A stretch of 63,935 nt of DNA, the filler included, from Hausera hauseri (lineage: Eukaryota), in the NCBI GenBank assembly GCA_046269625.1. It is 12 parts of 12 records of this genome, joined end to end, with 100 filler letters (N's around TTAATTAATTAA, not from the genome) between each part and the next. Parts side by side here need not be neighbours in the genome. Positions count along the whole stretch, not along the records: positions 17,672 to 22,814 come from JBJURY010323050.1; 11 more parts are not named here. The stretch is one strand, 5' to 3'. Position 1 is the stretch's first letter. Each line of letters opens with the position of its first letter. The notes under the pieces were generated by a model that had not been told where the DNA came from, searched no databases, and saw nothing but the letters and a program-made list of their open reading frames with translations. The position numbers and the translations under genes are program-made. Of the stretch, positions 1-63,935 are shown one piece after another.

Positions 1-863
1 CTATAAATATTTTACATTTTCCTTTGTTTAAATATATTATTTAAATGAACTAAATGGACTCAGCTAAACGAAACTAATTGAAGGGTGTATGGTCATGTCT
101 GGTACATTAGTCGTTCTAAACGCTAAATACTACTCATATCTGCAGTATGTAGCCTTCTTGACCAACAGCAGTCTGCTGCGTGACCAGTGGAATAAAATTT
201 CTTTTCAAAATATTTTCAAAGTCCAAACGGCTCAAAGCAAAAAACTTTGTTTTAATTTTTTATCGAAAATTTTTCTGAGTACAATTTATCGTGTCCACCA
301 AACTTTAAACATATTCCTAAATCTAACCCTTAATCTGACTACAATAAATATAAGTATATCGTTTTGGTTTCTCAATTTATTCTATATTGCAAATTTGATT
401 TTTTTGCAAATTAGATTTAGTAATTTGGTGAGAATTGGGTGGACACCATGATGAGCAGCAAATTTGGTTTTTTTATAGTTTGGAGGAATTTTGTAAAAGC
501 TAATTATTGGAAGTTGATGCTCGATGTGTATTGGTTCAAAGAATGTTCTCGACAAGACTGTCGAATCTCCATGTTTGGTCCATTTAATTTTTTTCTGACC
601 TTCACAATTTTGTAACAGTAGTTATAGTTCCATTAAACGTCATAATTGTTCATTAACTGATGCTTCTATTTCCTATTTTCCTAAATCAACATTTTCAATC
701 TGGAATTAAATATTTTCATTGGTCGCCTTTTTTGCTGAATGTTTAGCGACACTTATTAACTATATTATATAGTATGTTTTATTATAAGAATATTAGAATC
801 CTCGATAAATTTCCGTGAATTATTGTCCATATTCTTACAAAATATTCCTTAATTATATATTGT

Positions 864-1714
864 GAATTATAGTAAATCCACTAAAATTTGAGACTTTAAT
901 TTTTTTGATAAAAATTATAATTCCGTTGCTATGAAGTTATAGTATAAAATTTACATTAGAGACAAATATTTTTTAACTTAGTTTATATATCTCTTAAAGC
1001 ATGACAAATGCACAGCATAATTTTCCAAGTAATTATGTGAACATAATATCTATGGACTAATGGTACTTATTAGCTCATTATAATTCTTCAATAGTATCAC
1101 ATGGTAACTTTATGTAATTGTTGTGATATTTATAATTACTATGCATCAATAAAAACTGATAATGAAATATATAGGCATAATTAATTTTTTGAGTATCTGA
1201 TAAAATTTGCAAATTCTCAGTTACTAAGTATAATATATAAGGGTATTTAATAATTAAATCAATGTTACCGCATTACTTATAGAAATATAATGAAAAAAGG
1301 AAGTCCACTTACTTTTTTTGCATTTCCTTCTTCATCATTCAGTGATTTGTAAATATGAATAAATGTTTGTCATTTATCAACTATATAGGGAAATTACTTT
1401 GGTGACTTGTCTAAATAATAATCAATTATTTTATAGGGGTACGCCCTTCAACTGAAATTGTATTTCACTATTGAATAAATTACCATGTTTGAACTATTAC
1501 GCGTATATCTTTTCTTTTGTTAAAGAACAACTAATACAAGGAAATCAGTTTAGCAATAATAACGTTGCTATGTGAAAAAATGACTATATTAATTTAAGAC
1601 CTAAAATTATATTCGTTTCTAATGTAAATTATATGTTATTACTCCATAGCAACGGAATTACAATTTTTATCACAAAAATTAAAGTCTCAAATTTTAGTGG
1701 ATTTACTATAATTC
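864..1714. mobile_element. MITE-like element with ~110-bp imperfect terminal inverted repeats
   Basis: 864-~975 (GAATTATAGTAAATCCACTAAAATTTGAGACTTTAATTTTT...) is the reverse complement of ~1603-1714; the interior is non-coding and AT-rich. Confidence 0.8.
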
Positions 1715-1780
1715 CGAATAACCCAAAACAAAAATTCAATGTAGTTAAAACAAAAATCTTTATTACGCAACATTTGAAAA

Positions 1781-3700
1781 TCATTCAATCAGGTCTTTGA
1801 TTTTGTCAAATGATGCCCGTAATTCCGTGAAATACTCTTTCTTATACAAACCGCCCAATGCATGAATCATGCTAACTCTAAAGTTCTCATGGAAAAACTG
1901 AATGAAATTTGCATTTATCTGCAAATCAGTCTGTAATTGCTGGCATAAGAAATGTACTTCTTTGATACCGGATTTCAATGTTCTTAGCGTACGTCTAACG
2001 CACTTGATTGCTTGTGTTCTCTTGATATTCGTTCTGGATCGATTGGTATTCAACATTTCTTGAATGCACCGTATATTATATTCTATTTTCCTGCGAAATT
2101 CACGAAGAAAATATTTCAGTCTGCACGAAAACTCAGCGAATTGTGGTAAGTAATCAGGGAACAAATAATGCGCTACTTCGAGTTCACTAAAACTTTGAAA
2201 ATTCAGAGTTAAACGTGAAAATATATAGTATAATTCTCGAATTTTTGAAAACTCTTCACTTAATTCTTTGAAAGTATCATAAAGGACTTTGTGTGAAAAT
2301 GTTTCATCCGTTTGCACGATTTCTGTGATTTTGGAAAATTTTGGGTTAACAAAGTCCTTTAATTGGATCGTTAAATTTGAATACGAATCAACAATCGTAG
2401 AGATTTTTTCCAAAATAATTTTTTCTATTTCATTTCGGAATTCATCTGTACTGATTGCTGAAGAAATTTGTAGACCAGTTGAGTCATCATTTGTCAAACA
2501 TTCTTTGATTGGACAAATGTATAGTAACGTCTTATTAATGTTGCACTCGGTGCAAAGGAAATGAATTCCACATGATAATTTAGTGGTATAATCTACTCCA
2601 CGTTTACAAACTATACATTTTTGACAGTTACTCGAGTAAAACTCGTTATAGATTATTCTCAATTCTGGGTATGCTAAAATATATCGTAATTGCCCTTGTA
2701 GTCTCTTTTGTAACCGTTTCAATCTACCCAAGAGTTCACTGATTTCTACATTGTTATTCTCCTTGATATTACAGTTTTCACTCCTATATGTTCCTTCAAT
2801 AGAATCTTTTGCACTCACATAGTATACATAATCATCTTCCTCAATATCACTTTCACTTGAATACGATTCAACATCAGAATCAACAAATTGATTATATTTT
2901 TCTTCATCTATCTTGTAAGGACATTTTATGTACTCTTCAGTAAAATACAAATCATCGTCTGAATTCGACGTATCTTCTTCGTTTTTTAATATTTTCTCAA
3001 CATTGTGAGATTTTTGTTCCAATTTTTGAACAATCTCATTAGCATCACATTGACAATACCACAATGCATTAAATATGTCCCTTAATATACCAACTATATA
3101 ATCTAACCTTTTCATTTTCATTAACGTATCTCGGTCAGTTTCTTTGTCTATGCAGCATTCCGTGAAATTCCATAAGGCAAATTCAAAATTGGTATAAAAT
3201 TTTCTTGTTAAGATCCTAGCTCTATATTGAGTCGTTTCAGGAATCTCACATTTTATCTTTGATAATTCACGTATTGTGTTTTCCATGTCTTTGTTTATAT
3301 GCGTCACATCCATTGTGCTCTTAAATCCGTCAATAACAATGTGTTCTTTTATACTATCGAATTGTTGACTTAGTTTGTTCACAATTCTAATATATGGAAC
3401 TGTTTTCTCCATATTCCTCACAATGTAGGGTATCAATTTGGACATTATCTGAATTGACGATTCTATCACCAATCTATACAGAAACGTAGAAGGCGCGAGA
3501 GATTGTTCCTTTGATCCATCAGACAAATAAATGTCAACTGTATCAATTATTATCCTGTCTAGAGGACACGAAGAGTTCTCAGTTAAAATCGACGAAGTAC
3601 AATTGAAACAGAAAGCATGCCCACATTCAGGAAATTGTACGATTTTCCCTAACGATAACGATGAGTAGCAAATCTGACAGTCATCATTCGGATTTATCAT
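1781..3700 (-). CDS. Intronless 639-aa protein with two RING fingers (putative E3 ubiquitin ligase)
   Basis: N-terminal CQIC..CGHAFCFNC..CPLDR and internal CIVC..CGIHFLCTEC..CPIKEC, separated by an acidic linker; AATAAA (1759-1764, minus) just after the stop. Confidence 0.85.
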   Translation of the reverse strand: MINPNDDCQICYSSLSLGKIVQFPECGHAFCFNCTSSILTENSSCPLDRIIIDTVDIYLSDGSKEQSLAPSTFLYRLVIESSIQIMSKLIPYIVRNMEKTVPYIRIVNKLSQQFDSIKEHIVIDGFKSTMDVTHINKDMENTIRELSKIKCEIPETTQYRARILTRKFYTNFEFALWNFTECCIDKETDRDTLMKMKRLDYIVGILRDIFNALWYCQCDANEIVQKLEQKSHNVEKILKNEEDTSNSDDDLYFTEEYIKCPYKIDEEKYNQFVDSDVESYSSESDIEEDDYVYYVSAKDSIEGTYRSENCNIKENNNVEISELLGRLKRLQKRLQGQLRYILAYPELRIIYNEFYSSNCQKCIVCKRGVDYTTKLSCGIHFLCTECNINKTLLYICPIKECLTNDDSTGLQISSAISTDEFRNEIEKIILEKISTIVDSYSNLTIQLKDFVNPKFSKITEIVQTDETFSHKVLYDTFKELSEEFSKIRELYYIFSRLTLNFQSFSELEVAHYLFPDYLPQFAEFSCRLKYFLREFRRKIEYNIRCIQEMLNTNRSRTNIKRTQAIKCVRRTLRTLKSGIKEVHFLCQQLQTDLQINANFIQFFHENFRVSMIHALGGLYKKEYFTELRASFDKIKDLIE

Positions 3701-5067
3701 TTTTGATTTGAGTGTTTCTGTTCACCAATTATAAACAAACAAATAAAAAATAACAGCATTACGGTAGTTTTATGCGGAAATTTTATTAAAATCGATGAAA
3801 TGTTTACACGACAAATAAAATGCATCTTTATGCAAGATTGTAAAACATTAAAACGTAATAATACGACATGGGCTCAACACATTTCTATGTAATACGGTTC
3901 GTGCCGTTTATTGGCTGAATTGCAATGTTCAAGTTTTCTCGAATCAACAGAAATCTATTTTGAGTAGGTGACGTCATTATTGACATCATTTTTGATTAAA
4001 CTCATTTCCTAAAATTAAATACGAAATCTTGATGATATCATCTGCATGCAAAAATATTTTCATTTCTGGAAATTAGTGAATACAATAATAGTTCCTTTGT
4101 AAGGTTATCCAGAATGTACTTTTATCCAGTCTACTGACTCTTTACAATTTTGTCAGTAATATGTATTATTAATACGTATTAGACAAGACGTATTAGTCAT
4201 ATGACATACATCGGAACACATTGCAACTTGAACACTTTCATTTATCTAATTTTACAATTACATTAAACTTGCGTGTACACGTACATATGCTTCTGATTAT
4301 TCGATTTTGCTGAAAGTAACGTGCAAAAAACAACTCATACAATAAAGACACGGGCATTTATTCATGACATTAGTCAATTCATACTTGTTAATTAAGGTTG
4401 TGTTGTGTCTGACTGTGTCTGACATTAACTGCACTCTTGAAATCTAAATTTGGATCACCGGGTTTCATGTAGATATTTTCTCTGCCCTGTTTTGATACCA
4501 AATTTAGGTTCTCGCTTGATATAAATTCCGATGCTGATTTTGGTAAGAACACAATATTTTAACAACAATATTTTGACAACATTTTAACAACATTTTGAAG
4601 TTGATTTCATTTCAGTTTGAATTGAATTGAATATTTGAATTAATGCAATTGATATTTTGAGTAGTGAGTTTATATTTATTATTATTGAACCCAAATATAT
4701 TTTACTTATTTTCTGTTCGTTATTTGTTTATAATTAAAGTTTTGATCCTAGACTAACAGATAGTCTAAGGAAATTAATCATTTTCCGATTATTCTGCAAT
4801 CACTACTAATATTATAACATACAATTAAATTGATAAAGTTAATATCACAAATCTTATTCAAGTATTTTCCTTCTATAAACCTTAAGAAATACGCTGAATA
4901 CATTGCAATTACTTTTTCATATATTAAATTTTGTATTGAAGAAAGATTAGACTTCTATTTCTCCAGAGAAGCAATAAGACGTGAACAAATTAATCATTTA
5001 AACAAAAAGTGTAACCCTCACAAAGTTTTGTGAAAGCTATTAAGATAGCAAAACACAAAACAAGATT

Positions 5068-5080
5068 TAGCGCCCGAACA
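5068..5080 (+). promoter_or_regulatory. Probable tRNA-Lys primer binding site of an LTR retrotransposon
   Basis: TAGCGCCCGAACA vs canonical TGGCGCCCGAACA (1 mismatch), ~500 nt upstream of a gag-like start. Confidence 0.5.
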
Positions 5081-5578
5081 TAAATCTTTATGTTTCAGCG
5101 TATCTTGCGTTTTTTCAAAAACGATTTAAATCCTTCTGTTTTTTGTGCTAAAGGTAACGGTTCTCATATATATTTTTCTAATTACTCAGCTTTTACACCC
5201 TTTATTGATTCGTATTCGGACGCAGGCAGTGTTATTCTTATCAAAAAAGTTGTCATTATTGAGCGTAGTTCTACTCACGATTAAATTCTCACTAACTTTT
5301 TAAGGGTTGGAGAAAAGAGAGGAAAGAGTTAACAAATACACAAAGTAAACACTAAAATAATTTTTTTGCCAAGTTTAGATCTTTGACTCTGACAGTCAAG
5401 TGATCGTACAAAAAAATACTACATTTAAGTAATAATTAACAAAATCTACAAAGGGTTTACATACTTAGTAAAGTAACCAGAGCCAACCATTCATCGAAAT
5501 CTTAGAAGTAAAAGTTTAGTCAGACTTGACGATAAATTGCCTATAGTTCTTGTAGAAAAACTTGAAATTAATAAAAAT

Positions 5579-5732
5579 ATGGCTGAAAGAAATAAAGATG
5601 CCAATAATTTAAATGTGTATGATTTCCGAAACTTTAAAATTGATGTAGAAAAATTTAATGGACAACCAAATAAGTTGTCACCATTTTTAAAAGCATACAA
5701 ATCACAGAGCACTGCTCTAGAAGTAAGTGAAA
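5579..5732 (+). CDS. Gag-like N-terminus, truncated by contig end
   Basis: MAERNK...IDVEKFNGQPNKLSPFLKAY resembles the F.G.P..L..FL capsid motif; lies downstream of the PBS-like site. Confidence 0.5.
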
Positions 5733-5832
5733 NNNNNNNNNNNNNNNNNNNNNNNNNNNNNNNNNNNNNNNNNNNNTTAATTAATTAANNNNNNNNNNNN
5801 NNNNNNNNNNNNNNNNNNNNNNNNNNNNNNNN
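5733..5832. other. Artificial contig spacer
   Basis: 44 N + TTAATTAATTAA + 44 N. Confidence 0.98.
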
Positions 5833-8096
5833 ATTCATCAGATTTATAATTTTTGTTCTGCTGATGGTAAGGTTGCTCTTGAGAGATTAGTTAAGAATAT
5901 TATTATTTCAGATCTGGAGGAGAATTTCAGAGTTGAGAACGTAGAAGTAGGAGAGTTATAGTTCAGGAGAAATTTGCGTAGAAAATTTAAAGCACTGTTT
6001 GTCAGTTTGGTGTTATCGAAGTTGACGTTATAGTTGACTCGTGCGCTATGACCTTTGTAAAAGAAGTGTCTTAAGCCTCGGGCGGTGGGACCATATTGTT
6101 CGAATCGAGTGTCACGAGTTGAAAGGGCATTTTGAGGGGTCGGGTGAAAGGAAGACTATTCATAGGTTTTATTTTGTTCTGGTCCAGTGTAACGATCATG
6201 GTTGCAATGATGGCATGTGGGGTTGGTTGGTTAGATTCTTCATGTATTCGGTATGTTGATATACTTTTAGTGGGAATTGTTGTGGGTTTAGGTTGTAGTT
6301 ATGTAGTAGAAAATCCATATGGGGAGTGGGAGAGGGGAGGGAAGTACAAGACAGTTTTTCTAGGAATATTAATATTTTAGCTCTAGTGGTGAAGTGGATC
6401 GGTGTATAAGATGAAGTTGATTTGTATCTTCGTAGGAAATCGTCGAGGAAGGAAGTAGCTTGTGTTTTAAGCTTGTTACCTTTGAAGGTTACTGAGTGAC
6501 TGATATTGGGGTTCCGATTTTTGGCGAAAAAGATTTTCAGAGATCTTACAATAAGTATGAACTGTTCAAGGACTGGATTGTGGGTAGTAAGAGCATTTGG
6601 TAGAGGCCAAGTAAAATATGCAAGCTGAGTTTCTTCAATGTTAAGTTCCATTGCTTTGTTGTTGAGTTTAGAGGTGTGACGTTTTGTTGTGCTGTCGGAG
6701 ATATTTGGAATTGTAGGGTTTTCAGATAAAATTTCATAGACATTCATCCAGTTGTATAAATGGGTGAAGTTGGTAGGGTTCCGTTGAACAATGTATTCTT
6801 GAGTGGCTTTAAGGAAGTTAAATATAGTGTGTTGAGTGTCGAAGCGGAAGTTGAGGTTAGGTGCATCATTACTAAAGGAAGAAAGTTTCGCTTGAATTGT
6901 GAAGATAGGGGATGTAAATTTTTTCCAGAAGGTTGGTGGGAGTTGATTAGTGGAAAATGCTATGTAGTAGGTAGGTTTTTGAAGAGCAGTCTTTGGAGGT
7001 CGGCAAGGAGGATAGAAGCATAATGAGGTAATTTATGTGTTAAGTCGTAGAAGTATTCATTAATATAATCATCCATTATATAATTTGTTAGTTGTTTCTG
7101 TGCTGGGAGGTTTGAATCTTGGATAAGGGCATATGATTTCGGGAACGGCAATTGTTGTGCAGAAATTCCAGAGTCGATTGGATAAAGATGAGACTGCTTA
7201 GGATTTTAGAAGGCAGAAATCTTTGGTTGTAGAAATCATGAAGAGTTTGTATACATGGTTTGTGGCAGAATGTAGATACAAATCGTGCAACCTTATGTGT
7301 TGGAGTAATTGGCAGAGGGTCACACGCGAGTATAAAGAAGGCTTTTAGGATATGTATGTTGTCAATTGGGGCAGATTTGGTTGTTGAGTAAGTGGTAAGG
7401 GATGTTAGATGGCTAAGGATTTGGTTGTCATAGTGTGACAGTGTGGTCCCTTCGTCTTTGTTAAGGCTATCTAAGGGAAAGAGAATCCAATTGCAGTAGT
7501 TGTTTTTAAAGAAAAGAAGAAGGTCTGTTTCCATGCTTATAAGAATAGCGAGGTATTTTGGGGTTTTCAGACATCGGAAACGCAGAAGTGCTACTTTTAT
7601 GTAGTTTGCTGTTGTTGTTTGAAGTAGTAAGGTTAGAGGCAGGAGTGAATTTTATAAATTTTACTTTAGGAGTAGAGGCAAGAAGCACCTTATCTGCCCG
7701 GGTGTTAGCAGCCATGTCTGACCCATTATGAGCCACGGCGAGTGTTGCAGGATCAGTCTGAGCCGCCTTATCAGAAAGTTTAATTTGGGATGTTTGGGTT
7801 TGTTGGTGTCTCTTTTTGGGAGAAGTGGATGATGAAGTCGGTTTATAAGGTCTTCGGAGACTTTCCTTTGGTGGGATAGGAGGTGATTGTTGCAAAGTCT
7901 GTAGTCTATTGTTGTGGGGTGGTAGAGGGAGTAGGAGAGGTGGAGCAAAGTTTTGACATTGTGGGGGGAGTGGCCAGAAATAAGGAGGAGAAAGGAGACG
8001 CGCATCATACAGAGTGTAGCCAGGACTAGAGGGTACTAGAAGACATCCTCCGCCATAGAGTGGTCTATTCCCCACTTTCGGATTCGCATTTCCCAA
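5833..8096 (-). pseudogene. Decayed long ORF of unknown family, probably mobile-element derived
   Basis: Chain of same-strand ORF fragments (7506-8096, 7088-7534, 6960-7151, 6196-6747) with C/A strand bias; no motif recognised. Confidence 0.4.
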
Positions 8097-8117
8097 GCCT
8101 ATATTCCTAGCTACGGA

Positions 8118-8279
8118 TTTTATAAGAGCCAGCTCGGTCTCAAGACTGCCAGGAAAACAAAAATATTAAAATTGATCCAGCTCGAGCCGTTTACCCGGGC
8201 CACAGGAGAGAACTACTGTGGACCCCGAATCGCCAGGAAAATTAGGAACCAGCTCGAATTCATCGAATTCGCCAGGAAA
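8118..8279 (-). promoter_or_regulatory. Repeated-motif cluster with TATA-like box upstream of the decayed ORF
   Basis: CCAGCTCG at 8129, 8177, 8249; GCCAGGAAA at 8148, 8232, 8271; TATAAAA on minus at 8124-8118. Confidence 0.35.
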
Positions 8280-9364
8280 GGAAAAAATATTCTTACAATA
8301 ATAAAATTTACCATGCATTGTGGGCGAATTTAATCTAGCCACACAGTGCACGACATCCTGGTCATCATCATTCACTGTCTCCTTCTTCGAGGCGCTGCCA
8401 TCAATCCGCAGCATTTGCGAAGAACACCGACAGTCCGCATGAGCTATGTGCCATCCGAACGAGTCATCACCAGGAAGGTCATCTGACTGCATTTCTACCT
8501 TCACTGTGCCCTCCTGACTGACCCACCAGGATCGAGAACAGGTGCAGCATCAGTGCCACCGCCATTCTGAATGAAGGAATCGCAGTTTACAGTGGATAGG
8601 TCTCGATTCAGGTACCCTCTGGACTGGGCAGTAGAAACATGTGAAACCGAAGTTTCAACCATCTCAGGCTGATATCGGTTAAGTACGCGGCATTATTCAT
8701 CATTCCAGTATTATTCTCGACATCATCGTCGGCTAGCTCAGCAAGCAATACAACACTGTGCGACTGTGGAAACTGCTCATGTCCGGAGTATCCCTGAGGG
8801 AGACCTAAAATATAATAACAATAGCTCGAAAAAACAAAACAAACCGCACGGCCTAGCGGACTGTGCAAAACAGGAGCAACATCTGGATCGTAGGACTTTT
8901 GATTTGTAGACTCAGCCATAGAACATGTGAGGAGGAATTGAAACGGATATTATAGCTTAAATTTAATTCAAAGGTAATTCAGTAAACAGCCAACAGAAAG
9001 TCAAGAAATTTAAAAAAGAAGAAAAATAAGACTCATGTACGGAGTGAAGGAGATAAATGTTATATAAACTTTTATAATAAATATATTATGGATAAATTAA
9101 TCTTAAAATCACCAAGTGATGTTGATGTCTGGATGGTAGAGACGCGATCTACTCGCAATTCCGAAAAAGCATTACATGCATCCATAGTGAACACGGTTCA
9201 CATTTTGCATATAAAAAGTGTTTGGCGTTGTGTCAAAGTTACATTTCTATAAAATAAGTGTTTTGAAATACTTGTTTTTATATAAAAACAAAGGACTTGT
9301 ATAAAACATGTATTAATATAACAATAGCAACATTAGTACAACAGGAACAACATAAATACATCAA

Positions 9365-9640
9365 TTACGTAATTGTAACGTCACTATCTGTATCATCACT
9401 ATCTTCCCAAATGTCATCCACGTATCTTGTTATCCTCCCTATCAATGCATAGTAAAGCATCTAAATATTTCCATCCTGGACAACGACATAACCATATTTC
9501 GTCCTGCATATTTGACAATTCTTCTTGCGTCGTAGCCATGACCTGAGGCAGCTTACAAAAAATTTGTGGTTCTCACATGTCGCCAATCGAATATTCTTTC
9601 CACTTATCTCCTCCATGAAAATTCCACAGGTTTTGTCCAT
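9365..9640 (-). pseudogene. Small RING-finger gene downstream of pPolB, degenerate
   Basis: MDKTCGIF..CENHKFFVSCLRSWLRRKKNCQICR; one in-frame TAG (9461-9463), then an acidic tail WEDSDDTDSD. Confidence 0.7.
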
Positions 9641-9789
9641 ACTGATTTTAAAATAATAATAGAGTAACACAAATATTGGTTTTTAATTAAAATTTGAATT
9701 TGTCGATTTTCTCATATATTTTACATTACTGAAAACCCGAAACATTGATTCAAAACATTTACTAAACATGTACAAAACAATAACATCAT

Positions 9790-12363
9790 AAAAGCGAAAC
9801 ATGTCCATCACAATGCCATCACCTAATATATGCCTTTTGCCATCAAACCAATCCAGACTCCTTTTGCGCAGCGTTACAGTTGGGATTTCATGTTCGTGAG
9901 ATTGGATCCTTTTCCTCTCTGATATCATGTGTTTGATTCCAAAAAACTGTCACAGTTTGAAAAGATGACCTTTGTGGTTAATGCGGCTTTTTGCACTACT
10001 TTTGACCTCTTTTTCACTTTGCCACTAAAGTTGATCGCATATATTTTTGATCGAAGGGCCACGAATCGGGATATGATTTTCCAATTTACCTTATCTTTGA
10101 ACTTCCAGAGGACCTTCTTATTTGTTATAGAATAATTTCTGTGATCTTTCGGGTAATCTGATGTATCCATATGCTAAGCCAATTTTGCAAATTCAGCAAA
10201 TATGTCATGAGTATGCATCTTATATATGAAGGAATTAGTATCCATATGCATTGGCTGCAACTCCTTGAATGTTGGGACCATGATGTTGTAATGAAACTCA
10301 TACATCATGGTCTTCGATAGGTCCAATATTGACATGCCGACAAATTGGTTTTGTGAAATCCAAAGATGTTTTCATCATATGAATACTGACCAAATTTTGG
10401 CGGTTTATTGTGCTGCCCTGGAAGTTCGGCTTCGCTATAAGCTTTTTTGCTCTCTTCTAATCACACACTAACTCAGTATTTATCCGGTTCTGGATATTGT
10501 TTATGGTTTTGCCAAAAACACTGTTGCTGTACAACTTGAACTCATCTTTTTCCAAGTCGTATTGAGAATTGGCCCTCAACTGTGTGTTGACGTTAATATA
10601 TGGTTGCAGCCACATGGATTGACTGAACCGTAAGTCCCGATGGACCTTGGTGATTCGGAGTACATCTTTATAACCTCCTGCAGATTTATGTAATAAGCTA
10701 CATATCGTTCCGATTCTCCAAATGACACATAAACTTTTTGAATTTCCCATTCGGTGGCTTTTTTCTTCTTTCAGGAAGAAAAGAAGCTGTTCATGCCTTG
10801 TGTGGAATGAATGTTGATATTCCACATTCATTTCAAATATGTAGCCCGTTTCTCCATTGGGATCCAAATCTTGTATTGCAATGTCTTCAGAGTTATCGAC
10901 CAATTTAAAGTTGTCATACGGCAAAGGGATGCTCATTGCCTATTCATACAAGTTGTTAACATCCAAGTATGTTATATAAGTGTATGGCTTGAATGACATA
11001 TAATCGGCCATATGCATATTGTTGGCCTCACTATATCAGTGAATGACCTGGCAGATCCACCCAGAATGCCTTTTTCAATCATCAGGATCATATTTTAATC
11101 CTTCAAGATCTGGAGCCTAACTGTATTCATAGCGTAGCTGACCAACTCATTCCTGGAGCGGTGAAAAAATGAGCTGGATCCAACTTATGGCTATGAAACG
11201 TCACTTACCTGAAGCTCTCGAATAAATCTATTAGCAGCAACATGTCCGTTTTGAGATATATGTCACTATATTCTCCGATTGTTTTACATCGGAATGCATG
11301 TCAGACATTTTGTGCACGCTGATAATCAACACCACTAATATCCGTGTTTGACAGCTGACTATAAAAGTCTTTTTGGATGGTAATAATGTTTCATCCAGTG
11401 ACCCCATGATGTTATATAATCATAGGGGAAAACTCCTTTATTTTTAGCTAAGTCAAATGTAGCTGGAAGGAATATTTTAGTTTCCTTTAGTTCATCTGAT
11501 GGAAGATTCTTGACGAGGCTATTAAGTGATAAAACGAAACTGTTCATGAATCGGAGTCAAATTTTCCATACATGTTTTGTAAATGTGTCAAATTTCTCTG
11601 CACTATTTTGGATCATATCAATATTCCTCTTGATGTTTCCACGTTCTCTGACTATGAAGTGGGAATCATAGCTACTCAGATTGTGGAAGATTACTGGCAC
11701 AAATATAACAGTTCTGCAGAATAAATTGCATAAATTGCATGCTGCGCCTCTATACTTTTCTGTTACATGGCAATAATCACGCACCTTGTGGTTGTCCACT
11801 GTGAATGGTTTTCCACCCATGTATCATGTTGTTTCACTTCTCCATTCTAATTGTTCTTTTGGTGAAGTCGAAAGGTCGCATGTTTTAAATACAATGTGCC
11901 AAATCTTCCAAGCGATGCATAAAATGAAGTACTTCATCTTGACCTCTGAATAAATATGGCTCTTTGTCCATTTCCTTCGCATACATACAAAATGATGAAA
12001 CTTCATGATGTTGGTATGCTGTCCTATTACTTTGTTGCAGATTTGGGTTGTAACTCTGAACTGGACAAAGGATAGCTTTAAAGTCGCAATATACTTTAAT
12101 TGGCACTTTATGCATTTTCTTATACTCGTTGAATTCAATGTAATCTTCTTTGGGGAATTCTGTTCTAATCCAATGATTGCTGTTACAATACATTTTGTGT
12201 TCTTTCAGCTTCTCCACAGCTAAATCGCCACTGAAATTGGATAAGCAACGCTTTTAGATCTCAATTCTGGTCTTGTGTTTTGTTACTTGGGATCTTACCA
12301 GACGTTCAAAGTTCTTGATCAAAATGAAATGCCTCTTTTCACCATCATATAACAGGAGTAGAT
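9790..12363 (-). pseudogene. Polinton/adintovirus-type protein-primed DNA polymerase B, decayed
   Basis: EndoVII-like DYCHVTEKYRGAACNLCN, KGVFPYDY, YLDVNNLY, KLYSNSVFGKT, MDTNS, GKR C-terminus; many stops and frameshifts. Confidence 0.92.
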
Positions 12364-12463
12364 NNNNNNNNNNNNNNNNNNNNNNNNNNNNNNNNNNNNN
12401 NNNNNNNTTAATTAATTAANNNNNNNNNNNNNNNNNNNNNNNNNNNNNNNNNNNNNNNNNNNN
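12364..12463. other. Artificial contig spacer
   Basis: 44 N + TTAATTAATTAA + 44 N. Confidence 0.98.
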
Positions 12464-12534
<71 letters not shown>

Positions 12535-12540
12535 GAGAGA
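12464..12540. repeat. (AG)n microsatellite
   Basis: Near-perfect AG dinucleotide run at contig start. Confidence 0.97.
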
Positions 12541-13768
12541 CATGTGGGCTAAGTCGAGAAGTGTGATTGTCATTATACATGTATTATGTATCTATAATTT
12601 GAAGTATTCTGATTACCTAAGGAGTGATCTTTTGACTATATGCCTTATGTTGTTATATAGAAATAATATACTTTCGAATACGTTTTCATCAAATAAACTA
12701 TTGACTATGTGAAATCAGCATGCAGGTAGACATTATTTTGTTAAATATAAACAATATACTAACGTAAGTTGTGTGTACATCTCTTTTAGGAGTAAAGCAA
12801 GAAGTATAGAAGGATAATAACGAATTCACAATTTGAGAGTTCAAATATGAAGATATCATTTGCAAAGAAAATTACTTTGAAGTCTAATCAAGTATGCTAC
12901 TAAAGCCACCAAACAGTTGTACAAGGATATTATGCATTCTATAAGAGCAAAGCATGAAGTCTTAAAGATAATTTACTAGGAATAACCCATAGAAATAGGG
13001 AGTTCATAAAGGGTAAATACAATTTACGAAGAATAACTTTGGAACGCATTACACCAAAATGATTAAAAGGTTAAATTTTAATAATCATTGGAGGCGAAAC
13101 GTGTATCTTCATAGGTTATTGAGAATACTGCTATAGATAATTAAATAATACAAGAATTGGAGTATCTAAAAAGGATCGGTGCGTACCAGTAATTTCTTTA
13201 GGATACGGGAATTATGGATCGATGGAACATAAATAAGTTAGTTGGAATATGGATTCAGGTAGACAAGATCGTTGATTCACGAAGAGGAAAATATTTCAAG
13301 TAATCGATGATGATGCAGTGGTTATTAATGGTGGATAAATTAAACTTTGGGATTTTAGGATTAAGCTATAAATTCTAATTTTTTACATAATAAACATAAG
13401 TGTTCCGACAGTATTATATTAGAATATATGATAAAGATCGAGGAGACAAGAAACCTGTATCAACATATATCCATACTATGGAAGTGGCTGTCAATTAATC
13501 TTAATTGGGTATTAAAATCCCCTTACGCATATTCTTATTGAGATAGAACAACTAAACAAATAAAACTGAGTGAGAAAGAGAAAGAGGATATGAGCAAAAC
13601 TCAAGGAAGTTTAGAATTCACTTACATAAAATTCTTATACCTAATTGACATCTGGTGCAGGCTATTCTTAGCCCGACCACCATCGACCTCGCCTTCGGAT
13701 GTCTTGAAAATATATTTATATGTAGGTACGAATTAAGGTTCGAGGTGACCCCTGTACCATCAACACTA

Positions 13769-13960
13769 AGGAATCAAATGACGCGCGGTTTTAAACCTCG
13801 TTATTTAGGGCCCTACAGACATGTTCACTTGCATTCTCACAATGCCATTACCCTCAAACACGGTAAGGAACTAGCGGCGCATATCAACCACGTCAAGCTC
13901 GCTTTCTTCGTAGATGATACACCCCAAACCGAATGTCCTACTTATTTTCTTTCTTCTTCA
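13769..13960 (+). mobile_element. Gypsy integrase C-terminal (GPY) fragment
   Basis: NQMTRGFKPRYLGPYRHVHLHSHNAITLKHGKELAAHINHVK; homologous to 44850-45000 and 48005-48150. Confidence 0.8.
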
Positions 13961-15221
13961 TCTATTCCTGGAAAATCCTCACTTATTTTATATAATAAAT
14001 TTATTACGGTATTAAGTCTATGTCTTAGAGTTTTACTTTTATACAGTCGCTCCTTTCTATTCACCAATGGAACTTTCATTATAGCGTGAATTATAATTGT
14101 TCTCTTACTTCGAATTCCTCCCTCTACTATTTCCTTTTCCAACCTGAATCCCATAAGATTTGATCCACAAATTCCCTTAAATCCCTCAAAACCTTTGCTC
14201 CTCCGCGGGGGAATTTTACCAACTTTAATCAATTGCGTTAAATCAGTCACACCGATTTTAGCATACACTCCCAAATAATAACTCCCTCCGACAACCATCG
14301 AAACGAAGAAATAAGAACAATGAACATTAATAGTATTCGTATAACACCTCACTTCTTTCAATCTCGCCATTATTAGGCCGATATACACCTTTGTGTCCTT
14401 CACCACATCATCCGTTTCGTCATTAAGCTGTCCGGATCAGACATTCGTTTGTTAGAATCTCTGGAACAATTAATGATCGCCTATTTATTTTCTGATAACT
14501 CCTTTTCATCTCTTTCTCCATCATACGATCTCTAAACAAATTTATTGGTGAAGACAATGTTAACTCTTTATCAACACAGTGAACAATCTTATTTCCCGTT
14601 CTTATATTCTTAGTTTCTTCAAACTGAAGATAATCAAATATTCCCAATTTAGAATAAGACGTTTGGGACAGTCTATTGGTCCACTTCTTCTTAGTTATCT
14701 TTTTGCTATTCTCTGTCGAACTTTCTGTTGAGGAAATATGAGCACTCCTTCTAAGCTTTTCTGCACCTGTTTTTATACAAGTTTCTTTCCTGTGATTGCT
14801 AGAGGCCATGAATTTCAACCTTTCTGAACTGCTCTGATCCATGAATTTGTAGACAACTATTTTAGCATATTTCATTATAAGTCTTTTTAAATTCTGCTTT
14901 ATTGATCTCATATTGGATCTTAATTAATTTCTCTGACGACATAATATAACCTGTTATCAACGTGTCAGATAAACGTTAACCACCAAAAGACAGGTTTCTA
15001 TGCAATCACAAACGTGTGATCGATAGAATAATAATTAAAATTCTTATTAAAATGTTCATTTTAACAGAGGTGAAAAACCGAAATACTACAAATCACCAAG
15101 AGACGTAAATCCCATCTTAAAAACATCGACAAGACAACATCAAATATGAAAAAAACATATCAGAATGACATAATCTAAAGGTAGGCAAGACACATTGATC
15201 CGTCCGACTATATAATATACG

Positions 15222-16430
15222 TTAAAGCTGATTCAAATTCAACATACCAAAATTGAACTTCGGAACATCGGTCAATTTCAAACCATATTCAGATCTCAGA
15301 GTCTGAAACAAATACTCTGAACACCCCTCGTTGAGATTTAACATGGGAAACAACAGAACCCCATTGAAATCGGAAAATTTCTCTTTCAAATGCGTCAATT
15401 GCGAATCATCAAACCATTTCCCAACGTCCGCTTACGACCAATTTCTCACCGCTATTTGACTAAGATTTTGCTGCGGCGGTGGAAATCTCTCCGCCACAAC
15501 GTTAATCGCCGGTAATTGCGTTTCCGTATCACCACCTGCAGTGAACTTCAACGCATGTATAAGCACCGAAAACGATTCGTTGAAATTCAGTCGTTCGGTA
15601 AAACTCGAAATATAATTTACTGCCCATGATGATACTCAGCCATCCGCTGGCTCTATATCGCGTTTCTACAATAAACGGAATGATGGTTTTTTTGTTATTT
15701 TTTTCCAACGAGAACGCATATTCTACTTCCGTATGGCAATTTGGACTCGTTCGGTACGCTTCGGAAACAGCTATAAGAAAAACGTCAGAATTTTCAATTC
15801 CGTCTGTCATCGCTTCCAACATTGATCCTTTCATTTGGTCAACGTCAATCCAGACTTTCAACCCGATTTTCTTTTCTATTTCTTCTTTCAACTTCGTAAC
15901 GATCGATTTATTCGTCAATGAATAACTAAGAAACACGTCAAATTCAAAAGTTCACTCTTTAAGGCTTTCTTACGGTTTTTTGCAGCGCTCTTTACACATT
16001 CAACGGAATGCGATTTACTATCAACGAGTCAAATTATACCTTCGTAACTTTTCCGTATCGATGATAATTTGTGGTTCTTAAGCGGACTAATCGCCGTTTT
16101 CAAATTATAGTCGGTCAACAACGATTGTCGAATTTCTCGATCAAAGCGCAAATTCCAAATTGTCGCCAATGCTTTATCGATATCTTCATCGCATATCGGA
16201 TTAGCAATAATGTCCATAAGCAATTGCAGTCCGCCTTCATCTCGAATCGATTTTTTTCATGTTATTTGCTGAGATCATTTTCAATTCCTTTACCAATTCC
16301 CAAACGGCGAATCCATCGATACGATGCTATTATTCGGTTCGTGCAACGTTTGTCTTGGAAATGAGTAGCTTAATAGAGTTTTTCCCTTCTTCGAGCAAAC
16401 GTAACTCGTCTTCGTTTGCCGAACAATTGA
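15222..16430 (-). pseudogene. ARM-repeat - TIR - SAM-like innate immune adaptor pseudogene
   Basis: ARM-like GFAVWELVKELKMISAN and DKALATIWNLRFD; TIR FDVFLSYS..GLKVWIDVDQMKGSMLEAM..SPNCHTEVEYA; SAM-like VRNWS*ADVGKWF..FSDFNG; stops and frameshifts, no introns evident. Confidence 0.8.
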
Positions 16431-16787
16431 ACTTTAATAAGTTTTCAATGTTTTATTATTTTGGCTATCGCATTTAACAACGATTGTCCTCACCCTCCGT
16501 CTCTCCAAATGCCGCCAGGAGTTATTTTATACTTACATTTGCTCACAATACGTCTCCTTTTTATATCACAAACGTTTTACGTCTTCAAACACGCAGGACT
16601 CTCTCAAACAATCTCAATTCCACACAAAATTCATATGATAAACAAAAATATATGTACAATATATCTATATACAACGTCACCATTCACTCGCTCCGTTCTG
16701 TACATAAACACACATGCTCACACACATACCTCTATATATATACTATATACACCTTTTTCTTCTCTATTTCTCTTGTCCTCCGGATTA

Positions 16788-16846
16788 TCCACCTAGTCAG
16801 TCGGGTTGCAACACCGGTGTTAACTTTACATTTTCAAAGAAAATGA
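16788..16846 (+). pseudogene. Polinton minor capsid (penton) C-terminal remnant
   Basis: IHLVSRVATPVLTLHFQRK* matches the penton ..V.LHFRR end; its stop overlaps the next ATG (ATGA). Confidence 0.55.
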
Positions 16847-17346
16847 CACAGCGTGAAATAATAGATTTGTATAGCCGACCACAGCTTGGTTGCGACTTAC
16901 CATACTTTGTTTGGCGACAGTATAATGGTAATTGGAAACAGAGATTGGGTAGATTCGCATTAAGGTTGGGAAGAAAATTTGGTTTACCAGTAGCTGAAAA
17001 TGTAGGTTCAGCTGCGGTGAAAGCTGCAAACGCCGCATTATTTAACAAGAAACCTATAAAAGAAGCAATAAACGAAAATATGTTAAGTAGAGTACATGAT
17101 ATAAAGAAACATGCAATTGATACGATGAAAGAGATTGTTGATCCAGTTGAAAAACAAGGCGGTGATGGTGGTCGAAAACGAAAAAAACATAATAAGGGAC
17201 AATTTCCTTGTGCAGGATCTCAATTTCGTGCTGTAAACAGTCCTAGTTTAAGCAATAGTAATACTATTTCTATGCATGGCGATCGTAAGCGTAGGAAGCA
17301 AACAACTGTAAGCAAATGTCATAAAGTAACTATTTTTGATAAATAA
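16843..17346 (+). CDS. Polinton/adintovirus basic amphipathic virion protein (cupiennin-like / protein VI-like)
   Basis: PQLGCDLPYFVWRQYNGNWKQRLGRFALRLGRKFGLPVAENVGSAAVKAA, QGGDGGRKRKK; lies between penton and MCP remnants. Confidence 0.7.
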   Translation: MTQREIIDLYSRPQLGCDLPYFVWRQYNGNWKQRLGRFALRLGRKFGLPVAENVGSAAVKAANAALFNKKPIKEAINENMLSRVHDIKKHAIDTMKEIVDPVEKQGGDGGRKRKKHNKGQFPCAGSQFRAVNSPSLSNSNTISMHGDRKRRKQTTVSKCHKVTIFDK

Positions 17347-17571
17347 TGGCATATATTGCAAAATCGGAATTGTGCACTTTTGATCATGCGGTACCACAAG
17401 TTGTTATAAATGCTTCTACATTTCAAACATATTATCCGAAAGATTCAATTTTCAATACCAATACAATAGAATTTAACATAAATTGATGAGAAACTGACTA
17501 TTTAGACTTAAATAGTACATTGCTATGTGTAAAAATCAAGGTGAGGAAATCTGATGGAACATATGTAGCAG
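17346..17571 (+). pseudogene. Polinton major capsid protein (double jelly-roll) N-terminus
   Basis: MAYIAKSELCTFDHAVPQVVI..YYPK..TIEFNIN**ETDYLDLNSTLLCVKIKVRKSDG; TAATG stop-start overlap; two in-frame TGA. Confidence 0.8.
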
Positions 17572-17671
17572 NNNNNNNNNNNNNNNNNNNNNNNNNNNNN
17601 NNNNNNNNNNNNNNNTTAATTAATTAANNNNNNNNNNNNNNNNNNNNNNNNNNNNNNNNNNNNNNNNNNNN
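17572..17671. other. Artificial contig spacer
   Basis: 44 N + TTAATTAATTAA + 44 N. Confidence 0.98.
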
Positions 17672-17681
17672 TCCTCTCTCT
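17672..17681 (-). promoter_or_regulatory. Candidate polypurine tract
   Basis: AGAGAGAGGA on the element strand, where the contig breaks (expected if a repeated LTR follows). Confidence 0.45.
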
Positions 17682-18605
17682 GTAATAACTGACATACAAA
17701 GTGGGTTTTCCCACTACCACTAGGTCCAACTATCTGGAATACTGCATTGTTATTAATCTCCATTATTAATTACATGTGTGTATATCAATTTTGTTTATAA
17801 CAAGTAAGCATGTTAAAAACATTTATTAACGCACAACACGTGATAAAAATATAACAAGTACCCCTGTAAGAATACTACATATTAGTGTTATATATTGGGG
17901 TGGTCCTTATGCAACGCCCACTATATAACAATGATTACACTTGAAATTTTAAGTATTCTACTACAGGTATGGTCTATCGTTATCGTATAGACAGAATGTG
18001 TCTTACAACTATATTTAATTTGAAATGCTGGTACTCGCTTGCAGTCCTGTGCAAAAAATGGTTTTCAAAATTCTCTCTCCTTATCTAGATTTTAAGTATC
18101 AATTTCAATATCCTAGGGAAGTCCAATTACCCTTATGGGGCAATGAAAAACTATATAGAAGAATTTACAACAATGATACAACAAATTTAATAAATAACAA
18201 TTACCAACATTATTAATCACGTAACCAATTATCGTCTATAGAATTGAAGGTAATTTTTTTGGTCAATCTCGATAGCAACTTTCAGTCGAATTTTCGTTTC
18301 GGTCTTTTACCCTTCAGTCTTTCTCAGTCTCCTTCGTCTATTTTGCTTTCCTATTTATATCGAACATTCTCTGATTATATCTTTTTTTGTCAATTTGACT
18401 TGGGTTTTATTTCAATATTTACACATTTAATCTAATTGCTATCCATTCTCTTCAATTTCAAAAGTAAATAAATCATTTCTGGTGTTCATTGACTTCAAAA
18501 AAAATAAATATTTACAAATTTCCTAATGCTTCAATATATATCAACTAGATTTATCGACATGTTCCTATTGACAGTTTAGTGATAGCGATCATCTCCTACA
18601 TAGCA

Positions 18606-19260
18606 TTACGACATTTCTCCTCCCTGAACGGCATCCTCGGAGGTGCCTATTGCGTCAGAAGAGGTGCCGTCTCTTGGTGGTCTTAACAGATTTAATCGTC
18701 TTCGTAGACTAGTATCTGGGGCTGTAGGTCTCTGGTCAGGTCGAACTTCTAAATCGTAACTATATTGAGGTTTTATGCAAACCACTCCTGTATATTCTCC
18801 ATTCGAGAAATACTTCAAATTGGCTGTCTTAGCCCGACACACCGGACAAGTAGTCTTACCATTTTCTAGAGTCCACTCTTCTATACATTCCCGACAATAT
18901 TTATGTCTGCAATCCTTATTGTTCAGGCTTACAAACCCTTGTTGAAGGTTAGCTTCGCAGACTGGACACTCGTTTTCTTCTTTTTCCCATTTCTCATCGT
19001 CCAGATTCAGTCGAATCGTAAGTTCGATTTGCTCGGAAACTAGCCCTTCTTTTCTTTGATATAAATATCCATGAATTCGTTTCTGTTTGAGGTCCACAGA
19101 ACTCTTTCTGGGGTCACAACTTATAGTGACTAAGGTCCAATCGGCTATCATTTCTTGGTCTAAGTCAGGAATTTTATTAGCTGCCTGGTATTTCTGATAT
19201 TTCTTCTTTAGTAAGACCTTTAGTTGTTTGTCCACTGGTACAGTTAATTTTCCGTTTCAT
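18606..19260 (-). CDS. Element-borne C3HC4 RING finger protein
   Basis: CPVC-x15-CRHKYCREC-x12-CPVC. ORF track starts at GTG 19235; a more likely ATG at 19260 (MKRKINC..GLTKEEISEIP) needs one frameshift near 19185. Confidence 0.8.
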
Positions 19261-19262
19261 TT

Positions 19263-19964
19263 TTATTGGAAAATCGGAGCGACATATTTTCCTAAATTGT
19301 GATTTTCCCATATATAAGCATTTTCATACACCTCTCTTTTTGGGGTAACTGCTATGTAAAATGCTGTCCTTTTTATTTTTCCGTGACTATAGTGTTCAGT
19401 CATTATGAGCATTTTTGGTAGATCTTCTGTAGTGGCAAAATGTTGGTTCCCAGGAAATTTTCTGTTCCTAAGAACATTCACTTCTATATATGATTTTGCT
19501 TCCTCCATTTTTTGCCTTTGTTCTGAATTTGAGGCTCCTTCTGGGTCTTGTTCGGTTCTAGACCGTTGTAAGAATTTCTCACTTCTTTGTATTATTCTGT
19601 TCTTTGTTTCAGCGTTACGTGTCCTTTTAAATATTTTATTGTATAATGAGGTTCTACTTTTGTTATCTTCTATCTTCAGTTTCTTCTTTGGAACTTGAGG
19701 AATTTTGAATATTGAATCTTCGTTCTTGTGTCTATCCATCGGTGGTATGAGGGTCCCTTGACTTGTATTAGGTAGTTGAGCATCATTAAATTCTAAAAAT
19801 TCTCTAATTTTAGATGGTTGATACAGTTTCCGGTATTTGTCATTTAATTCATTTGGATTCGCACAACTGATTAAATTATATTCAGGTTTCGGAGGAACCC
19901 ATTCGTGTTCCCATGTTAGCGCAGTATAAGTACGTATTGGGTACGTTGGCTCGCCGTTAACAAT
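19263..19964 (-). CDS. Accessory ORF, basic, with NLS-like PKKKLKI
   Basis: 158-aa ORF from ATG 19739; frame stays open upstream to 19964 (IVNGEPTYPIRTYTALTWEHEW...). Confidence 0.6.
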   Translation of the reverse strand: MVNGEPTYPIRTYTALTWEHEWVPPKPEYNLISCANPNELNDKYRKLYQPSKIREFLEFNDAQLPNTSQGTLIPPMDRHKNEDSIFKIPQVPKKKLKIEDNKSRTSLYNKIFKRTRNAETKNRIIQRSEKFLQRSRTEQDPEGASNSEQRQKMEEAKSYIEVNVLRNRKFPGNQHFATTEDLPKMLIMTEHYSHGKIKRTAFYIAVTPKREVYENAYIWENHNLGKYVAPIFQ

Positions 19965-20071
19965 TTACTGATTTTAACGCGGCTATTAGTGGCGGCTTTA
20001 ACCATTATTTTAAAATAGGCGTTTATAATTTTTGGCATTGGGTAGTTTCTTGCTCTTAATAAATTTTTTGT

Positions 20072-20647
20072 TCATTCTATAATAAGACAGTGAGTGTTCA
20101 GTTGACTTATTCCTGCTACTCCTGAGTAGGGAATGTCTAATAATGATATAATTTCTTCTACTCGGTATCCAACGAGGATACATCCATACAAACAGTAAGT
20201 TAATTCATTTTGCACAACTTTGACATTTTTTTCTTTTAGATTTTCTTTGCGAATTCCGGTCTGATCGTAGAAGGTTTCTCTAATTTGTTTTCTTGGGCTA
20301 ATAATCGCATGGCAAGACTCTATTCCATTTGTTTCTCTTATGGAAACTTCCATTGGGATCTTATCTACTTTATTTCCTTCGCCGAAGTTTATGGCAATCA
20401 TTTTCGTATTGTTAGCATTGGACACTACTCGATAGGAATATGAGAATTTCTCCATTTCTGATTCCAGAGGTCTGCATCGAAATTTCATAGGTGGTAATGG
20501 AATATTACTTTGTTCATCTTTGGTTACCTCAATCATTATTTTGACGGGAAGGGCGGTCACCCAAAATTCCAAGTATTGATCTTGTAAGTTTTTGCTTTGC
20601 AATTTTAACGTACTAAATCTGTATTGTTTCCACTTCCCGTGTTCCAT
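20072..20647 (-). CDS. Accessory ORF of unknown function (191 aa)
   Basis: ATG ORF overlapping the upstream ORF by 43 nt; may be its frameshifted continuation. Confidence 0.6.
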   Translation of the reverse strand: MEHGKWKQYRFSTLKLQSKNLQDQYLEFWVTALPVKIMIEVTKDEQSNIPLPPMKFRCRPLESEMEKFSYSYRVVSNANNTKMIAINFGEGNKVDKIPMEVSIRETNGIESCHAIISPRKQIRETFYDQTGIRKENLKEKNVKVVQNELTYCLYGCILVGYRVEEIISLLDIPYSGVAGISQLNTHCLIIE

Positions 20648-21009
20648 TCTTGCACATGTAATCGGTGATAAATTTCGCCATCAGCTAGATGTATGTACAA
20701 GTCCTGGCCTAATTCGTTTTCCATTAACTTCCGAAGTGAATATGTTTTAACGTTTTTATCTTCTCTCATCGCATACAAATATACAACTCTAACTTCCTCG
20801 GTAGTTTCTTTTAAGTTGTTTGGTATAGTGTGGACTCGATCGGATTTTATAGCCGCCTTCCCATGTAATTCGTTGTGTATCTCCCGGTAAATGGAATTGG
20901 ATCTTATGATAAGCATAGTAGCATATCTCTGTAAGAATTCGTCGATGCTACGTCGGCAGGCTTGAGGTTTTTCTTTTTCTTGTTCGTCGATCCTACGTCG
21001 TCCGGACAT
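20605..21009 (-). CDS. Accessory ORF of unknown function (134 aa)
   Basis: ATG 16 nt downstream of a splice-acceptor-like site. Confidence 0.6.
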   Translation of the reverse strand: MSGRRRIDEQEKEKPQACRRSIDEFLQRYATMLIIRSNSIYREIHNELHGKAAIKSDRVHTIPNNLKETTEEVRVVYLYAMREDKNVKTYSLRKLMENELGQDLYIHLADGEIYHRLHVQEWNTGSGNNTDLVR

Positions 21010-21025
21010 CTTCTGAGTATTAACT

Positions 21026-21052
21026 CTGAAATATAAACAATAGGGGTTATTC
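21026..21052 (-). promoter_or_regulatory. Candidate 3' splice site for a subgenomic accessory mRNA
   Basis: GAATAACCCCTATTGTTTATATTTCAG|AG: branch-like TAAC, pyrimidine tract, TTTCAG. Confidence 0.55.
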
Positions 21053-21164
21053 TTAAAATGTAGAATTGTTTTAGAACAAAACCAATTCTTCGCCCAATGA
21101 CAGAATAACCCGTTCTGTAATTGTCAGGTTATTTTATCATATACATCGCTTTGGTATCCCACCC

Positions 21165-22500
21165 TTAATTCTCAATCTTTATTTTTGCGCTGTTTTTTAC
21201 AGTTTTGGTAATTATATAAAATAACGCTATTAATATTACTAAGACGAACGCTGACACTCCAATAATTGAATAAATAGGTAGCGTTGTTAGTTCAATTGGT
21301 TTCTGTGTCGTTATATATGCGGTACTTGTATTTTCTACGTCTCGATTTTTCTGTGAATTTGGGTAAATATTTTCTATTAAGGTGCGTAAGGTAATTGTTA
21401 GATTCTGTTTTTCTGCTGCATTAATTTGTACTATGTGTTCTGTCTGAGAATTTAGTGAATTACATTCTGTCTGTCGTGTATTCCTTATAAGTATTACTTT
21501 TTGTCTATCATATAAGGTTCGACAATTTATTTCTATGTCGTAGTTTAATCTTTCCTCGACAAAGAAAATTATCTTATTTTGCTGCAGTAAATATTTGATA
21601 GGAATACCTTCCGGTTGCCTTCCGGATCTTGTACTCGTCATGACGATCTTAGTAGCGGTACTAGTCGTTGTCGTCGTTCTGGTTTGAGTCTTCCAATTTT
21701 GACCCTTTAAACAATACCTTCTTAGCTATATGCTTGGCTGGTTCTGCTTAACATTATATAGGTTGAACTGTATCTCGCAACTGTACCTTTGGGGTATTTT
21801 ACAACACGGTTTTGGGTTCCATCGGCTAATAGCGCAATATCTTGCTGGCGAACTTGTTTTAAATGGTATAAATCGAACCGAGTTCTGATAGAATTCCGTT
21901 AAACTTGTTCTAGTTCTAATTTGAATACATGCATTTTCCCGATCTTTAGAGACTTCAACTCTATTTTCATCTAACAGCTTAATTTGAGGGTCGGTACTTT
22001 GGACTACATCAGAAAATTTTATGCTACCAGCTAAGGCTTGTTTTGGCATAGTTATTTCCACCAATGGTCGTATATCTGCTCGAATGATCTCATAGGGGTA
22101 ATAATACATGCGTATTACATATCCACATATTCGTTCGAAGTCCAGTTCGCAGCATTTCCTGTAGATTTCATATCCAAACTCGCAATCCTTAATCTTTTCA
22201 CTATTTTGATTAGTGAACTTTTTACGAATTTTCATATATTCTGTGGTAGTCTTCTCGGTTTGGAACCAAATACAGGGTTTCTTCCAATCTACGTCATACG
22301 CTTTCATTGTTTTTAGATTTCCCACATTCTTTTGTCCTTCCAGGTGTTTCTGTTCCTCTCTGATTTTAGCTTCCTTTCCACTTTTGCTAATTCCATATAT
22401 ATCTGTTAAACTAGATACACTATCATTCCACCATTGCGCTTTAGTTTTGGGAATATAAGAGGCGATTAGTGATAATGCTAAGATTATCTGTACGTAAGAT
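21165..22500 (-). CDS. Env-position type I membrane glycoprotein with one internal TAG
   Basis: Signal-like YVQIILALSLIASYIPKTKA/QWW, two Cys modules, TAG at 21726-21728, then in-frame Thr-rich linker, NLT/NTS sequons, TM helix IYSIIGVSAFVLVILIALFYII and short basic tail. ORFs 21726-22565 and 21165-21641 share a frame. Confidence 0.8.
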
Positions 22501-22814
22501 ATTGGTCTACTAATTATAGAAGATGTCTTGGTTTTCTTTTTGTCTTGGTTTTGGTTGGATCGCAAATTGTAAAGTTTTTCTGGTCTTATTTCTGTCTTAA
22601 AAACTCTCTGTATGGATACTACCTCTTCCTTGCCATTTTTATTTATGTAAACAGTGGTCGGTGTGGTTCGAATAATTTCGTAAGGCCCTCGTCCGGTACG
22701 AGTAAGTTTTAATGACGCACCCTTTTTTGCGACTGGGTAATATACATAGACCCAGTTCCATTTCTATAAATCGTGTGACTTGGCCTTGTCATATTGTTTT
22801 TTAAACTGTTCTTG
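22501..22814 (-). pseudogene. Gypsy integrase C-terminal GPY module
   Basis: QEQFKKQYDKAKSHDL*KWNWVYVYYPVAKKGASLKLTRTGRGPYEIIRTTPTTVYINKNGKEEVVSIQRVFK..LYNLRS, in frame with the glycoprotein. Confidence 0.85.
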
Positions 22815-22914
22815 NNNNNNNNNNNNNNNNNNNNNNNNNNNNNNNNNNNNNNNNNNNNTTAATTAATTAANNNNNNNNNNNNNNNNNNNNNNNNNNNNNN
22901 NNNNNNNNNNNNNN
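22815..22914. other. Artificial contig spacer
   Basis: 44 N + TTAATTAATTAA + 44 N. Confidence 0.98.
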
Positions 22915-23151
22915 AGGGCTAAAGGTGTTCAACGAGCTACACTGGAGAAACAAATTTCTTTTCAAGATTATATCTCAGTCCTATTCAATCAGTCAACTTT
23001 ATTATCAAACATGCAAAGGATTGTCTCTCATGACCACGTTGTCACGACTAATGTGCTAAGGAAAAAAAGTCTAAGCTTCTTTGATGATAAAAGATTTATT
23101 CTGGCAGATGGGATATCAACTTTACCTCATGGACACTTTTATTTTATGTAA
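22915..23151 (+). CDS. pPolB C-terminus (partial)
   Basis: RAKGVQRATLEKQISFQDY..KKSLSFFDDKRFILADGISTLPHGH. Confidence 0.9.
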   Translation, partial: RAKGVQRATLEKQISFQDYISVLFNQSTLLSNMQRIVSHDHVVTTNVLRKKSLSFFDDKRFILADGISTLPHGHFYFM

Positions 23152-23814
23152 TTTCAATAAAATTTTACGTGTTGTTATTTTTGTTGTTCTGACTTTAATA
23201 ATTTTTCGTGTTGTTATTTTTGTTGTTCTGATTTTAATAATTTTATTAGGTTCTTTTGTAAATATTGTGCTTTATACATTTTTATTTTTTTGGCGCTAAA
23301 CTGGATTACGTTTTAATATTAATGTTCATGATTTTAGGAACTTTCTAAAAAAATAAAAAAACACCAGTGTAAAAATGTTCCTTGCATTATTTACTTATTT
23401 GAATTATTTATTATTCCGATTACCATCGGCCAAAGACATTTTTAAAAACACTAATAAAATTATTGTTGTTTGAAATACATTGTTTATAATACCTCATGTG
23501 ACATTTGCGGGATAAAAAAATTTACGAATTCACCCAGCAGCGGAATACAATATAATCACGAATTCACGCAATCGGGGAATAAATATTAAGAAGAGATTCA
23601 TCAATTCATACAATTCACTTTTGTTTAAACGCATCAATTCAAAGGGTGGGGTATGCTTTTAGACCAGAACTCTCATTTTTCCATTACTAATAAAACAAAA
23701 GGCGAAACAGTGAACATTATGAATTATTTATAAAACACAGATCACAACAAAATGTCATAGTTAATTTTTCTGTATGTACCGATTTCATCTGTGCGTGCGT
23801 GTTTTATTTCAAAC

Positions 23815-26800
23815 GTCAATGTTCGTACGCCCAACTCTTATTCCGCCCATCTACTTACGCTTATCATCATTGCATGATAAAGCTACTTTTGAATAGGTCA
23901 CCGTATACAGCTGATGCTCAATCAATCGGATGATCGTTTGTGACACAACAGCCTTTGAGTGTCCTCCATCTCCTCCTTCATAGACACGGCGATAATGACC
24001 GTGGTCGATTTCTGTCTAAGCCAACTAAACTCTTTTGGCGCATTTTCGGTCCACAGTCATTTGAAAGGCTATAACATTTTGGCCGTAGAAAGATTCATTC
24101 CTGATACTGACCCCGACCTTCGCTTTCATTCTTAAAGCAGCCGATTTGTTTATGATGGCATTGCTGTAAAATGGATGATTATGTGGGTAATTCGACGTGT
24201 CCAGTAATCCATCTACCATCATGTGCTGCAGAAGTTGTTCTCGATTGACGTTTTCCAGTTCCAAGAAAAAACGATTTGTATCACCGGCATTTATATTAAT
24301 CCTGCCGCCGCTGCTGTCGAACATTTGCCGGTAACGTACCAAACGCGATACTGCAGCTCATACATTCGCAACTTGCTGAGATCCAGTAACACATATCTTA
24401 TATAACTTGGTCGGTCCATAATGAATTTTTTTCTGTTTAATAGCACCGCAACCAATCCATGGGAAATGTGCAATGACCGCCGAAAATGCGCCTTACTCTT
24501 ATATGTGGCCAACCGCTTTTCTCAATTGCATAGGCGTACATTGAGCCGCTTTTTCAGATTCTCCAGTTTTTCCGTAAGGGAATTGTTTTTCAGCTTGTAG
24601 TAGTCCTTTTTGAATTTTGTACAAACTGCGACTCATTTTTTCGAATTTCGATCTATGTACGCATTGAATGTGGGAGACTGAGCAAATCGGAATGCGCGAT
24701 GTAGCCGGTAACGCGTACAGCCAACTGTATGTAAAATTGCAACAAACGCCAATGAACTATATAATTTTTCCTGGGTTCATGCGCCATAAGCAGCTTCTTC
24801 ACCTTCGAGCCCGGGGACATTGGCTGATTGGTGCGACCGGCAGTTCATCCAAAATATCATGCAGCTCATCTGGTACCACGAGATCGACTTCCATCTGGTA
24901 TCCGATTGAGCTGTTTTCTGCTGTTGTCGTGTCTGCCCTCGACAGATTTTCCGGTATTGTGTCCAGGTCCTGTTTGTCGACTACCCATTCGAATGAACCA
25001 TACGCCAAGGGTTGCGAAAGCGTCCAGCCGTAGAGGTTATTAATGTTGATGTACAACAGTGATGTGTATCAACATTGGTTACGTGATGTTTGTTGACAAA
25101 TGTCATGCCGCCACGAATATTAACATCAAACATTTGGTATATTTTCGGATCTTCCAATAACTCTATATCCCGATCCAATGACATCAGGGCTGACGCCCAA
25201 CACATTTTGGGTATTGAGTAAAAGTTGAGTGGCTCCAGCCTATCTTTTGCTAACGCTTTAGCTCGAAATGTCTGAAGTACATCGGCTAACAGGTGCACGT
25301 CCAATTTCTGATACTGGAACCTGTAGTTCAACAGGTTTCTGCAGCCGAGTTTTACCCATAACGACTGTGCTCTGTGATATTCGTCTTCTGTGATACCGGG
25401 CCATTGCGGTGATAATTCATGTGTCATCTGAAGCCGCTCATACGATATCGCAAAGTCATACGGGAATATGCCTTTGCTACACGCAATATATGTGGAGAAC
25501 TGAGTCAATGTTAGAGGCACATCTGGCAAGGCATTTACCAGCTTTGCCAGAAATTCATTGACAAATTGCAATGAATCGAGAAAGCGTACCTGGAACTGGT
25601 TAATACGAGAAAACAGTGACAGGTATTTGTCCATTGTAATCGGAATTATGGATAGTTCCCAATATGGAAACCAGTTCATGGCCCATTTTAAAATATGGTG
25701 ACAATCATAACCCCGGAAGTTATCGAAAATCACCGGAAGGAATGGCCGCACGCGCCTTGCCAAATTGCACAAATTGCATACTGCTCCGACACATCGACCA
25801 CTAAAATAGTCGTGATCTGGTATGAGCCGTACTAGTGCATCAAACGGTAATATTTTGTGGCACATGTAACATTCATCTGTGACTGCAAACGTCAGGCGTT
25901 CATATTCACCTGCCCAGATCAGAGGTTTGGTGCTATTATTGCAATACCAAGGTGCGATTTTAGTTTCCGTTATGGTTTTCAACTGCTTTAAGAAATCGCG
26001 TACACAATTCCATCCTTGGAAAACATAATATTGAGGTTGACCTGCGGCTTTCATTGGGGCAACCAACATACCGACGGCGATTGGAACATGTTTTTGATCA
26101 TATATGTTGTGCCATGTGTGATGTCCACATTCACCAAATCGGTAATTCGTATGCAAAACATTTTATTTTAAACAGTTTGTTTTAATATTAAATATATTAG
26201 GTTGCATTTTGAAAATTATTGAACTTTTAAAATTCCGATTATTACTTTATTCATTAAGAAATCAAAATGAATGATATTAACAATGGTTTCAGAAGCCCAC
26301 ATCTCTACACAGTCGCTGTACAACGGACAGAAATCCAACATTTTTTAATGGTCATAGACCCATTGGGATCAACCATTTTGCATCAGCCGGTGGAACCAGG
26401 AGAGACCAATTCTCTAATAGTTAAAACACATCAAATGGACCTTTGCGTACCATTTCTACGTCTCGGGGAAATTCAGAAATTGCTCTATTGTTCCATTGAC
26501 GATGCACCGGGCATGCCTAATGTTACGTTTGTCTATTCGATCAATACCGAAAAATCTAAATCATCACATGACTCAGAAAAAACAAGCAACGCAAATTATT
26601 TGCATTATCGCGAATTCCACAAACGTTCCCGGGCATCAGATTGTGATGATAGCAATTCGTCGTTCAATCTACCACATAATAAATTGAAAAAAAATCTACG
26701 ATTTTTCGAACAACTTCTCAGTCCATTTGCTCACGAAAACAAATGGCGATGGATCTATGAAGCCTAAATGTAACGTATGTTTTTCATCAAATTGTGACAT

Positions 26801-27630
26801 AAAACCAATTCGAAAAGTTCACTAGATCCGGACAATACGTTGGATTGTCATAGTAACAACAAGATATCTCTTGAACAGCTGATTAACATTCCGCCTGCCA
26901 GAGCAATTGAGTCGAATTTGGACGCAAAAATACCATCCGTTGTGGTAATATATCCTACCAGTAACAATTCCTGCTCGTCTGCCTCATTTGTTAAACGGAA
27001 TCTAAATTCGACCAGTGTTTTATACATTCAAAATGAACCTGAGTTTGTCCATTCGCCATTCACATCTTGGTTTCAATTGCAACAGAACAAATCGATATAT
27101 AACAGAAATATGGTCAATCATCAGGTTTCAGAAGTCTGATTACCAGAAGACCTTCGGTGCGTCCCTCCTGGCAATACCAGTCATGTCACGGGGGGGAAAT
27201 GTAATGCCCACATTCACTTAATCTGTAATTCGTATGTAAAACATTTTATTTTAAACAGTTTGTTTTAATATTAAATACATTAGTTTGTATTTTGAAAATT
27301 ATTGAACTTTTTTAATTCCGATTATTTCTTCATTCATCAAGAAATCAAAATGACTGATATTAACACCGTGGTAAAATAGCTTTGATATCAGTATATACTA
27401 CACATGCCGGACTGTCTGTTTTTGACCAATCAGTGAATCCCAGTTCCTTTTTGACAGGCATGACATACATTGTTGTTCCCGAGGAATTTTGTCTGCATAG
27501 TGTCACATGTTTCTCCCATGTTGTTTCCGACCTGAATCCATGCAGACATACAGGACACCATTTACACCGTATACGCTTTTTGATGAACTGGTCATGCTCC
27601 ATTTTCAAGAGTCTCTCCAAATTTGTCACG
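23815..27630 (-). pseudogene. Second-subfamily Polinton pPolB, decayed and interrupted by a mini LTR element
   Basis: WCPVCLHGF..HVTLC, VVYTDIKAIL, DHDYFSGRCVGAVCNLCN, KGIFPYDF, YININNLYGW, GDTNRFF, ALSCNDDKR. Confidence 0.9.
26117..27365 (+). mobile_element. Non-autonomous miniature LTR retroelement (TRIM-like), 1249 bp
   Basis: 166-bp TG..CA direct repeats (26117-26282, 27200-27365), PBS-like TGGTTTCAGAAG at 26284, PPT GGGGGGGAAA at 27190-27199, TSD CCATG/CCGTG; excision restores the pPolB frame. Confidence 0.92.
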
Positions 27631-27730
27631 NNNNNNNNNNNNNNNNNNNNNNNNNNNNNNNNNNNNNNNNNNNNTTAATTAATTAANNNNNNNNNNNNNN
27701 NNNNNNNNNNNNNNNNNNNNNNNNNNNNNN
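27631..27730. other. Artificial contig spacer
   Basis: 44 N + TTAATTAATTAA + 44 N. Confidence 0.98.
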
Positions 27731-29047
27731 TTTAGAGTTCAAGACAGAGGTATGCTAGACCGTTGTACATGATATAAACGTCGGATGAACAGATAAAAGC
27801 GCAGATGGTGTTGTAAATGTCCGTAGTGTTTATGTATAATGTTTTGATTGTGTACACGTGTTTATTACTTAGAAAAAGGAAAAGGGAAAATTGTGTCGGT
27901 GGGTAGCCAGGGGTGTGTTGTGGGTTTCCATGAACAATTCAACCTGACCCACTGGCAGAGGGCTGGCGACCGACATCCCAATCACGCCATAGCGGAGTCG
28001 AGACTCTGGGTTGATCGATTGTGTCGAAGGATCCCACCGAGCAGGAAGGAGCTATTGTAGCGGTTTTCTTTTTTACGTTTGATATCTTTGATTTTTGATA
28101 CGTGACCATCCGTTGTAAAAACTAGCTTACTGCTATCAGTTGATGTGGTAGTATCTTTGATGTGTCCTGAAATGGCATCGTTAAAGCAACAATACGCGTT
28201 TGTTAATTGATAATGTGGATCAAATAATCGTAGATTTGCGTTAGCTTTTTGTTGAAAGTTCTCATTGTTGAGCGTTTGAAAATGTTCCGATTTCGTAATT
28301 AGCATCGTCTGCATCTCATTTAGTAACTGTGCCATATTAGAGTCGGTAGGCAAGTTTCTTTCAATGAAATTAATAACATACCTTCATTTAGTGTTGTCCA
28401 AAAATATCTGAAAATAACTGTTGGTAGAAAAAGCAAATGTCTTTTTCTTGAAGAGATAAGTGAATTGTAGTACCGGGTATGTGTTGATTTCAGAAAGAAA
28501 AATGTCAGTGTTTTTATGAACATCGACGCGTGTTAGCCGGATGTTTACCGTTTTGTTCATATACTATTTCCTCATAAAATCAGTAGTCTTTGTAGCAAGA
28601 CTAGTTCGAAAACGTTTAATACTATGGAAAGCATATGACATAGATACAGAATTTTAGAGCCATTCAAAATTGTGGGTGATTTGAAGCAGAAAAGAAGTCA
28701 AATTTGTATAATTTACCGTAAGTTATTCCTTTTAACTCGGATAAAGTTGCAACATTTACAAATGTTGATGGGTTAAAAAGAGATCGATATTCAAAGTCGT
28801 CTCGAAGAAATGACTGTCATAGAAAACCAAATAAATTCTATAATTAACATGCATAGGTGCTGTGGGCAGAGGGCCATAAATATAAAAAATTTAAATTCGT
28901 TGCACATCTGATAAACTTTCTGTTGTACAGGGTGACTACCAAGTCTCTCTCTAATTTCCTATCTAAATACATTGGATTCAGGAAGGACTTGGTAATCACC
29001 TTGTAAAAATAGGTTGATGAACATTTAACATTCAGTTGCGTGTGCAA
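27731..29047 (-). pseudogene. Decayed ORF of unknown family
   Basis: Same-strand ORF fragments 28844-29047, 28320-28523, 27982-28353; no motif recognised. Confidence 0.3.
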
Positions 29048-29117
29048 AATTATGGAGGGAGTATTGTTTTAAATTGAAATTAGTTGACAAAAATCGGGAT
29101 AGTGCGTTAATACATAT

Positions 29118-31255
29118 TAGGGTGCGGCTTAAAATTAAAATTTTGACCTTTTCATGACGGTCTCCGACATTTGTTTCCTTTTCACGAGAAAAAATTTCAC
29201 CTTCATTGAAGGTAGCTATCGCCTATCAAAATTTTCGCGACTGGCATGTTACAATTGCATCGCATTTCGTCGTATATATTGCGCCATTCTCGAGGCTGCG
29301 GTTGATTGCATATCTGTTGCATCATTCATCAACAGTTCATATTGTTGCACCACTGTGTTACTTGATATGTACAGCAATTCATTTTGCCTTCAGGTGTGTA
29401 TTGTGTATTTAATCAACTTAACTATACATCATATAATCAGAACATCAGATAAAACATTACTAAGAATTAATTATTGATTTATTACGCGCTATATACTAGT
29501 AGTTTCTAAATATGACAAATTGCGTTGAAAACGAGTATGTACTAGAAAACGGACAGAAGTATAATTGATTGGATAAATGTCATCCTGTCTAGGCGCGGCT
29601 AAGGTACCATCTAAGAAGGAGTTATGGAACTTTTTTACTGCAAGAAGTATGGAAAACAAACCATCAGAGAAGCTAATATTTCATCCACGAATGACGTATT
29701 GGAAGTATGAGCAAAATTTCGGATTCCAACAAGACAAATCAGATGTTGTAAATAAAGTAGAAGGCATGTTCTGGGAATGGGAGAAGCTAAAGAAAAATAA
29801 GGAAAACACAGCCAAACGTTCTGAGGCTTTACAACAGAAAGAGAATGAATGAAAAGATGGGCTGGAAGATCTGTTCGACATTTCACACGTCGGAGAATTA
29901 GAAATGATCAAAATACAACAGGGCAATGATTTTCTGCTAACCCAGCAAGAGGAAGGAAGATGAAGAGAAATGGGAAATGTTGACCTGGCACTAGCAAAAA
30001 AGGAAGCAGCCTCACAGAAGAGAGTAGAAAGTTTTAAAAGAAGGCACATACAGGAAGAAGAGACTGTCAAACCTAGACAAGAAGTAGTCTATCTTGAGTC
30101 TTCTTCAGAGGTCGTAGAAGCATACGTAACTGTTGGCCTGCAAACAATAATCCAAGTGCTAATGGAAAAGCATCGATTTCACAATAGGGCATTTCTTTAA
30201 AACGAGGAAGGAAGAACATAATAGACAAAAGAGTGTCAGTTAGTCTCGATGTTGCAAAAATCAGCGATAGAAAGGCGCCCATTGTGCCAATTTCAACAAT
30301 TTAGCAGCTAGGTTATGATGTTTCAGAATACAGTGTGAATACCAGTATACGCAGAAAGTTTCGTTGCAGTACAGCTGAGGCTTTGAAAACGAACTTCAAA
30401 GCTTCAGTTCCTCTATCCTTCACTGGGATGGCAAAATGCTGGAAGACATCGTTGGAAAAGGAATTGTAAACTATCTTCGTATTCTGATATCTGGTGAAGA
30501 CGGATCAGTCCCAAAACTCTCATCTGATAAAGGCGAAGTAATAGTGTCTGCAGTGAATGACACAGCGGTAGATTGGAGTATTTGCGACAATGTGAAATGC
30601 ATGTGTTTTGATACAAAAGTGATCAATACTGGAATAAGAAATGGGGCTTGTGTTCTGCTAGAACAGAAATAGGATAAATATATGCTTTGGTTAGCATGTC
30701 GCCATCATGTTCCTAAGTTAGTTCTCGAAGCTGTTGTACAGCATTGAATTGGTTCTTCAACAGGTCCAGATATTTTAATATTCAAGAGATTTCGGAAACC
30801 CTCGGCAGCCATAGATAAGTTAGAGTTTCAAACAGCAAAATCTTATGCCAAAACTGCTAAAGCTGTTGCCAACACAGCTATTGATATAACTGTTTTTGCC
30901 CCACACCAAATGCAGAAGTTTTAGCCATGAGATGAATAACAGGAACTGTTGGAACTGGCGATTATTTTCTTTGGAGGAGTTCTTGTGAAAGGGTTATCAA
31001 TTAAATCTCCATTTGGGGTTCGTAAGGCTGGATGGATAGCCAAGGCAATATATTCCTTGAAGGTGTGGATGTTCAGGAGTCAGTTTACATTGACAAAGAG
31101 AGAAGAAATTGTAATTCGAAATATTTGTCTTTTTTAGTAAAATTGTACTTGAAGTTCTGGTTTGAAGCTGCGTCATCACTGTCTGATCCCCGAAATGATC
31201 TTCTATTCCTTCAAAAAATTGACAAATATGCAGAAGTGTATAAGTTTCTAAAGTT
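29118..31255 (+). mobile_element. Decayed hATm-like DNA transposon, 3' truncated
   Basis: TAGGGTG terminus at 29118; transposase motifs LHWDGK, CFDTKVINTG..GACVLLE, WLACRHH, GWIAKAIYSLK. Confidence 0.75.
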
Positions 31256-31285
31256 GCCCTCAACAAATTCTTGCAGCACTACTTC

Positions 31286-32992
31286 TTTCCAATGCGCAGA
31301 CTTCTTCCTTGACGTTCAAAACTCAACACGCATCTTGCTAGACTTTTAAGCCCTCTGGCTCATTGCACACAACCTTACTGATCCATTTCTTAAAGCCAAC
31401 TTGATTGTCTACTTGTCTTCCTCCCTAAAATCGCGCATTGCAAACCTATCTGAAATCTTCGGAGAAGCTGATCCTTACAATTATCTCTACTCTGCAATAC
31501 TCAAACTCACTGTACCCTCTCTAGACTTAATAATTTAAAAATTCTTCAACGACAGCACCTTGGTGTCAGTTTCATAACTATTCGGCATTTGATATCCACC
31601 AGCCATCGAGTGTAGATCCATTAACGACCGAAATTGTTGACCAATTTGAATCAGTCTTTCTGTTAGGTCTGGTTTCAATAAAAAATCTTTCAGATGGTCT
31701 GCAAAATACTCATCCATAAATTGCAATCCTTTGCTACCGTCGAAAAATTTAGTTCTGTTTGACACGCAACGTTCGATATTTGACACTAAGGTCTTATCAA
31801 AATTCTGAAAATCTTTCAGAGATTTATAACCACATAAACGAAAACTAATTTTCTGCAACCTAATTGATTCTACAAATGCTCATAAAAATTCAACATATGT
31901 TGTGATCGCCATATGGAAAAATGTAGACTGTGAAAGCCGTTTAATCCAAAAGTTTTACCAAATCCGAAATTGAAGAATGATGAAATATTCAGAATGAAAT
32001 AGTTCAGCAATATTCAAAATGAAACATCATGTATTGATTATTAAAACAACTTTTAAAAATTAATTATTTACACAAATTTTCCAGTTTTTATGTGGGCTAA
32101 AATGAGCACCACACATGAGCAACACCAAGCCTTCCGACTTTCTTCGAACTTCTCTATCGCAACTAAGAACGCTAAGCGTAACACAATGCACCAATTCAGA
32201 TCTTTTAAAACGCTATTTCCTGCAATAGTTGCCCAATGAAACCCGAGCTCTCCTAACTGTCGTTAAGTACAATGCGACCCCGGATAAACTAGCACAGCTT
32301 GCCGACAACAATTTCAAAATACTGCACAAACAATCGCATGCAACAACAGCGGAAATAGTAGCAGTACCACAAATACAATCTAACCAACCATAATCAGGAA
32401 TTGAAATTCAGCAACAATCATTACATGAAGGAAACCAGCAATTAAAACAGGCCATATCCACAATACCAGACAAACTAAACGAATTAAGTCTCTCGCGACA
32501 ATCTCGTCCTGAGACGCCAGTTTCCTAATAACTCCACAAATTCACTAAGGAATAATTCAACTACACGGAGGCTAATTTACTATTTGCACAATTCAAACAA
32601 GTAACTCAAAAATGCTGCATATGTGGCAAACTTTTCGATAAAAACCTTGCAAAATCAGACAACTTATGTATATACCATAACAAATTCCGAGACAACGATC
32701 TACGCTGCGTAAATTTCACACCCAATTTACACTATCACAATCTTCCTCGTCTTCAAAAAACGCATAATGCCTCCAGGAAGTCTGGGTAATCCTGGTAAAG
32801 GCTTATCTTCACAAATTAATTGCCGAAATGTCTCCTTCGCAGTTTTCACCCTTTATATCCCACTTAAATCAAATATAAATTTTCTAATTCATACGGGTGC
32901 TTCTGTTTCACTACTGCTCAAATCGTTTGCTCCTCACAAATCCTCTTCAATCACCCAACAACTATACACTAACAATGGATAACCGTTAAGCA
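31286..32992 (+). mobile_element. CsRn1-like Gypsy gag-protease remnant
   Basis: DPYNYLYSAILKLTVPS, KPSDFLRTSLSQL, LCIYHNKF, NFLIHTGASVSLL; homologous to the gag regions at 39760-40950 and 54336-55700. Confidence 0.85.
31564..32113. mobile_element. 550-bp TG..CA insertion (solo-LTR-like) within gag
   Basis: Starts TGTCAG, ends GTGGGCTAAAATGAGCACCACA; degenerate TSD CTTGG/CATGA; removal restores gag FNDSTMSNTKPSDF. Confidence 0.7.
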
Positions 32993-33092
32993 NNNNNNNN
33001 NNNNNNNNNNNNNNNNNNNNNNNNNNNNNNNNNNNNTTAATTAATTAANNNNNNNNNNNNNNNNNNNNNNNNNNNNNNNNNNNNNNNNNNNN
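32993..33092. other. Artificial contig spacer
   Basis: 44 N + TTAATTAATTAA + 44 N. Confidence 0.98.
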
Positions 33093-33093
33093 G

Positions 33094-36000
33094 TTACCTA
33101 CATTTAATGGAGATTTGAGAAATTGGATTAGATTTTGGGGTCAGTTTGAGAAAGTTGATAAAGACCATAATTTAGATCTACATGATAAGTTTGCATATCT
33201 ATCTCAATGTATGGAAAAGGGAAGTGTTGCCGAAGAATTAATTAGAAGTTTTCCACCGGGGGGAAACAGTTATGATAAAGCTATAGAACAACTGAAATCA
33301 CGTTTTGGTAGAGAAGAGTTACTTATACAAGTGTATGTCAGGGATCTTTTAACATTAGTTCTACAAAGGCAGAGTATGCCGAGAAAATCTTTGAGGAATC
33401 TTTATGATTCATTAGAAACGAAACTCCGTGCACTTGAGATATTGGGAGTAACTAGGGATAAGTATGCATCGATGCTTTTCCCGCTTGTTGAGTCTGCTTT
33501 ACCTGAGGAAACACTTATAGCTTGGGAACGACATAGATCTGCAGGTCGTAGATCCCAAGATGAAGTAGATCAAATTGTAAATAAAACTACTACAAAAAAT
33601 GATCTCGATTTAATTCTTGATTTTCTTCAAGATGAAGTACAGGCAGAGGAACGTATAAATTTAGCGTCACAGAACTTTAGAGTTGAAACCAAACCCAATT
33701 TTAAGTTGTTCAAAGAAAAAAAGGCTGAAAATAATAAAAACAAATATGGAGCCACTCGTCAAATAGCTAGTGCAGCTGATCTTTTAACCTCTTCGAAAGA
33801 GCAGAGAAAGTGTATATTTTGCCATAATTCGCATAGTTCTACTGACTGTTTGAAGGTGCGGAAAATGGCAATGAAAGAGAGAGAAAACCTAGTAGAGAAA
33901 TCAGGATGCTGTTTTTTGTGTTTAAAACCAGGCCATCAAGTACGCAAATGTTATTCAAAGGTAACTTGTTTGAGTTGTGGAAAGAGACATCATATTTTAC
34001 TCTGTCATAACATAAAGCAGCTAACATTTATCCCTACCGAAAAAGGAACTACAGAATTAGATAATGTTCCAAAGGAGGATCAGACACTTGCGAATATATC
34101 AAAAAGCCCTAGTGTTATGTTACTAACATTAACAGTTTTGATAAGAGGCGATGGAAGAAAACGAAAAGCACGAGCCATAATAGACACTGCTTCACAGCGC
34201 TCTTACATTTTAAAAAATACAGCCAAAGAGATGAAATATAAAAGTGAAAGCTGTGAATATCTTCAACATTCTCTGTTCGGTGGAGAGAAAACACGAGTGT
34301 GTAAACATGACGTGTTCACTTTATATTTGACGAGTTGTGATGGATCTTATAACTGTAATTTCAAAGTACTGAGCCAACCTGTTATCTGTGAAAGCATTCC
34401 ATCAACAACACCTACAGTTTATTTAAAAGAGCTTACTGACTGTGGTATACGTGTGAGCGATGATTATAAAGGTCCTATTGAAATTTTAATAGGAGCCGAC
34501 GTAGCAGGAAAAATCATCACAGGTGGTTACAAGTCCTTACCGTCTGGTTTAACAGCAATGGAAACGCGTTTAGGGTGGACCGTGATGGGTCGTACACAAC
34601 AAATTTCTTCAGAGGAAAATGAAATATCAGTAGCTAATTCTATGCTTTCTACTGCTAGGACAATAACAGAATTGTGGACTCTTGACTCGCTTGGCATTAC
34701 TGATCCATCTGAGAAGAAATCTAAAGAAGAACTTCATGAATCCGCCAGAGAGCATTTTGTTAACACAGTTCAAGTAGACAATGACAATCGTTTTGTGGTG
34801 CATTTACCTTGGCTTGAAGATCACCCCCCACTGCCTGATAATTTTAATTTGGCTATGAAGAGGCTGGACAGTACTGTACTAAAGTTGAAAAAGGAAAATT
34901 TGTATGCCGATTATAATCAAGTATTTAACGAATGGGAAAAGGAAGGGATAATTGAAGAAGTTCCTCAACATGAGATTCAATTACCGTCCCATTATTTACC
35001 ACATAGACATGTTGTGAAAGAAAATAGCACGACGAGAATCAGACCTGTCTTTGATGCCTCCGCAAAGCAGAGAGCTTTTCCAAGTTTGAACGACTGCCTG
35101 GAAAAAGGGGTTAATCTTGTTGAGTTAATTCCTACTATATTAGTTCGATTTCGGTTGAACAAATTTGGAGTTACGGCGGATATCCGTCAGGCATTTTTAC
35201 AAATTCGCCTACACGAAAGGCATAAAGACTATTTGAGATTCCTTTGGTATAAAGAGAACAATGAGCTGAAATATTTTAGACACTGTCGTGTCGTGTTTGG
35301 GATTTGTAGTAGTCCTTTCTTACTTAACTCTGCGATCCAGTACCATTTAGAAGCGATTTTGGCGGAAGCACAAGGTGGGAGCTCAAAATATCCGGTGGAT
35401 ATAGTTCAGAATCTTAAGAACAGTTTTTATGTTGATAATTGCTTAACTAGTGTAAAAACTGAAACCGAATTGCATGATTTCATTCGAGCAGCCACAGATA
35501 TTATGTTAGAAAGGAAGTTTGACCTTAGAGGGTGGGAGCACAATTATTCATCAAGAGAAGAGCCTTCGTCTGTAGAAAATAAAATTGTTCCAGTATTAGG
35601 TCTACAATGGGTTTTAAATTCAGATACTCTTTCTGTAAACTTAAAAGAAATTTGCAAAGATGATGGACCTATTACTAAAAGAAAAATACTTTCAGAAGTC
35701 CACAAAATTTTTGATCCCATTGGATATACTTGCCCAGTTACTTTAGGCCCTAAACTAATGCTACAAGAATTATGGAAAATGAAGACAACATGGGACTCTG
35801 AGTTACCACCAGCAATTTCTAAAAAATTTGAAAATTGGAGAAAACAGATTAATCTACTTAAGGAAATTGCAATCCCTAGATGTTTATTAGGAGACCCTGA
35901 CAATGCCTACAATTTAAGTCTACATGTTTTTTGCGACGCGAGTAAACTAGCTTATGCTACCTGCATATATTTAAGAAATGAAAGCAAAAACATAACTTCA

Positions 36001-38037
36001 TGTCAATTAGTTCAAGCACGAAGCCGGATAGCTCCGATGAAGCCTACTACAATACCTCGGTTAGAGTTATTAGCGTGCACTATTGGTGCACGTCTGTGTC
36101 GAAGAGTTATATCGGATTTAAAATTAGGAGATATTCAAACATTCTTTTGGACTGACTCAAGCAACGCTTTGTATTGGATAAAAGGTAGCGAAAACTGGGC
36201 ACCATTTGTATATAATAGAGTGCAAGAAATTAGATCAGTGAGTAAACCAGAAAATTGGCATTATGTACCTGGATCTATTAATCCTGCAGATTTACCTTCC
36301 AGAGGTTGTTCTGCTCGACAGTTGTTAGAGACAAAATGGTGGCAAGGTCCCAGTTGGCTGTATTACCCATTTGGTAAATGGCCTAAAGCTGAATTTTATG
36401 TAGATAAAGAAGAAGTGATGAAGGAGAGGAAGAAAGAAATAGTATCATCTATGGTAAACCTCAAAGATATGGACAATTCCTTCCTTTATAAGTTTTCGAA
36501 CTATAGAAAGACTATAAGAGTTGTTGCCTGGATGCTTCGATTCCTTTCTAATAGTCGTCTTCCGAGAAATACTAGAAAATATGGTACCCTGGATTACGAA
36601 GAAATTTTGGCAGCTGAATATGGAGTTATCAGAGCGATACAGAAAGAGAGTTTCGTTGGTGTGCAAGATGAAAAGCTAAAAGCTCTGGGAGCCTTTAAAG
36701 ATAAAAATGATATCTTTCGATTGAAAACAAAACTTGTATATCGATCCGATAATGAAGATTTTAAAATGCCAGCAATCTTACCCTCTCGACATGAAGCTGT
36801 AAAATGTATAGTAATGCATTATCACGTAATAAATGCTCATGCAGGGACTCAAATGTTGCTAAACATACTAAGAGAGAGATTTTGGATTCTACATGGTAGA
36901 AGGACAGTGAGATCTATTTTGTCTAAATGTATTATCTGCAAGAGACATTCTGCAAAGAAGCTTGATACTTTCACTGCATCTCTTCCAGAAGACCGTATAC
37001 GAGAGGCAGCTGTATTTGAGATCTGTGGTGTTGACTTAGCGGGACCACTGTTTCTCAGAGATAACAATAAATCTTGGATCTGTCTATTTACATGCGCTGT
37101 ATATAGGGCAGTGCACATTGAACTAGTGACTACTTTATCTACAGAATCTTTTTTACTAGCTTTGCGCAGATTCATAGCCCGTAGAGGACGATGCAGCATT
37201 GTCTATTGTGACAATGGCTCCAATTTTGTAGGTGCTTCAAATTTGCTGAAGAAGTTGAATTGGGACCTAATTGTAAGTGACACTGCTCTTCATCCTATTA
37301 AATGGAAGTTCAATCCACCGACTGCTTCATGGTGGGGTGGTTGGTTTGAGAGACTGATCGGTATTCTTAAAAATTTGTTGAAAAGAATATTAGGCCGATC
37401 TTCTTTAACTTATGAGCAGATGACAACTGTGTTATGTGATTGCGAAGCCGTTATTAATTCACGACCGATGACGTATGTCGCAGATAACGACGCAGAGCTG
37501 ATCCCATTAACTCCTTCTATGTTTCTACAAGATATAAAAGTGAGCGGTGTTCCTGACTGTGATAGAGTTGATCACCAAAGTCTTAACCAACGTGTTAAGT
37601 ATCGGCAAAGTTTACAAAAAGCCTTAAGAAGTAGATTTCGATCGGAATACTTGGGCGCTCTACTTCAGAGACCAGAACGCAAAAGAGCAGCCAAAGTAGT
37701 AGTCGGTGACGTTGTCTTGATTGGAAGCGACAACACAAAACGCATCGATTGGCCACTGGGGAAAATAATCGAGATAATCCCGGGCAAAGATGGAGTTACA
37801 AGACTTGTGAGATTAAAAACTGCGAACGGTGAACTACTTCGGCCGATACAACGACTCTATCCGCTGGAAGTGTCAGCGGCTGAGTCAATTCTAATTAGGA
37901 AAAGTTTACCAGATACCGATGTGAGTGAACAGTCAACAGTCAGTCAATCTGTTGACAGTAATATTGAATCTACTGTGGAGGCAAGGAAAACTAAAAGTGG
38001 CCGTGTCGTCAAGGTGCCTCATAGACTGAATTTGTGA
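33094..38037 (+). CDS. BEL/Pao LTR retrotransposon gag-pol polyprotein, uninterrupted, 5' truncated by contig start
   Basis: LPTFNGDLRNW gag, three CCHC knuckles, protease IIDTASQRSYI, RT RPVFDAS/YVDN, RNase H LHVFCDAS/PADLPSRG, integrase DLAGP/DNGSNF/WWGGWFERL, WPLGKI C-terminal domain. Confidence 0.97.
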   Translation, partial: LPTFNGDLRNWIRFWGQFEKVDKDHNLDLHDKFAYLSQCMEKGSVAEELIRSFPPGGNSYDKAIEQLKSRFGREELLIQVYVRDLLTLVLQRQSMPRKSLRNLYDSLETKLRALEILGVTRDKYASMLFPLVESALPEETLIAWERHRSAGRRSQDEVDQIVNKTTTKNDLDLILDFLQDEVQAEERINLASQNFRVETKPNFKLFKEKKAENNKNKYGATRQIASAADLLTSSKEQRKCIFCHNSHSSTDCLKVRKMAMKERENLVEKSGCCFLCLKPGHQVRKCYSKVTCLSCGKRHHILLCHNIKQLTFIPTEKGTTELDNVPKEDQTLANISKSPSVMLLTLTVLIRGDGRKRKARAIIDTASQRSYILKNTAKEMKYKSESCEYLQHSLFGGEKTRVCKHDVFTLYLTSCDGSYNCNFKVLSQPVICESIPSTTPTVYLKELTDCGIRVSDDYKGPIEILIGADVAGKIITGGYKSLPSGLTAMETRLGWTVMGRTQQISSEENEISVANSMLSTARTITELWTLDSLGITDPSEKKSKEELHESAREHFVNTVQVDNDNRFVVHLPWLEDHPPLPDNFNLAMKRLDSTVLKLKKENLYADYNQVFNEWEKEGIIEEVPQHEIQLPSHYLPHRHVVKENSTTRIRPVFDASAKQRAFPSLNDCLEKGVNLVELIPTILVRFRLNKFGVTADIRQAFLQIRLHERHKDYLRFLWYKENNELKYFRHCRVVFGICSSPFLLNSAIQYHLEAILAEAQGGSSKYPVDIVQNLKNSFYVDNCLTSVKTETELHDFIRAATDIMLERKFDLRGWEHNYSSREEPSSVENKIVPVLGLQWVLNSDTLSVNLKEICKDDGPITKRKILSEVHKIFDPIGYTCPVTLGPKLMLQELWKMKTTWDSELPPAISKKFENWRKQINLLKEIAIPRCLLGDPDNAYNLSLHVFCDASKLAYATCIYLRNESKNITSCQLVQARSRIAPMKPTTIPRLELLACTIGARLCRRVISDLKLGDIQTFFWTDSSNALYWIKGSENWAPFVYNRVQEIRSVSKPENWHYVPGSINPADLPSRGCSARQLLETKWWQGPSWLYYPFGKWPKAEFYVDKEEVMKERKKEIVSSMVNLKDMDNSFLYKFSNYRKTIRVVAWMLRFLSNSRLPRNTRKYGTLDYEEILAAEYGVIRAIQKESFVGVQDEKLKALGAFKDKNDIFRLKTKLVYRSDNEDFKMPAILPSRHEAVKCIVMHYHVINAHAGTQMLLNILRERFWILHGRRTVRSILSKCIICKRHSAKKLDTFTASLPEDRIREAAVFEICGVDLAGPLFLRDNNKSWICLFTCAVYRAVHIELVTTLSTESFLLALRRFIARRGRCSIVYCDNGSNFVGASNLLKKLNWDLIVSDTALHPIKWKFNPPTASWWGGWFERLIGILKNLLKRILGRSSLTYEQMTTVLCDCEAVINSRPMTYVADNDAELIPLTPSMFLQDIKVSGVPDCDRVDHQSLNQRVKYRQSLQKALRSRFRSEYLGALLQRPERKRAAKVVVGDVVLIGSDNTKRIDWPLGKIIEIIPGKDGVTRLVRLKTANGELLRPIQRLYPLEVSAAESILIRKSLPDTDVSEQSTVSQSVDSNIESTVEARKTKSGRVVKVPHRLNL

Positions 38038-38120
38038 ACTTGTACAGTTTGTTTTGAATAGTTATTGTGATAGGATTTGTAAGTTAAATTCTGGGACAAA
38101 ATTTAACTAAGGTGGGAGAA

Positions 38121-38481
38121 TGTCGGATTTGACACTCTATTTCATATTATTATCTCTGTTTTAATATAGTTTAAAAAATGTAGAATGGCATCAGAGAGTT
38201 TTAAGTTCTAGTTTTGTTTATATACGCATTTTAAATGGCTCTGAGTTATTTACGTTATATATTGTGAAAATTAACGTATTATTTACGCCATAAATGCTCT
38301 GAGTATAATTTCTGTACTTCACTTGTAAAGAGTTTAAATAAATTGTTCTTCTTATTGTGAGAGATTTTCTGGTTCGAAGTGCGAAACGGAACATCTGGCG
38401 TCCGCCTACAGGATTCGTCTGCAAGTGAGTTGTGATTATGTTTGATATAGAACTATTTTATGAGAATCGAAACCAAGAACA
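38121..38481 (+). repeat. 3' LTR of the BEL/Pao element
   Basis: PPT AAGGTGGGAGAA (38109-38120) followed by TGTCGG; probable end AAGAACA at 38481 (end is inferred). Confidence 0.7.
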
Positions 38482-38726
38482 ATAATAAATGTAAATGAGT
38501 GAAAGATTTTATTCTGACTTTTTTTTTTCTATTAAGATTTTGTTTCGAAATGTATTACATAGAAGATTTTATTCTGACTTATTTCTATTGAGATTTTGTT
38601 TTGTTATTTTTTTTTTAAAACTGTATAGTGCTGTATCTGATTAGTAGATTGAATCTATATGAGTCATTTTCTTCTAAATCGAAATAAGTTAAAAGTGCAA
38701 TAGTAATTAGTGGCACAAGATGGATA

Positions 38727-38826
38727 NNNNNNNNNNNNNNNNNNNNNNNNNNNNNNNNNNNNNNNNNNNNTTAATTAATTAANNNNNNNNNNNNNNNNNN
38801 NNNNNNNNNNNNNNNNNNNNNNNNNN
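38727..38826. other. Artificial contig spacer
   Basis: 44 N + TTAATTAATTAA + 44 N. Confidence 0.98.
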
Positions 38827-38882
38827 TTTCTCCCAGTAATAGTAATATATCACTAATTAATGATCGTTGGTGCTGGGATAAC

Positions 38883-39328
38883 ATGCACATTACCCCGACA
38901 ATAATTAATACGGATGATCGAAAATTTTGTGAAGTTCGATCCCATGTTTCCAGGGACACCAATCGTGATGACCGAAGACGTAAAGTTGTTGCTGATAGAA
39001 CCGTAAAGCAAATGGTTGCTAAAACTGGTTATGATCCATGGGGAATTTATTCAAAACTTAGTCCGACTATGGTTGTCGGTTTGGATACATTCCACAGTAA
39101 GACTGGTAAGAGATCGGTTCACACTGTAGTTTTTTCTATTAGTACATAGTTCACTCAGTATATTAGGCTCGTTAATTCGACTAAGGGCAAAAGTGAATAC
39201 CACGATTTGTCTAACAGAAACATCGCTGCACCAATCAAGTGCTTCAAAGATAAGTTTAATATTCTGCTTCAGAAGCACATTATCTACCGTTATGGTGTTT
39301 GTGATTCTCGAGCATATTTCACCAAACT
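38883..39328 (+). pseudogene. piwi: PIWI-domain fragment (piwi pseudogene)
   Basis: QMVAKTGYDPWGI..TMVVGLDTFHSKTGKRSV..VFSIST*FTQY..IIYRYGVCDS; TAG at 39147-39149 and catalytic YRDG changed to YRYG. Confidence 0.88.
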
Positions 39329-42300
39329 GTAAGTGGGGAACTCGGCAACCCCGCAGTTTGTGACCCGCCACGGTGAGGCTGAAGCCCCGGCCGTCCACCC
39401 TATGCCATTCGGTCAGACGACACCGCTCGCTGCCGCCCCACGACACGCCCCCAGCTACATGACCTCTCTGTATTTTTTTTTCTTTTTTTAAATAATTAAC
39501 ATATTTGCACAAACGCAGTAACACACTTAAACACTGATGCCATCTACAACATTATCTCCACTTTTCTTCGCTCACCTGACTTTTACCTCACACACCACGG
39601 CTCCGCGGTACCTCTCGTTGGAACCCTACAATTTTCTTCATCTTATATCTGCCTTCACATACACTTCCGCATCCGCGGTGGCATAGATTCATCACCCACT
39701 ATTGACACTACGGATAAACCCATCAAACCACCGATCTCTATCACTTACCTATCCAAACAAACCGCTTCAAATACTCTGACACAGCACACACTGTCTGCTC
39801 ATTCACTCTGCACAGAATACTTCCTCGACAGCCAAAATTCTACCCAAACATGGTTAAAACTGCATCAGTTCTGGCTCCAATCACAAAACGTCGTCAACCC
39901 TTTATCCAAAGCCAACAGTCTGTTTTTTCATTTACCTGCTTTGATTAAAACTAAAATTATATAATCGACATTCTTCACCACACCGATCCATATGCTGAAC
40001 TTTATAACGTCCTTCTTAAGCTCACTGAGCCGTCAATCGTCTCCATCATTCAAAGGTCCTTCAACGATAACGCCATGGGCCTTCAGAAGCCTTCTGAATT
40101 CTTTCGCACATATTTGTCTCACCTCAATACCCTTGGCGCAACATCTGAACATAGTCCACAACTTCTTCGTCGTTACTTTTTAAATGCATTGCCCCTTCAA
40201 ATAAGAGCTTTTCTTACTGTGGTCGAGGACTCCACGGCATTGGAAAAGTTAGCCGAACTGGCGGACAAAGGCTATGAAGTGTCGCACTCACACACAACAC
40301 CAACTCTCTCTCTCTCTGCGGCATTAACAACAAACCACCAACAACAAAATGCAATGCTGCAGTAACAAATTGCGCAATTACATACAGAAAATGAAATGTT
40401 ACAAAAAACAATTAACAACATAAACGAGAAATTAAATGAATTAACGCTAACTCGACGAGGTTTTTCTAGGGCTGCTTCCCATAATGTATTTAATCAACGA
40501 CAAAGACGGTCGCCTTCATTTATTTGCTACTACCATAACAAATGCGGTAATAATTCTCAGAAATTCTGCATCGGATGTAAATTTTACTCCCCCGATTTTA
40601 ATACAAACAACATCGTTTGCATTTATCACGCAAAACGTAGAACAAAAGCACAAAAATGCCTACGTGGCTGTAACTACAACACCACAACAAAATCAACACT
40701 ATTAAACCCACTAAAAATAGTAGGCCAAACTCACCAGCTACAAAAGCTGATTTCGCCGCTAGGGCACACGGAAAGTTCTAGCAAAGGCAACAACCTACAA
40801 AAAGATAGCCGACACATTTCCTTTGCTGTATTCACGTTGGAAGCGGCATTCGTCACTCCAACAAAGAAAAACATTAATTTTCACATAAACACTGGCGCAG
40901 CAATCTCTACTAACATCAACACAGCACATCCAAAACAATTTCACTTCAAAAAAGCAACTGTTCACTGCGTCCGGTGAACCTTTACAAACTTTTTGTGTCA
41001 CCAGATTAACTTTCACTCTTCCAAATTTCCCAAACACGCACACCTATATTGGGTTCAGAATTTCTGTCCCACTATAATGTACTTGCAGACTGCAAACGAT
41101 GTTCCTTAAAGAGCGGAAATAATCTTAATCAAATTAACAGCATTTCGGTGACCACCCGAGCGATCGCTTTCAGCAAGTCAATGCTAAAGAAAACGACTTC
41201 CGATTTAAATTATTTTTAAAATCTTTCATTATATAGAAATTGTTATTACGGTACCAAATACGATATTGCCAACTGAGTGGCACCTATTAGTGATTGCACA
41301 GCTGCCAACACGATCTTCAACACGAACATCCTGCACCTAACACCACCTAGTCACAACACCTCGTCTACAACTCATACCTCAACTTCATCCAATCACGATG
41401 CATCGACACCATCTGAAAACTTCTCATCGTTGCCCTCTAACTTACAGCAATATATTTCGTCTTTCTGCACGCGTCTGTTTCAAAACGACAAATCATTCGT
41501 ACCACCTAAATCCACCTTCCATCACATAGTAACAGCACTCAAAGAACAATACGTCAAAAGGTCCACACGCTATCGCCTCGCCGCAGACAGGCAGTGGAAG
41601 CTGAGTTTCTCGAACTGGGAAAATCAGGAATAATTAGAAGATCCAAATCCCCGTGGTCTTCACCACTGCATATGGTTCCAAAAAACATGGTACCTTTCGC
41701 CCATGTAATGATTACCGCCAACTCAACGTCATAACAACAATGGATGCCTACCCTCTACCATTATTCAACGATATCCTTCACAGGCTCCATGGTTTGACCA
41801 TTTTTCCTGCATTAATTTGCACAAAGCATACCACCAAATTCCGGTGGCCGCAGCAGATATTCCAAAAAGGGCTGTCATTACACCTTTTGGCCTTTTCGAA
41901 TACCTTTTCATGCCTTTTCGACTCCGCAGAGCTTCCCAGACCTTCCAAAGGCATGTTGATACAGTTCTCTCAGGTTTAGACTTTGCGTATCCCCATATTG
42001 ATGATATCCTAATTGCATCATCTTCCACGAAACAACACTCCGAGCATTTACGTTTAATCTTCCAGCGCTTGCACCAAAACAACTTGCAAACTAATTTCTC
42101 TACATTTTCCTTTTTTAACATAAAATCAACTTCCGAGGACATGTTATTAGCTAATGCGGATTTTCACCTAATCCAGACCGCATCACACAGCTCATAAACA
42201 TACAACTACCACGTACATCAACAGAGATGCGTTCTTTTCTCGGAATTTTGCACTTTATTCATAAGTATGTTCCACACTGCTCCACTCTAATTGTCTTATT

Positions 42301-44388
42301 TGCATCATTAAGCTCTAGCAAGATAAAACAAACTATTCTATGGACCGCCAAGCTAGTGAACGCTTTCGATCACCTTAAAAACAATCTAAAAACCGTGAAA
42401 ATCCTGGCCTATCCCGACTCCCATGTAGAACTCTTCTTAATCACGGATGTATCCACAAAAGCTGCATGTGCTGTCATCCATCAACTTAAAAATGGATCCC
42501 ATGAGCCATTAGAATTCTTTTCTCGCAAATTCACGGCACAAGAGCAAAGATATTCCACCTTTGACCGAGAGTTGCTTGCAATGGTCCTTGCAGTAAAACA
42601 CTTTTAAACATCTATAAACTGCACGAACTTTTACCATACAAACGGACCAAAAGCCCTTGCTTCAAATTCTCACCATGAAATCGCCTTCTCCGCATCAGGA
42701 GAGGCAAATATCGTATTTGTCTACATTTAATTTTAAAATTAAGCATCTAAACGGAGTCGACAATTTAGTAGCTGACTTTTTGTCCCAATTGGTCAGCTCG
42801 ATTGATTTTACACAAATTTTTTCTCAATCCAAACTTCAACAAAACTATCTTCCTTCTGACATTTTTAAATCTTTCAAATCGTGCAAAACCATCGACGATG
42901 TGGTCTTTGACACTTCCAAACCTAATAATCCTAAGGTCATCCTTACTAAATCGCTTCAAAAAAAAGCATTTAGCAACTTTCATTCGTTGCATTATCCCGC
43001 TACCAAGGCCATCTTTCGACTTTTACAACGCCACATAGTATGGCCGTCGATGCGCTCTGACGTACAGACATGGGTTAGGCAGTGTGTGGCATGCCAAAAA
43101 TACAAAGTTACTAAGCACTTAAAGCCATCACTATATCATTTTCCCTGCACGCGTCATTTTGAATCAGTTTACATTGAACTTGTAGGACCAATACCCTTAG
43201 ATAACGGTCATCAGTTCATCCTCACAATGATGGACCGTTCCTCGCGATGGCTAAAGGCCGTCCCGCAATGTAGCACCAACACAGAAACGATCGCAGACGT
43301 TTTCATCCGCACTTGGACCAGCAGGCCTGAATCACCTCGCCACATCATTTCGGACCAAGGTACACAATTCAAATCCAACCTGTTTAAAGCTCTTCTTAAT
43401 CGATTTGGAATTAACCACATTCACACATCACCATATCATCCCTAATCGAATGGCCTTCTCAAACGCTTTTACCGAACAATGAAAACGTCTCTCAAAATCC
43501 TCGCCGAGTCCAATGGCAGTAGGACTACCCTCCTTCCGTACGTTCTGCTTGGCTGGCGGAACACACCATCTACTTCTACAGGCTGCTTACCTGCAGAAGC
43601 ATTATTTGGCACTTCCATCAGATCATTATTCAAGTTGACTGAGTTGGACAATACTCCCATAAACGAAACCATACATGCGTCCAGAGACACTTCATTGAGA
43701 TCAGCAAAGACTCATTTTTTAGGATTGTTACACGCAAATAAACCCTGCATACCAGACGATTTACATACCACCAAGTTCGTTTGGTTAAAGAATCAGACGC
43801 CGTGTGGCTTTCAACCCCAGTATGTCGGCCCTTACAAAGTAATTCGCTTACACCCCCATAATATCATCATTCTCAAAGACGACAAAGAAGAAACCGTTCA
43901 CATCAATAATGCTAAATCAGCTTTCTTCATTGACGACACGTAGCCCATCGAAGCCACTTCTCCACCAACATCTTTACACGATGCGCAGCAATCCAACAAT
44001 TCACCTTCCATCTCTGCTCAATTTCTTAATCTACTTTTGCCTACGTTTTCTCTCAAAACTTCCACTTCAATTTCTTCTCACAATTCAGCCTCTTTCTTCC
44101 CATCCGATTTTGCACCTTCAAGCCTATCACCACCTCCTTCATCCCCTCACAACAACCTGCTTTCTCCTTTTACAGCACTCTCTCCATCAAACACCATTTC
44201 GACTTCACTAATCTCTCCATCCACAACTTTCATCATTCCAACCTCTTGCACACCACTCTCCAACTACTTTCTTTGCCTTCTCCATCTTCTTGCTCTCTTT
44301 CGCCTTGTACCTCTTCGCCGTCTTTTCTTTTTCGCTCTCCTTCTTCTTTCACACCTTCCCCAACTTTAACGCTTTCTTCCTCCATTTC
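39328..44388 (+). mobile_element. CsRn1-like Gypsy element, decayed (gag-PR-RT-RH-IN)
   Basis: tRNA-Trp-like PBS TTGTGACCCG at 39358, CHCC gag boxes, RT TPFGLFEYLFMPF/HIDD, RH YSTFDRELLA, IN SDQG/GPY, Ser/Pro-rich tail. Confidence 0.93.
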
Positions 44389-44488
44389 NNNNNNNNNNNN
44401 NNNNNNNNNNNNNNNNNNNNNNNNNNNNNNNNTTAATTAATTAANNNNNNNNNNNNNNNNNNNNNNNNNNNNNNNNNNNNNNNNNNNN
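44389..44488. other. Artificial contig spacer
   Basis: 44 N + TTAATTAATTAA + 44 N. Confidence 0.98.
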
Positions 44489-46294
44489 ACATCACTGTAT
44501 CACCCCCAATCGAATGGTCTTCTAGAGAGATTCCACAAAACACCAAAAACGTCACTGAAAATCCTCGCAGAATTCAATAGCAGTTGGACTACTCATTTTC
44601 CGTTGGTTCTTCTGGGTTGGCGTAACACCCCTTCTACTTCTACTGGTTGTTCACCTACGGAAGCCCTCTTCGGAACATCTGTACGTTCATTATTTGACTT
44701 AACTGCTTTGGAAGATACACCAACAAACGAAGCTATCCGAACGGCACAGAATCAATTTGTCTCAGTCAGTAAAGATTCATTCTGCAGAATAATACATAAC
44801 AATAAAACGTACCTACCCGACGATTTATATTCTGCAAAGTTTGTCTGGCTAAAAAACCAGACACCATGCGGTATTCAGCCAAGGTATTTGGGGCCTTACA
44901 AACTCGTTCAATTGCATTCCAACAATGCCATTATTTTTAAAGACGGAAAGGAACTAGCGGTGCATATCAATAACGTAAAGCCTGATTTTTTGTTGATGAT
45001 GCCCCTCAAATTGAACCTTTTACGCCTTTTCTGATTTCGCCGCCTTTTCTTCTTTCAGTTCTTCCAAACCCTGCACCCTTTTGCATTCCAAACCTTACAC
45101 ATACCCCTTTACTAGAACCTACTCCAAAAACCCCTTCTATTAACCTCCCCACTTTTCTACCCTTTTTTCCTACATTTTCCATTCAAGCCCATTCCTCTCC
45201 TCTGAACGATATATCACATTCAACGACGAAGTCAGACATTGTTATATCCCAATCAACTCGTCAACCAGATGCAATGACACTGAAAAGCACAAATTCGTGT
45301 CATTTAGTACCTATAGTGAGGAGATTAACACTGCAGCAGTACAACGTCTTATTCATACAAAGACCACTTAGACAACCTACACTGTTTTTACACCAGGGAG
45401 GGGGGTTATGTTGTGCCCAACGAGGTCGTACTCCCTTGATTTTTTTACCTGTAAAAACAACGTTATTGTGTCTTCTTTCATTGTTATTTGTTTTTGTTAT
45501 TGCCGACAAATCGATGCGTTTTCACCGTTTTATCTCATCGTGTCAGAATATTTCATGAGAACTACAACTACCAGCCAATGAATGAGTGCAGTTCGTACAA
45601 AGATGTGTTGAATTATTGTTTTATCCAGTCATTAAGAATGGCGAATCCAATTAACCAATTATCCCTATGCTTGGACTCGTAAATTTCCCGTTAAATAAAA
45701 TTCGATAACCATCATAAAAATTGGTACTTTAAATGGAAAAGTCAACAGTTTTACCGAAGCTATTTTTCAAACTATTTACAGTGGAGATAAACAGAACGTG
45801 AAAATTTCGCTGCTACGGCATTGAAAATTTTCGTAGTTTTTCGCAGTCGGATTTAGAAAAGAATTTTACAGAACTTTTGTAAATCTCTTCTAAGATGTTA
45901 AATGCTGCTGTTACTGTCTTAGTTCTGGCAGTTAATTCCTTTATAATGTTATCTGCATCATTCTGAAAAGTCCACGTCGTCAATAAAAGCAGATACATTG
46001 GATGTCAATGAATTAGACGTTGATGTGTGAAGGTTGGCTGATTTTCTTTGATTTCTTTGCTATCGCCAAACTGAAATCGATTCGTGCTTGACATTTTAAG
46101 AAATGTTCGATGGAAATGTCTGATTTGAACTATAATCACGACCAGGAATACCATCCGAGTTAAGAGTCCTTCAAAAAGTGCTTTTGTTTCCAGGCGGAAG
46201 ATCGGGCCCGCCTATGGGCCCGACGCGGCGGCAACGGAGGCTCGGCCGTGCCCAACCAAATGGGCCAAAGGGCACCAACCGCTGTGGGCACCAT
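44489..46294 (+). mobile_element. 3' end of a Gypsy element nested in a related copy
   Basis: Integrase end (LLGWRNT, YLGPY), PPT AGGGAGGGGGG at 45395-45405, then LTR. Confidence 0.85.
45409..46294 (+). repeat. Putative 886-bp 3' LTR
   Basis: Starts TGTTGTGCCCA after the PPT and ends TGGGCACCATA (inverted termini); first ~430 bp homologous to 48602-49070; RT of the target copy resumes at 46295. Confidence 0.6.
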
Positions 46295-49070
46295 AAGATC
46301 ATAATTTACAAATTAATTTTACGAAATGTCATTTCTTCCAAAAGCGTATTAACTTTCTCGGACACATCATTTCGGAAAATGGTCATTCTCCTAAGCCAAA
46401 ACGTGTTGAAGCTCTCAAAAGTATGCAACTACCCTGAACAACAACAGAAATGAGGAGCTTTTGGGAACTTTGCACCTCGTTTACAAGTATGTGACGTACT
46501 GGTCTGAACTTACTGCACCATTTGCTCACTTAAGCAGCGGAAAACACATCAGCCAATCCAGTGGACACCTGACCTGGTTGACAAGTTTGATAAGCTACGC
46601 GAAGGAATTGAGACCGTCGACATTCTCGCCTTCCCCAAGCCTGATGCGGAACTCATCCTTACTACAGACGCTTCAACCAATGCGGTAGGTGCTGTGCTTC
46701 ACCAAATACACAAAGGAGAAAATCAACCACTAAAATTTTTCTCTCGTAAGTTAATATCCCCTGAAACTCGATATTCAAAGTTCGATCAAGAATTATTGGC
46801 CATAGTTCTCGCTTTAAAGCATTTCTCCCACCTACTTGTCGCTCGCCGTTTTACCATACATACCTATCACAAGCCCTTGCTAAACATCATGACTATGAAA
46901 CATCCTTCCTCACGCCAAGAATGACAGATATCATATGTGTCGACATTTAACTTTGATATTAAACACATTAACGGATTAATAATTTGGTTGCCGATTTCCT
47001 ATCTAGGACGGTTGGTTCTATTAATTTTTCACCAATTTTCACTCAAGTACAACTTCAGCAGAACCAACCAACTCAGGACATGCTTAATTCTTTTAAGTCT
47101 TGTACAATTGTTGACGGCGTGGCTTTAGACACTTCCCAACCAGGTCATTCCGTAATAATTCTCGCACCACCTTTACAACGGCAAGCGTTTAACAGTTTAC
47201 ATTCACTGCATCATCCTGGCACTAAGGCAACTTTTCGCTTACTCCACCGGCAAGTAATATGGCCGACTATGCGTTTTGATGTACAAGCGTGGGTTAAGGA
47301 GTCTGTGGTTTTCCAGAAATTTAAAATCACTAAACATTTGAAGCCACCCCTATATCGTTTCCCTTGCACATTCCGTCTCGAGTCTGTTCATGTTAATCTC
47401 ATTGGCCCTCTTCCTCCTGACAACGGTCATCAGTTCATTTTGACCACGATGGATCGGTCCTCCCGTTGGCCAGAAGCTGTCCCACTACGGAGCACAAACA
47501 TGGACACATTAGCTGACGTTTTCATACGCACTTGGATCAGCAGATTTGGATCCCTTGGATTCATTATTACAGACCAAGGTATTAAGTTTGAGACAATTTG
47601 TTTAAATTTCTCGTTAACCGATTAGGAATCAGCCATATTCACACATCACCGTATCACCCCCAATCAAATGGTCTTCTAGAGAGATTCAACAGAACACTAA
47701 AAACGTCCCTGAGAATCCTCGCAGAATCCAATAGCAGTTAGACTACTTTTCTTCCGCTGGTTCTTCTGGGTTGGTGCAACACCCCTTATACTTCCACTGG
47801 TTGTTCACCTACGGAAGCCCTCTTCGAAACACCTGTACATTCATTATTTGAATTAACTGCCTTGGAAGACACACCTACGGAGGAAGCTATTTAAACGGTA
47901 CAGGACCATTTCGTCTCAGACAGTAAAGATTTATTCTGCAGGATAATATATAGCAATAAAACGTACCTACCGGAGGATTTATACTCGGCAAAGTTCGTCT
48001 GGTTAAAAAACCAGACGCCGTGCGGTCTTCAACCACGGTATTTGAGGCCCTACGAACTCGTTCAATTGCACTCCCACAATGCCATTATTTCTAAAGACGG
48101 TAAGGAACTAGTGGTGCATATCAACAATGTAAAGCCTGATTTTATCGTAGATGATATTCCCCAAAGTAAATCTTCTACCTTCTTTTTGACTCCTCCACCT
48201 TTTCCTCCTTCAGTTCCTCCACCACCTGCACCCCTTTCCATGCCGACTTCTATTTCTACTTCTCTACTAGAACCTCCGCCAAACTCCAATTCTACTACCC
48301 TAAAACTTTTACTTCCTCTTCTCCTACATCTTATTCCCCATCTCCTTCTCCGTCCTTGTACAATTCAACACCTAACACGACCAAAGCCGACTTTGTTGTA
48401 TCTCAATCACCTCAACAAGCAGGGTACAAGGCAGTGAAAATTCAAAAATCAGTCACCTTTAGTACCTACAGCAAGGAGATAAACACTGCAGGAGTACAAC
48501 GTCTTACCCACACAAAGACCACTTAGACTGCATATACAGTTTCTACCCATGTCTTACTTTCTTACATCTCTAGTCTTTGCTTTGCCACGGGGGGAGGGTG
48601 ATGTTGTGTCCAACAGCATTTTGTAAATACACGTTATTATTTTTTCATTTGTTGTTATTTGTTTCACAATTGCCGACAAATTGATACACCTTTGTAGTCT
48701 TATACCATCGTAACAGAATACAGATACGTTTAGCCGCAACCGCCGAATCCAGACCACAATAACCCAGCCAATGAACAAGTGCAGTTCGTACAAAGCTATG
48801 ATTCAATAATGTTTTCTTTTTCAATTTGGAATAAACTTGAATTCATTTGAAATTTTGAATGAGTCTTAGTCCGTCATTAAGAATGGCAAATGCAATTTAA
48901 TTAATCATCCCAACGCTTGGACTCGTCCATGTCCCCGTTAAATGAAATTCGAAAACCAGCAGAATTGTTACTTCAAATGGAAAAGTCAACGATTGTACTG
49001 AAATTTTTAAAAAATAAATTATCCCCAGTGAATATAATCAGAACGTGAAAATTTCCGCTGCAATTGCATC
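46295..49070 (+). mobile_element. Gypsy element (RT end, RH, IN, PPT, partial LTR), decayed
   Basis: DHNLQINFTKCHFFQKRINFLGHIIS, YSKFDQELLA, DRSSRWPEAVPL, PPT 48589-48600, LTR start TGTTGTG at 48602. Confidence 0.9.
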
Positions 49071-49681
49071 AAAAAATATTTTGTCAAATCCGCCGAGCAT
49101 GTTGACAGAATATGGTAGTCGAGATCAGTAGTCGATATTTCATGGAACAATTCCTTCTAGAAAACATAATGGATTTTAATGGAATGTTTCGTAAATTACA
49201 ATATTCGTCTATAACCGCGATTTCATTTAAAGCGACCTATTAAAAATCATTTGGTCTTTTGAGAAATGAAATGCTGGACAGTTTACTTCAGGCAACATTA
49301 GTAAACTCGATTACAAATTAACTGTAGAAATACTGTAATTTATTACGTGGAATTTGCTAATTAATAACTTTATTGCTGACTATGAACAACGGAAAATCGA
49401 TGTTATCGAGTTTTTCTACAGTTTTTTTTGGTTTGAAAATAAATTAATCTCTGTTTGAGAAGCATTGTTCTTGATGATCACTTTATATTTTAACGATTGA
49501 ATTTCGTAACATCCCGCAAATGAATATGAAAATACATACCTCTATTACTGATATTTCCCTAACTAGTCCTTATTATCTTCGTATATTCCCTCTATATTCC
49601 CTCCCTGGTCCTTATTGTCTTGATACATTCCATCTGTATATTGCCTATATTACTGATATATTCCTGCTTATGTAACCCATG

Positions 49682-49832
49682 AGTAGAGGGAAAACGTGCT
49701 TTCTGCCCCATTCCTCGCGGGGGGGGGGGGGTAATCGATAAATCGATATTGCACGTGTGCCGATCGATAGTGCACCCGGAGCACTATCGATCCATAAAGT
49801 GCCTAGCAACGGTGCCGTTAGGGACGGTTGCT
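49682..49832 (+). mobile_element. Candidate Polinton terminal inverted repeat (left end)
   Basis: Abrupt GC-rich block starting AGTAGAGGG, with a G-tract and two hairpins, running to the contig break. Confidence 0.45.
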
Positions 49833-49932
49833 NNNNNNNNNNNNNNNNNNNNNNNNNNNNNNNNNNNNNNNNNNNNTTAATTAATTAANNNNNNNNNNNN
49901 NNNNNNNNNNNNNNNNNNNNNNNNNNNNNNNN
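49833..49932. other. Artificial contig spacer
   Basis: 44 N + TTAATTAATTAA + 44 N. Confidence 0.98.
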
Positions 49933-52900
49933 GTTGTAATGAGTAGATCTTTGTCAATGAGTAGGACAAATGCAACGTTTGGCCTGTTCGAATTTTCTCC
50001 TTTAAATATGCATGAGGCTTTGTGGAAAATATCGATTTAAAGGGAGAACAGTGGAGAATCGTTGTTGAGACAGACGATAAATGTCATTGAGGATGATTTG
50101 GTAATGTTTTCTAACTGTTGTTGCGATGTGGGATGACGATATGGGAAGTAGAGACTCAATACAAAGTCGTGGACGTTGACTGGATCATAGGAGCCTTTTT
50201 ATTCCACAAAAAAACGATTTGACACGTACGCTAGCAATTATGGAAATCGGATAGGTTTTGGGATTCGGTGACATGCGCTTTTATTGTTCCAGCAGTTGAT
50301 GGACTCAACAAGCACTTTATATTCCAGTATATCGGCAATATGGATAATATCCTTCCGGTGAATTAGACTTTCAAATTAGCTGAAATCTGTCGAGATGTAG
50401 AAGCACTAGTCTGAGATTTCGGCTCACGGAAATTTTCGAGGCAAAAGATCGGGGCCCGCCTATGGGCCAGACGCGGCGGCGGACGCTCGGCCGTGTCCAA
50501 CCAAATGGGCCAGAGGGCGCCGGCCGCTGTGGGCACTACATCACCCCACCCGTGACAAAGTGAAAACTATAAAGGGTAAAAAAAGAGAAAACACCGCAAA
50601 ACGAAAAAATGTCTGTTAGCTACCTTAGTGTGGACAAGACGTTTGGTGCCTTCTAGTGATTTTTCCCTGCTATATTTGCTAAATGTGACTCTACGTGTTT
50701 TGTTTTTATGCTGTGTATGTGCTTGCAGAGTTTGAAGTTGTGGAAAAATTGTCGGATTTTGTTGTTAGTGTTGTGTCATGCAAAGACGATTTAGAATGAG
50801 GCGAAGAAGGTGAAGGTGAAAGAGAGATTGTTAAAGACGGATGGTTAAAGGTATTCAAGAAAGTGTTAGAAGATAGGGGCATGATGATAAAAGGTCTAGT
50901 GGCGGATAAAGGAAAGGAAAGAGAAGTTGGAATAGAAGATGGAATTGAATTGTGTGAGAGAGTGGAAGTAGAAGATGAAACAGAAGTTGTAGTAGAGAGA
51001 GGAAAAGGGATAGGGAAAGAGGTAAAGAGAGGAGAAAGTTGTGAAGCGAAAGTGAAAGGAGTAAAAGGTGATGTGTGAGGAGAAAGCGGGGAAGAAAGCG
51101 TCGAAGATGAAAAAGGTGTGGAACGAGAGGGACAAGGAGAAAGAGAAAGCGACGAAGAGGTACAAGGCGAAAGAGAGCGAGAAGATAGAGTAGGCAAAAA
51201 AGTAGTTGGAGGGTTGTGTGCAAGAGGTTGGAATGATGAAAGGTGTAGATAGAGAGATTGGTGAAGTCGAAATGGTGTTTGATCCAAGAAGTGCTGTAAA
51301 AGGAAAAAGCAGGTTGTGAAGAGATGAAGGAGGTGGTGGGAGGCTTGAAGGTGCAAAATCGGATGGGGAGAAAGAAGCTGAATTGTGAGAAGAAATTGAA
51401 GTGGAAGTTTTGGGACAAAACGTAGGCGAAAGTGGGTTGAAGAATTGAGAAGAAATGAAAGGTGGATTGTTAGATTGCTGCGCGTCGTGTAAAGATGTTG
51501 GTAGAGAAGTGGTTTCGATGAGAAACGTGTCGTCAATGAAAAAGACCGGTTTAGCATTATTGATGTGAACGGTTACTTCTTTATCGTCTTTGAGAATGAT
51601 GATGTTGTGGGAGTGTAAGCGAATTACTTTGTAAAGGCCGATATACTAAGCTTGAAAGTCACACGGTGTCTGATTCTTTAATCAAACGAACTTGGCAGTA
51701 TATAAATCGTTTGTCATGTAGGGTTTGTTTGCGTGTAACAGTCTGCAAAATGAGTCTTTGCTGATCTCAACGAAGTGTCTCTGTGCTGCTTGTATGGTTT
51801 CGTCTGTAGGAGTATTGTCCAGCTCAGTCAGCTCGAATAATGATCTGATGAAAGTGCCAAATAATGTTTCTTCAGGTGAACAGCCAGTAGAAGTTGATGG
51901 TGTGTTCCGCCAGCCAAGCAGAACGTACAGAAGGAGTGTAATCCAACTGCAATTGGACTCAGCAAGGATTTTGAGAGACGTTTACACCGTTCGGTGAAAG
52001 CGTTCGAGAAGGCCATTCGATTGAGAATGATATGGTGACGTGTGAATGTAATTAATTCCCAATCGATTGACAAGAGCTTTAAACAGGTTGGATTCGAACT
52101 GTGGACCTTGGTCCGAAGTGATATGGCGAGGTGATCCAAACCTGCTAATCCAAGTGCGGTTGAAAACGTCTGCGATGGTTTCTGTGTTAGTGCTCCGAAG
52201 CGGAACGGCTTCTGGCCATCGCGAGGAACGGTCCATCATTGTGAGAATAAACTAATGACCGTTGTCTATGGGTAATGGGCCTACAAGGTCAATGTGAACA
52301 GATTTAAAACGAGACGTGCAGGGAAAATGAAATAGTGGTGGCTTTAGGTGCTTAGTGACTTTGTATTTTTGGCATGCCACACACTGCCTAACCCGTGCCT
52401 GCACGTCAGAGCGCATCGACGCCCATACTACTTGGTGTTGTAAAAGTTGAAAAGTAGCCTTGGTACCGGGATGATGCAGCGAATGTACGCTGTGGAAAGC
52501 TTCCTTTTGAATCGACTCAGAAAGAATGATTTTGGAATTATTAGGTTTGGAGGTGTCAAAGGCCACACCGTCGACGGTTTGGCAAGATTTAAAAGATTTA
52601 AGGATATCAGGAGGTGGCTGGTTTTGCTGAAGTTTGGATTAAGGAAAGATTGGTGTAAAATCAATCGAGCTGATTGATCTGGACAAAAAGTCAGCTACTA
52701 AATTTTCGACTCCGTTTAAGTGCTTAATTACAAAATTAAACGTTGACAAATACGATATTTGTCTCTCCTGAGGTGGAGAAGGCAATTTCATGGGGAGAAT
52801 TTGAAGCAAGGGCTTGTGATCCGTTTGTATTGTGAAAGTTCGTGCAGTTAGCAGATGTTTGAAGTGTTTGACAGCAAGGACCATTTCAAGCAACTCTCGG

Positions 52901-55729
52901 TCAAAGGTGGAATATCTTTGCTCTTGTGCTGTGAATTTTCGAGAAAAGAATTCCAATGGTTCATGGGATCCATTTTTAACTTTATGAAGGACAGCACCTG
53001 CAGCTGTTGTAGATGCGTCTGTGGTTAAGAAAAGTTCTTCATGGGAGTCTGGATAGGCCAGGATTTCCACATTTTTTAAATTGTCTTTGAAGTAATCGAA
53101 AGAATTTACTAGATTGGCGGTCCATTGAATAGGCTGTTTCTTCTTGCCAGAGCTTACTAATGCAAATGGAGCAGTTAGAGTGGAGCAATGTGGAACGTAT
53201 TTATGAATAAAGTACAAGGTTCCAAGGAAAGAATGCATCTCTGTTTATGTACGTGGAAGCTAAATGTTTTTGAGCTGTGTGATGCGGTCTGGCTAAGGTG
53301 AGTGTCAGGAAGAGCTAATAACATGTCCTAGGAAGTTGACCTTATGTTGAAAGAAAGAGCATTTGGAGAAATCGGTTTGCAAGTTGTTTTTGTGTAAGCG
53401 TTGGAAGATCAAACATAAGTGTTCAGAGTGTTGTTTCGAGGAAGAAGATGAAATTAGGATATCATCAATATAGGGATAAGCAAAGTCTAAACCTGATAGA
53501 ACTGTATCTATATGACTTTGAAAGGTTTTGAAAGCATTACGGAGTCCAAATGGCATAAAGAAGTATTCGAAAAGGCCGAAAGATGTAATTACAGCCGTTT
53601 TCGGAATGTCTGCTGGTGCTACCGGAATTTGGTGGTATGCTTTGTGTAGGTCAATGCAAAAAAAGATGATCTAACCATGGAGCGTGTGTAGAATATCGTT
53701 GATTAATGGTAAAAGGTAGGCATCCATTGTTGTTATGGTGTTAAGTTGGCGGTAATCACCGCATGGGCGAAAGGTGCCATCTTTTTTGGAACCACATGCA
53801 GTGGTGAAGACCAGGGGGATTTGGAACTTCTGATTATGCCTGATTTTTTAAGTTCGAGACACTCAGCCTCCACTGCCTGTCTGCGGAGAGGCGATAGCGG
53901 GCGGACCTTTTGACGTATTGGTCTTTGACGTGCTGTTACTGTGATGAAAAATGTATTGAGGTGGTACGAATAATTTGTCCTTCTGCAACAGACGCGTGCC
54001 GAAAGACAAAACGTATTGTTGTAGATCAGAAGGCAACGATGAAACGTTATCTGATGGTGTCTATGCTTGTGACTGGATGCAGTTGAGGTATGAGTTATGG
54101 ATGAGGTGTTGTGACTGGGTGGTATTTGGTGCAGGATGTTCGTGTTAAAGATGGTGTTGGCAGCTGTGCTATCAGTAATAGGTGCCACGCAGTCGGCAGT
54201 ATCGCACTGGTCACCGTAGTAAAAATTTTTGTATAATGTATGATTATAAAGACAATTTAAATCAGAAGTCGTTTGCTTCAGTATTGACTTACTGGACGCG
54301 ATCGCCGAAATGCTGCTGATTTGATTCAGATTATTTCAGCACTTCAAGGAACATTGTTTCCAATCTACAAGTAAATTGTTGTGGGACAGAATATCTGAAC
54401 CCAGTATAGGTGTGCGTACATTATCTATTGTAAATTTCCATGTGAATGTGTTTAGGAAGTGTGGAAGAGTGTACGTTAATTTGGTAGCTCCAAAAATTTG
54501 TAAGAGTTCACCGGACGCAGTGAACAATTGCTTTTGTCTAGTGTAATTACTTTGGATGTGTTGTGTTGGTGGCAGTAAAGAGATTGCTGCGCCGGTGTCT
54601 ACAAGAAAGTTAATGTTTTGCTTTGTTGGAGTGGCGACTGCTGCTTCCAATGTGAATACTGCAAAAGAAATGTGTCGGCTGTCTTTTTGCGGGTTGTTGC
54701 CTTTGCTAGGACTTGCCGTGTGTCTTAGCGGCGAAATCAGTTTTTTGGAGCTGGTGAATTTGGCCTACTGTTCTGTGTGAACTTAATAGTGTCAGATTTA
54801 TTGTGTGTTGTAGGTACAGCCAGGTAGGCATTTTTGTGCTTTTGTGCCAAATTTCGGGTGATAGATGCAAATGATGTTGCTTGTATTAAAATAAGGGTAA
54901 TGAAATTTACAACCGATGCATCATTTTGATCATTGTTATAAAATTTTCTATGATAATAGCAAATAGATGACTGCGCGAGCGAAGGCGACCGTTTTTGACG
55001 TTAATTAAATACATTAGGTGAAGCAGCCCTAGAAAAACCCCGTCGAGGCAGCGTTAATTCGCTTAATTTTTCGTTTATGGTGTTGATTGTCTTTTGTAAC
55101 ATTTCATTTTCCGTGCATAACTGCGCAATTTGTTGCTGCAGCATTGCATTTTGTTGTTGGTCTGTTGTCAATGCTGCAGAGACAGTTGGTGTTGTGTGTC
55201 AGTGCAGTACTTCGTAGGCTTTGTCTGTCAGTTCGAATAGCTTTTTCAGAGCCGTGAAGTCTTCGACCACGGTAAGTAGAGCTCTTATTTGAAGGGGCAA
55301 TGCATTTAAAAAGTAGCGGCGAATAAGTACTGGACTATGCTCAGATGTCACGCCAAGAGTGTTGAGGTGAGACAAGGATGTACGTAAGAATCCAGAAGGC
55401 TTTTGTAATCCCATGGCGTTATCGTTGAAGAATCTTTGAATGATTGAATCGATTGAAGGCTCAGTGAGCTTGAGAACAGCAGTGTAAAGTTGAGTATATG
55501 GGTCGGTGTGCTGAAGGATATCAATTATATTGGTAATTTTAGTTTTGATGGAAGCTGGTAAGTGAAAAAAGAGGCTGTTGGCTTTGGATAAAAAGTCGAC
55601 GACGTTTTGTGATTGGAGCCAAATTTGGGCAGTTTTAGCCAAGTTTGAGTGGAGTTTTGGCTGTCGAGGAAGTATTCGGTGCAGGAGGAATGAGTGAGGA
55701 AGGTGTTGTGTAGAGATGCTGGAAGCGCT
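49933..55729 (-). mobile_element. CsRn1-like Gypsy element, decayed, same subfamily as 39328-44388
   Basis: Gag, FLVDTGAAISLL, MPFGLRNA/YIDD, TDASTTAAGA, SDQGPQFES, PPT GGGTGGGGTGA then LTR start TGTAGTGCCC at 50540. Confidence 0.93.
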
Positions 55730-55829
55730 NNNNNNNNNNNNNNNNNNNNNNNNNNNNNNNNNNNNNNNNNNNNTTAATTAATTAANNNNNNNNNNNNNNN
55801 NNNNNNNNNNNNNNNNNNNNNNNNNNNNN
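55730..55829. other. Artificial contig spacer
   Basis: 44 N + TTAATTAATTAA + 44 N. Confidence 0.98.
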
Positions 55830-55853
55830 GTTTTCTGTTAAGGGATATAGCAC

Positions 55854-56135
55854 TTATGCTGAGCATATGTAACAAATATTGAGACTTAGAATATTGGTTC
55901 TCACATTATCCTTCCCCACGCCCAGAATATCAGCCAAATTTCTAAATGAAGCACTATCATGTTCCTCACTCAGTGCTTGCAACTTGCTAACATTCACATG
56001 GCAAACAGATGATGAAGGGCAGCCAGAACTGTGTCCCTTTTCTGCTGACAAAGTGGCCAAAGAAGGAGCATCAGCAGGCCAAACATTTGATAACTTTCTG
56101 CGAATCTCACCAGCAGATTTTTAGTATCGCTCAAA
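55854..56135 (-). mobile_element. Mariner-type transposase N-terminal HTH remnant
   Basis: KSAGEIRRKLSNVWPADAPSLATL..SGCPSSS..NVSKLQAL..SFRNLADILGVGKDNV. Confidence 0.65.
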
Positions 56136-56525
56136 GAATGCTTCCTAATATAAATAGTGCAGCCAATAGGAAGCCAATATGATGTAGTTAGAAATCACTC
56201 ATGCCCACCCACAACATGCATATACTGCACAGCAGCATTATTCTAATTCTCTTCCAGACATGTATGACGTACATATTCAATACTGGATCACAAAATTTTC
56301 AACTAGATTGTTTTTGATTAGTTTTTTGGGTTTGGAGCATTATTGATTTCTATTGATTTCTATATGTATTTATACATCAACTTGTATCATCTATGCTACA
56401 ATATTTTTTAATTTTTACTTTTTTGGAACAATATTGCGGCACTACGTGTCAAGCTCAATGAATATAATAATAAAATTCACTGTATGTTAAAATGATTTAT
56501 GATAAATTAATTTACCTTTCTTTAG

Positions 56526-56917
56526 GTCCATACACTAACGAAGAATTTCGCAGAAAGTTATCGCAGATAGTTGAAGACGCTGAAGTGAAAAAAACAATTG
56601 GCGACATTTACGACGATGAATCAGAATTAAGCGATGAAGAAAAGTTCTTTCTGTTTTCAGTTGAAAGAGGGGATAATCCAACAGTTGAGTATTTTGTCAA
56701 TAATATCAACCTGAAAGTTTTCAATACAAATTGTGTTGATGCTCTTGGACGAAACGCCATCCATATTGCCATTGAAAATGACCATATCGAAATGTTAGAA
56801 ATTTTATTAAAAAATAATTTTGAAATTGGCGATGGATTGTTACATGCCATAGCTGAACAGAATGTAGCAGGAGTTCAGATGATTTTAAATGAGTTAGAAA
56901 GACGACCAAGGAAAAAT
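56526..56917 (+). CDS. TRPC-family cation channel, ankyrin-repeat exon (3' boundary uncertain)
   Basis: Acceptor TTTCTTTAG at 56525; LSDEEKFFLFSVERGD..NTNCVDALGRNAIHIAIENDHIEMLEILL..GDGLLHAI. Confidence 0.85.
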
Positions 56918-56961
56918 GAATTACTTCTATTTTAAATGATAAAAATTATTAATTGTTTTAG

Positions 56962-57288
56962 GTAGCTTTGGAAACTGTTTCATCATCGTTTACCAGTGAT
57001 ATGACTCCATTGGTTCTGGCAGCTCATCGAGATAATTACGAAATCATTAAGATTTTGCTTCATAGAGGTGAAAAAGTACCGAAACCGCATGAATTGAAAT
57101 GTAATTGCTACGAATGCCTTTCTTTACAACGAACCGATAGTCTTCGATACTCTCTGGCAAGGATTAACTCATATAAGGCCTTGGCTAGTCCGTCATTGAT
57201 ATGCCTTACCAGTAAAGATCCCATTCTTACTGCATTTGAACTCAGTGTTGAACTAAAGCGTTTAGGGAAAGTTGAAAATGAATTTAAG
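56962..57288 (+). CDS. TRPC-family cation channel, TRP_2 domain exon
   Basis: TTGTTTTAG acceptor and AAG/GTATTT donor; [72 protein letters not shown]. Confidence 0.92.
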
Positions 57289-57559
57289 GTATTTGGAATT
57301 TTGTCTAAATAGTTACAAACTAATTGATAGGGTTTGTTTGGCACTGTTGCACATACAGTGTATCCCATTAATTAATTATACATAATCAATAAAACTTCAT
57401 TTGGTGTATTTATTAACGACAAACCAGTGCAAACGACTCGAGTCGTACTATTGGATCTAAGTAATATGCCAAAGAAAAGACGCGATTAATTTGACATAAA
57501 TAAATAATTGGAGTGTTTTACAAACACCGAAAATACAACTGTGAAGTGTTCAATACTGA

Positions 57560-58900
57560 TAACTATTCATTATTTTATATTTGTGAAATGTGAATAATAA
57601 AAAGACAATTTTAGATGGTTTTGCTTTATATCTCACGGGGATTGATTCATTTCCAGTTAAAAAGTTAGAAAATATAAATCAGATTTCTCCATGTTTTCAG
57701 CAAATTCCTTCTGTACTTATCTTCTATTTCATTTCATTGCACCAACAAGAGTAATATCCTGATTTTTCAATTCAATTGCTGTTCGTAGATTAGTAAACAA
57801 ATTATCGATAGTGAAATTTAATCCTGATCCAAAATATCGTTGCACTAATTTCATAACAACATGATGCGACAATCCTCTTTCAGATCTCTCCTCTTTTCCA
57901 ACATGCGCAATGGAAAATTCACATAACTAGTTTTTGAGTCGCAGATGGCAATTTCGTCTTTTCGACGGGAATTGTTATTAAATTCAGATTTTTTGACTGA
58001 ATATTGGAAATTTTAGCATTTCTTGAAAAACATACAATAAATACAAAGCCAACAAGTTCGTTTCAGAAATATCCAAAAAATTTTCCACAAATTCCCAGTT
58101 AATTGAATAACATCAGGAAAACATAAAATTCCTGTAAAAATTCCCAAAAGATTCGCAAAATAGCACTTCCAAGATTTATTTAACGTTTCTTTTTGAATAT
58201 TTAAACAACACAGTTTTCAAAAAAAAGTTTACAAATATATAGTTATTTTTTGCGTGGGCCAATGTGGGCACCACAGCAGATTGCTGAAAGTTTAATACCA
58301 AATTTACCTGGCATCATCGGCATATATTGTAAAAAGCTGCACCGATATTTTGTTGGAAACAATTGTTCATCTATGGTTACAAAGCCGTGAGGAAAATAAC
58401 ATTTTTGACAACTGTTCATAACTTGCTCCCACACATCATGAATAGCGCAAAACTTGTCATCCTGTTTCCTTTTTGCACGTAAAAATTTATAAATGCTCTG
58501 AAATCTAGTTAGACTCATCGGTCTTCCGTAGTCCTTGTCCCAAAACTTTACAAGTGGTTCATTTTTACCATTCAGGACAACCGTTGCAAGTGACAAACCC
58601 AAACTCAACTGTCAGGCTGAAACTTTCATCATTTTGAACTGTAGATTCTGCTGCAGTAAACTTAACGATACTGGAGAAATTCTTATCATCGAATAACTCA
58701 CGAAATACGCATTCAACATTCTGCACTCTTGACAGAATAAAACGTTTGTGACCACCTTTCCCCCGAACTATATTGTGCATTGGAACTCTTCCAACACAAT
58801 TGCCGATTGACGGCTACTTTGACCATTCAGTTCCAACTTTCCCTCCATGAATCATGAGACTATGAAACGGATTTGGAATTCTTATGCTTCATATCAAAGG
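57560..58900 (-). mobile_element. piggyBac transposase remnant, antisense within the TRPC intron
   Basis: MSLTRFQSIYKFLR, TIDEQLFPTKYRCSFLQYMP..PGKFGIK..CDSKTSYV, FTIDNLFT, ITLVGAM. Confidence 0.88.
57946..58275. mobile_element. 330-bp TG..CA insertion (solo-LTR-like) in piggyBac
   Basis: Perfect 5-bp TSD GCAGA (57941-57945, 58276-58280); ends GTGGGCCAATGTGGGCACCACA; removal restores GIKLSAICDSKTSY. Confidence 0.85.
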
Positions 58901-59857
58901 TGGAGCACAGTACTTGCGTCACTTCCTGAATCAGTTTCCTGAATTGCCTCATGATCCGTTTCACAAACTAACTAAACCAAATCTCTCGCAAGGCGATCGA
59001 TATACGTGACAAACTCATTAAACGTCGGATGATAACGTTTCGATACACAGTTGAAAACATTTAACAACGTTCAATTGACCGGCATGGAAATTGTAGAGTT
59101 AAATCATTTATCCATTCAACAATAAACACAAACAACATGACTGCTTAACATCATCAAATGAACAAAAATCAATAATGTAAAAAAGAGAACATCATTCAAA
59201 AACAAATTTTAAAATCAATAAACAGTTTTTTTAACAGTTTTTTAATGAAATTAAATTTTGAAACAAATCAAAAATAAAAAGAGTAAACTAACCGATGATA
59301 GCAACATTTTAACAGCACCAATAAAAACTAAAAATAAAGGCATCAAAATTGAGAAATGTGCAAAATATTGAAAATAGCCAATAATATTTTTGAACCACAT
59401 TTTTCGAAGAGTTTTTCAGTTAAATAATTTACGATTATTCTGATGAATTAATGTAATATATTAAAACAATCCGGTGTTCAGTTAACATTTTGTCAAGAAT
59501 ATGCAATCCCTTATGCTGATTATGAATATGAAAAAATTGCAATGTCACCATTATTAATTTCAAAAAATTAAATTTAATTTTAATGGAAAATTACCGGAAT
59601 CATAGTAAATTAATTATAAAAAAGATTAGACGATACGGCATCAATGCAGCAAATTCTGATAATGCCACAACTGACTATACAATGATAGTAATGGAGCAGC
59701 AAAAATAAATAAAAGGCAAATTATTATTTATTTTAAATTTCAAAATTTGGAAGTTCTTTAGGAGCAACATTTAGTGGTATATTAAACATTAAGTCTTTTA
59801 GAGGACAATAATGTTGCGGTTTATTTGGTTCTGATATTTCGATCTTTCTAATATCTT

Positions 59858-59957
59858 NNNNNNNNNNNNNNNNNNNNNNNNNNNNNNNNNNNNNNNNNNN
59901 NTTAATTAATTAANNNNNNNNNNNNNNNNNNNNNNNNNNNNNNNNNNNNNNNNNNNN
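59858..59957. other. Artificial contig spacer
   Basis: 44 N + TTAATTAATTAA + 44 N. Confidence 0.98.
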
Positions 59958-60264
59958 AATGTCCATAAACAGCACTTGATTTCCTTCACCAAGTCGAAAA
60001 AACAAATATTCAGTACCAATATGCCAATAACGACGTTCGTGCCGAAGAAAAATTGAGGGTGCAGTTCATATGTATATTGCACACGTGTAATACAACCCTC
60101 AGAATTGCCACAATGCCATGAGGAGCTATTATGGATACAAATTTAATAGAGTCCTCTATTATATTTTTCCAGGATGTGAGGCTGTATGTGATGGAGAATA
60201 CATGCAGTTTTACAAATATCATATTGCCCATTTAACAGATTTTAATTTAAAGACAAAGAAGGTC

Positions 60265-63200
60265 ATGTTTAATGAACAGAATCCTGCTGTGACAGCACAG
60301 CCTGCTTTGGCAGCACAGCCTGCTTTGGTAGCGCATCCTGCTGTGACAGCACAGACTGCTTTGGCAGCAAGGCCTGATACAAAACGCCCATCAGAAGTAG
60401 CAGCAGATGCTCCATCAAAGAGTCAAAGACAGAGGCCAGTTGATGCAGCTACACTGAAGAGCAAAGTGCGGCAATACTTCATTTCAGCAGTGGGGCAGAC
60501 ATCGGTCGATGAATTCCTGCAATATTCAAAGGAGCAGGCAGCAGTATTTTTCCAAGACAACTTGTTGGAGCTGAAGGCTCTTAAGGTGCACTTCAAATTG
60601 AAATCCACCTTCACCAATGTCAAAGGAGAACTGTCTAGTAGAGCCTTCAGGACACTATTGAAGAACAGGACACTATTAAAATCCTTTAACATTAAGGATT
60701 TCATTACTGAGGATTATGCAAGGCTCATCCGCGAAGCCGACGAAAGCCAGGACAAGAAGAGTTGTTGGACTTTAGCAACAATAGAGGGGCTATTTGTACA
60801 TGTACACAAGTATTCTTTCATGAGAGGCAACTCCTACATACCGCTTCCTGAATGGATAGTTAAGAAAAAGGCATGTGTCAATGTTCATAATAATGATAAC
60901 ATGTGTTTCCTGCATGCCATTTTATCAAAACTAGTTTAAGATCAACATAATGCTTCCCAAGTTTGGATGTATGACAAAGTGCAGCACACATCACTTCAGC
61001 TGTATTTCATTCCCGTCGAGCCTAAATGAAGTCGTGAAATTTGAAAGCGTGAACAACATCTCTATAAACATCTTAGGATTGGAGGAGGACAAATTTTATC
61101 CATTACATGTGTGCAAGGAGGAATTGGAGGATCATAGGGATCTGCTCCTGTCAAATAATGGACAAAAGAGGCATTTCATTTGGATAAAGAATTTTGAGCG
61201 CCTCGTAGGATCCAAAATATCTAAGCATAAATCAAGGATGGAGACATGCAAGAGATGCTTTACCCATTTTCATTAGGGTACAGCCGCAGAAAAGCTGGAG
61301 GAGCACAAGACCTACTGCAATACAAACTATTGCATTCGAGCAGAATTGTCCAAGGAGGATTACCTGGAATTCAAGGAATACGAGAAGATGCAGAAGGTGC
61401 CGATTGTTTTCTATTGTGAATTTGAGGCCATCCTCAGCCCAGTTCACAGCTGCAGCCCTAATCCCAAACACGGCAGCACAACAGCATACCATTCCTATTC
61501 AGAGGGCCAGACGCAGCAGCACATTTTATGAAGCGATTAGAAGACGTGGCTCATAGGCATGAAAACATGCTTCAGCATCATAAGGATACAATGAGCATGT
61601 CGAAGCAGCAAGAAGATAAATGGTGCAAGGCATCAACATGTTACTTGTGCGACAAGTCCTTCACCAAGGAAAATCATAAAGTCAAGGATCATTGCCATTT
61701 TACAGGTGCATATCGAGGAGCAGCGTGCACCAACTGCAATCTTCGATGCAAAACATGTACATATGTGCCTGTACTGTTCCATAATCTCAGTGGCTATGAT
61801 TCCCATTTCATAGTCCCAGAATTAGGCAACATTGATGGGAATATTGATGTCATTCCCAATAGTGAGGAAAAATAAATCACTTTCACCAAGCATATGGGCC
61901 GCATTAGACTTCGATTCATAGCCAGCTTCCGATTCATGAGCTCGTCACTGGATAGTTTAGTGAAGAACCTCCCTGCAGAAGAACTCAAGGAGACGACGCG
62001 GTTCTTCCCCACTGCATTTGACCTCGTCAAAAGGAAAGGCGTGTTTCCTTATGACTACATAACTTCATGAAGAACACTGGATGAGACCTCATTGGCGGAC
62101 AAGAAGGACTTTTACAGTATCCTCTCTGATTGCGATATCAGTGATGCTGACCACCAGCATGCCCAGAATGTCTGGCATCCATTCAAGTGCCGAACATTAG
62201 GGGAATACAGCGACATATACCTCAAGACGGACGTGCTGCTGCTGACAGATGTCTTTGAGAGATTCAGGGATGTTACAATGAAGAGCCATGCTTTGGATCC
62301 GGCTCATTTCTTTACGGCTCCAGGGATGAGCTGGGCATCTATTCTGAGATATACCGGCATAAGGCTGCAGACATGATCCTTATTATCGAGAGAAGCATTA
62401 GAGGCGGAATATGCCAAGCCATTCACCGGTATAGCGATGCCAACAACAAGTATATGGCCTAGTATCATCCATGCAAGGAATCCTCATATATATCATACCT
62501 GAATGCCAACAACTTGTATGGATATGCAATGAGCGCCCCATTGCCGTATGATAACTTCAAATAGGTCGAGAATCCTGAAAACATCCCTATATTGGACCTG
62601 GATCCCACTAAAGATACGGGATACATACTGGAGATAAATATGGAATATCCGGCTTCTATCCACGCAAGGCATCAACAGCTGCCTTTCTTCCCTGAGAGCA
62701 GACCTCAGTTCCATGAAAAGCATAGAAAGCTGCTCTGTCATTTGGGTAATAGGGAGAGGTATGTAGTCTACTACATCAATCTCCAGCAGGCAGTTAGACA
62801 TGGACTTCGTATTACTAAGATCCATAGAGCTCTGAAGTGCAGCCAGTCCATGTGGATGCAGCCCTACATAGATTTCATTACCAAGCTGCGGACTAATGCC
62901 AAGAACGATTTTGAGAAGGACGAGTTCAAGCTTTACAATAACTCAGTCTTTGGCAAGACCATGGAGAATATACGGAACAAGATCACCATCGAACTGTTAT
63001 GTGACTGGAAGCGAGCAAAAAAGCTTATTGCCAAGCCTAACTTCGACGGCTGCATCATATATGCTGAGAACGTAGTCAGCATTCACATGCAGAAAACATC
63101 CCCGGGATTGAACAAGCCCCTACATGTGGGTATTGCAATACTCGACTTGTCAAAAACCCTGATGTATCATTTCCACTACGACATAATAGTCCCTAAGTTC

Positions 63201-63692
63201 AAGTCAATGCAGCTGATGTATATGGATACTAATAGTTACATCTATCAGATCCATACACAGGACATTTATGAGGACTTTGTCCAGTTGGCTAAACACATGG
63301 ATATCTCGGATTATCCGAAGGATCATCCCAATTATTCAACTGCCAACAAAAGGGTCCTTGGGAAATTCAAAGACGAGCTGGATGTGGCAATAATATCGAG
63401 ATTTGTGGCTCTCAGATCTAATATGTATGCTCTAGACGTATGTGGCCAAGTAAAGAAGAGAGCAAAAGGAGTTCAAAGGGCTACATTGGCCAAGAAGAAA
63501 AGCTTTGAAAATTATGTGACAGTTCTACAGGAGCAGACTCACATCATATCAGAGATAAGACGGATACAATCTAGGGATCATAACATACAAACTGAAAACT
63601 TACAGAAGAAAAGCCTAGATTGGATGGAAGACAAGAGGCAAATCCTAAACGATGCAATCCACACACAACTTCATGAACATGTGGCATGGTAG
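60265..63692 (+). pseudogene. Polinton pPolB, near full length, decayed; same family as 9790-12363
   Basis: Terminal-protein-like region, OTU-like NVHNNDNMCFLHAI / HFIWIKN, EndoVII-like KDHCHFTGAYRGAACTNCN, KGVFPYDY, YLNANNLYG, KLYNNSVFGKT, YMDTNS. Confidence 0.93.
60283..60372 (+). repeat. Five 18-bp in-frame tandem repeats (PA[VL][TAV]A[QH])
   Basis: CCTGCTGTGACAGCACAG and variants x5. Confidence 0.9.
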
Positions 63693-63935
63693 ATATTGTT
63701 ATTCTTTATTATTCTTTTGTTTAATAAATGTTGTATAGAAATATCGTGTTGTTTTCTTGAACAAGTAATAAGGAATATAGGATAAGACCAAGTAAAACTA
63801 AGAAACTACTATATAGGATAAGACCAAATAATTCCATAACAGATTTATTTAGTAACAATATAACTTTGACATAACGCTAAACATTTTTATATGCACAATG
63901 TGAACCATGTTCACGATAAATACATGTAATGTTCT

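Follow-up and report, generated by a model that had tools for sequence, protein, structure and literature searches.

The planarian LTR element Burro1 encodes B-IAP, a protein in which a RING finger is joined to a BIR domain and which is anti-apoptotic, protecting planarian stem cells (PMC13465017), and ubiquitin-related motifs are listed in Burro elements (PMC6431247). As far as the available parts of these sources go, the giant planarian gypsy Burro1/GYPSM1 resembles the locus described here in being a gypsy-type LTR element with a RING, other ubiquitin-related domains and env homology. The Burro RING, however, comes with a BIR, and the extra motifs lie mostly within a polyprotein of ~4,900 residues, whereas the gene described here, which we call ORF4, is a separate ORF of ~800 residues behind an env-like gene. 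In the parts of the literature available to us, B-IAP is the one LTR-element RING for which we found a functional test, and it acts on apoptosis, not on silencing.

Exonuclease domains of the DEDD family have also been described in such elements. In bdelloid rotifers, the LTR elements Juno and Vesta have an ORF3 with a DEDDy domain (Rodriguez et al. 2017, PMC5408684) and so, like our locus, encode a DEDD-family exonuclease domain in an additional ORF at the 3' end. According to the accessible text of that paper, the rotifer ORF3 is RNase D-like, keeps its catalytic residues (DEED) and replaces env, whereas ORF4 has a DEDDh-like domain of the DnaQ/PolC type without the acids, joined to a RING and located behind an env-like ORF; the words 'ring' and 'ubiquitin' have no occurrence in the main text that was available. 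Errantiviruses, which carry env genes of the F or gB type (Chary and Hayashi 2026, PMC13524379), match our contig in having a gypsy integrase followed by an ORF with signal peptide and transmembrane segment, and 'ring', 'ubiquitin' and 'accessory' are likewise absent from the available main text. RING and DEDD nuclease therefore each already have a precedent in LTR elements (Burro1 and the rotifer elements, respectively, in the portions of those papers we could consult), and in the openly available articles that we searched we found no retroelement in which an exonuclease is fused to a RING.

A RING and a catalytically dead DEDDh fold do occur in one chain in human PML-1, where the pseudo-exonuclease (PXL) binds RNA and ssDNA (PMC13659232, available in part). 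The likeness is an analogy only: PML-1 is described there as a vertebrate host defence protein with an N-terminal RING, B-boxes, a coiled coil and a SAM-like part, whereas the RING of ORF4 is C-terminal, no B-box is matched, and no homology to PML-1 was seen outside generic folds. Among viruses, herpesvirus ICP0 exemplifies RING ligases through which restriction factors of the host are degraded, and poxvirus p28 combines a nucleic-acid-binding domain with a C-terminal RING. Both resemble ORF4 as C3HC4 RINGs that are encoded by a mobile element and accompanied by a separate targeting domain, but they belong to large DNA viruses and their targeting domains are unrelated to those of ORF4.

The window, that is, the whole stretch of DNA analysed here, comprises 63,935 nucleotides of the Hausera hauseri assembly GCA_046269625.1 and consists of 12 contigs, each of 4.0-6.5 kb, with N-spacers between them. 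The genuine context of the RING is consequently 17672-22814 alone, and the features of this contig are collected in Table 1. Gypsy-, BEL- and polymerase-B-like frames can be read by eye on the window's other contigs, where we also noted a TIR-domain frame amid transposon fragments (15532-15951, minus strand; Pfam TIR_2, E 2.5e-21) and a BEL/Pao-like gag-pol frame of ~1650 codons that runs, by eye, without interruption (33093-38037, plus strand). The gypsy-, BEL- and polymerase-B-like frames and the TIR domain suggest that the genome is an animal's. At 56474-57312 (plus strand), two frames that by eye resemble the N-terminus of a TRP channel lie a few dozen bases apart, and the gap between them may be a very short intron.

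Table 1. Features of the contig that carries the RING, in window coordinates; identities are to the intact relative P0001.
Feature	Position	Strand	Basis or remark
Gypsy-type integrase C-terminal tail with GPY motif, cut off at contig end	22520-22814	minus	profile score
Env-like ORF, ~450 aa, in frame with integrase tail	21165-22520	minus	hydropathy, motif counts
Extra ORF (ORF4), ~800 codons, broken	18606-21009	minus	tblastn of P0001, three collinear pieces
N-terminal domain of ORF4, no Pfam match	20417-20946	minus	76/177 identical to P0001 58-240
DEDDh/DnaQ-like exonuclease domain, likely inactive	19931-20416	minus	two-row profile vs PDB sequences; 65/160 identical
Poorly conserved basic linker with NLS-like clusters (by eye), limits approximate	19500-19820	minus	21/102 identical
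Conserved pre-RING domain	18990-19499	minus	71/161 identical; contains both in-frame stops ahead of the RING
C3HC4 RING finger	18837-18968	minus	Pfam; 31/44 identical, 8/8 zinc ligands kept
Short 3' segment common to many related contigs, holds polypurine tract	18611-18666	minus	encodes last ~20 ORF4 residues
Candidate 3' LTR, ~730 bp	17886-18613	minus	tract, TG and loose contig ends; far end perhaps 17865
Very high-copy repeat, distinct from the LTR element and adjoining it	17672-17881	minus	summed depth >400,000 in first bin

The RING is carried by a stop-to-stop frame (18606-19256, minus strand) whose own stop codon is 18606-18608. A protein search over 1.84 billion representatives with this frame gave 367 matches at E ≤0.001, of which only one reached E ≤1e-10. 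This match, P0001, is an intact protein of 870 residues encoded on a single ENA contig of 16,242 bases, and is 54% identical to residues 3-215 of the RING frame; among the best 150 of the 367 matches, all the others match around the RING only. When P0001 was searched against the window by tblastn, its residues 58-166, 165-404 and 408-869 aligned in collinear order (combined E 5e-139) from 20946 to 18612, with 322 of 762 aligned residues identical (42%). Because P0001 aligns collinearly across this interval, the four frames that follow the env-like gene belong to a single ORF of ~800 codons, and the RING is the C-terminal domain of a single multidomain protein of ~800 residues. P0001 ends in the peptide VQGGEM, as does the window copy, which suggests that P0001 likewise reads through the polypurine tract.

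The window copy changes frame near 20630 and again near 19930 and has in-frame stops at 20072-20074, 19263-19265 and 19257-19259, the latter two sitting directly ahead of the frame described in the first-pass annotation. With two frame changes and three stops, it cannot make the full-length protein and is dead. Word-based searches for further relatives recovered only P0001 itself when P0001 was the query (6851 candidates, proteins of at least 478 residues) and none for the RING frame (64 candidates); a search of metagenome contigs with the RING part gave no match (0 of 598), nor did the viral contigs searched. The pre-RING domain had no usable match in an Atlas search, the predicted structure of the pre-RING and RING part is a low-confidence model (pLDDT 31.9), and the linker carries a net charge of +8 in P0001. 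Upstream of the gene, a pyrimidine-rich stretch ending in CAG is visible by eye at 21029 (minus strand), ~20 bases before the ATG at 21009, and looks like a possible splice acceptor for ORF4.

The RING has the spacing C-x2-C-x15-C-x-H-x2-C-x2-C-x12-C-x2-C and scores 33.4 bits against the Pfam family zf-C3HC4 (PF00097; cut-off 21, E 4e-8), which P0001 also matches above its cut-off. In RINGs, the Trp of the helix, the Pro of loop 2 and the Arg that follows it are the residues that contact the E2, and in both the window copy and P0001 the helix Trp, the CPVC Pro and the next Arg are present. The complete C3HC4 RING with E2-contact Trp and Pro that had been read from the sequence at the outset is thus borne out, with all eight ligands in place. 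By its sequence it is a member of the C3HC4 class, and quite probably an E2-recruiting ubiquitin ligase. An equine herpesvirus RING matches it at E 7.5e-4, a likeness at the generic level only.

For the second region of ORF4, single-sequence Pfam scans gave no match and NCBIfam gave DnaQ matches that were weak and below the cut-off. A profile of two rows (the window copy and P0001), compared with PDB sequences, listed six: PolC exonuclease (E 6.4e-6), DnaQ (E 2.4e-5), ISG20L2 (E 0.053), SDN1 (E 0.33) and two unrelated ones. In the Atlas the leads were RNase_T, the arenavirus nucleoprotein and DEDDh clusters (top score 0.89, to be read as a lead only), and all of the ten best family matches belonged to one clan. 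Judged from these profile matches, the region is a homologue of the DEDDh-type exonucleases. A metagenome scan with the same profile confirmed one of 190 candidates, an intact RNase_T-family protein on the contig L001, and a profile comparison between its exonuclease and the ORF4 domain was weak (probability 24%, E 8e-4, 50 columns). L001 itself holds, at 1752-13681, this intact DEDDh exonuclease among a protein of 2672 residues, a rhodopsin-like membrane protein and a ribonucleotide-reductase-like gene, and by eye looks like a giant-virus contig.

The ExoI and ExoII acids are missing from both copies. At ExoI, on a strand that one of three MAFFT modes aligned, the D-x-E is replaced by AINTG or AINFG, with no acid in either register. 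The ExoII Asp is absent as well: the GYNIHFDI of DnaQ corresponds to GYNVQYML in P0001 and GYRVEEII in the window copy, in an alignment run ungapped from the GY anchor where MAFFT had put a gap. For the H-x4-D of ExoIII, P0001 has the His aligned without the Asp and the window copy changes frame at that point, so that the placement is unreliable. Because the ExoI and ExoII acids are lacking in both copies, the domain is likely inactive rather than a catalytic member of the DEDDh group. A Glu directly behind the ExoI strand is kept in both copies, through which some metal may be bound. Structure prediction for P0001 gave a low-confidence model (pLDDT 31), and a fold search with that model, which found no chain at Z ≥5 among 48,161, is uninformative. 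We consider it probable that the domain is a non-cutting binder of nucleic acid.

We next consider where this ORF lies. The integrase tail that opens the contig has no match in Pfam or NCBIfam and contains an in-frame stop at 22764-22766, but against a profile of five gypsy integrase tails from other elements of the window it scores 14.7 bits, where the best of 2000 shuffles reaches 9.8. No stop separates it from the env-like ORF, which itself has one in-frame stop (21726-21728). The latter has an N-terminal hydrophobic stretch and a C-terminal membrane anchor, with hydropathy peaks at residues 2 and 419, together with 13 Cys, three sequons and a Thr-rich stretch; no furin site of the form R-x-K/R-R was found, nor any Pfam or NCBIfam family or significant PDB match. 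Set against the errantiviruses, it matches neither the F nor the gB type by sequence, and it may be an undescribed type of envelope or surface protein.

At the other end, the RING frame is the last frame before a purine tract of 12 bases (18614-18625), which is followed by TG, and its stop codon falls in the first bases of the candidate LTR. Contigs of run X1, which may be the window's own sample and so is not independent, share the short 3' segment, where the summed depth is very high; 65 of them depart from it at 18611 and 47 at 18666. That 65 contigs diverge at the junction of tract and TG is what would be expected if an LTR family has a conserved 3' end. The far end of the LTR was placed by a TG..CA at 17886, beside position 17881 where 65 contigs of the neighbouring repeat continue differently, and the terminal inverted match is weak (5/10 at 17886, 6/10 at 17865). 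The LTR call thus rests on one end, on a contig that starts in the integrase tail and is without 5' LTR, gag and reverse transcriptase. The hairpin that precedes the purine tract is unremarkable (z -0.79). Taken together, the position of the RING at the 3' end of a gypsy-like LTR element is supported. The first-pass annotation had called the RING the last ORF of such an element: it is indeed the last frame before the purine tract, but it is the C-terminal domain of the ~800-codon ORF and not an ORF by itself.

Two further observations concern this end of the contig. One contig jumps from 18674 back to 17881, and may represent a miniature element composed of an LTR end, a short spacer and the tract. 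The adjoining high-copy repeat contains, at 17674-17763, the start of a P-loop ATPase-like ORF whose matches to P-loop families, Pox_A32 among them, are weak and all below cut-off; the repeat is possibly a Polinton-like element that served as the target into which the LTR element inserted.

The comparison with P0001 also allowed us to ask how the family has evolved. The RING is identical at 31 of 44 positions (70%) and the linker at 21 of 102 (21%; Fisher p 1.5e-8), and the RING likewise exceeds the rest of the protein in identity to P0001 (p 1.2e-4). Conservation of the RING so far above that of the linker implies past selection. A neutral path to 42% identity, under a simple K80 model without indels, would be expected to produce 25-28 stops in 799 codons; three are seen in the window copy and none in P0001, although the zero is partly selected by the search, P0001 having been recovered as an open frame. 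The window copy and P0001 could not have diverged so far neutrally. Neutral evolution, which the first-pass annotation had set against its own proposal, therefore does not describe the family's past, in which the RING was conserved over the linker and stops stayed far below the neutral expectation: as read from these alignments, there was past selection on the ORF4 family, RING included, and the window copy has decayed since. Two other counts were not used as evidence, namely the 20 variant places in the RING frame (nine at third, seven at first and four at second codon positions, a small and tool-chosen sample) and the share of conservative changes (154/440, slightly over the neutral 28-30%).

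The reading we favour, tentatively and at somewhat less than even confidence, is that ORF4 is a broken extra gene whose product was a nucleic-acid-binding ubiquitin ligase directed against host silencing. The counter-defence factor of the first-pass annotation, with host silencing or restriction proteins as its targets, thus stays our leading interpretation. The dead nuclease domain would grip RNA or ssDNA, whether in the element's transcript, in its cDNA or in small-RNA complexes, the basic linker would carry the protein to the nucleus, and the RING, by drawing in a host E2, would tag host defence proteins in its vicinity for degradation. Two analogies count towards it: in PML-1, so far as the available description goes, a RING is joined to a dead DEDDh domain that binds RNA and ssDNA, and host restriction factors are degraded by RING ligases of viruses, ICP0 among them. 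ORF4 would work much as a viral RING ligase equipped with a module for binding nucleic acid does; it is not a B-IAP. A narrower version, in which small-RNA silencing complexes or element RNA serve as the docking site of the dead nuclease domain and the RING there destroys PIWI/Argonaute or chromatin silencers, is conceivable, and we regard it as doubtful.

Another way to view ORF4 is as a protein that serves the element's own cycle, binding genomic RNA or cDNA while its RING ubiquitinates or scaffolds Gag, integrase or the particle during export, uncoating or budding. The same architecture and the same evidence of selection are consistent with this, as is the place of ORF4 behind the env-like ORF; the Atlas leads include the DEDDh-bearing nucleoprotein of arenaviruses, whose Z protein is a RING with a structural role and no ligase function. 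To our knowledge, however, most gypsy elements replicate without such a gene, and the kept E2-contact residues fit catalysis better than pure scaffolding, and we hold this role to be unlikely, though it stands ahead of the other rival readings.

A ligase that steers host cell survival or the cell cycle as B-IAP of Burro1 does, keeping the stem or germ cells that carry the element alive, would have its precedent in the LTR elements of planarians (PMC13465017, PMC6431247, both available in part). The domains of ORF4 argue against it: Pfam scans of P0001 and of the window pieces revealed no BIR, MATH or BCL2 domain, and the partner to which the RING is fused is nuclease-like. We therefore consider a survival function improbable. 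Less probable still, and by a clear step, is that ORF4 is passive cargo, a captured host sequence drifting neutrally. The five breaks in the window copy would fit such a history, but no cellular protein among the best 150 of the 367 matches extends beyond the RING, conservation tracks the domains, stops are far rarer than on the neutral path, and P0001 ends in the same tract-encoded peptide.

The nucleic-acid-binding ligase that we favour differs in its gene model from the one first proposed, which was a small RING gene with its own ATG, read through one corrected frameshift and without the exonuclease-like domain. The ATG 2 nt past the upstream stop and the peptide GLTKEEISEIP are both present in the sequence, but the frame they open closes after 27 codons, and against P0001 it scores 25, which 326 of 500 shuffles equal. 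The RING frame, from the same bases, scores 44, equalled by 5 of 500, and is the continuation of the upstream ORF's frame across two in-frame stops. On this shuffle test we rejected the ATG frame as a gene model. Nor does GLTKEEISEIP stand as a cellular pre-RING motif, since it belongs to the non-conserved frame; it lies ~70 residues ahead of the RING, and the cellular motif sits nearer its RING than that. Translation of the RING as a short protein of its own, starting either at the ATG at 19260 and then changing frame or at the in-frame ATG at 19151, whose frame stays open for 181 codons, is hardly credible, as the 19260 frame is unlike P0001, the Met at 19151 is not kept there, conservation passes straight through both stops, and a diverged sister copy (two contigs) has another letter within the first of them.

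A comparison of this RING with those at 1781-3721 and 9464-9640 had also been suggested, and we rejected a link between them: the two lie on other contigs and, at 16/60 and 9/26 identical residues, share generic RING similarity only, while ~45 RING residues carry too little signal for a tree. The first belongs to an intron-free frame of 646 codons (1784-3721, minus strand), unrelated to ORF4; its N-terminal RING (Pfam E 2e-8) is accompanied by an acidic middle part, another Cys cluster at about residues 366-405 and long helical regions, and inverted repeats (858-974/1604-1720) flank the frame on one side. The second is a 59-codon frame (9464-9640, minus strand) whose RING is degenerate, two of the zinc ligands being absent; its contig carries other unassigned frames as well.

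As we read the field, protein counter-defences against silencing by piRNAs and chromatin are considered scarce among animal retrotransposons. A ligase encoded by an element together with a nucleic-acid-binding module is a direct candidate for such a counter-defence, and one for which a natural intact protein, P0001, exists. If the narrower version is true, ORF4 would be a self-contained counter-defence enzyme of the Vif or ICP0 kind in an invertebrate, retrovirus-like LTR family, and the mirror image of the host's PML-1. The substrates of such a ligase would identify which host factors keep LTR elements in check in this animal.

What the first reader, a model, noticed from the sequence alone, without database searches (positions are those of the whole stretch)
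21165..22814. Pol runs in frame into a signal peptide and a ~420-aa type I membrane protein
Seen: no stop between integrase YNLRS and the hydrophobic signal. Two predicted ORFs are one frame split by a single TAG (21726-21728) just before the Thr-rich stalk and TM anchor. The TAG is either damage or a leaky stop giving secreted versus anchored forms. No fusion peptide, heptad repeat or F-protein motif is evident, so it is not a typical errantivirus env and may be an attachment protein or new fusogen.
Basis: partly seen in the sequence, partly recalled or inferred. Interest (0 to 1): 0.8.

Follow-up and report, generated by a model that had tools for sequence, protein, structure and literature searches.

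The report
Retrotransposon carrying fibronectin-like surface protein
A damaged copy of an animal retrovirus-like transposon carries, where a membrane-fusion envelope gene would normally sit, a gene for a receptor-like surface protein built of fibronectin-like domains, followed by two more extra genes, which hints at a gene load not usually seen in these elements.

Summary
The frames are as described, but the reading changes. The 5.1-kb contig (17672-22814, minus strand) looks like the 3' end of a decayed Ty3/gypsy-type element. In order: integrase tail, a type I membrane protein, an unknown ORF pair, a RING-finger ORF pair, then a polypurine tract and TG.

The TAG at 21726-21728 is most likely damage:
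- a 40%-identical relative (P0002, 479 aa) reads through that position uninterrupted;
- the TAG falls inside a conserved strand;
- the copy has another TAG in the integrase and a frame-broken cytoplasmic tail.

The in-frame Pol junction is real here but not shown to be conserved. P0002 is a free-standing ORF with its own Met, and no fused form was found.

The ectodomain does not look like an F, gB or class II fusogen. It looks like three small beta-sandwich (FN3/Ig-like) domains, the first two an internal repeat. Each fold test is individually weak.

Best reading: a captured adhesion or receptor-like ORF3 in an accessory-gene-rich element. The relatives' genomic context is unchecked.

The parts
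22557..22814 (-). C-terminal (GPY/SH3-like) tail of a gypsy-type integrase, cut by the contig edge; broken by an in-frame TAG at 22764-22766
   Evidence: tblastn to in-window gypsy integrase E 0.006; 14.8 bits; 0 of 2000 shuffles; no Pfam hit
22515..22556 (-). 14-codon A-rich linker, open in the integrase frame; both other frames are also open across it and stop at 22516 and 22512/22509, at the head of the signal
22437..22514 (-). Signal-peptide-like stretch with no in-frame ATG in this copy; the most conserved part of the protein (21 of 27 identical to P0002)
22305..22436 (-). Charged, probably helical N-terminal segment of the mature protein
   Evidence: low-confidence helices; 16 of 38 identical
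22083..22298 (-). Domain 1: four-Cys repeat unit, homologous to domain 2
   Evidence: (hhalign E 8.3e-5; 0 of 60 column shuffles)
21711..21992 (-). Domain 2: four-Cys beta-sandwich, Ig/FN3-like
   Evidence: (block pLDDT 58-72 over model residues 11-80)
21726..21728 (-). In-frame TAG inside the predicted last strand of domain 2; most likely a lesion of this copy
21624..21692 (-). Thr/Ser-rich linker (61% S+T) between domains 2 and 3
21381..21611 (-). Domain 3: FN3-like domain with two conserved Cys; 38-42 of 77 identical among the three proteins
   Evidence: (Pfam fn3 E 0.12 on P0003)
21210..21380 (-). Juxtamembrane stalk and transmembrane helix (TM about 21275-21210)
21124..21209 (-). Cytoplasmic tail, broken: in-frame TAA at 21165-21167; conserved YxxI-T end in another frame at 21141-21124
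20072..21009 (-). ORFs C (21009-20605) and D (20680-20072), overlapping in different frames; possibly one broken gene; no family found
18606..19964 (-). ORFs E (19964-19263) and F (19256-18606), same frame, split by two stops; RING finger at about 18974-18834; F ends 6 nt inside the putative LTR
   Evidence: (zf-RING_2 E 2.7e-8, above cut-off)
18614..18625 (-). Polypurine tract directly followed by TGT
   Evidence: such a motif arose in 2.6% of 500 simulated contigs
17790..18613 (-). Putative 3' LTR; starts TG, AATAAA at 17827; its far end is not verified (no second LTR on the contig)

Best explanation
This is the 3' end of a decayed Ty3/gypsy-type LTR retroelement of an animal. It carries three extra genes between integrase and the 3' LTR. 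The first (ORF3) encodes one continuous type I membrane protein: signal, short helical segment, two repeated disulfide-bonded beta-sandwich domains, a Thr-rich linker, a third FN3-like domain, a stalk, a TM helix and a short tail ending in a YxxI sorting-type motif. Shown: gene order, continuity in a relative, the internal repeat, conserved cysteines, and several lesions in this copy. Inferred: the FN3-like fold (moderate), and translation as its own ORF (own start or a spliced leader) rather than as a Pol tail (about 65%). Mechanism I commit to (inferred, about 45% among functions): the protein goes through the secretory pathway to the surface of the producing cell or budding particle and acts as an adhesion/attachment protein that holds it against a target cell, without fusing membranes itself. 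The next most likely function is a receptor-like immune decoy working alongside the RING E3 (about 30%). The TAG is damage.
For: Relatives: 2 proteins among 1,835,955,588 at E <= 0.001; P0002 (479 aa, E 2e-80) matches query residues 2-446 in one stretch across the TAG (167 of 460 identical). All 10 ectodomain Cys of P0002 align with Cys in the window copy. Independent damage: TAG in the integrase tail and a displaced tail motif. Repeat D1-D2: E 8.3e-5, 0 of 60 shuffles. Fold: AlphaFold2 with 3 rows gives two all-beta domains. In the wide structural search 28 of the 50 listed chains are FN3-type by my reading of their titles (fibronectin, cytokine receptors, tissue factor, monobody; Z 4.5-5.7, rmsd 2.6-3.9 over 69-77 residues for most). 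ESM Atlas on the P0002 ectodomain: 9 of 10 listed clusters carry Pfam fn3, scores 0.82-0.84. Pfam fn3 E 0.12 on P0003. Element context: integrase profile, PPT+TGT exactly at the end of the last ORF, and the same A-rich coding strand (36-43% A) in all seven coding segments measured.
Against: Every fold test is weak on its own. Mean pLDDT was 49 and 32 without alignment. The best Z was 6.3 (rmsd 3.0, 79 aligned) to a non-FN3 sandwich, and none of 48,161 chains reached Z 8. Foldseek gave no match at E <= 0.001 in PDB or BFVD. The Atlas scores are under 0.9, and the window's own D1-D2 segment gave no FN3 lead. Domain 3 is not linked to domains 1-2 by sequence (13 and 29 of 60 shuffles reach the score). 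The integrase call rests on about 30 aligned residues with no Pfam support. The LTR is unpaired. The contigs of P0002 and P0003 could not be read, so linkage of this gene to a retroelement rests on one copy. P0003 begins 19 alignment columns after the TAG column, which a stop near the same place would also produce. Function is untested.
Confidence: 0.6

Rival explanations
1. Programmed read-through: the TAG is a conserved leaky stop giving a secreted D1-D2 form and an anchored full-length form in this sub-lineage.
For: The stop is followed by C, then TA. P0003 lacks a signal and starts 19 alignment columns after the TAG column, as a gene caller would place it after a stop there.
Against: P0002 is continuous there. 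The context is UAG-CUAA, not the UGA-CUAG described as leaky (PMC9661723, one passage), and the following codon encodes a residue conserved in P0002. No downstream structure (z +0.64). Stopping there would cut the predicted last strand of domain 2 (inference). No matching N-terminal half-protein appeared among the 2 hits. The copy has other lesions.
Confidence: 0.1
2. A genuine Pol-ORF3 polyprotein with an internal signal cut by signal peptidase, in the manner of the single-ORF Gag-Pol-Env belpaoviruses.
For: Open frame from integrase to signal and no in-frame ATG before residue 170 in this copy. The signal region is unusually conserved (21 of 27). Precedent: Atlas virus, one 2828-residue Gag-Pol-Env ORF (PMC9094657, passages).
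Against: P0002 is a 479-aa stand-alone protein with Met at positions 1, 6 and 10. No fused form among 5924 candidates of 840-2395 aa (the tool calls this weak evidence) nor in the length-independent search. Both other frames stop at the head of the signal, and a chance in-frame open linker has about 13% probability. Errantivirus env is typically spliced (PMC12992720, passages), which also explains a signal without its own ATG.
Confidence: 0.3
3. The gene block is not retroelement cargo: it is an endogenous large-DNA-virus or Polinton segment, or host sequence, lying next to an integrase remnant (possibly of a Ginger-type DNA transposon; that family's GPY integrase is recalled, not tested).
For: Receptor-like FN3 proteins and RING ligases are typical DNA-virus cargo (recalled). 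A P-loop ATPase start flanks the contig (17763-17674; Pox_A32 E 0.015). Polinton-type DNA polymerase B occurs on another contig of the window. The LTR is unpaired.
Against: All ORFs are co-oriented with the integrase, share its composition, and end at a PPT+TGT. The gene is intronless and has no host-family match: only 2 unnamed relatives.
Confidence: 0.2
4. The protein is a new kind of fusogen.
For: It sits in the env position, has type I topology, conserved disulfides and a tyrosine-motif tail. Non-canonical retrotransposon fusogens exist (sORF2; PMC11952523, abstract only).
Against: No hydrophobic segment above 0.79 (15-residue window) between signal and TM in either protein. The R-x-x-R sites of the window copy are absent from the P0002 ectodomain. 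A chain of small repeated beta-sandwiches with a flexible Thr-rich hinge is receptor-like.
Confidence: 0.07

Closest known systems
Ty3/gypsy errantiviruses with F-type or HSV gB-type Env (Chary and Hayashi, PMC13524379; abstract, sections 5 and 6 part 1, section 14, supplement search)
   Same: Gypsy-type pol followed by a signal- and TM-bearing ORF before the 3' LTR.
   Different: That survey classifies Env as F or gB only. This protein has no conserved furin site or fusion peptide, is built of small repeated beta-sandwiches, and is followed by two further genes including a RING. Three short motifs of this protein and the word fibronectin were absent from its 7 readable supplementary files (long cells are cut, so sequences may not be held).
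Atlas/Cer belpaoviruses with single-ORF Gag-Pol-Env (PMC9094657, passages)
   Same: Envelope-position protein in frame with Pol, as seen in this copy.
   Different: Bel/Pao rather than gypsy; the Env is a phlebovirus-like Gn/Gc class II fusogen; fusion to Pol is conserved there but not shown here.
Non-Env ORF3s of bdelloid rotifer LTR elements (PMC5408684, abstract, sections 3.2 and 3.3)
   Same: Captured non-fusogen genes in the ORF3 position; the paper warns that TM and cleavage motifs alone do not make an env.
   Different: Those are GDSL esterases, DEDDy exonucleases or 210-230-aa TM proteins; no FN3-like receptor or RING is described in the sections read.
FN3-chain surface proteins: cytokine receptors, tissue factor, and viral decoy receptors (family facts recalled)
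   Same: Signal, tandem Cys-bearing beta-sandwiches, single TM, tyrosine motif in a short tail.
   Different: No sequence-level homology; the fold match is only middling (Z under 6); domains 1-2 carry their own four-Cys pattern.
MDG1-group sORF2 (PMC11952523, abstract only)
   Same: Env-less retrotransposons using an accessory membrane protein for cell-to-cell spread.
   Different: sORF2 is a short FAST-like fusogen; this protein has a ectodomain of about 390 residues.

Membership tests
Ty3/gypsy LTR retroelement (Metaviridae) | Integrase with GPY-type C-terminal module at the end of Pol | tested here: met
   Profile from in-window gypsy integrases 14.8 bits, 0 of 2000 shuffles; weak, no Pfam hit
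Ty3/gypsy LTR retroelement (Metaviridae) | Polypurine tract abutting a 3' LTR that starts TG | tested here: met
   18625-18611; chance 2.6% per contig
Ty3/gypsy LTR retroelement (Metaviridae) | gag, protease, RT-RNase H before integrase; paired LTRs; target-site duplication | not testable with these tools
   Contig starts inside the integrase tail
F-type errantivirus Env (class I) | Conserved furin site | tested here: not met
   R-x-x-R at window residues 396 and 444 is not shared by P0002, which has none in the ectodomain
F-type errantivirus Env (class I) | Hydrophobic fusion peptide after the cleavage site | tested here: not met
   No third hydrophobic peak: 0.79 in the window copy, 0.65 in P0002
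F-type errantivirus Env (class I) | Head-and-stalk fold with long heptad helices | tested here: inconclusive
   Models are mostly beta but low confidence
HSV gB-type Env (class III) | Five-domain hairpin ectodomain with fusion loops | tested here: inconclusive
   The D1-D2 repeat and small sandwich domains do not suggest it; models are too weak to exclude it
Phlebovirus-like Gc Env of belpaoviruses (class II) | Elongated DI-DII-DIII beta fold with fusion loop | tested here: inconclusive
   Only one 80-residue sandwich was modelled with usable confidence
Single-ORF Gag-Pol-Env polyprotein elements | Pol-Env fusion conserved across copies | tested here: inconclusive
   In frame in this copy; the relative is stand-alone; 0 of 5924 long candidates (weak)
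Fibronectin type III domain proteins | Pfam fn3 score above the curated cut-off | tested here: not met
   Best 13 bits against 25 (P0003)
Fibronectin type III domain proteins | Seven-stranded beta-sandwich of FN3 topology | tested here: inconclusive
   Z 5.6, rmsd 2.6, 71 aligned to fibronectin; tied with non-FN3 sandwiches at Z 6.3; Atlas leads 0.82-0.84
Programmed stop-codon read-through | Stop conserved in relatives | tested here: not met
   P0002 has a residue at that column; P0003 does not cover it
Programmed stop-codon read-through | Leaky 3' context or downstream RNA structure | tested here: inconclusive
   C at +4 but not UGA-CUAG; no stable fold, z +0.64; 0 Rfam hits on the contig
RING E3 ligases | C3HC4/RING domain above Pfam cut-off (ORF F) | tested here: met
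   zf-RING_2 34.4 bits against 27.3; ligase activity not tested

The most novel reading that the evidence does not exclude
An undescribed 'complex' gypsy lineage whose post-pol cassette encodes a dedicated FN3-like receptor-binding protein, an unknown protein and a RING E3 ligase. Entry would be split between this attachment protein and a separate fusogen, for example a gB-type env in the unseen 5' half (env-before-pol layouts are reported in PMC13524379), as herpesviruses split gD and gB. It would be a retroelement with two-component entry and its own anti-host ligase.
Probability: 0.2. Interest if true: 0.8.

Novelty: new variant of a known kind. Interest (0 to 1): 0.5.

Why it matters
Invertebrate gypsy elements are thought to spread between cells through F- or gB-type fusogens or small FAST-like proteins. 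A conserved, receptor-like FN3-chain protein in the env slot, with a RING ligase behind it, would add a new class of ORF3. It would suggest attachment or immune-decoy functions so far associated with large DNA viruses and complex retroviruses. The protein has only two detectable relatives, and one is intact and directly assayable. Five literature searches aimed at it, listed no paper whose title or abstract start describes such an element; subscription papers and Repbase were not covered.

Tried and rejected
Homolog searches. Word-index searches found 0 of 3158 candidates, 0 of 5924 longer candidates and 1 of 7999 (P0002 itself). One search missed P0002 and one search missed P0003, so these blanks are insensitive. 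Prokaryote genome scans: 0 of 110 and 0 of 214 pattern matches confirmed.

Family libraries. Pfam, PHROGs, NCBIfam and PDB sequence searches gave nothing significant for the membrane protein or for ORFs C, D, E.

Folds. The single-sequence model was unusable (pLDDT 32; best Z 3.5). No viral fusion protein was among the listed rows, which does not exclude one.

Other ideas dropped. Sequence linkage of domain 3 to domains 1-2 was not significant. An RNA structure behind the TAG was not found. No second copy of the gene exists in the window. A host gene merely adjacent to the integrase was rejected as unlikely: intronless, no host-family hits, same strand composition, bounded by the PPT. No complex prediction was run.

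Left unchecked. Viral and metagenome contig collections, the contigs of P0002 and P0003, and searches with ORFs C and D as one gene.

Full report
Setting. The window is a string of 12 short contigs joined by N-padded spacers. It is rich in Pao and gypsy retrotransposons, Polinton-type polymerase B and an ankyrin-repeat exon, which points to an animal assembly; the host was not identified. The finding lies on contig 17672-22814, minus strand, and its left end is the contig edge.

Observation. One frame runs from 22814 to TAA 21165-21167 with two internal TAGs, at 22764-22766 and 21726-21728. There is no stop between YNLRS and the signal-like stretch (residues 101-126), and a TM helix lies at residues 514-535. 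Six ORFs of 172-345 aa lie on this strand, against a maximum of 185 aa in 300 simulated contigs. No in-frame ATG precedes residue 170.

Element anatomy. The first 86 residues match a profile of gypsy integrase tails from other contigs of the window over the GPY motif (14.8 bits, 0 of 2000 shuffles; best shuffle 13.6). Pfam does not recognise them, so this is moderate evidence. After the membrane protein come ORFs C and D (21009-20072, overlapping in different frames, no family found) and ORFs E and F (19964-18606, one frame split by two stops). F carries a RING finger above the Pfam cut-off (E 2.7e-8; 104 PDB sequences at E <= 1). F ends 6 nt past a 12-nt purine tract followed by TGT. Such a motif arose in 2.6% of 500 simulated contigs, and all seven coding segments measured have 36-43% A on the coding strand. 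I read this as the PPT and start of the 3' LTR; the LTR's far end cannot be verified. Beyond it is the start of a P-loop ATPase ORF.

Relatives. A full HMMER scan of 1,835,955,588 cluster representatives returned 2 proteins at E <= 0.001: P0002 (479 aa, E 2e-80, 40%) and P0003 (189 aa, E 6e-28, 43%). Both are singletons from ENA without names, on contigs of 4,939 and 16,242 nt. P0002 has signal, ectodomain, TM and tail in one ORF and begins with its own Met residues (positions 1, 6, 10). All 10 of its ectodomain Cys align with Cys in the window copy, which has 3 extra. The signal region is the best-conserved part (21 of 27). In domain 3 the three proteins are about equally distant (38, 40 and 42 of 77), so the gene has been kept in at least three lineages. 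Three word-index searches added nothing new and were insensitive. The relatives' surroundings could not be read.

The TAG. P0002 has a residue in the TAG column and 5 of 6 flanking columns are identical. By strand register with domain 3 (alignment not significant by score) and the model, the stop sits inside the last strand of domain 2, a poor place to end a secreted form (inference). The context is UAG-CUAA; the leaky context described in PMC9661723 (one passage) is UGA-CUAG. The next 90 nt fold no better than 200 shuffles (z +0.64). The copy is otherwise damaged: a TAG in the integrase tail, and a cytoplasmic tail whose YxxI-T ending, shared by both relatives, lies in another frame after the TAA, the only such motif in six frames of the window. 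Against this reading: P0003 has no signal and starts 19 columns after the TAG column, which a break near the same place would produce. The Thr-rich linker is also a likely spot for slips and truncations, and no matching N-terminal half was found. I put read-through at 0.1.

The Pol junction. In this copy it is in frame. Both other frames are also open across the 14-codon A-rich linker and stop within a few bases of the head of the signal, and a chance in-frame open linker has about 13% probability. With a stand-alone relative and no fused form found (0 of 5924, weak), a separate ORF is more likely, started from its own ATG or from a spliced leader as for Drosophila errantivirus env (PMC12992720, passages). 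A true polyprotein, as in Atlas virus (PMC9094657, passages), remains possible (0.3); the strong conservation of the signal is unexplained.

The ectodomain. Domains 1 and 2 are a repeat with the same four-Cys pattern (hhalign E 8.3e-5, 0 of 60 shuffles). Domain 3 is not significantly linked to them (13 and 29 of 60). AlphaFold2 on domains 2-3 with 3 rows gave mean pLDDT 49, 58-72 over most of domain 2, and all-beta structure in both. Against 48,161 chains the best Z was 6.3 (fungal SIX8, rmsd 3.0, 79 aligned). 28 of the 50 listed rows are FN3-type by my reading of their titles, for example fibronectin at Z 5.6, rmsd 2.6, 71 aligned (similar). Foldseek found nothing at E <= 0.001. ESM Atlas features for the P0002 ectodomain returned fn3 clusters in 9 of 10 listed rows at 0.82-0.84, a lead only, while the window's D1-D2 piece returned none. 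Pfam fn3 matched P0003 at E 0.12, under the cut-off. Together these point to a chain of three small Ig/FN3-like sandwiches; membership in FN3 is not established. There is no third hydrophobic segment and no conserved furin site, which are features of F-type Env in PMC13524379 (section 6, part 1) and PMC12992720.

How it most likely works. Shown: topology, continuity in a relative, repeat, cysteines, position between integrase and PPT. Inferred: the protein is secreted to the surface, displays disulfide-stabilised sandwiches on a flexible Thr-rich hinge, and is sorted by its tyrosine motif (role of YxxI motifs recalled). It would bind a target-cell ligand so that the producing cell or particle is held against a recipient, with fusion supplied by something else or not needed (about 45%). 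A decoy-receptor role paired with the RING ligase is next (about 30%), and fusogen is unlikely (7%).

Comparison and novelty. It works like an env-position accessory surface protein but fails the F-type tests and gives no support for gB or class II types. Captured non-env ORF3s are known in rotifer elements (PMC5408684, sections 3.2-3.3) and sORF2 in insects (PMC11952523, abstract). Searches for FN3 or RING cargo in gypsy elements (listings only) showed no description, and three motifs were absent from the readable supplements of PMC13524379. The library omits most subscription papers. Verdict: a new variant of a known kind, seen in one broken copy. Interest 0.5.

Noticed in passing
window 1784-3721 (-): Intronless 646-aa ORF with an N-terminal RING finger (Pfam zf-RING_2 E 2.2e-8) on an AT-rich contig; a 117-nt inverted repeat (858-974 / 1604-1720) lies downstream. 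Not similar to the RING ORF of the finding by tblastn at E 0.1.
   Followed up: partly
window 17674-17763 (-): Start of a P-loop ATPase ORF (Walker A; Pox_A32 E 0.015) just beyond the putative LTR; may mean the element sits in a Polinton-like element (packaging ATPase; recalled).
   Followed up: partly
window 16843-17571 (+): A basic 167-aa ORF followed by a broken ORF; the pair resembles Polinton core and capsid genes by recall, with no Pfam support.
   Followed up: partly
window 19916-20071 (-): Short ORF with a Met just upstream of ORF E in another frame; may be the broken start of the E/F gene.
   Followed up: no
window 33094-38037 (+): Uninterrupted Bel/Pao gag-pol ORF of about 1650 aa (Peptidase_A17, RT, integrase zinc finger).
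   Followed up: no
window 38827-55729: Three contigs hold several decayed copies of one gypsy family (70-88% alike); used only as the integrase reference.
   Followed up: partly
window 13945-14923 (-) and 6199-8165 (-): Runs of 160-280-aa ORFs; those scanned (13945-14436, 14426-14923, 6199-7032, 7091-7651) had no significant Pfam family.
   Followed up: no
window 60281-60376: 18-nt tandem repeat inside a 282-aa ORF next to polymerase-B-like sequence.
   Followed up: no
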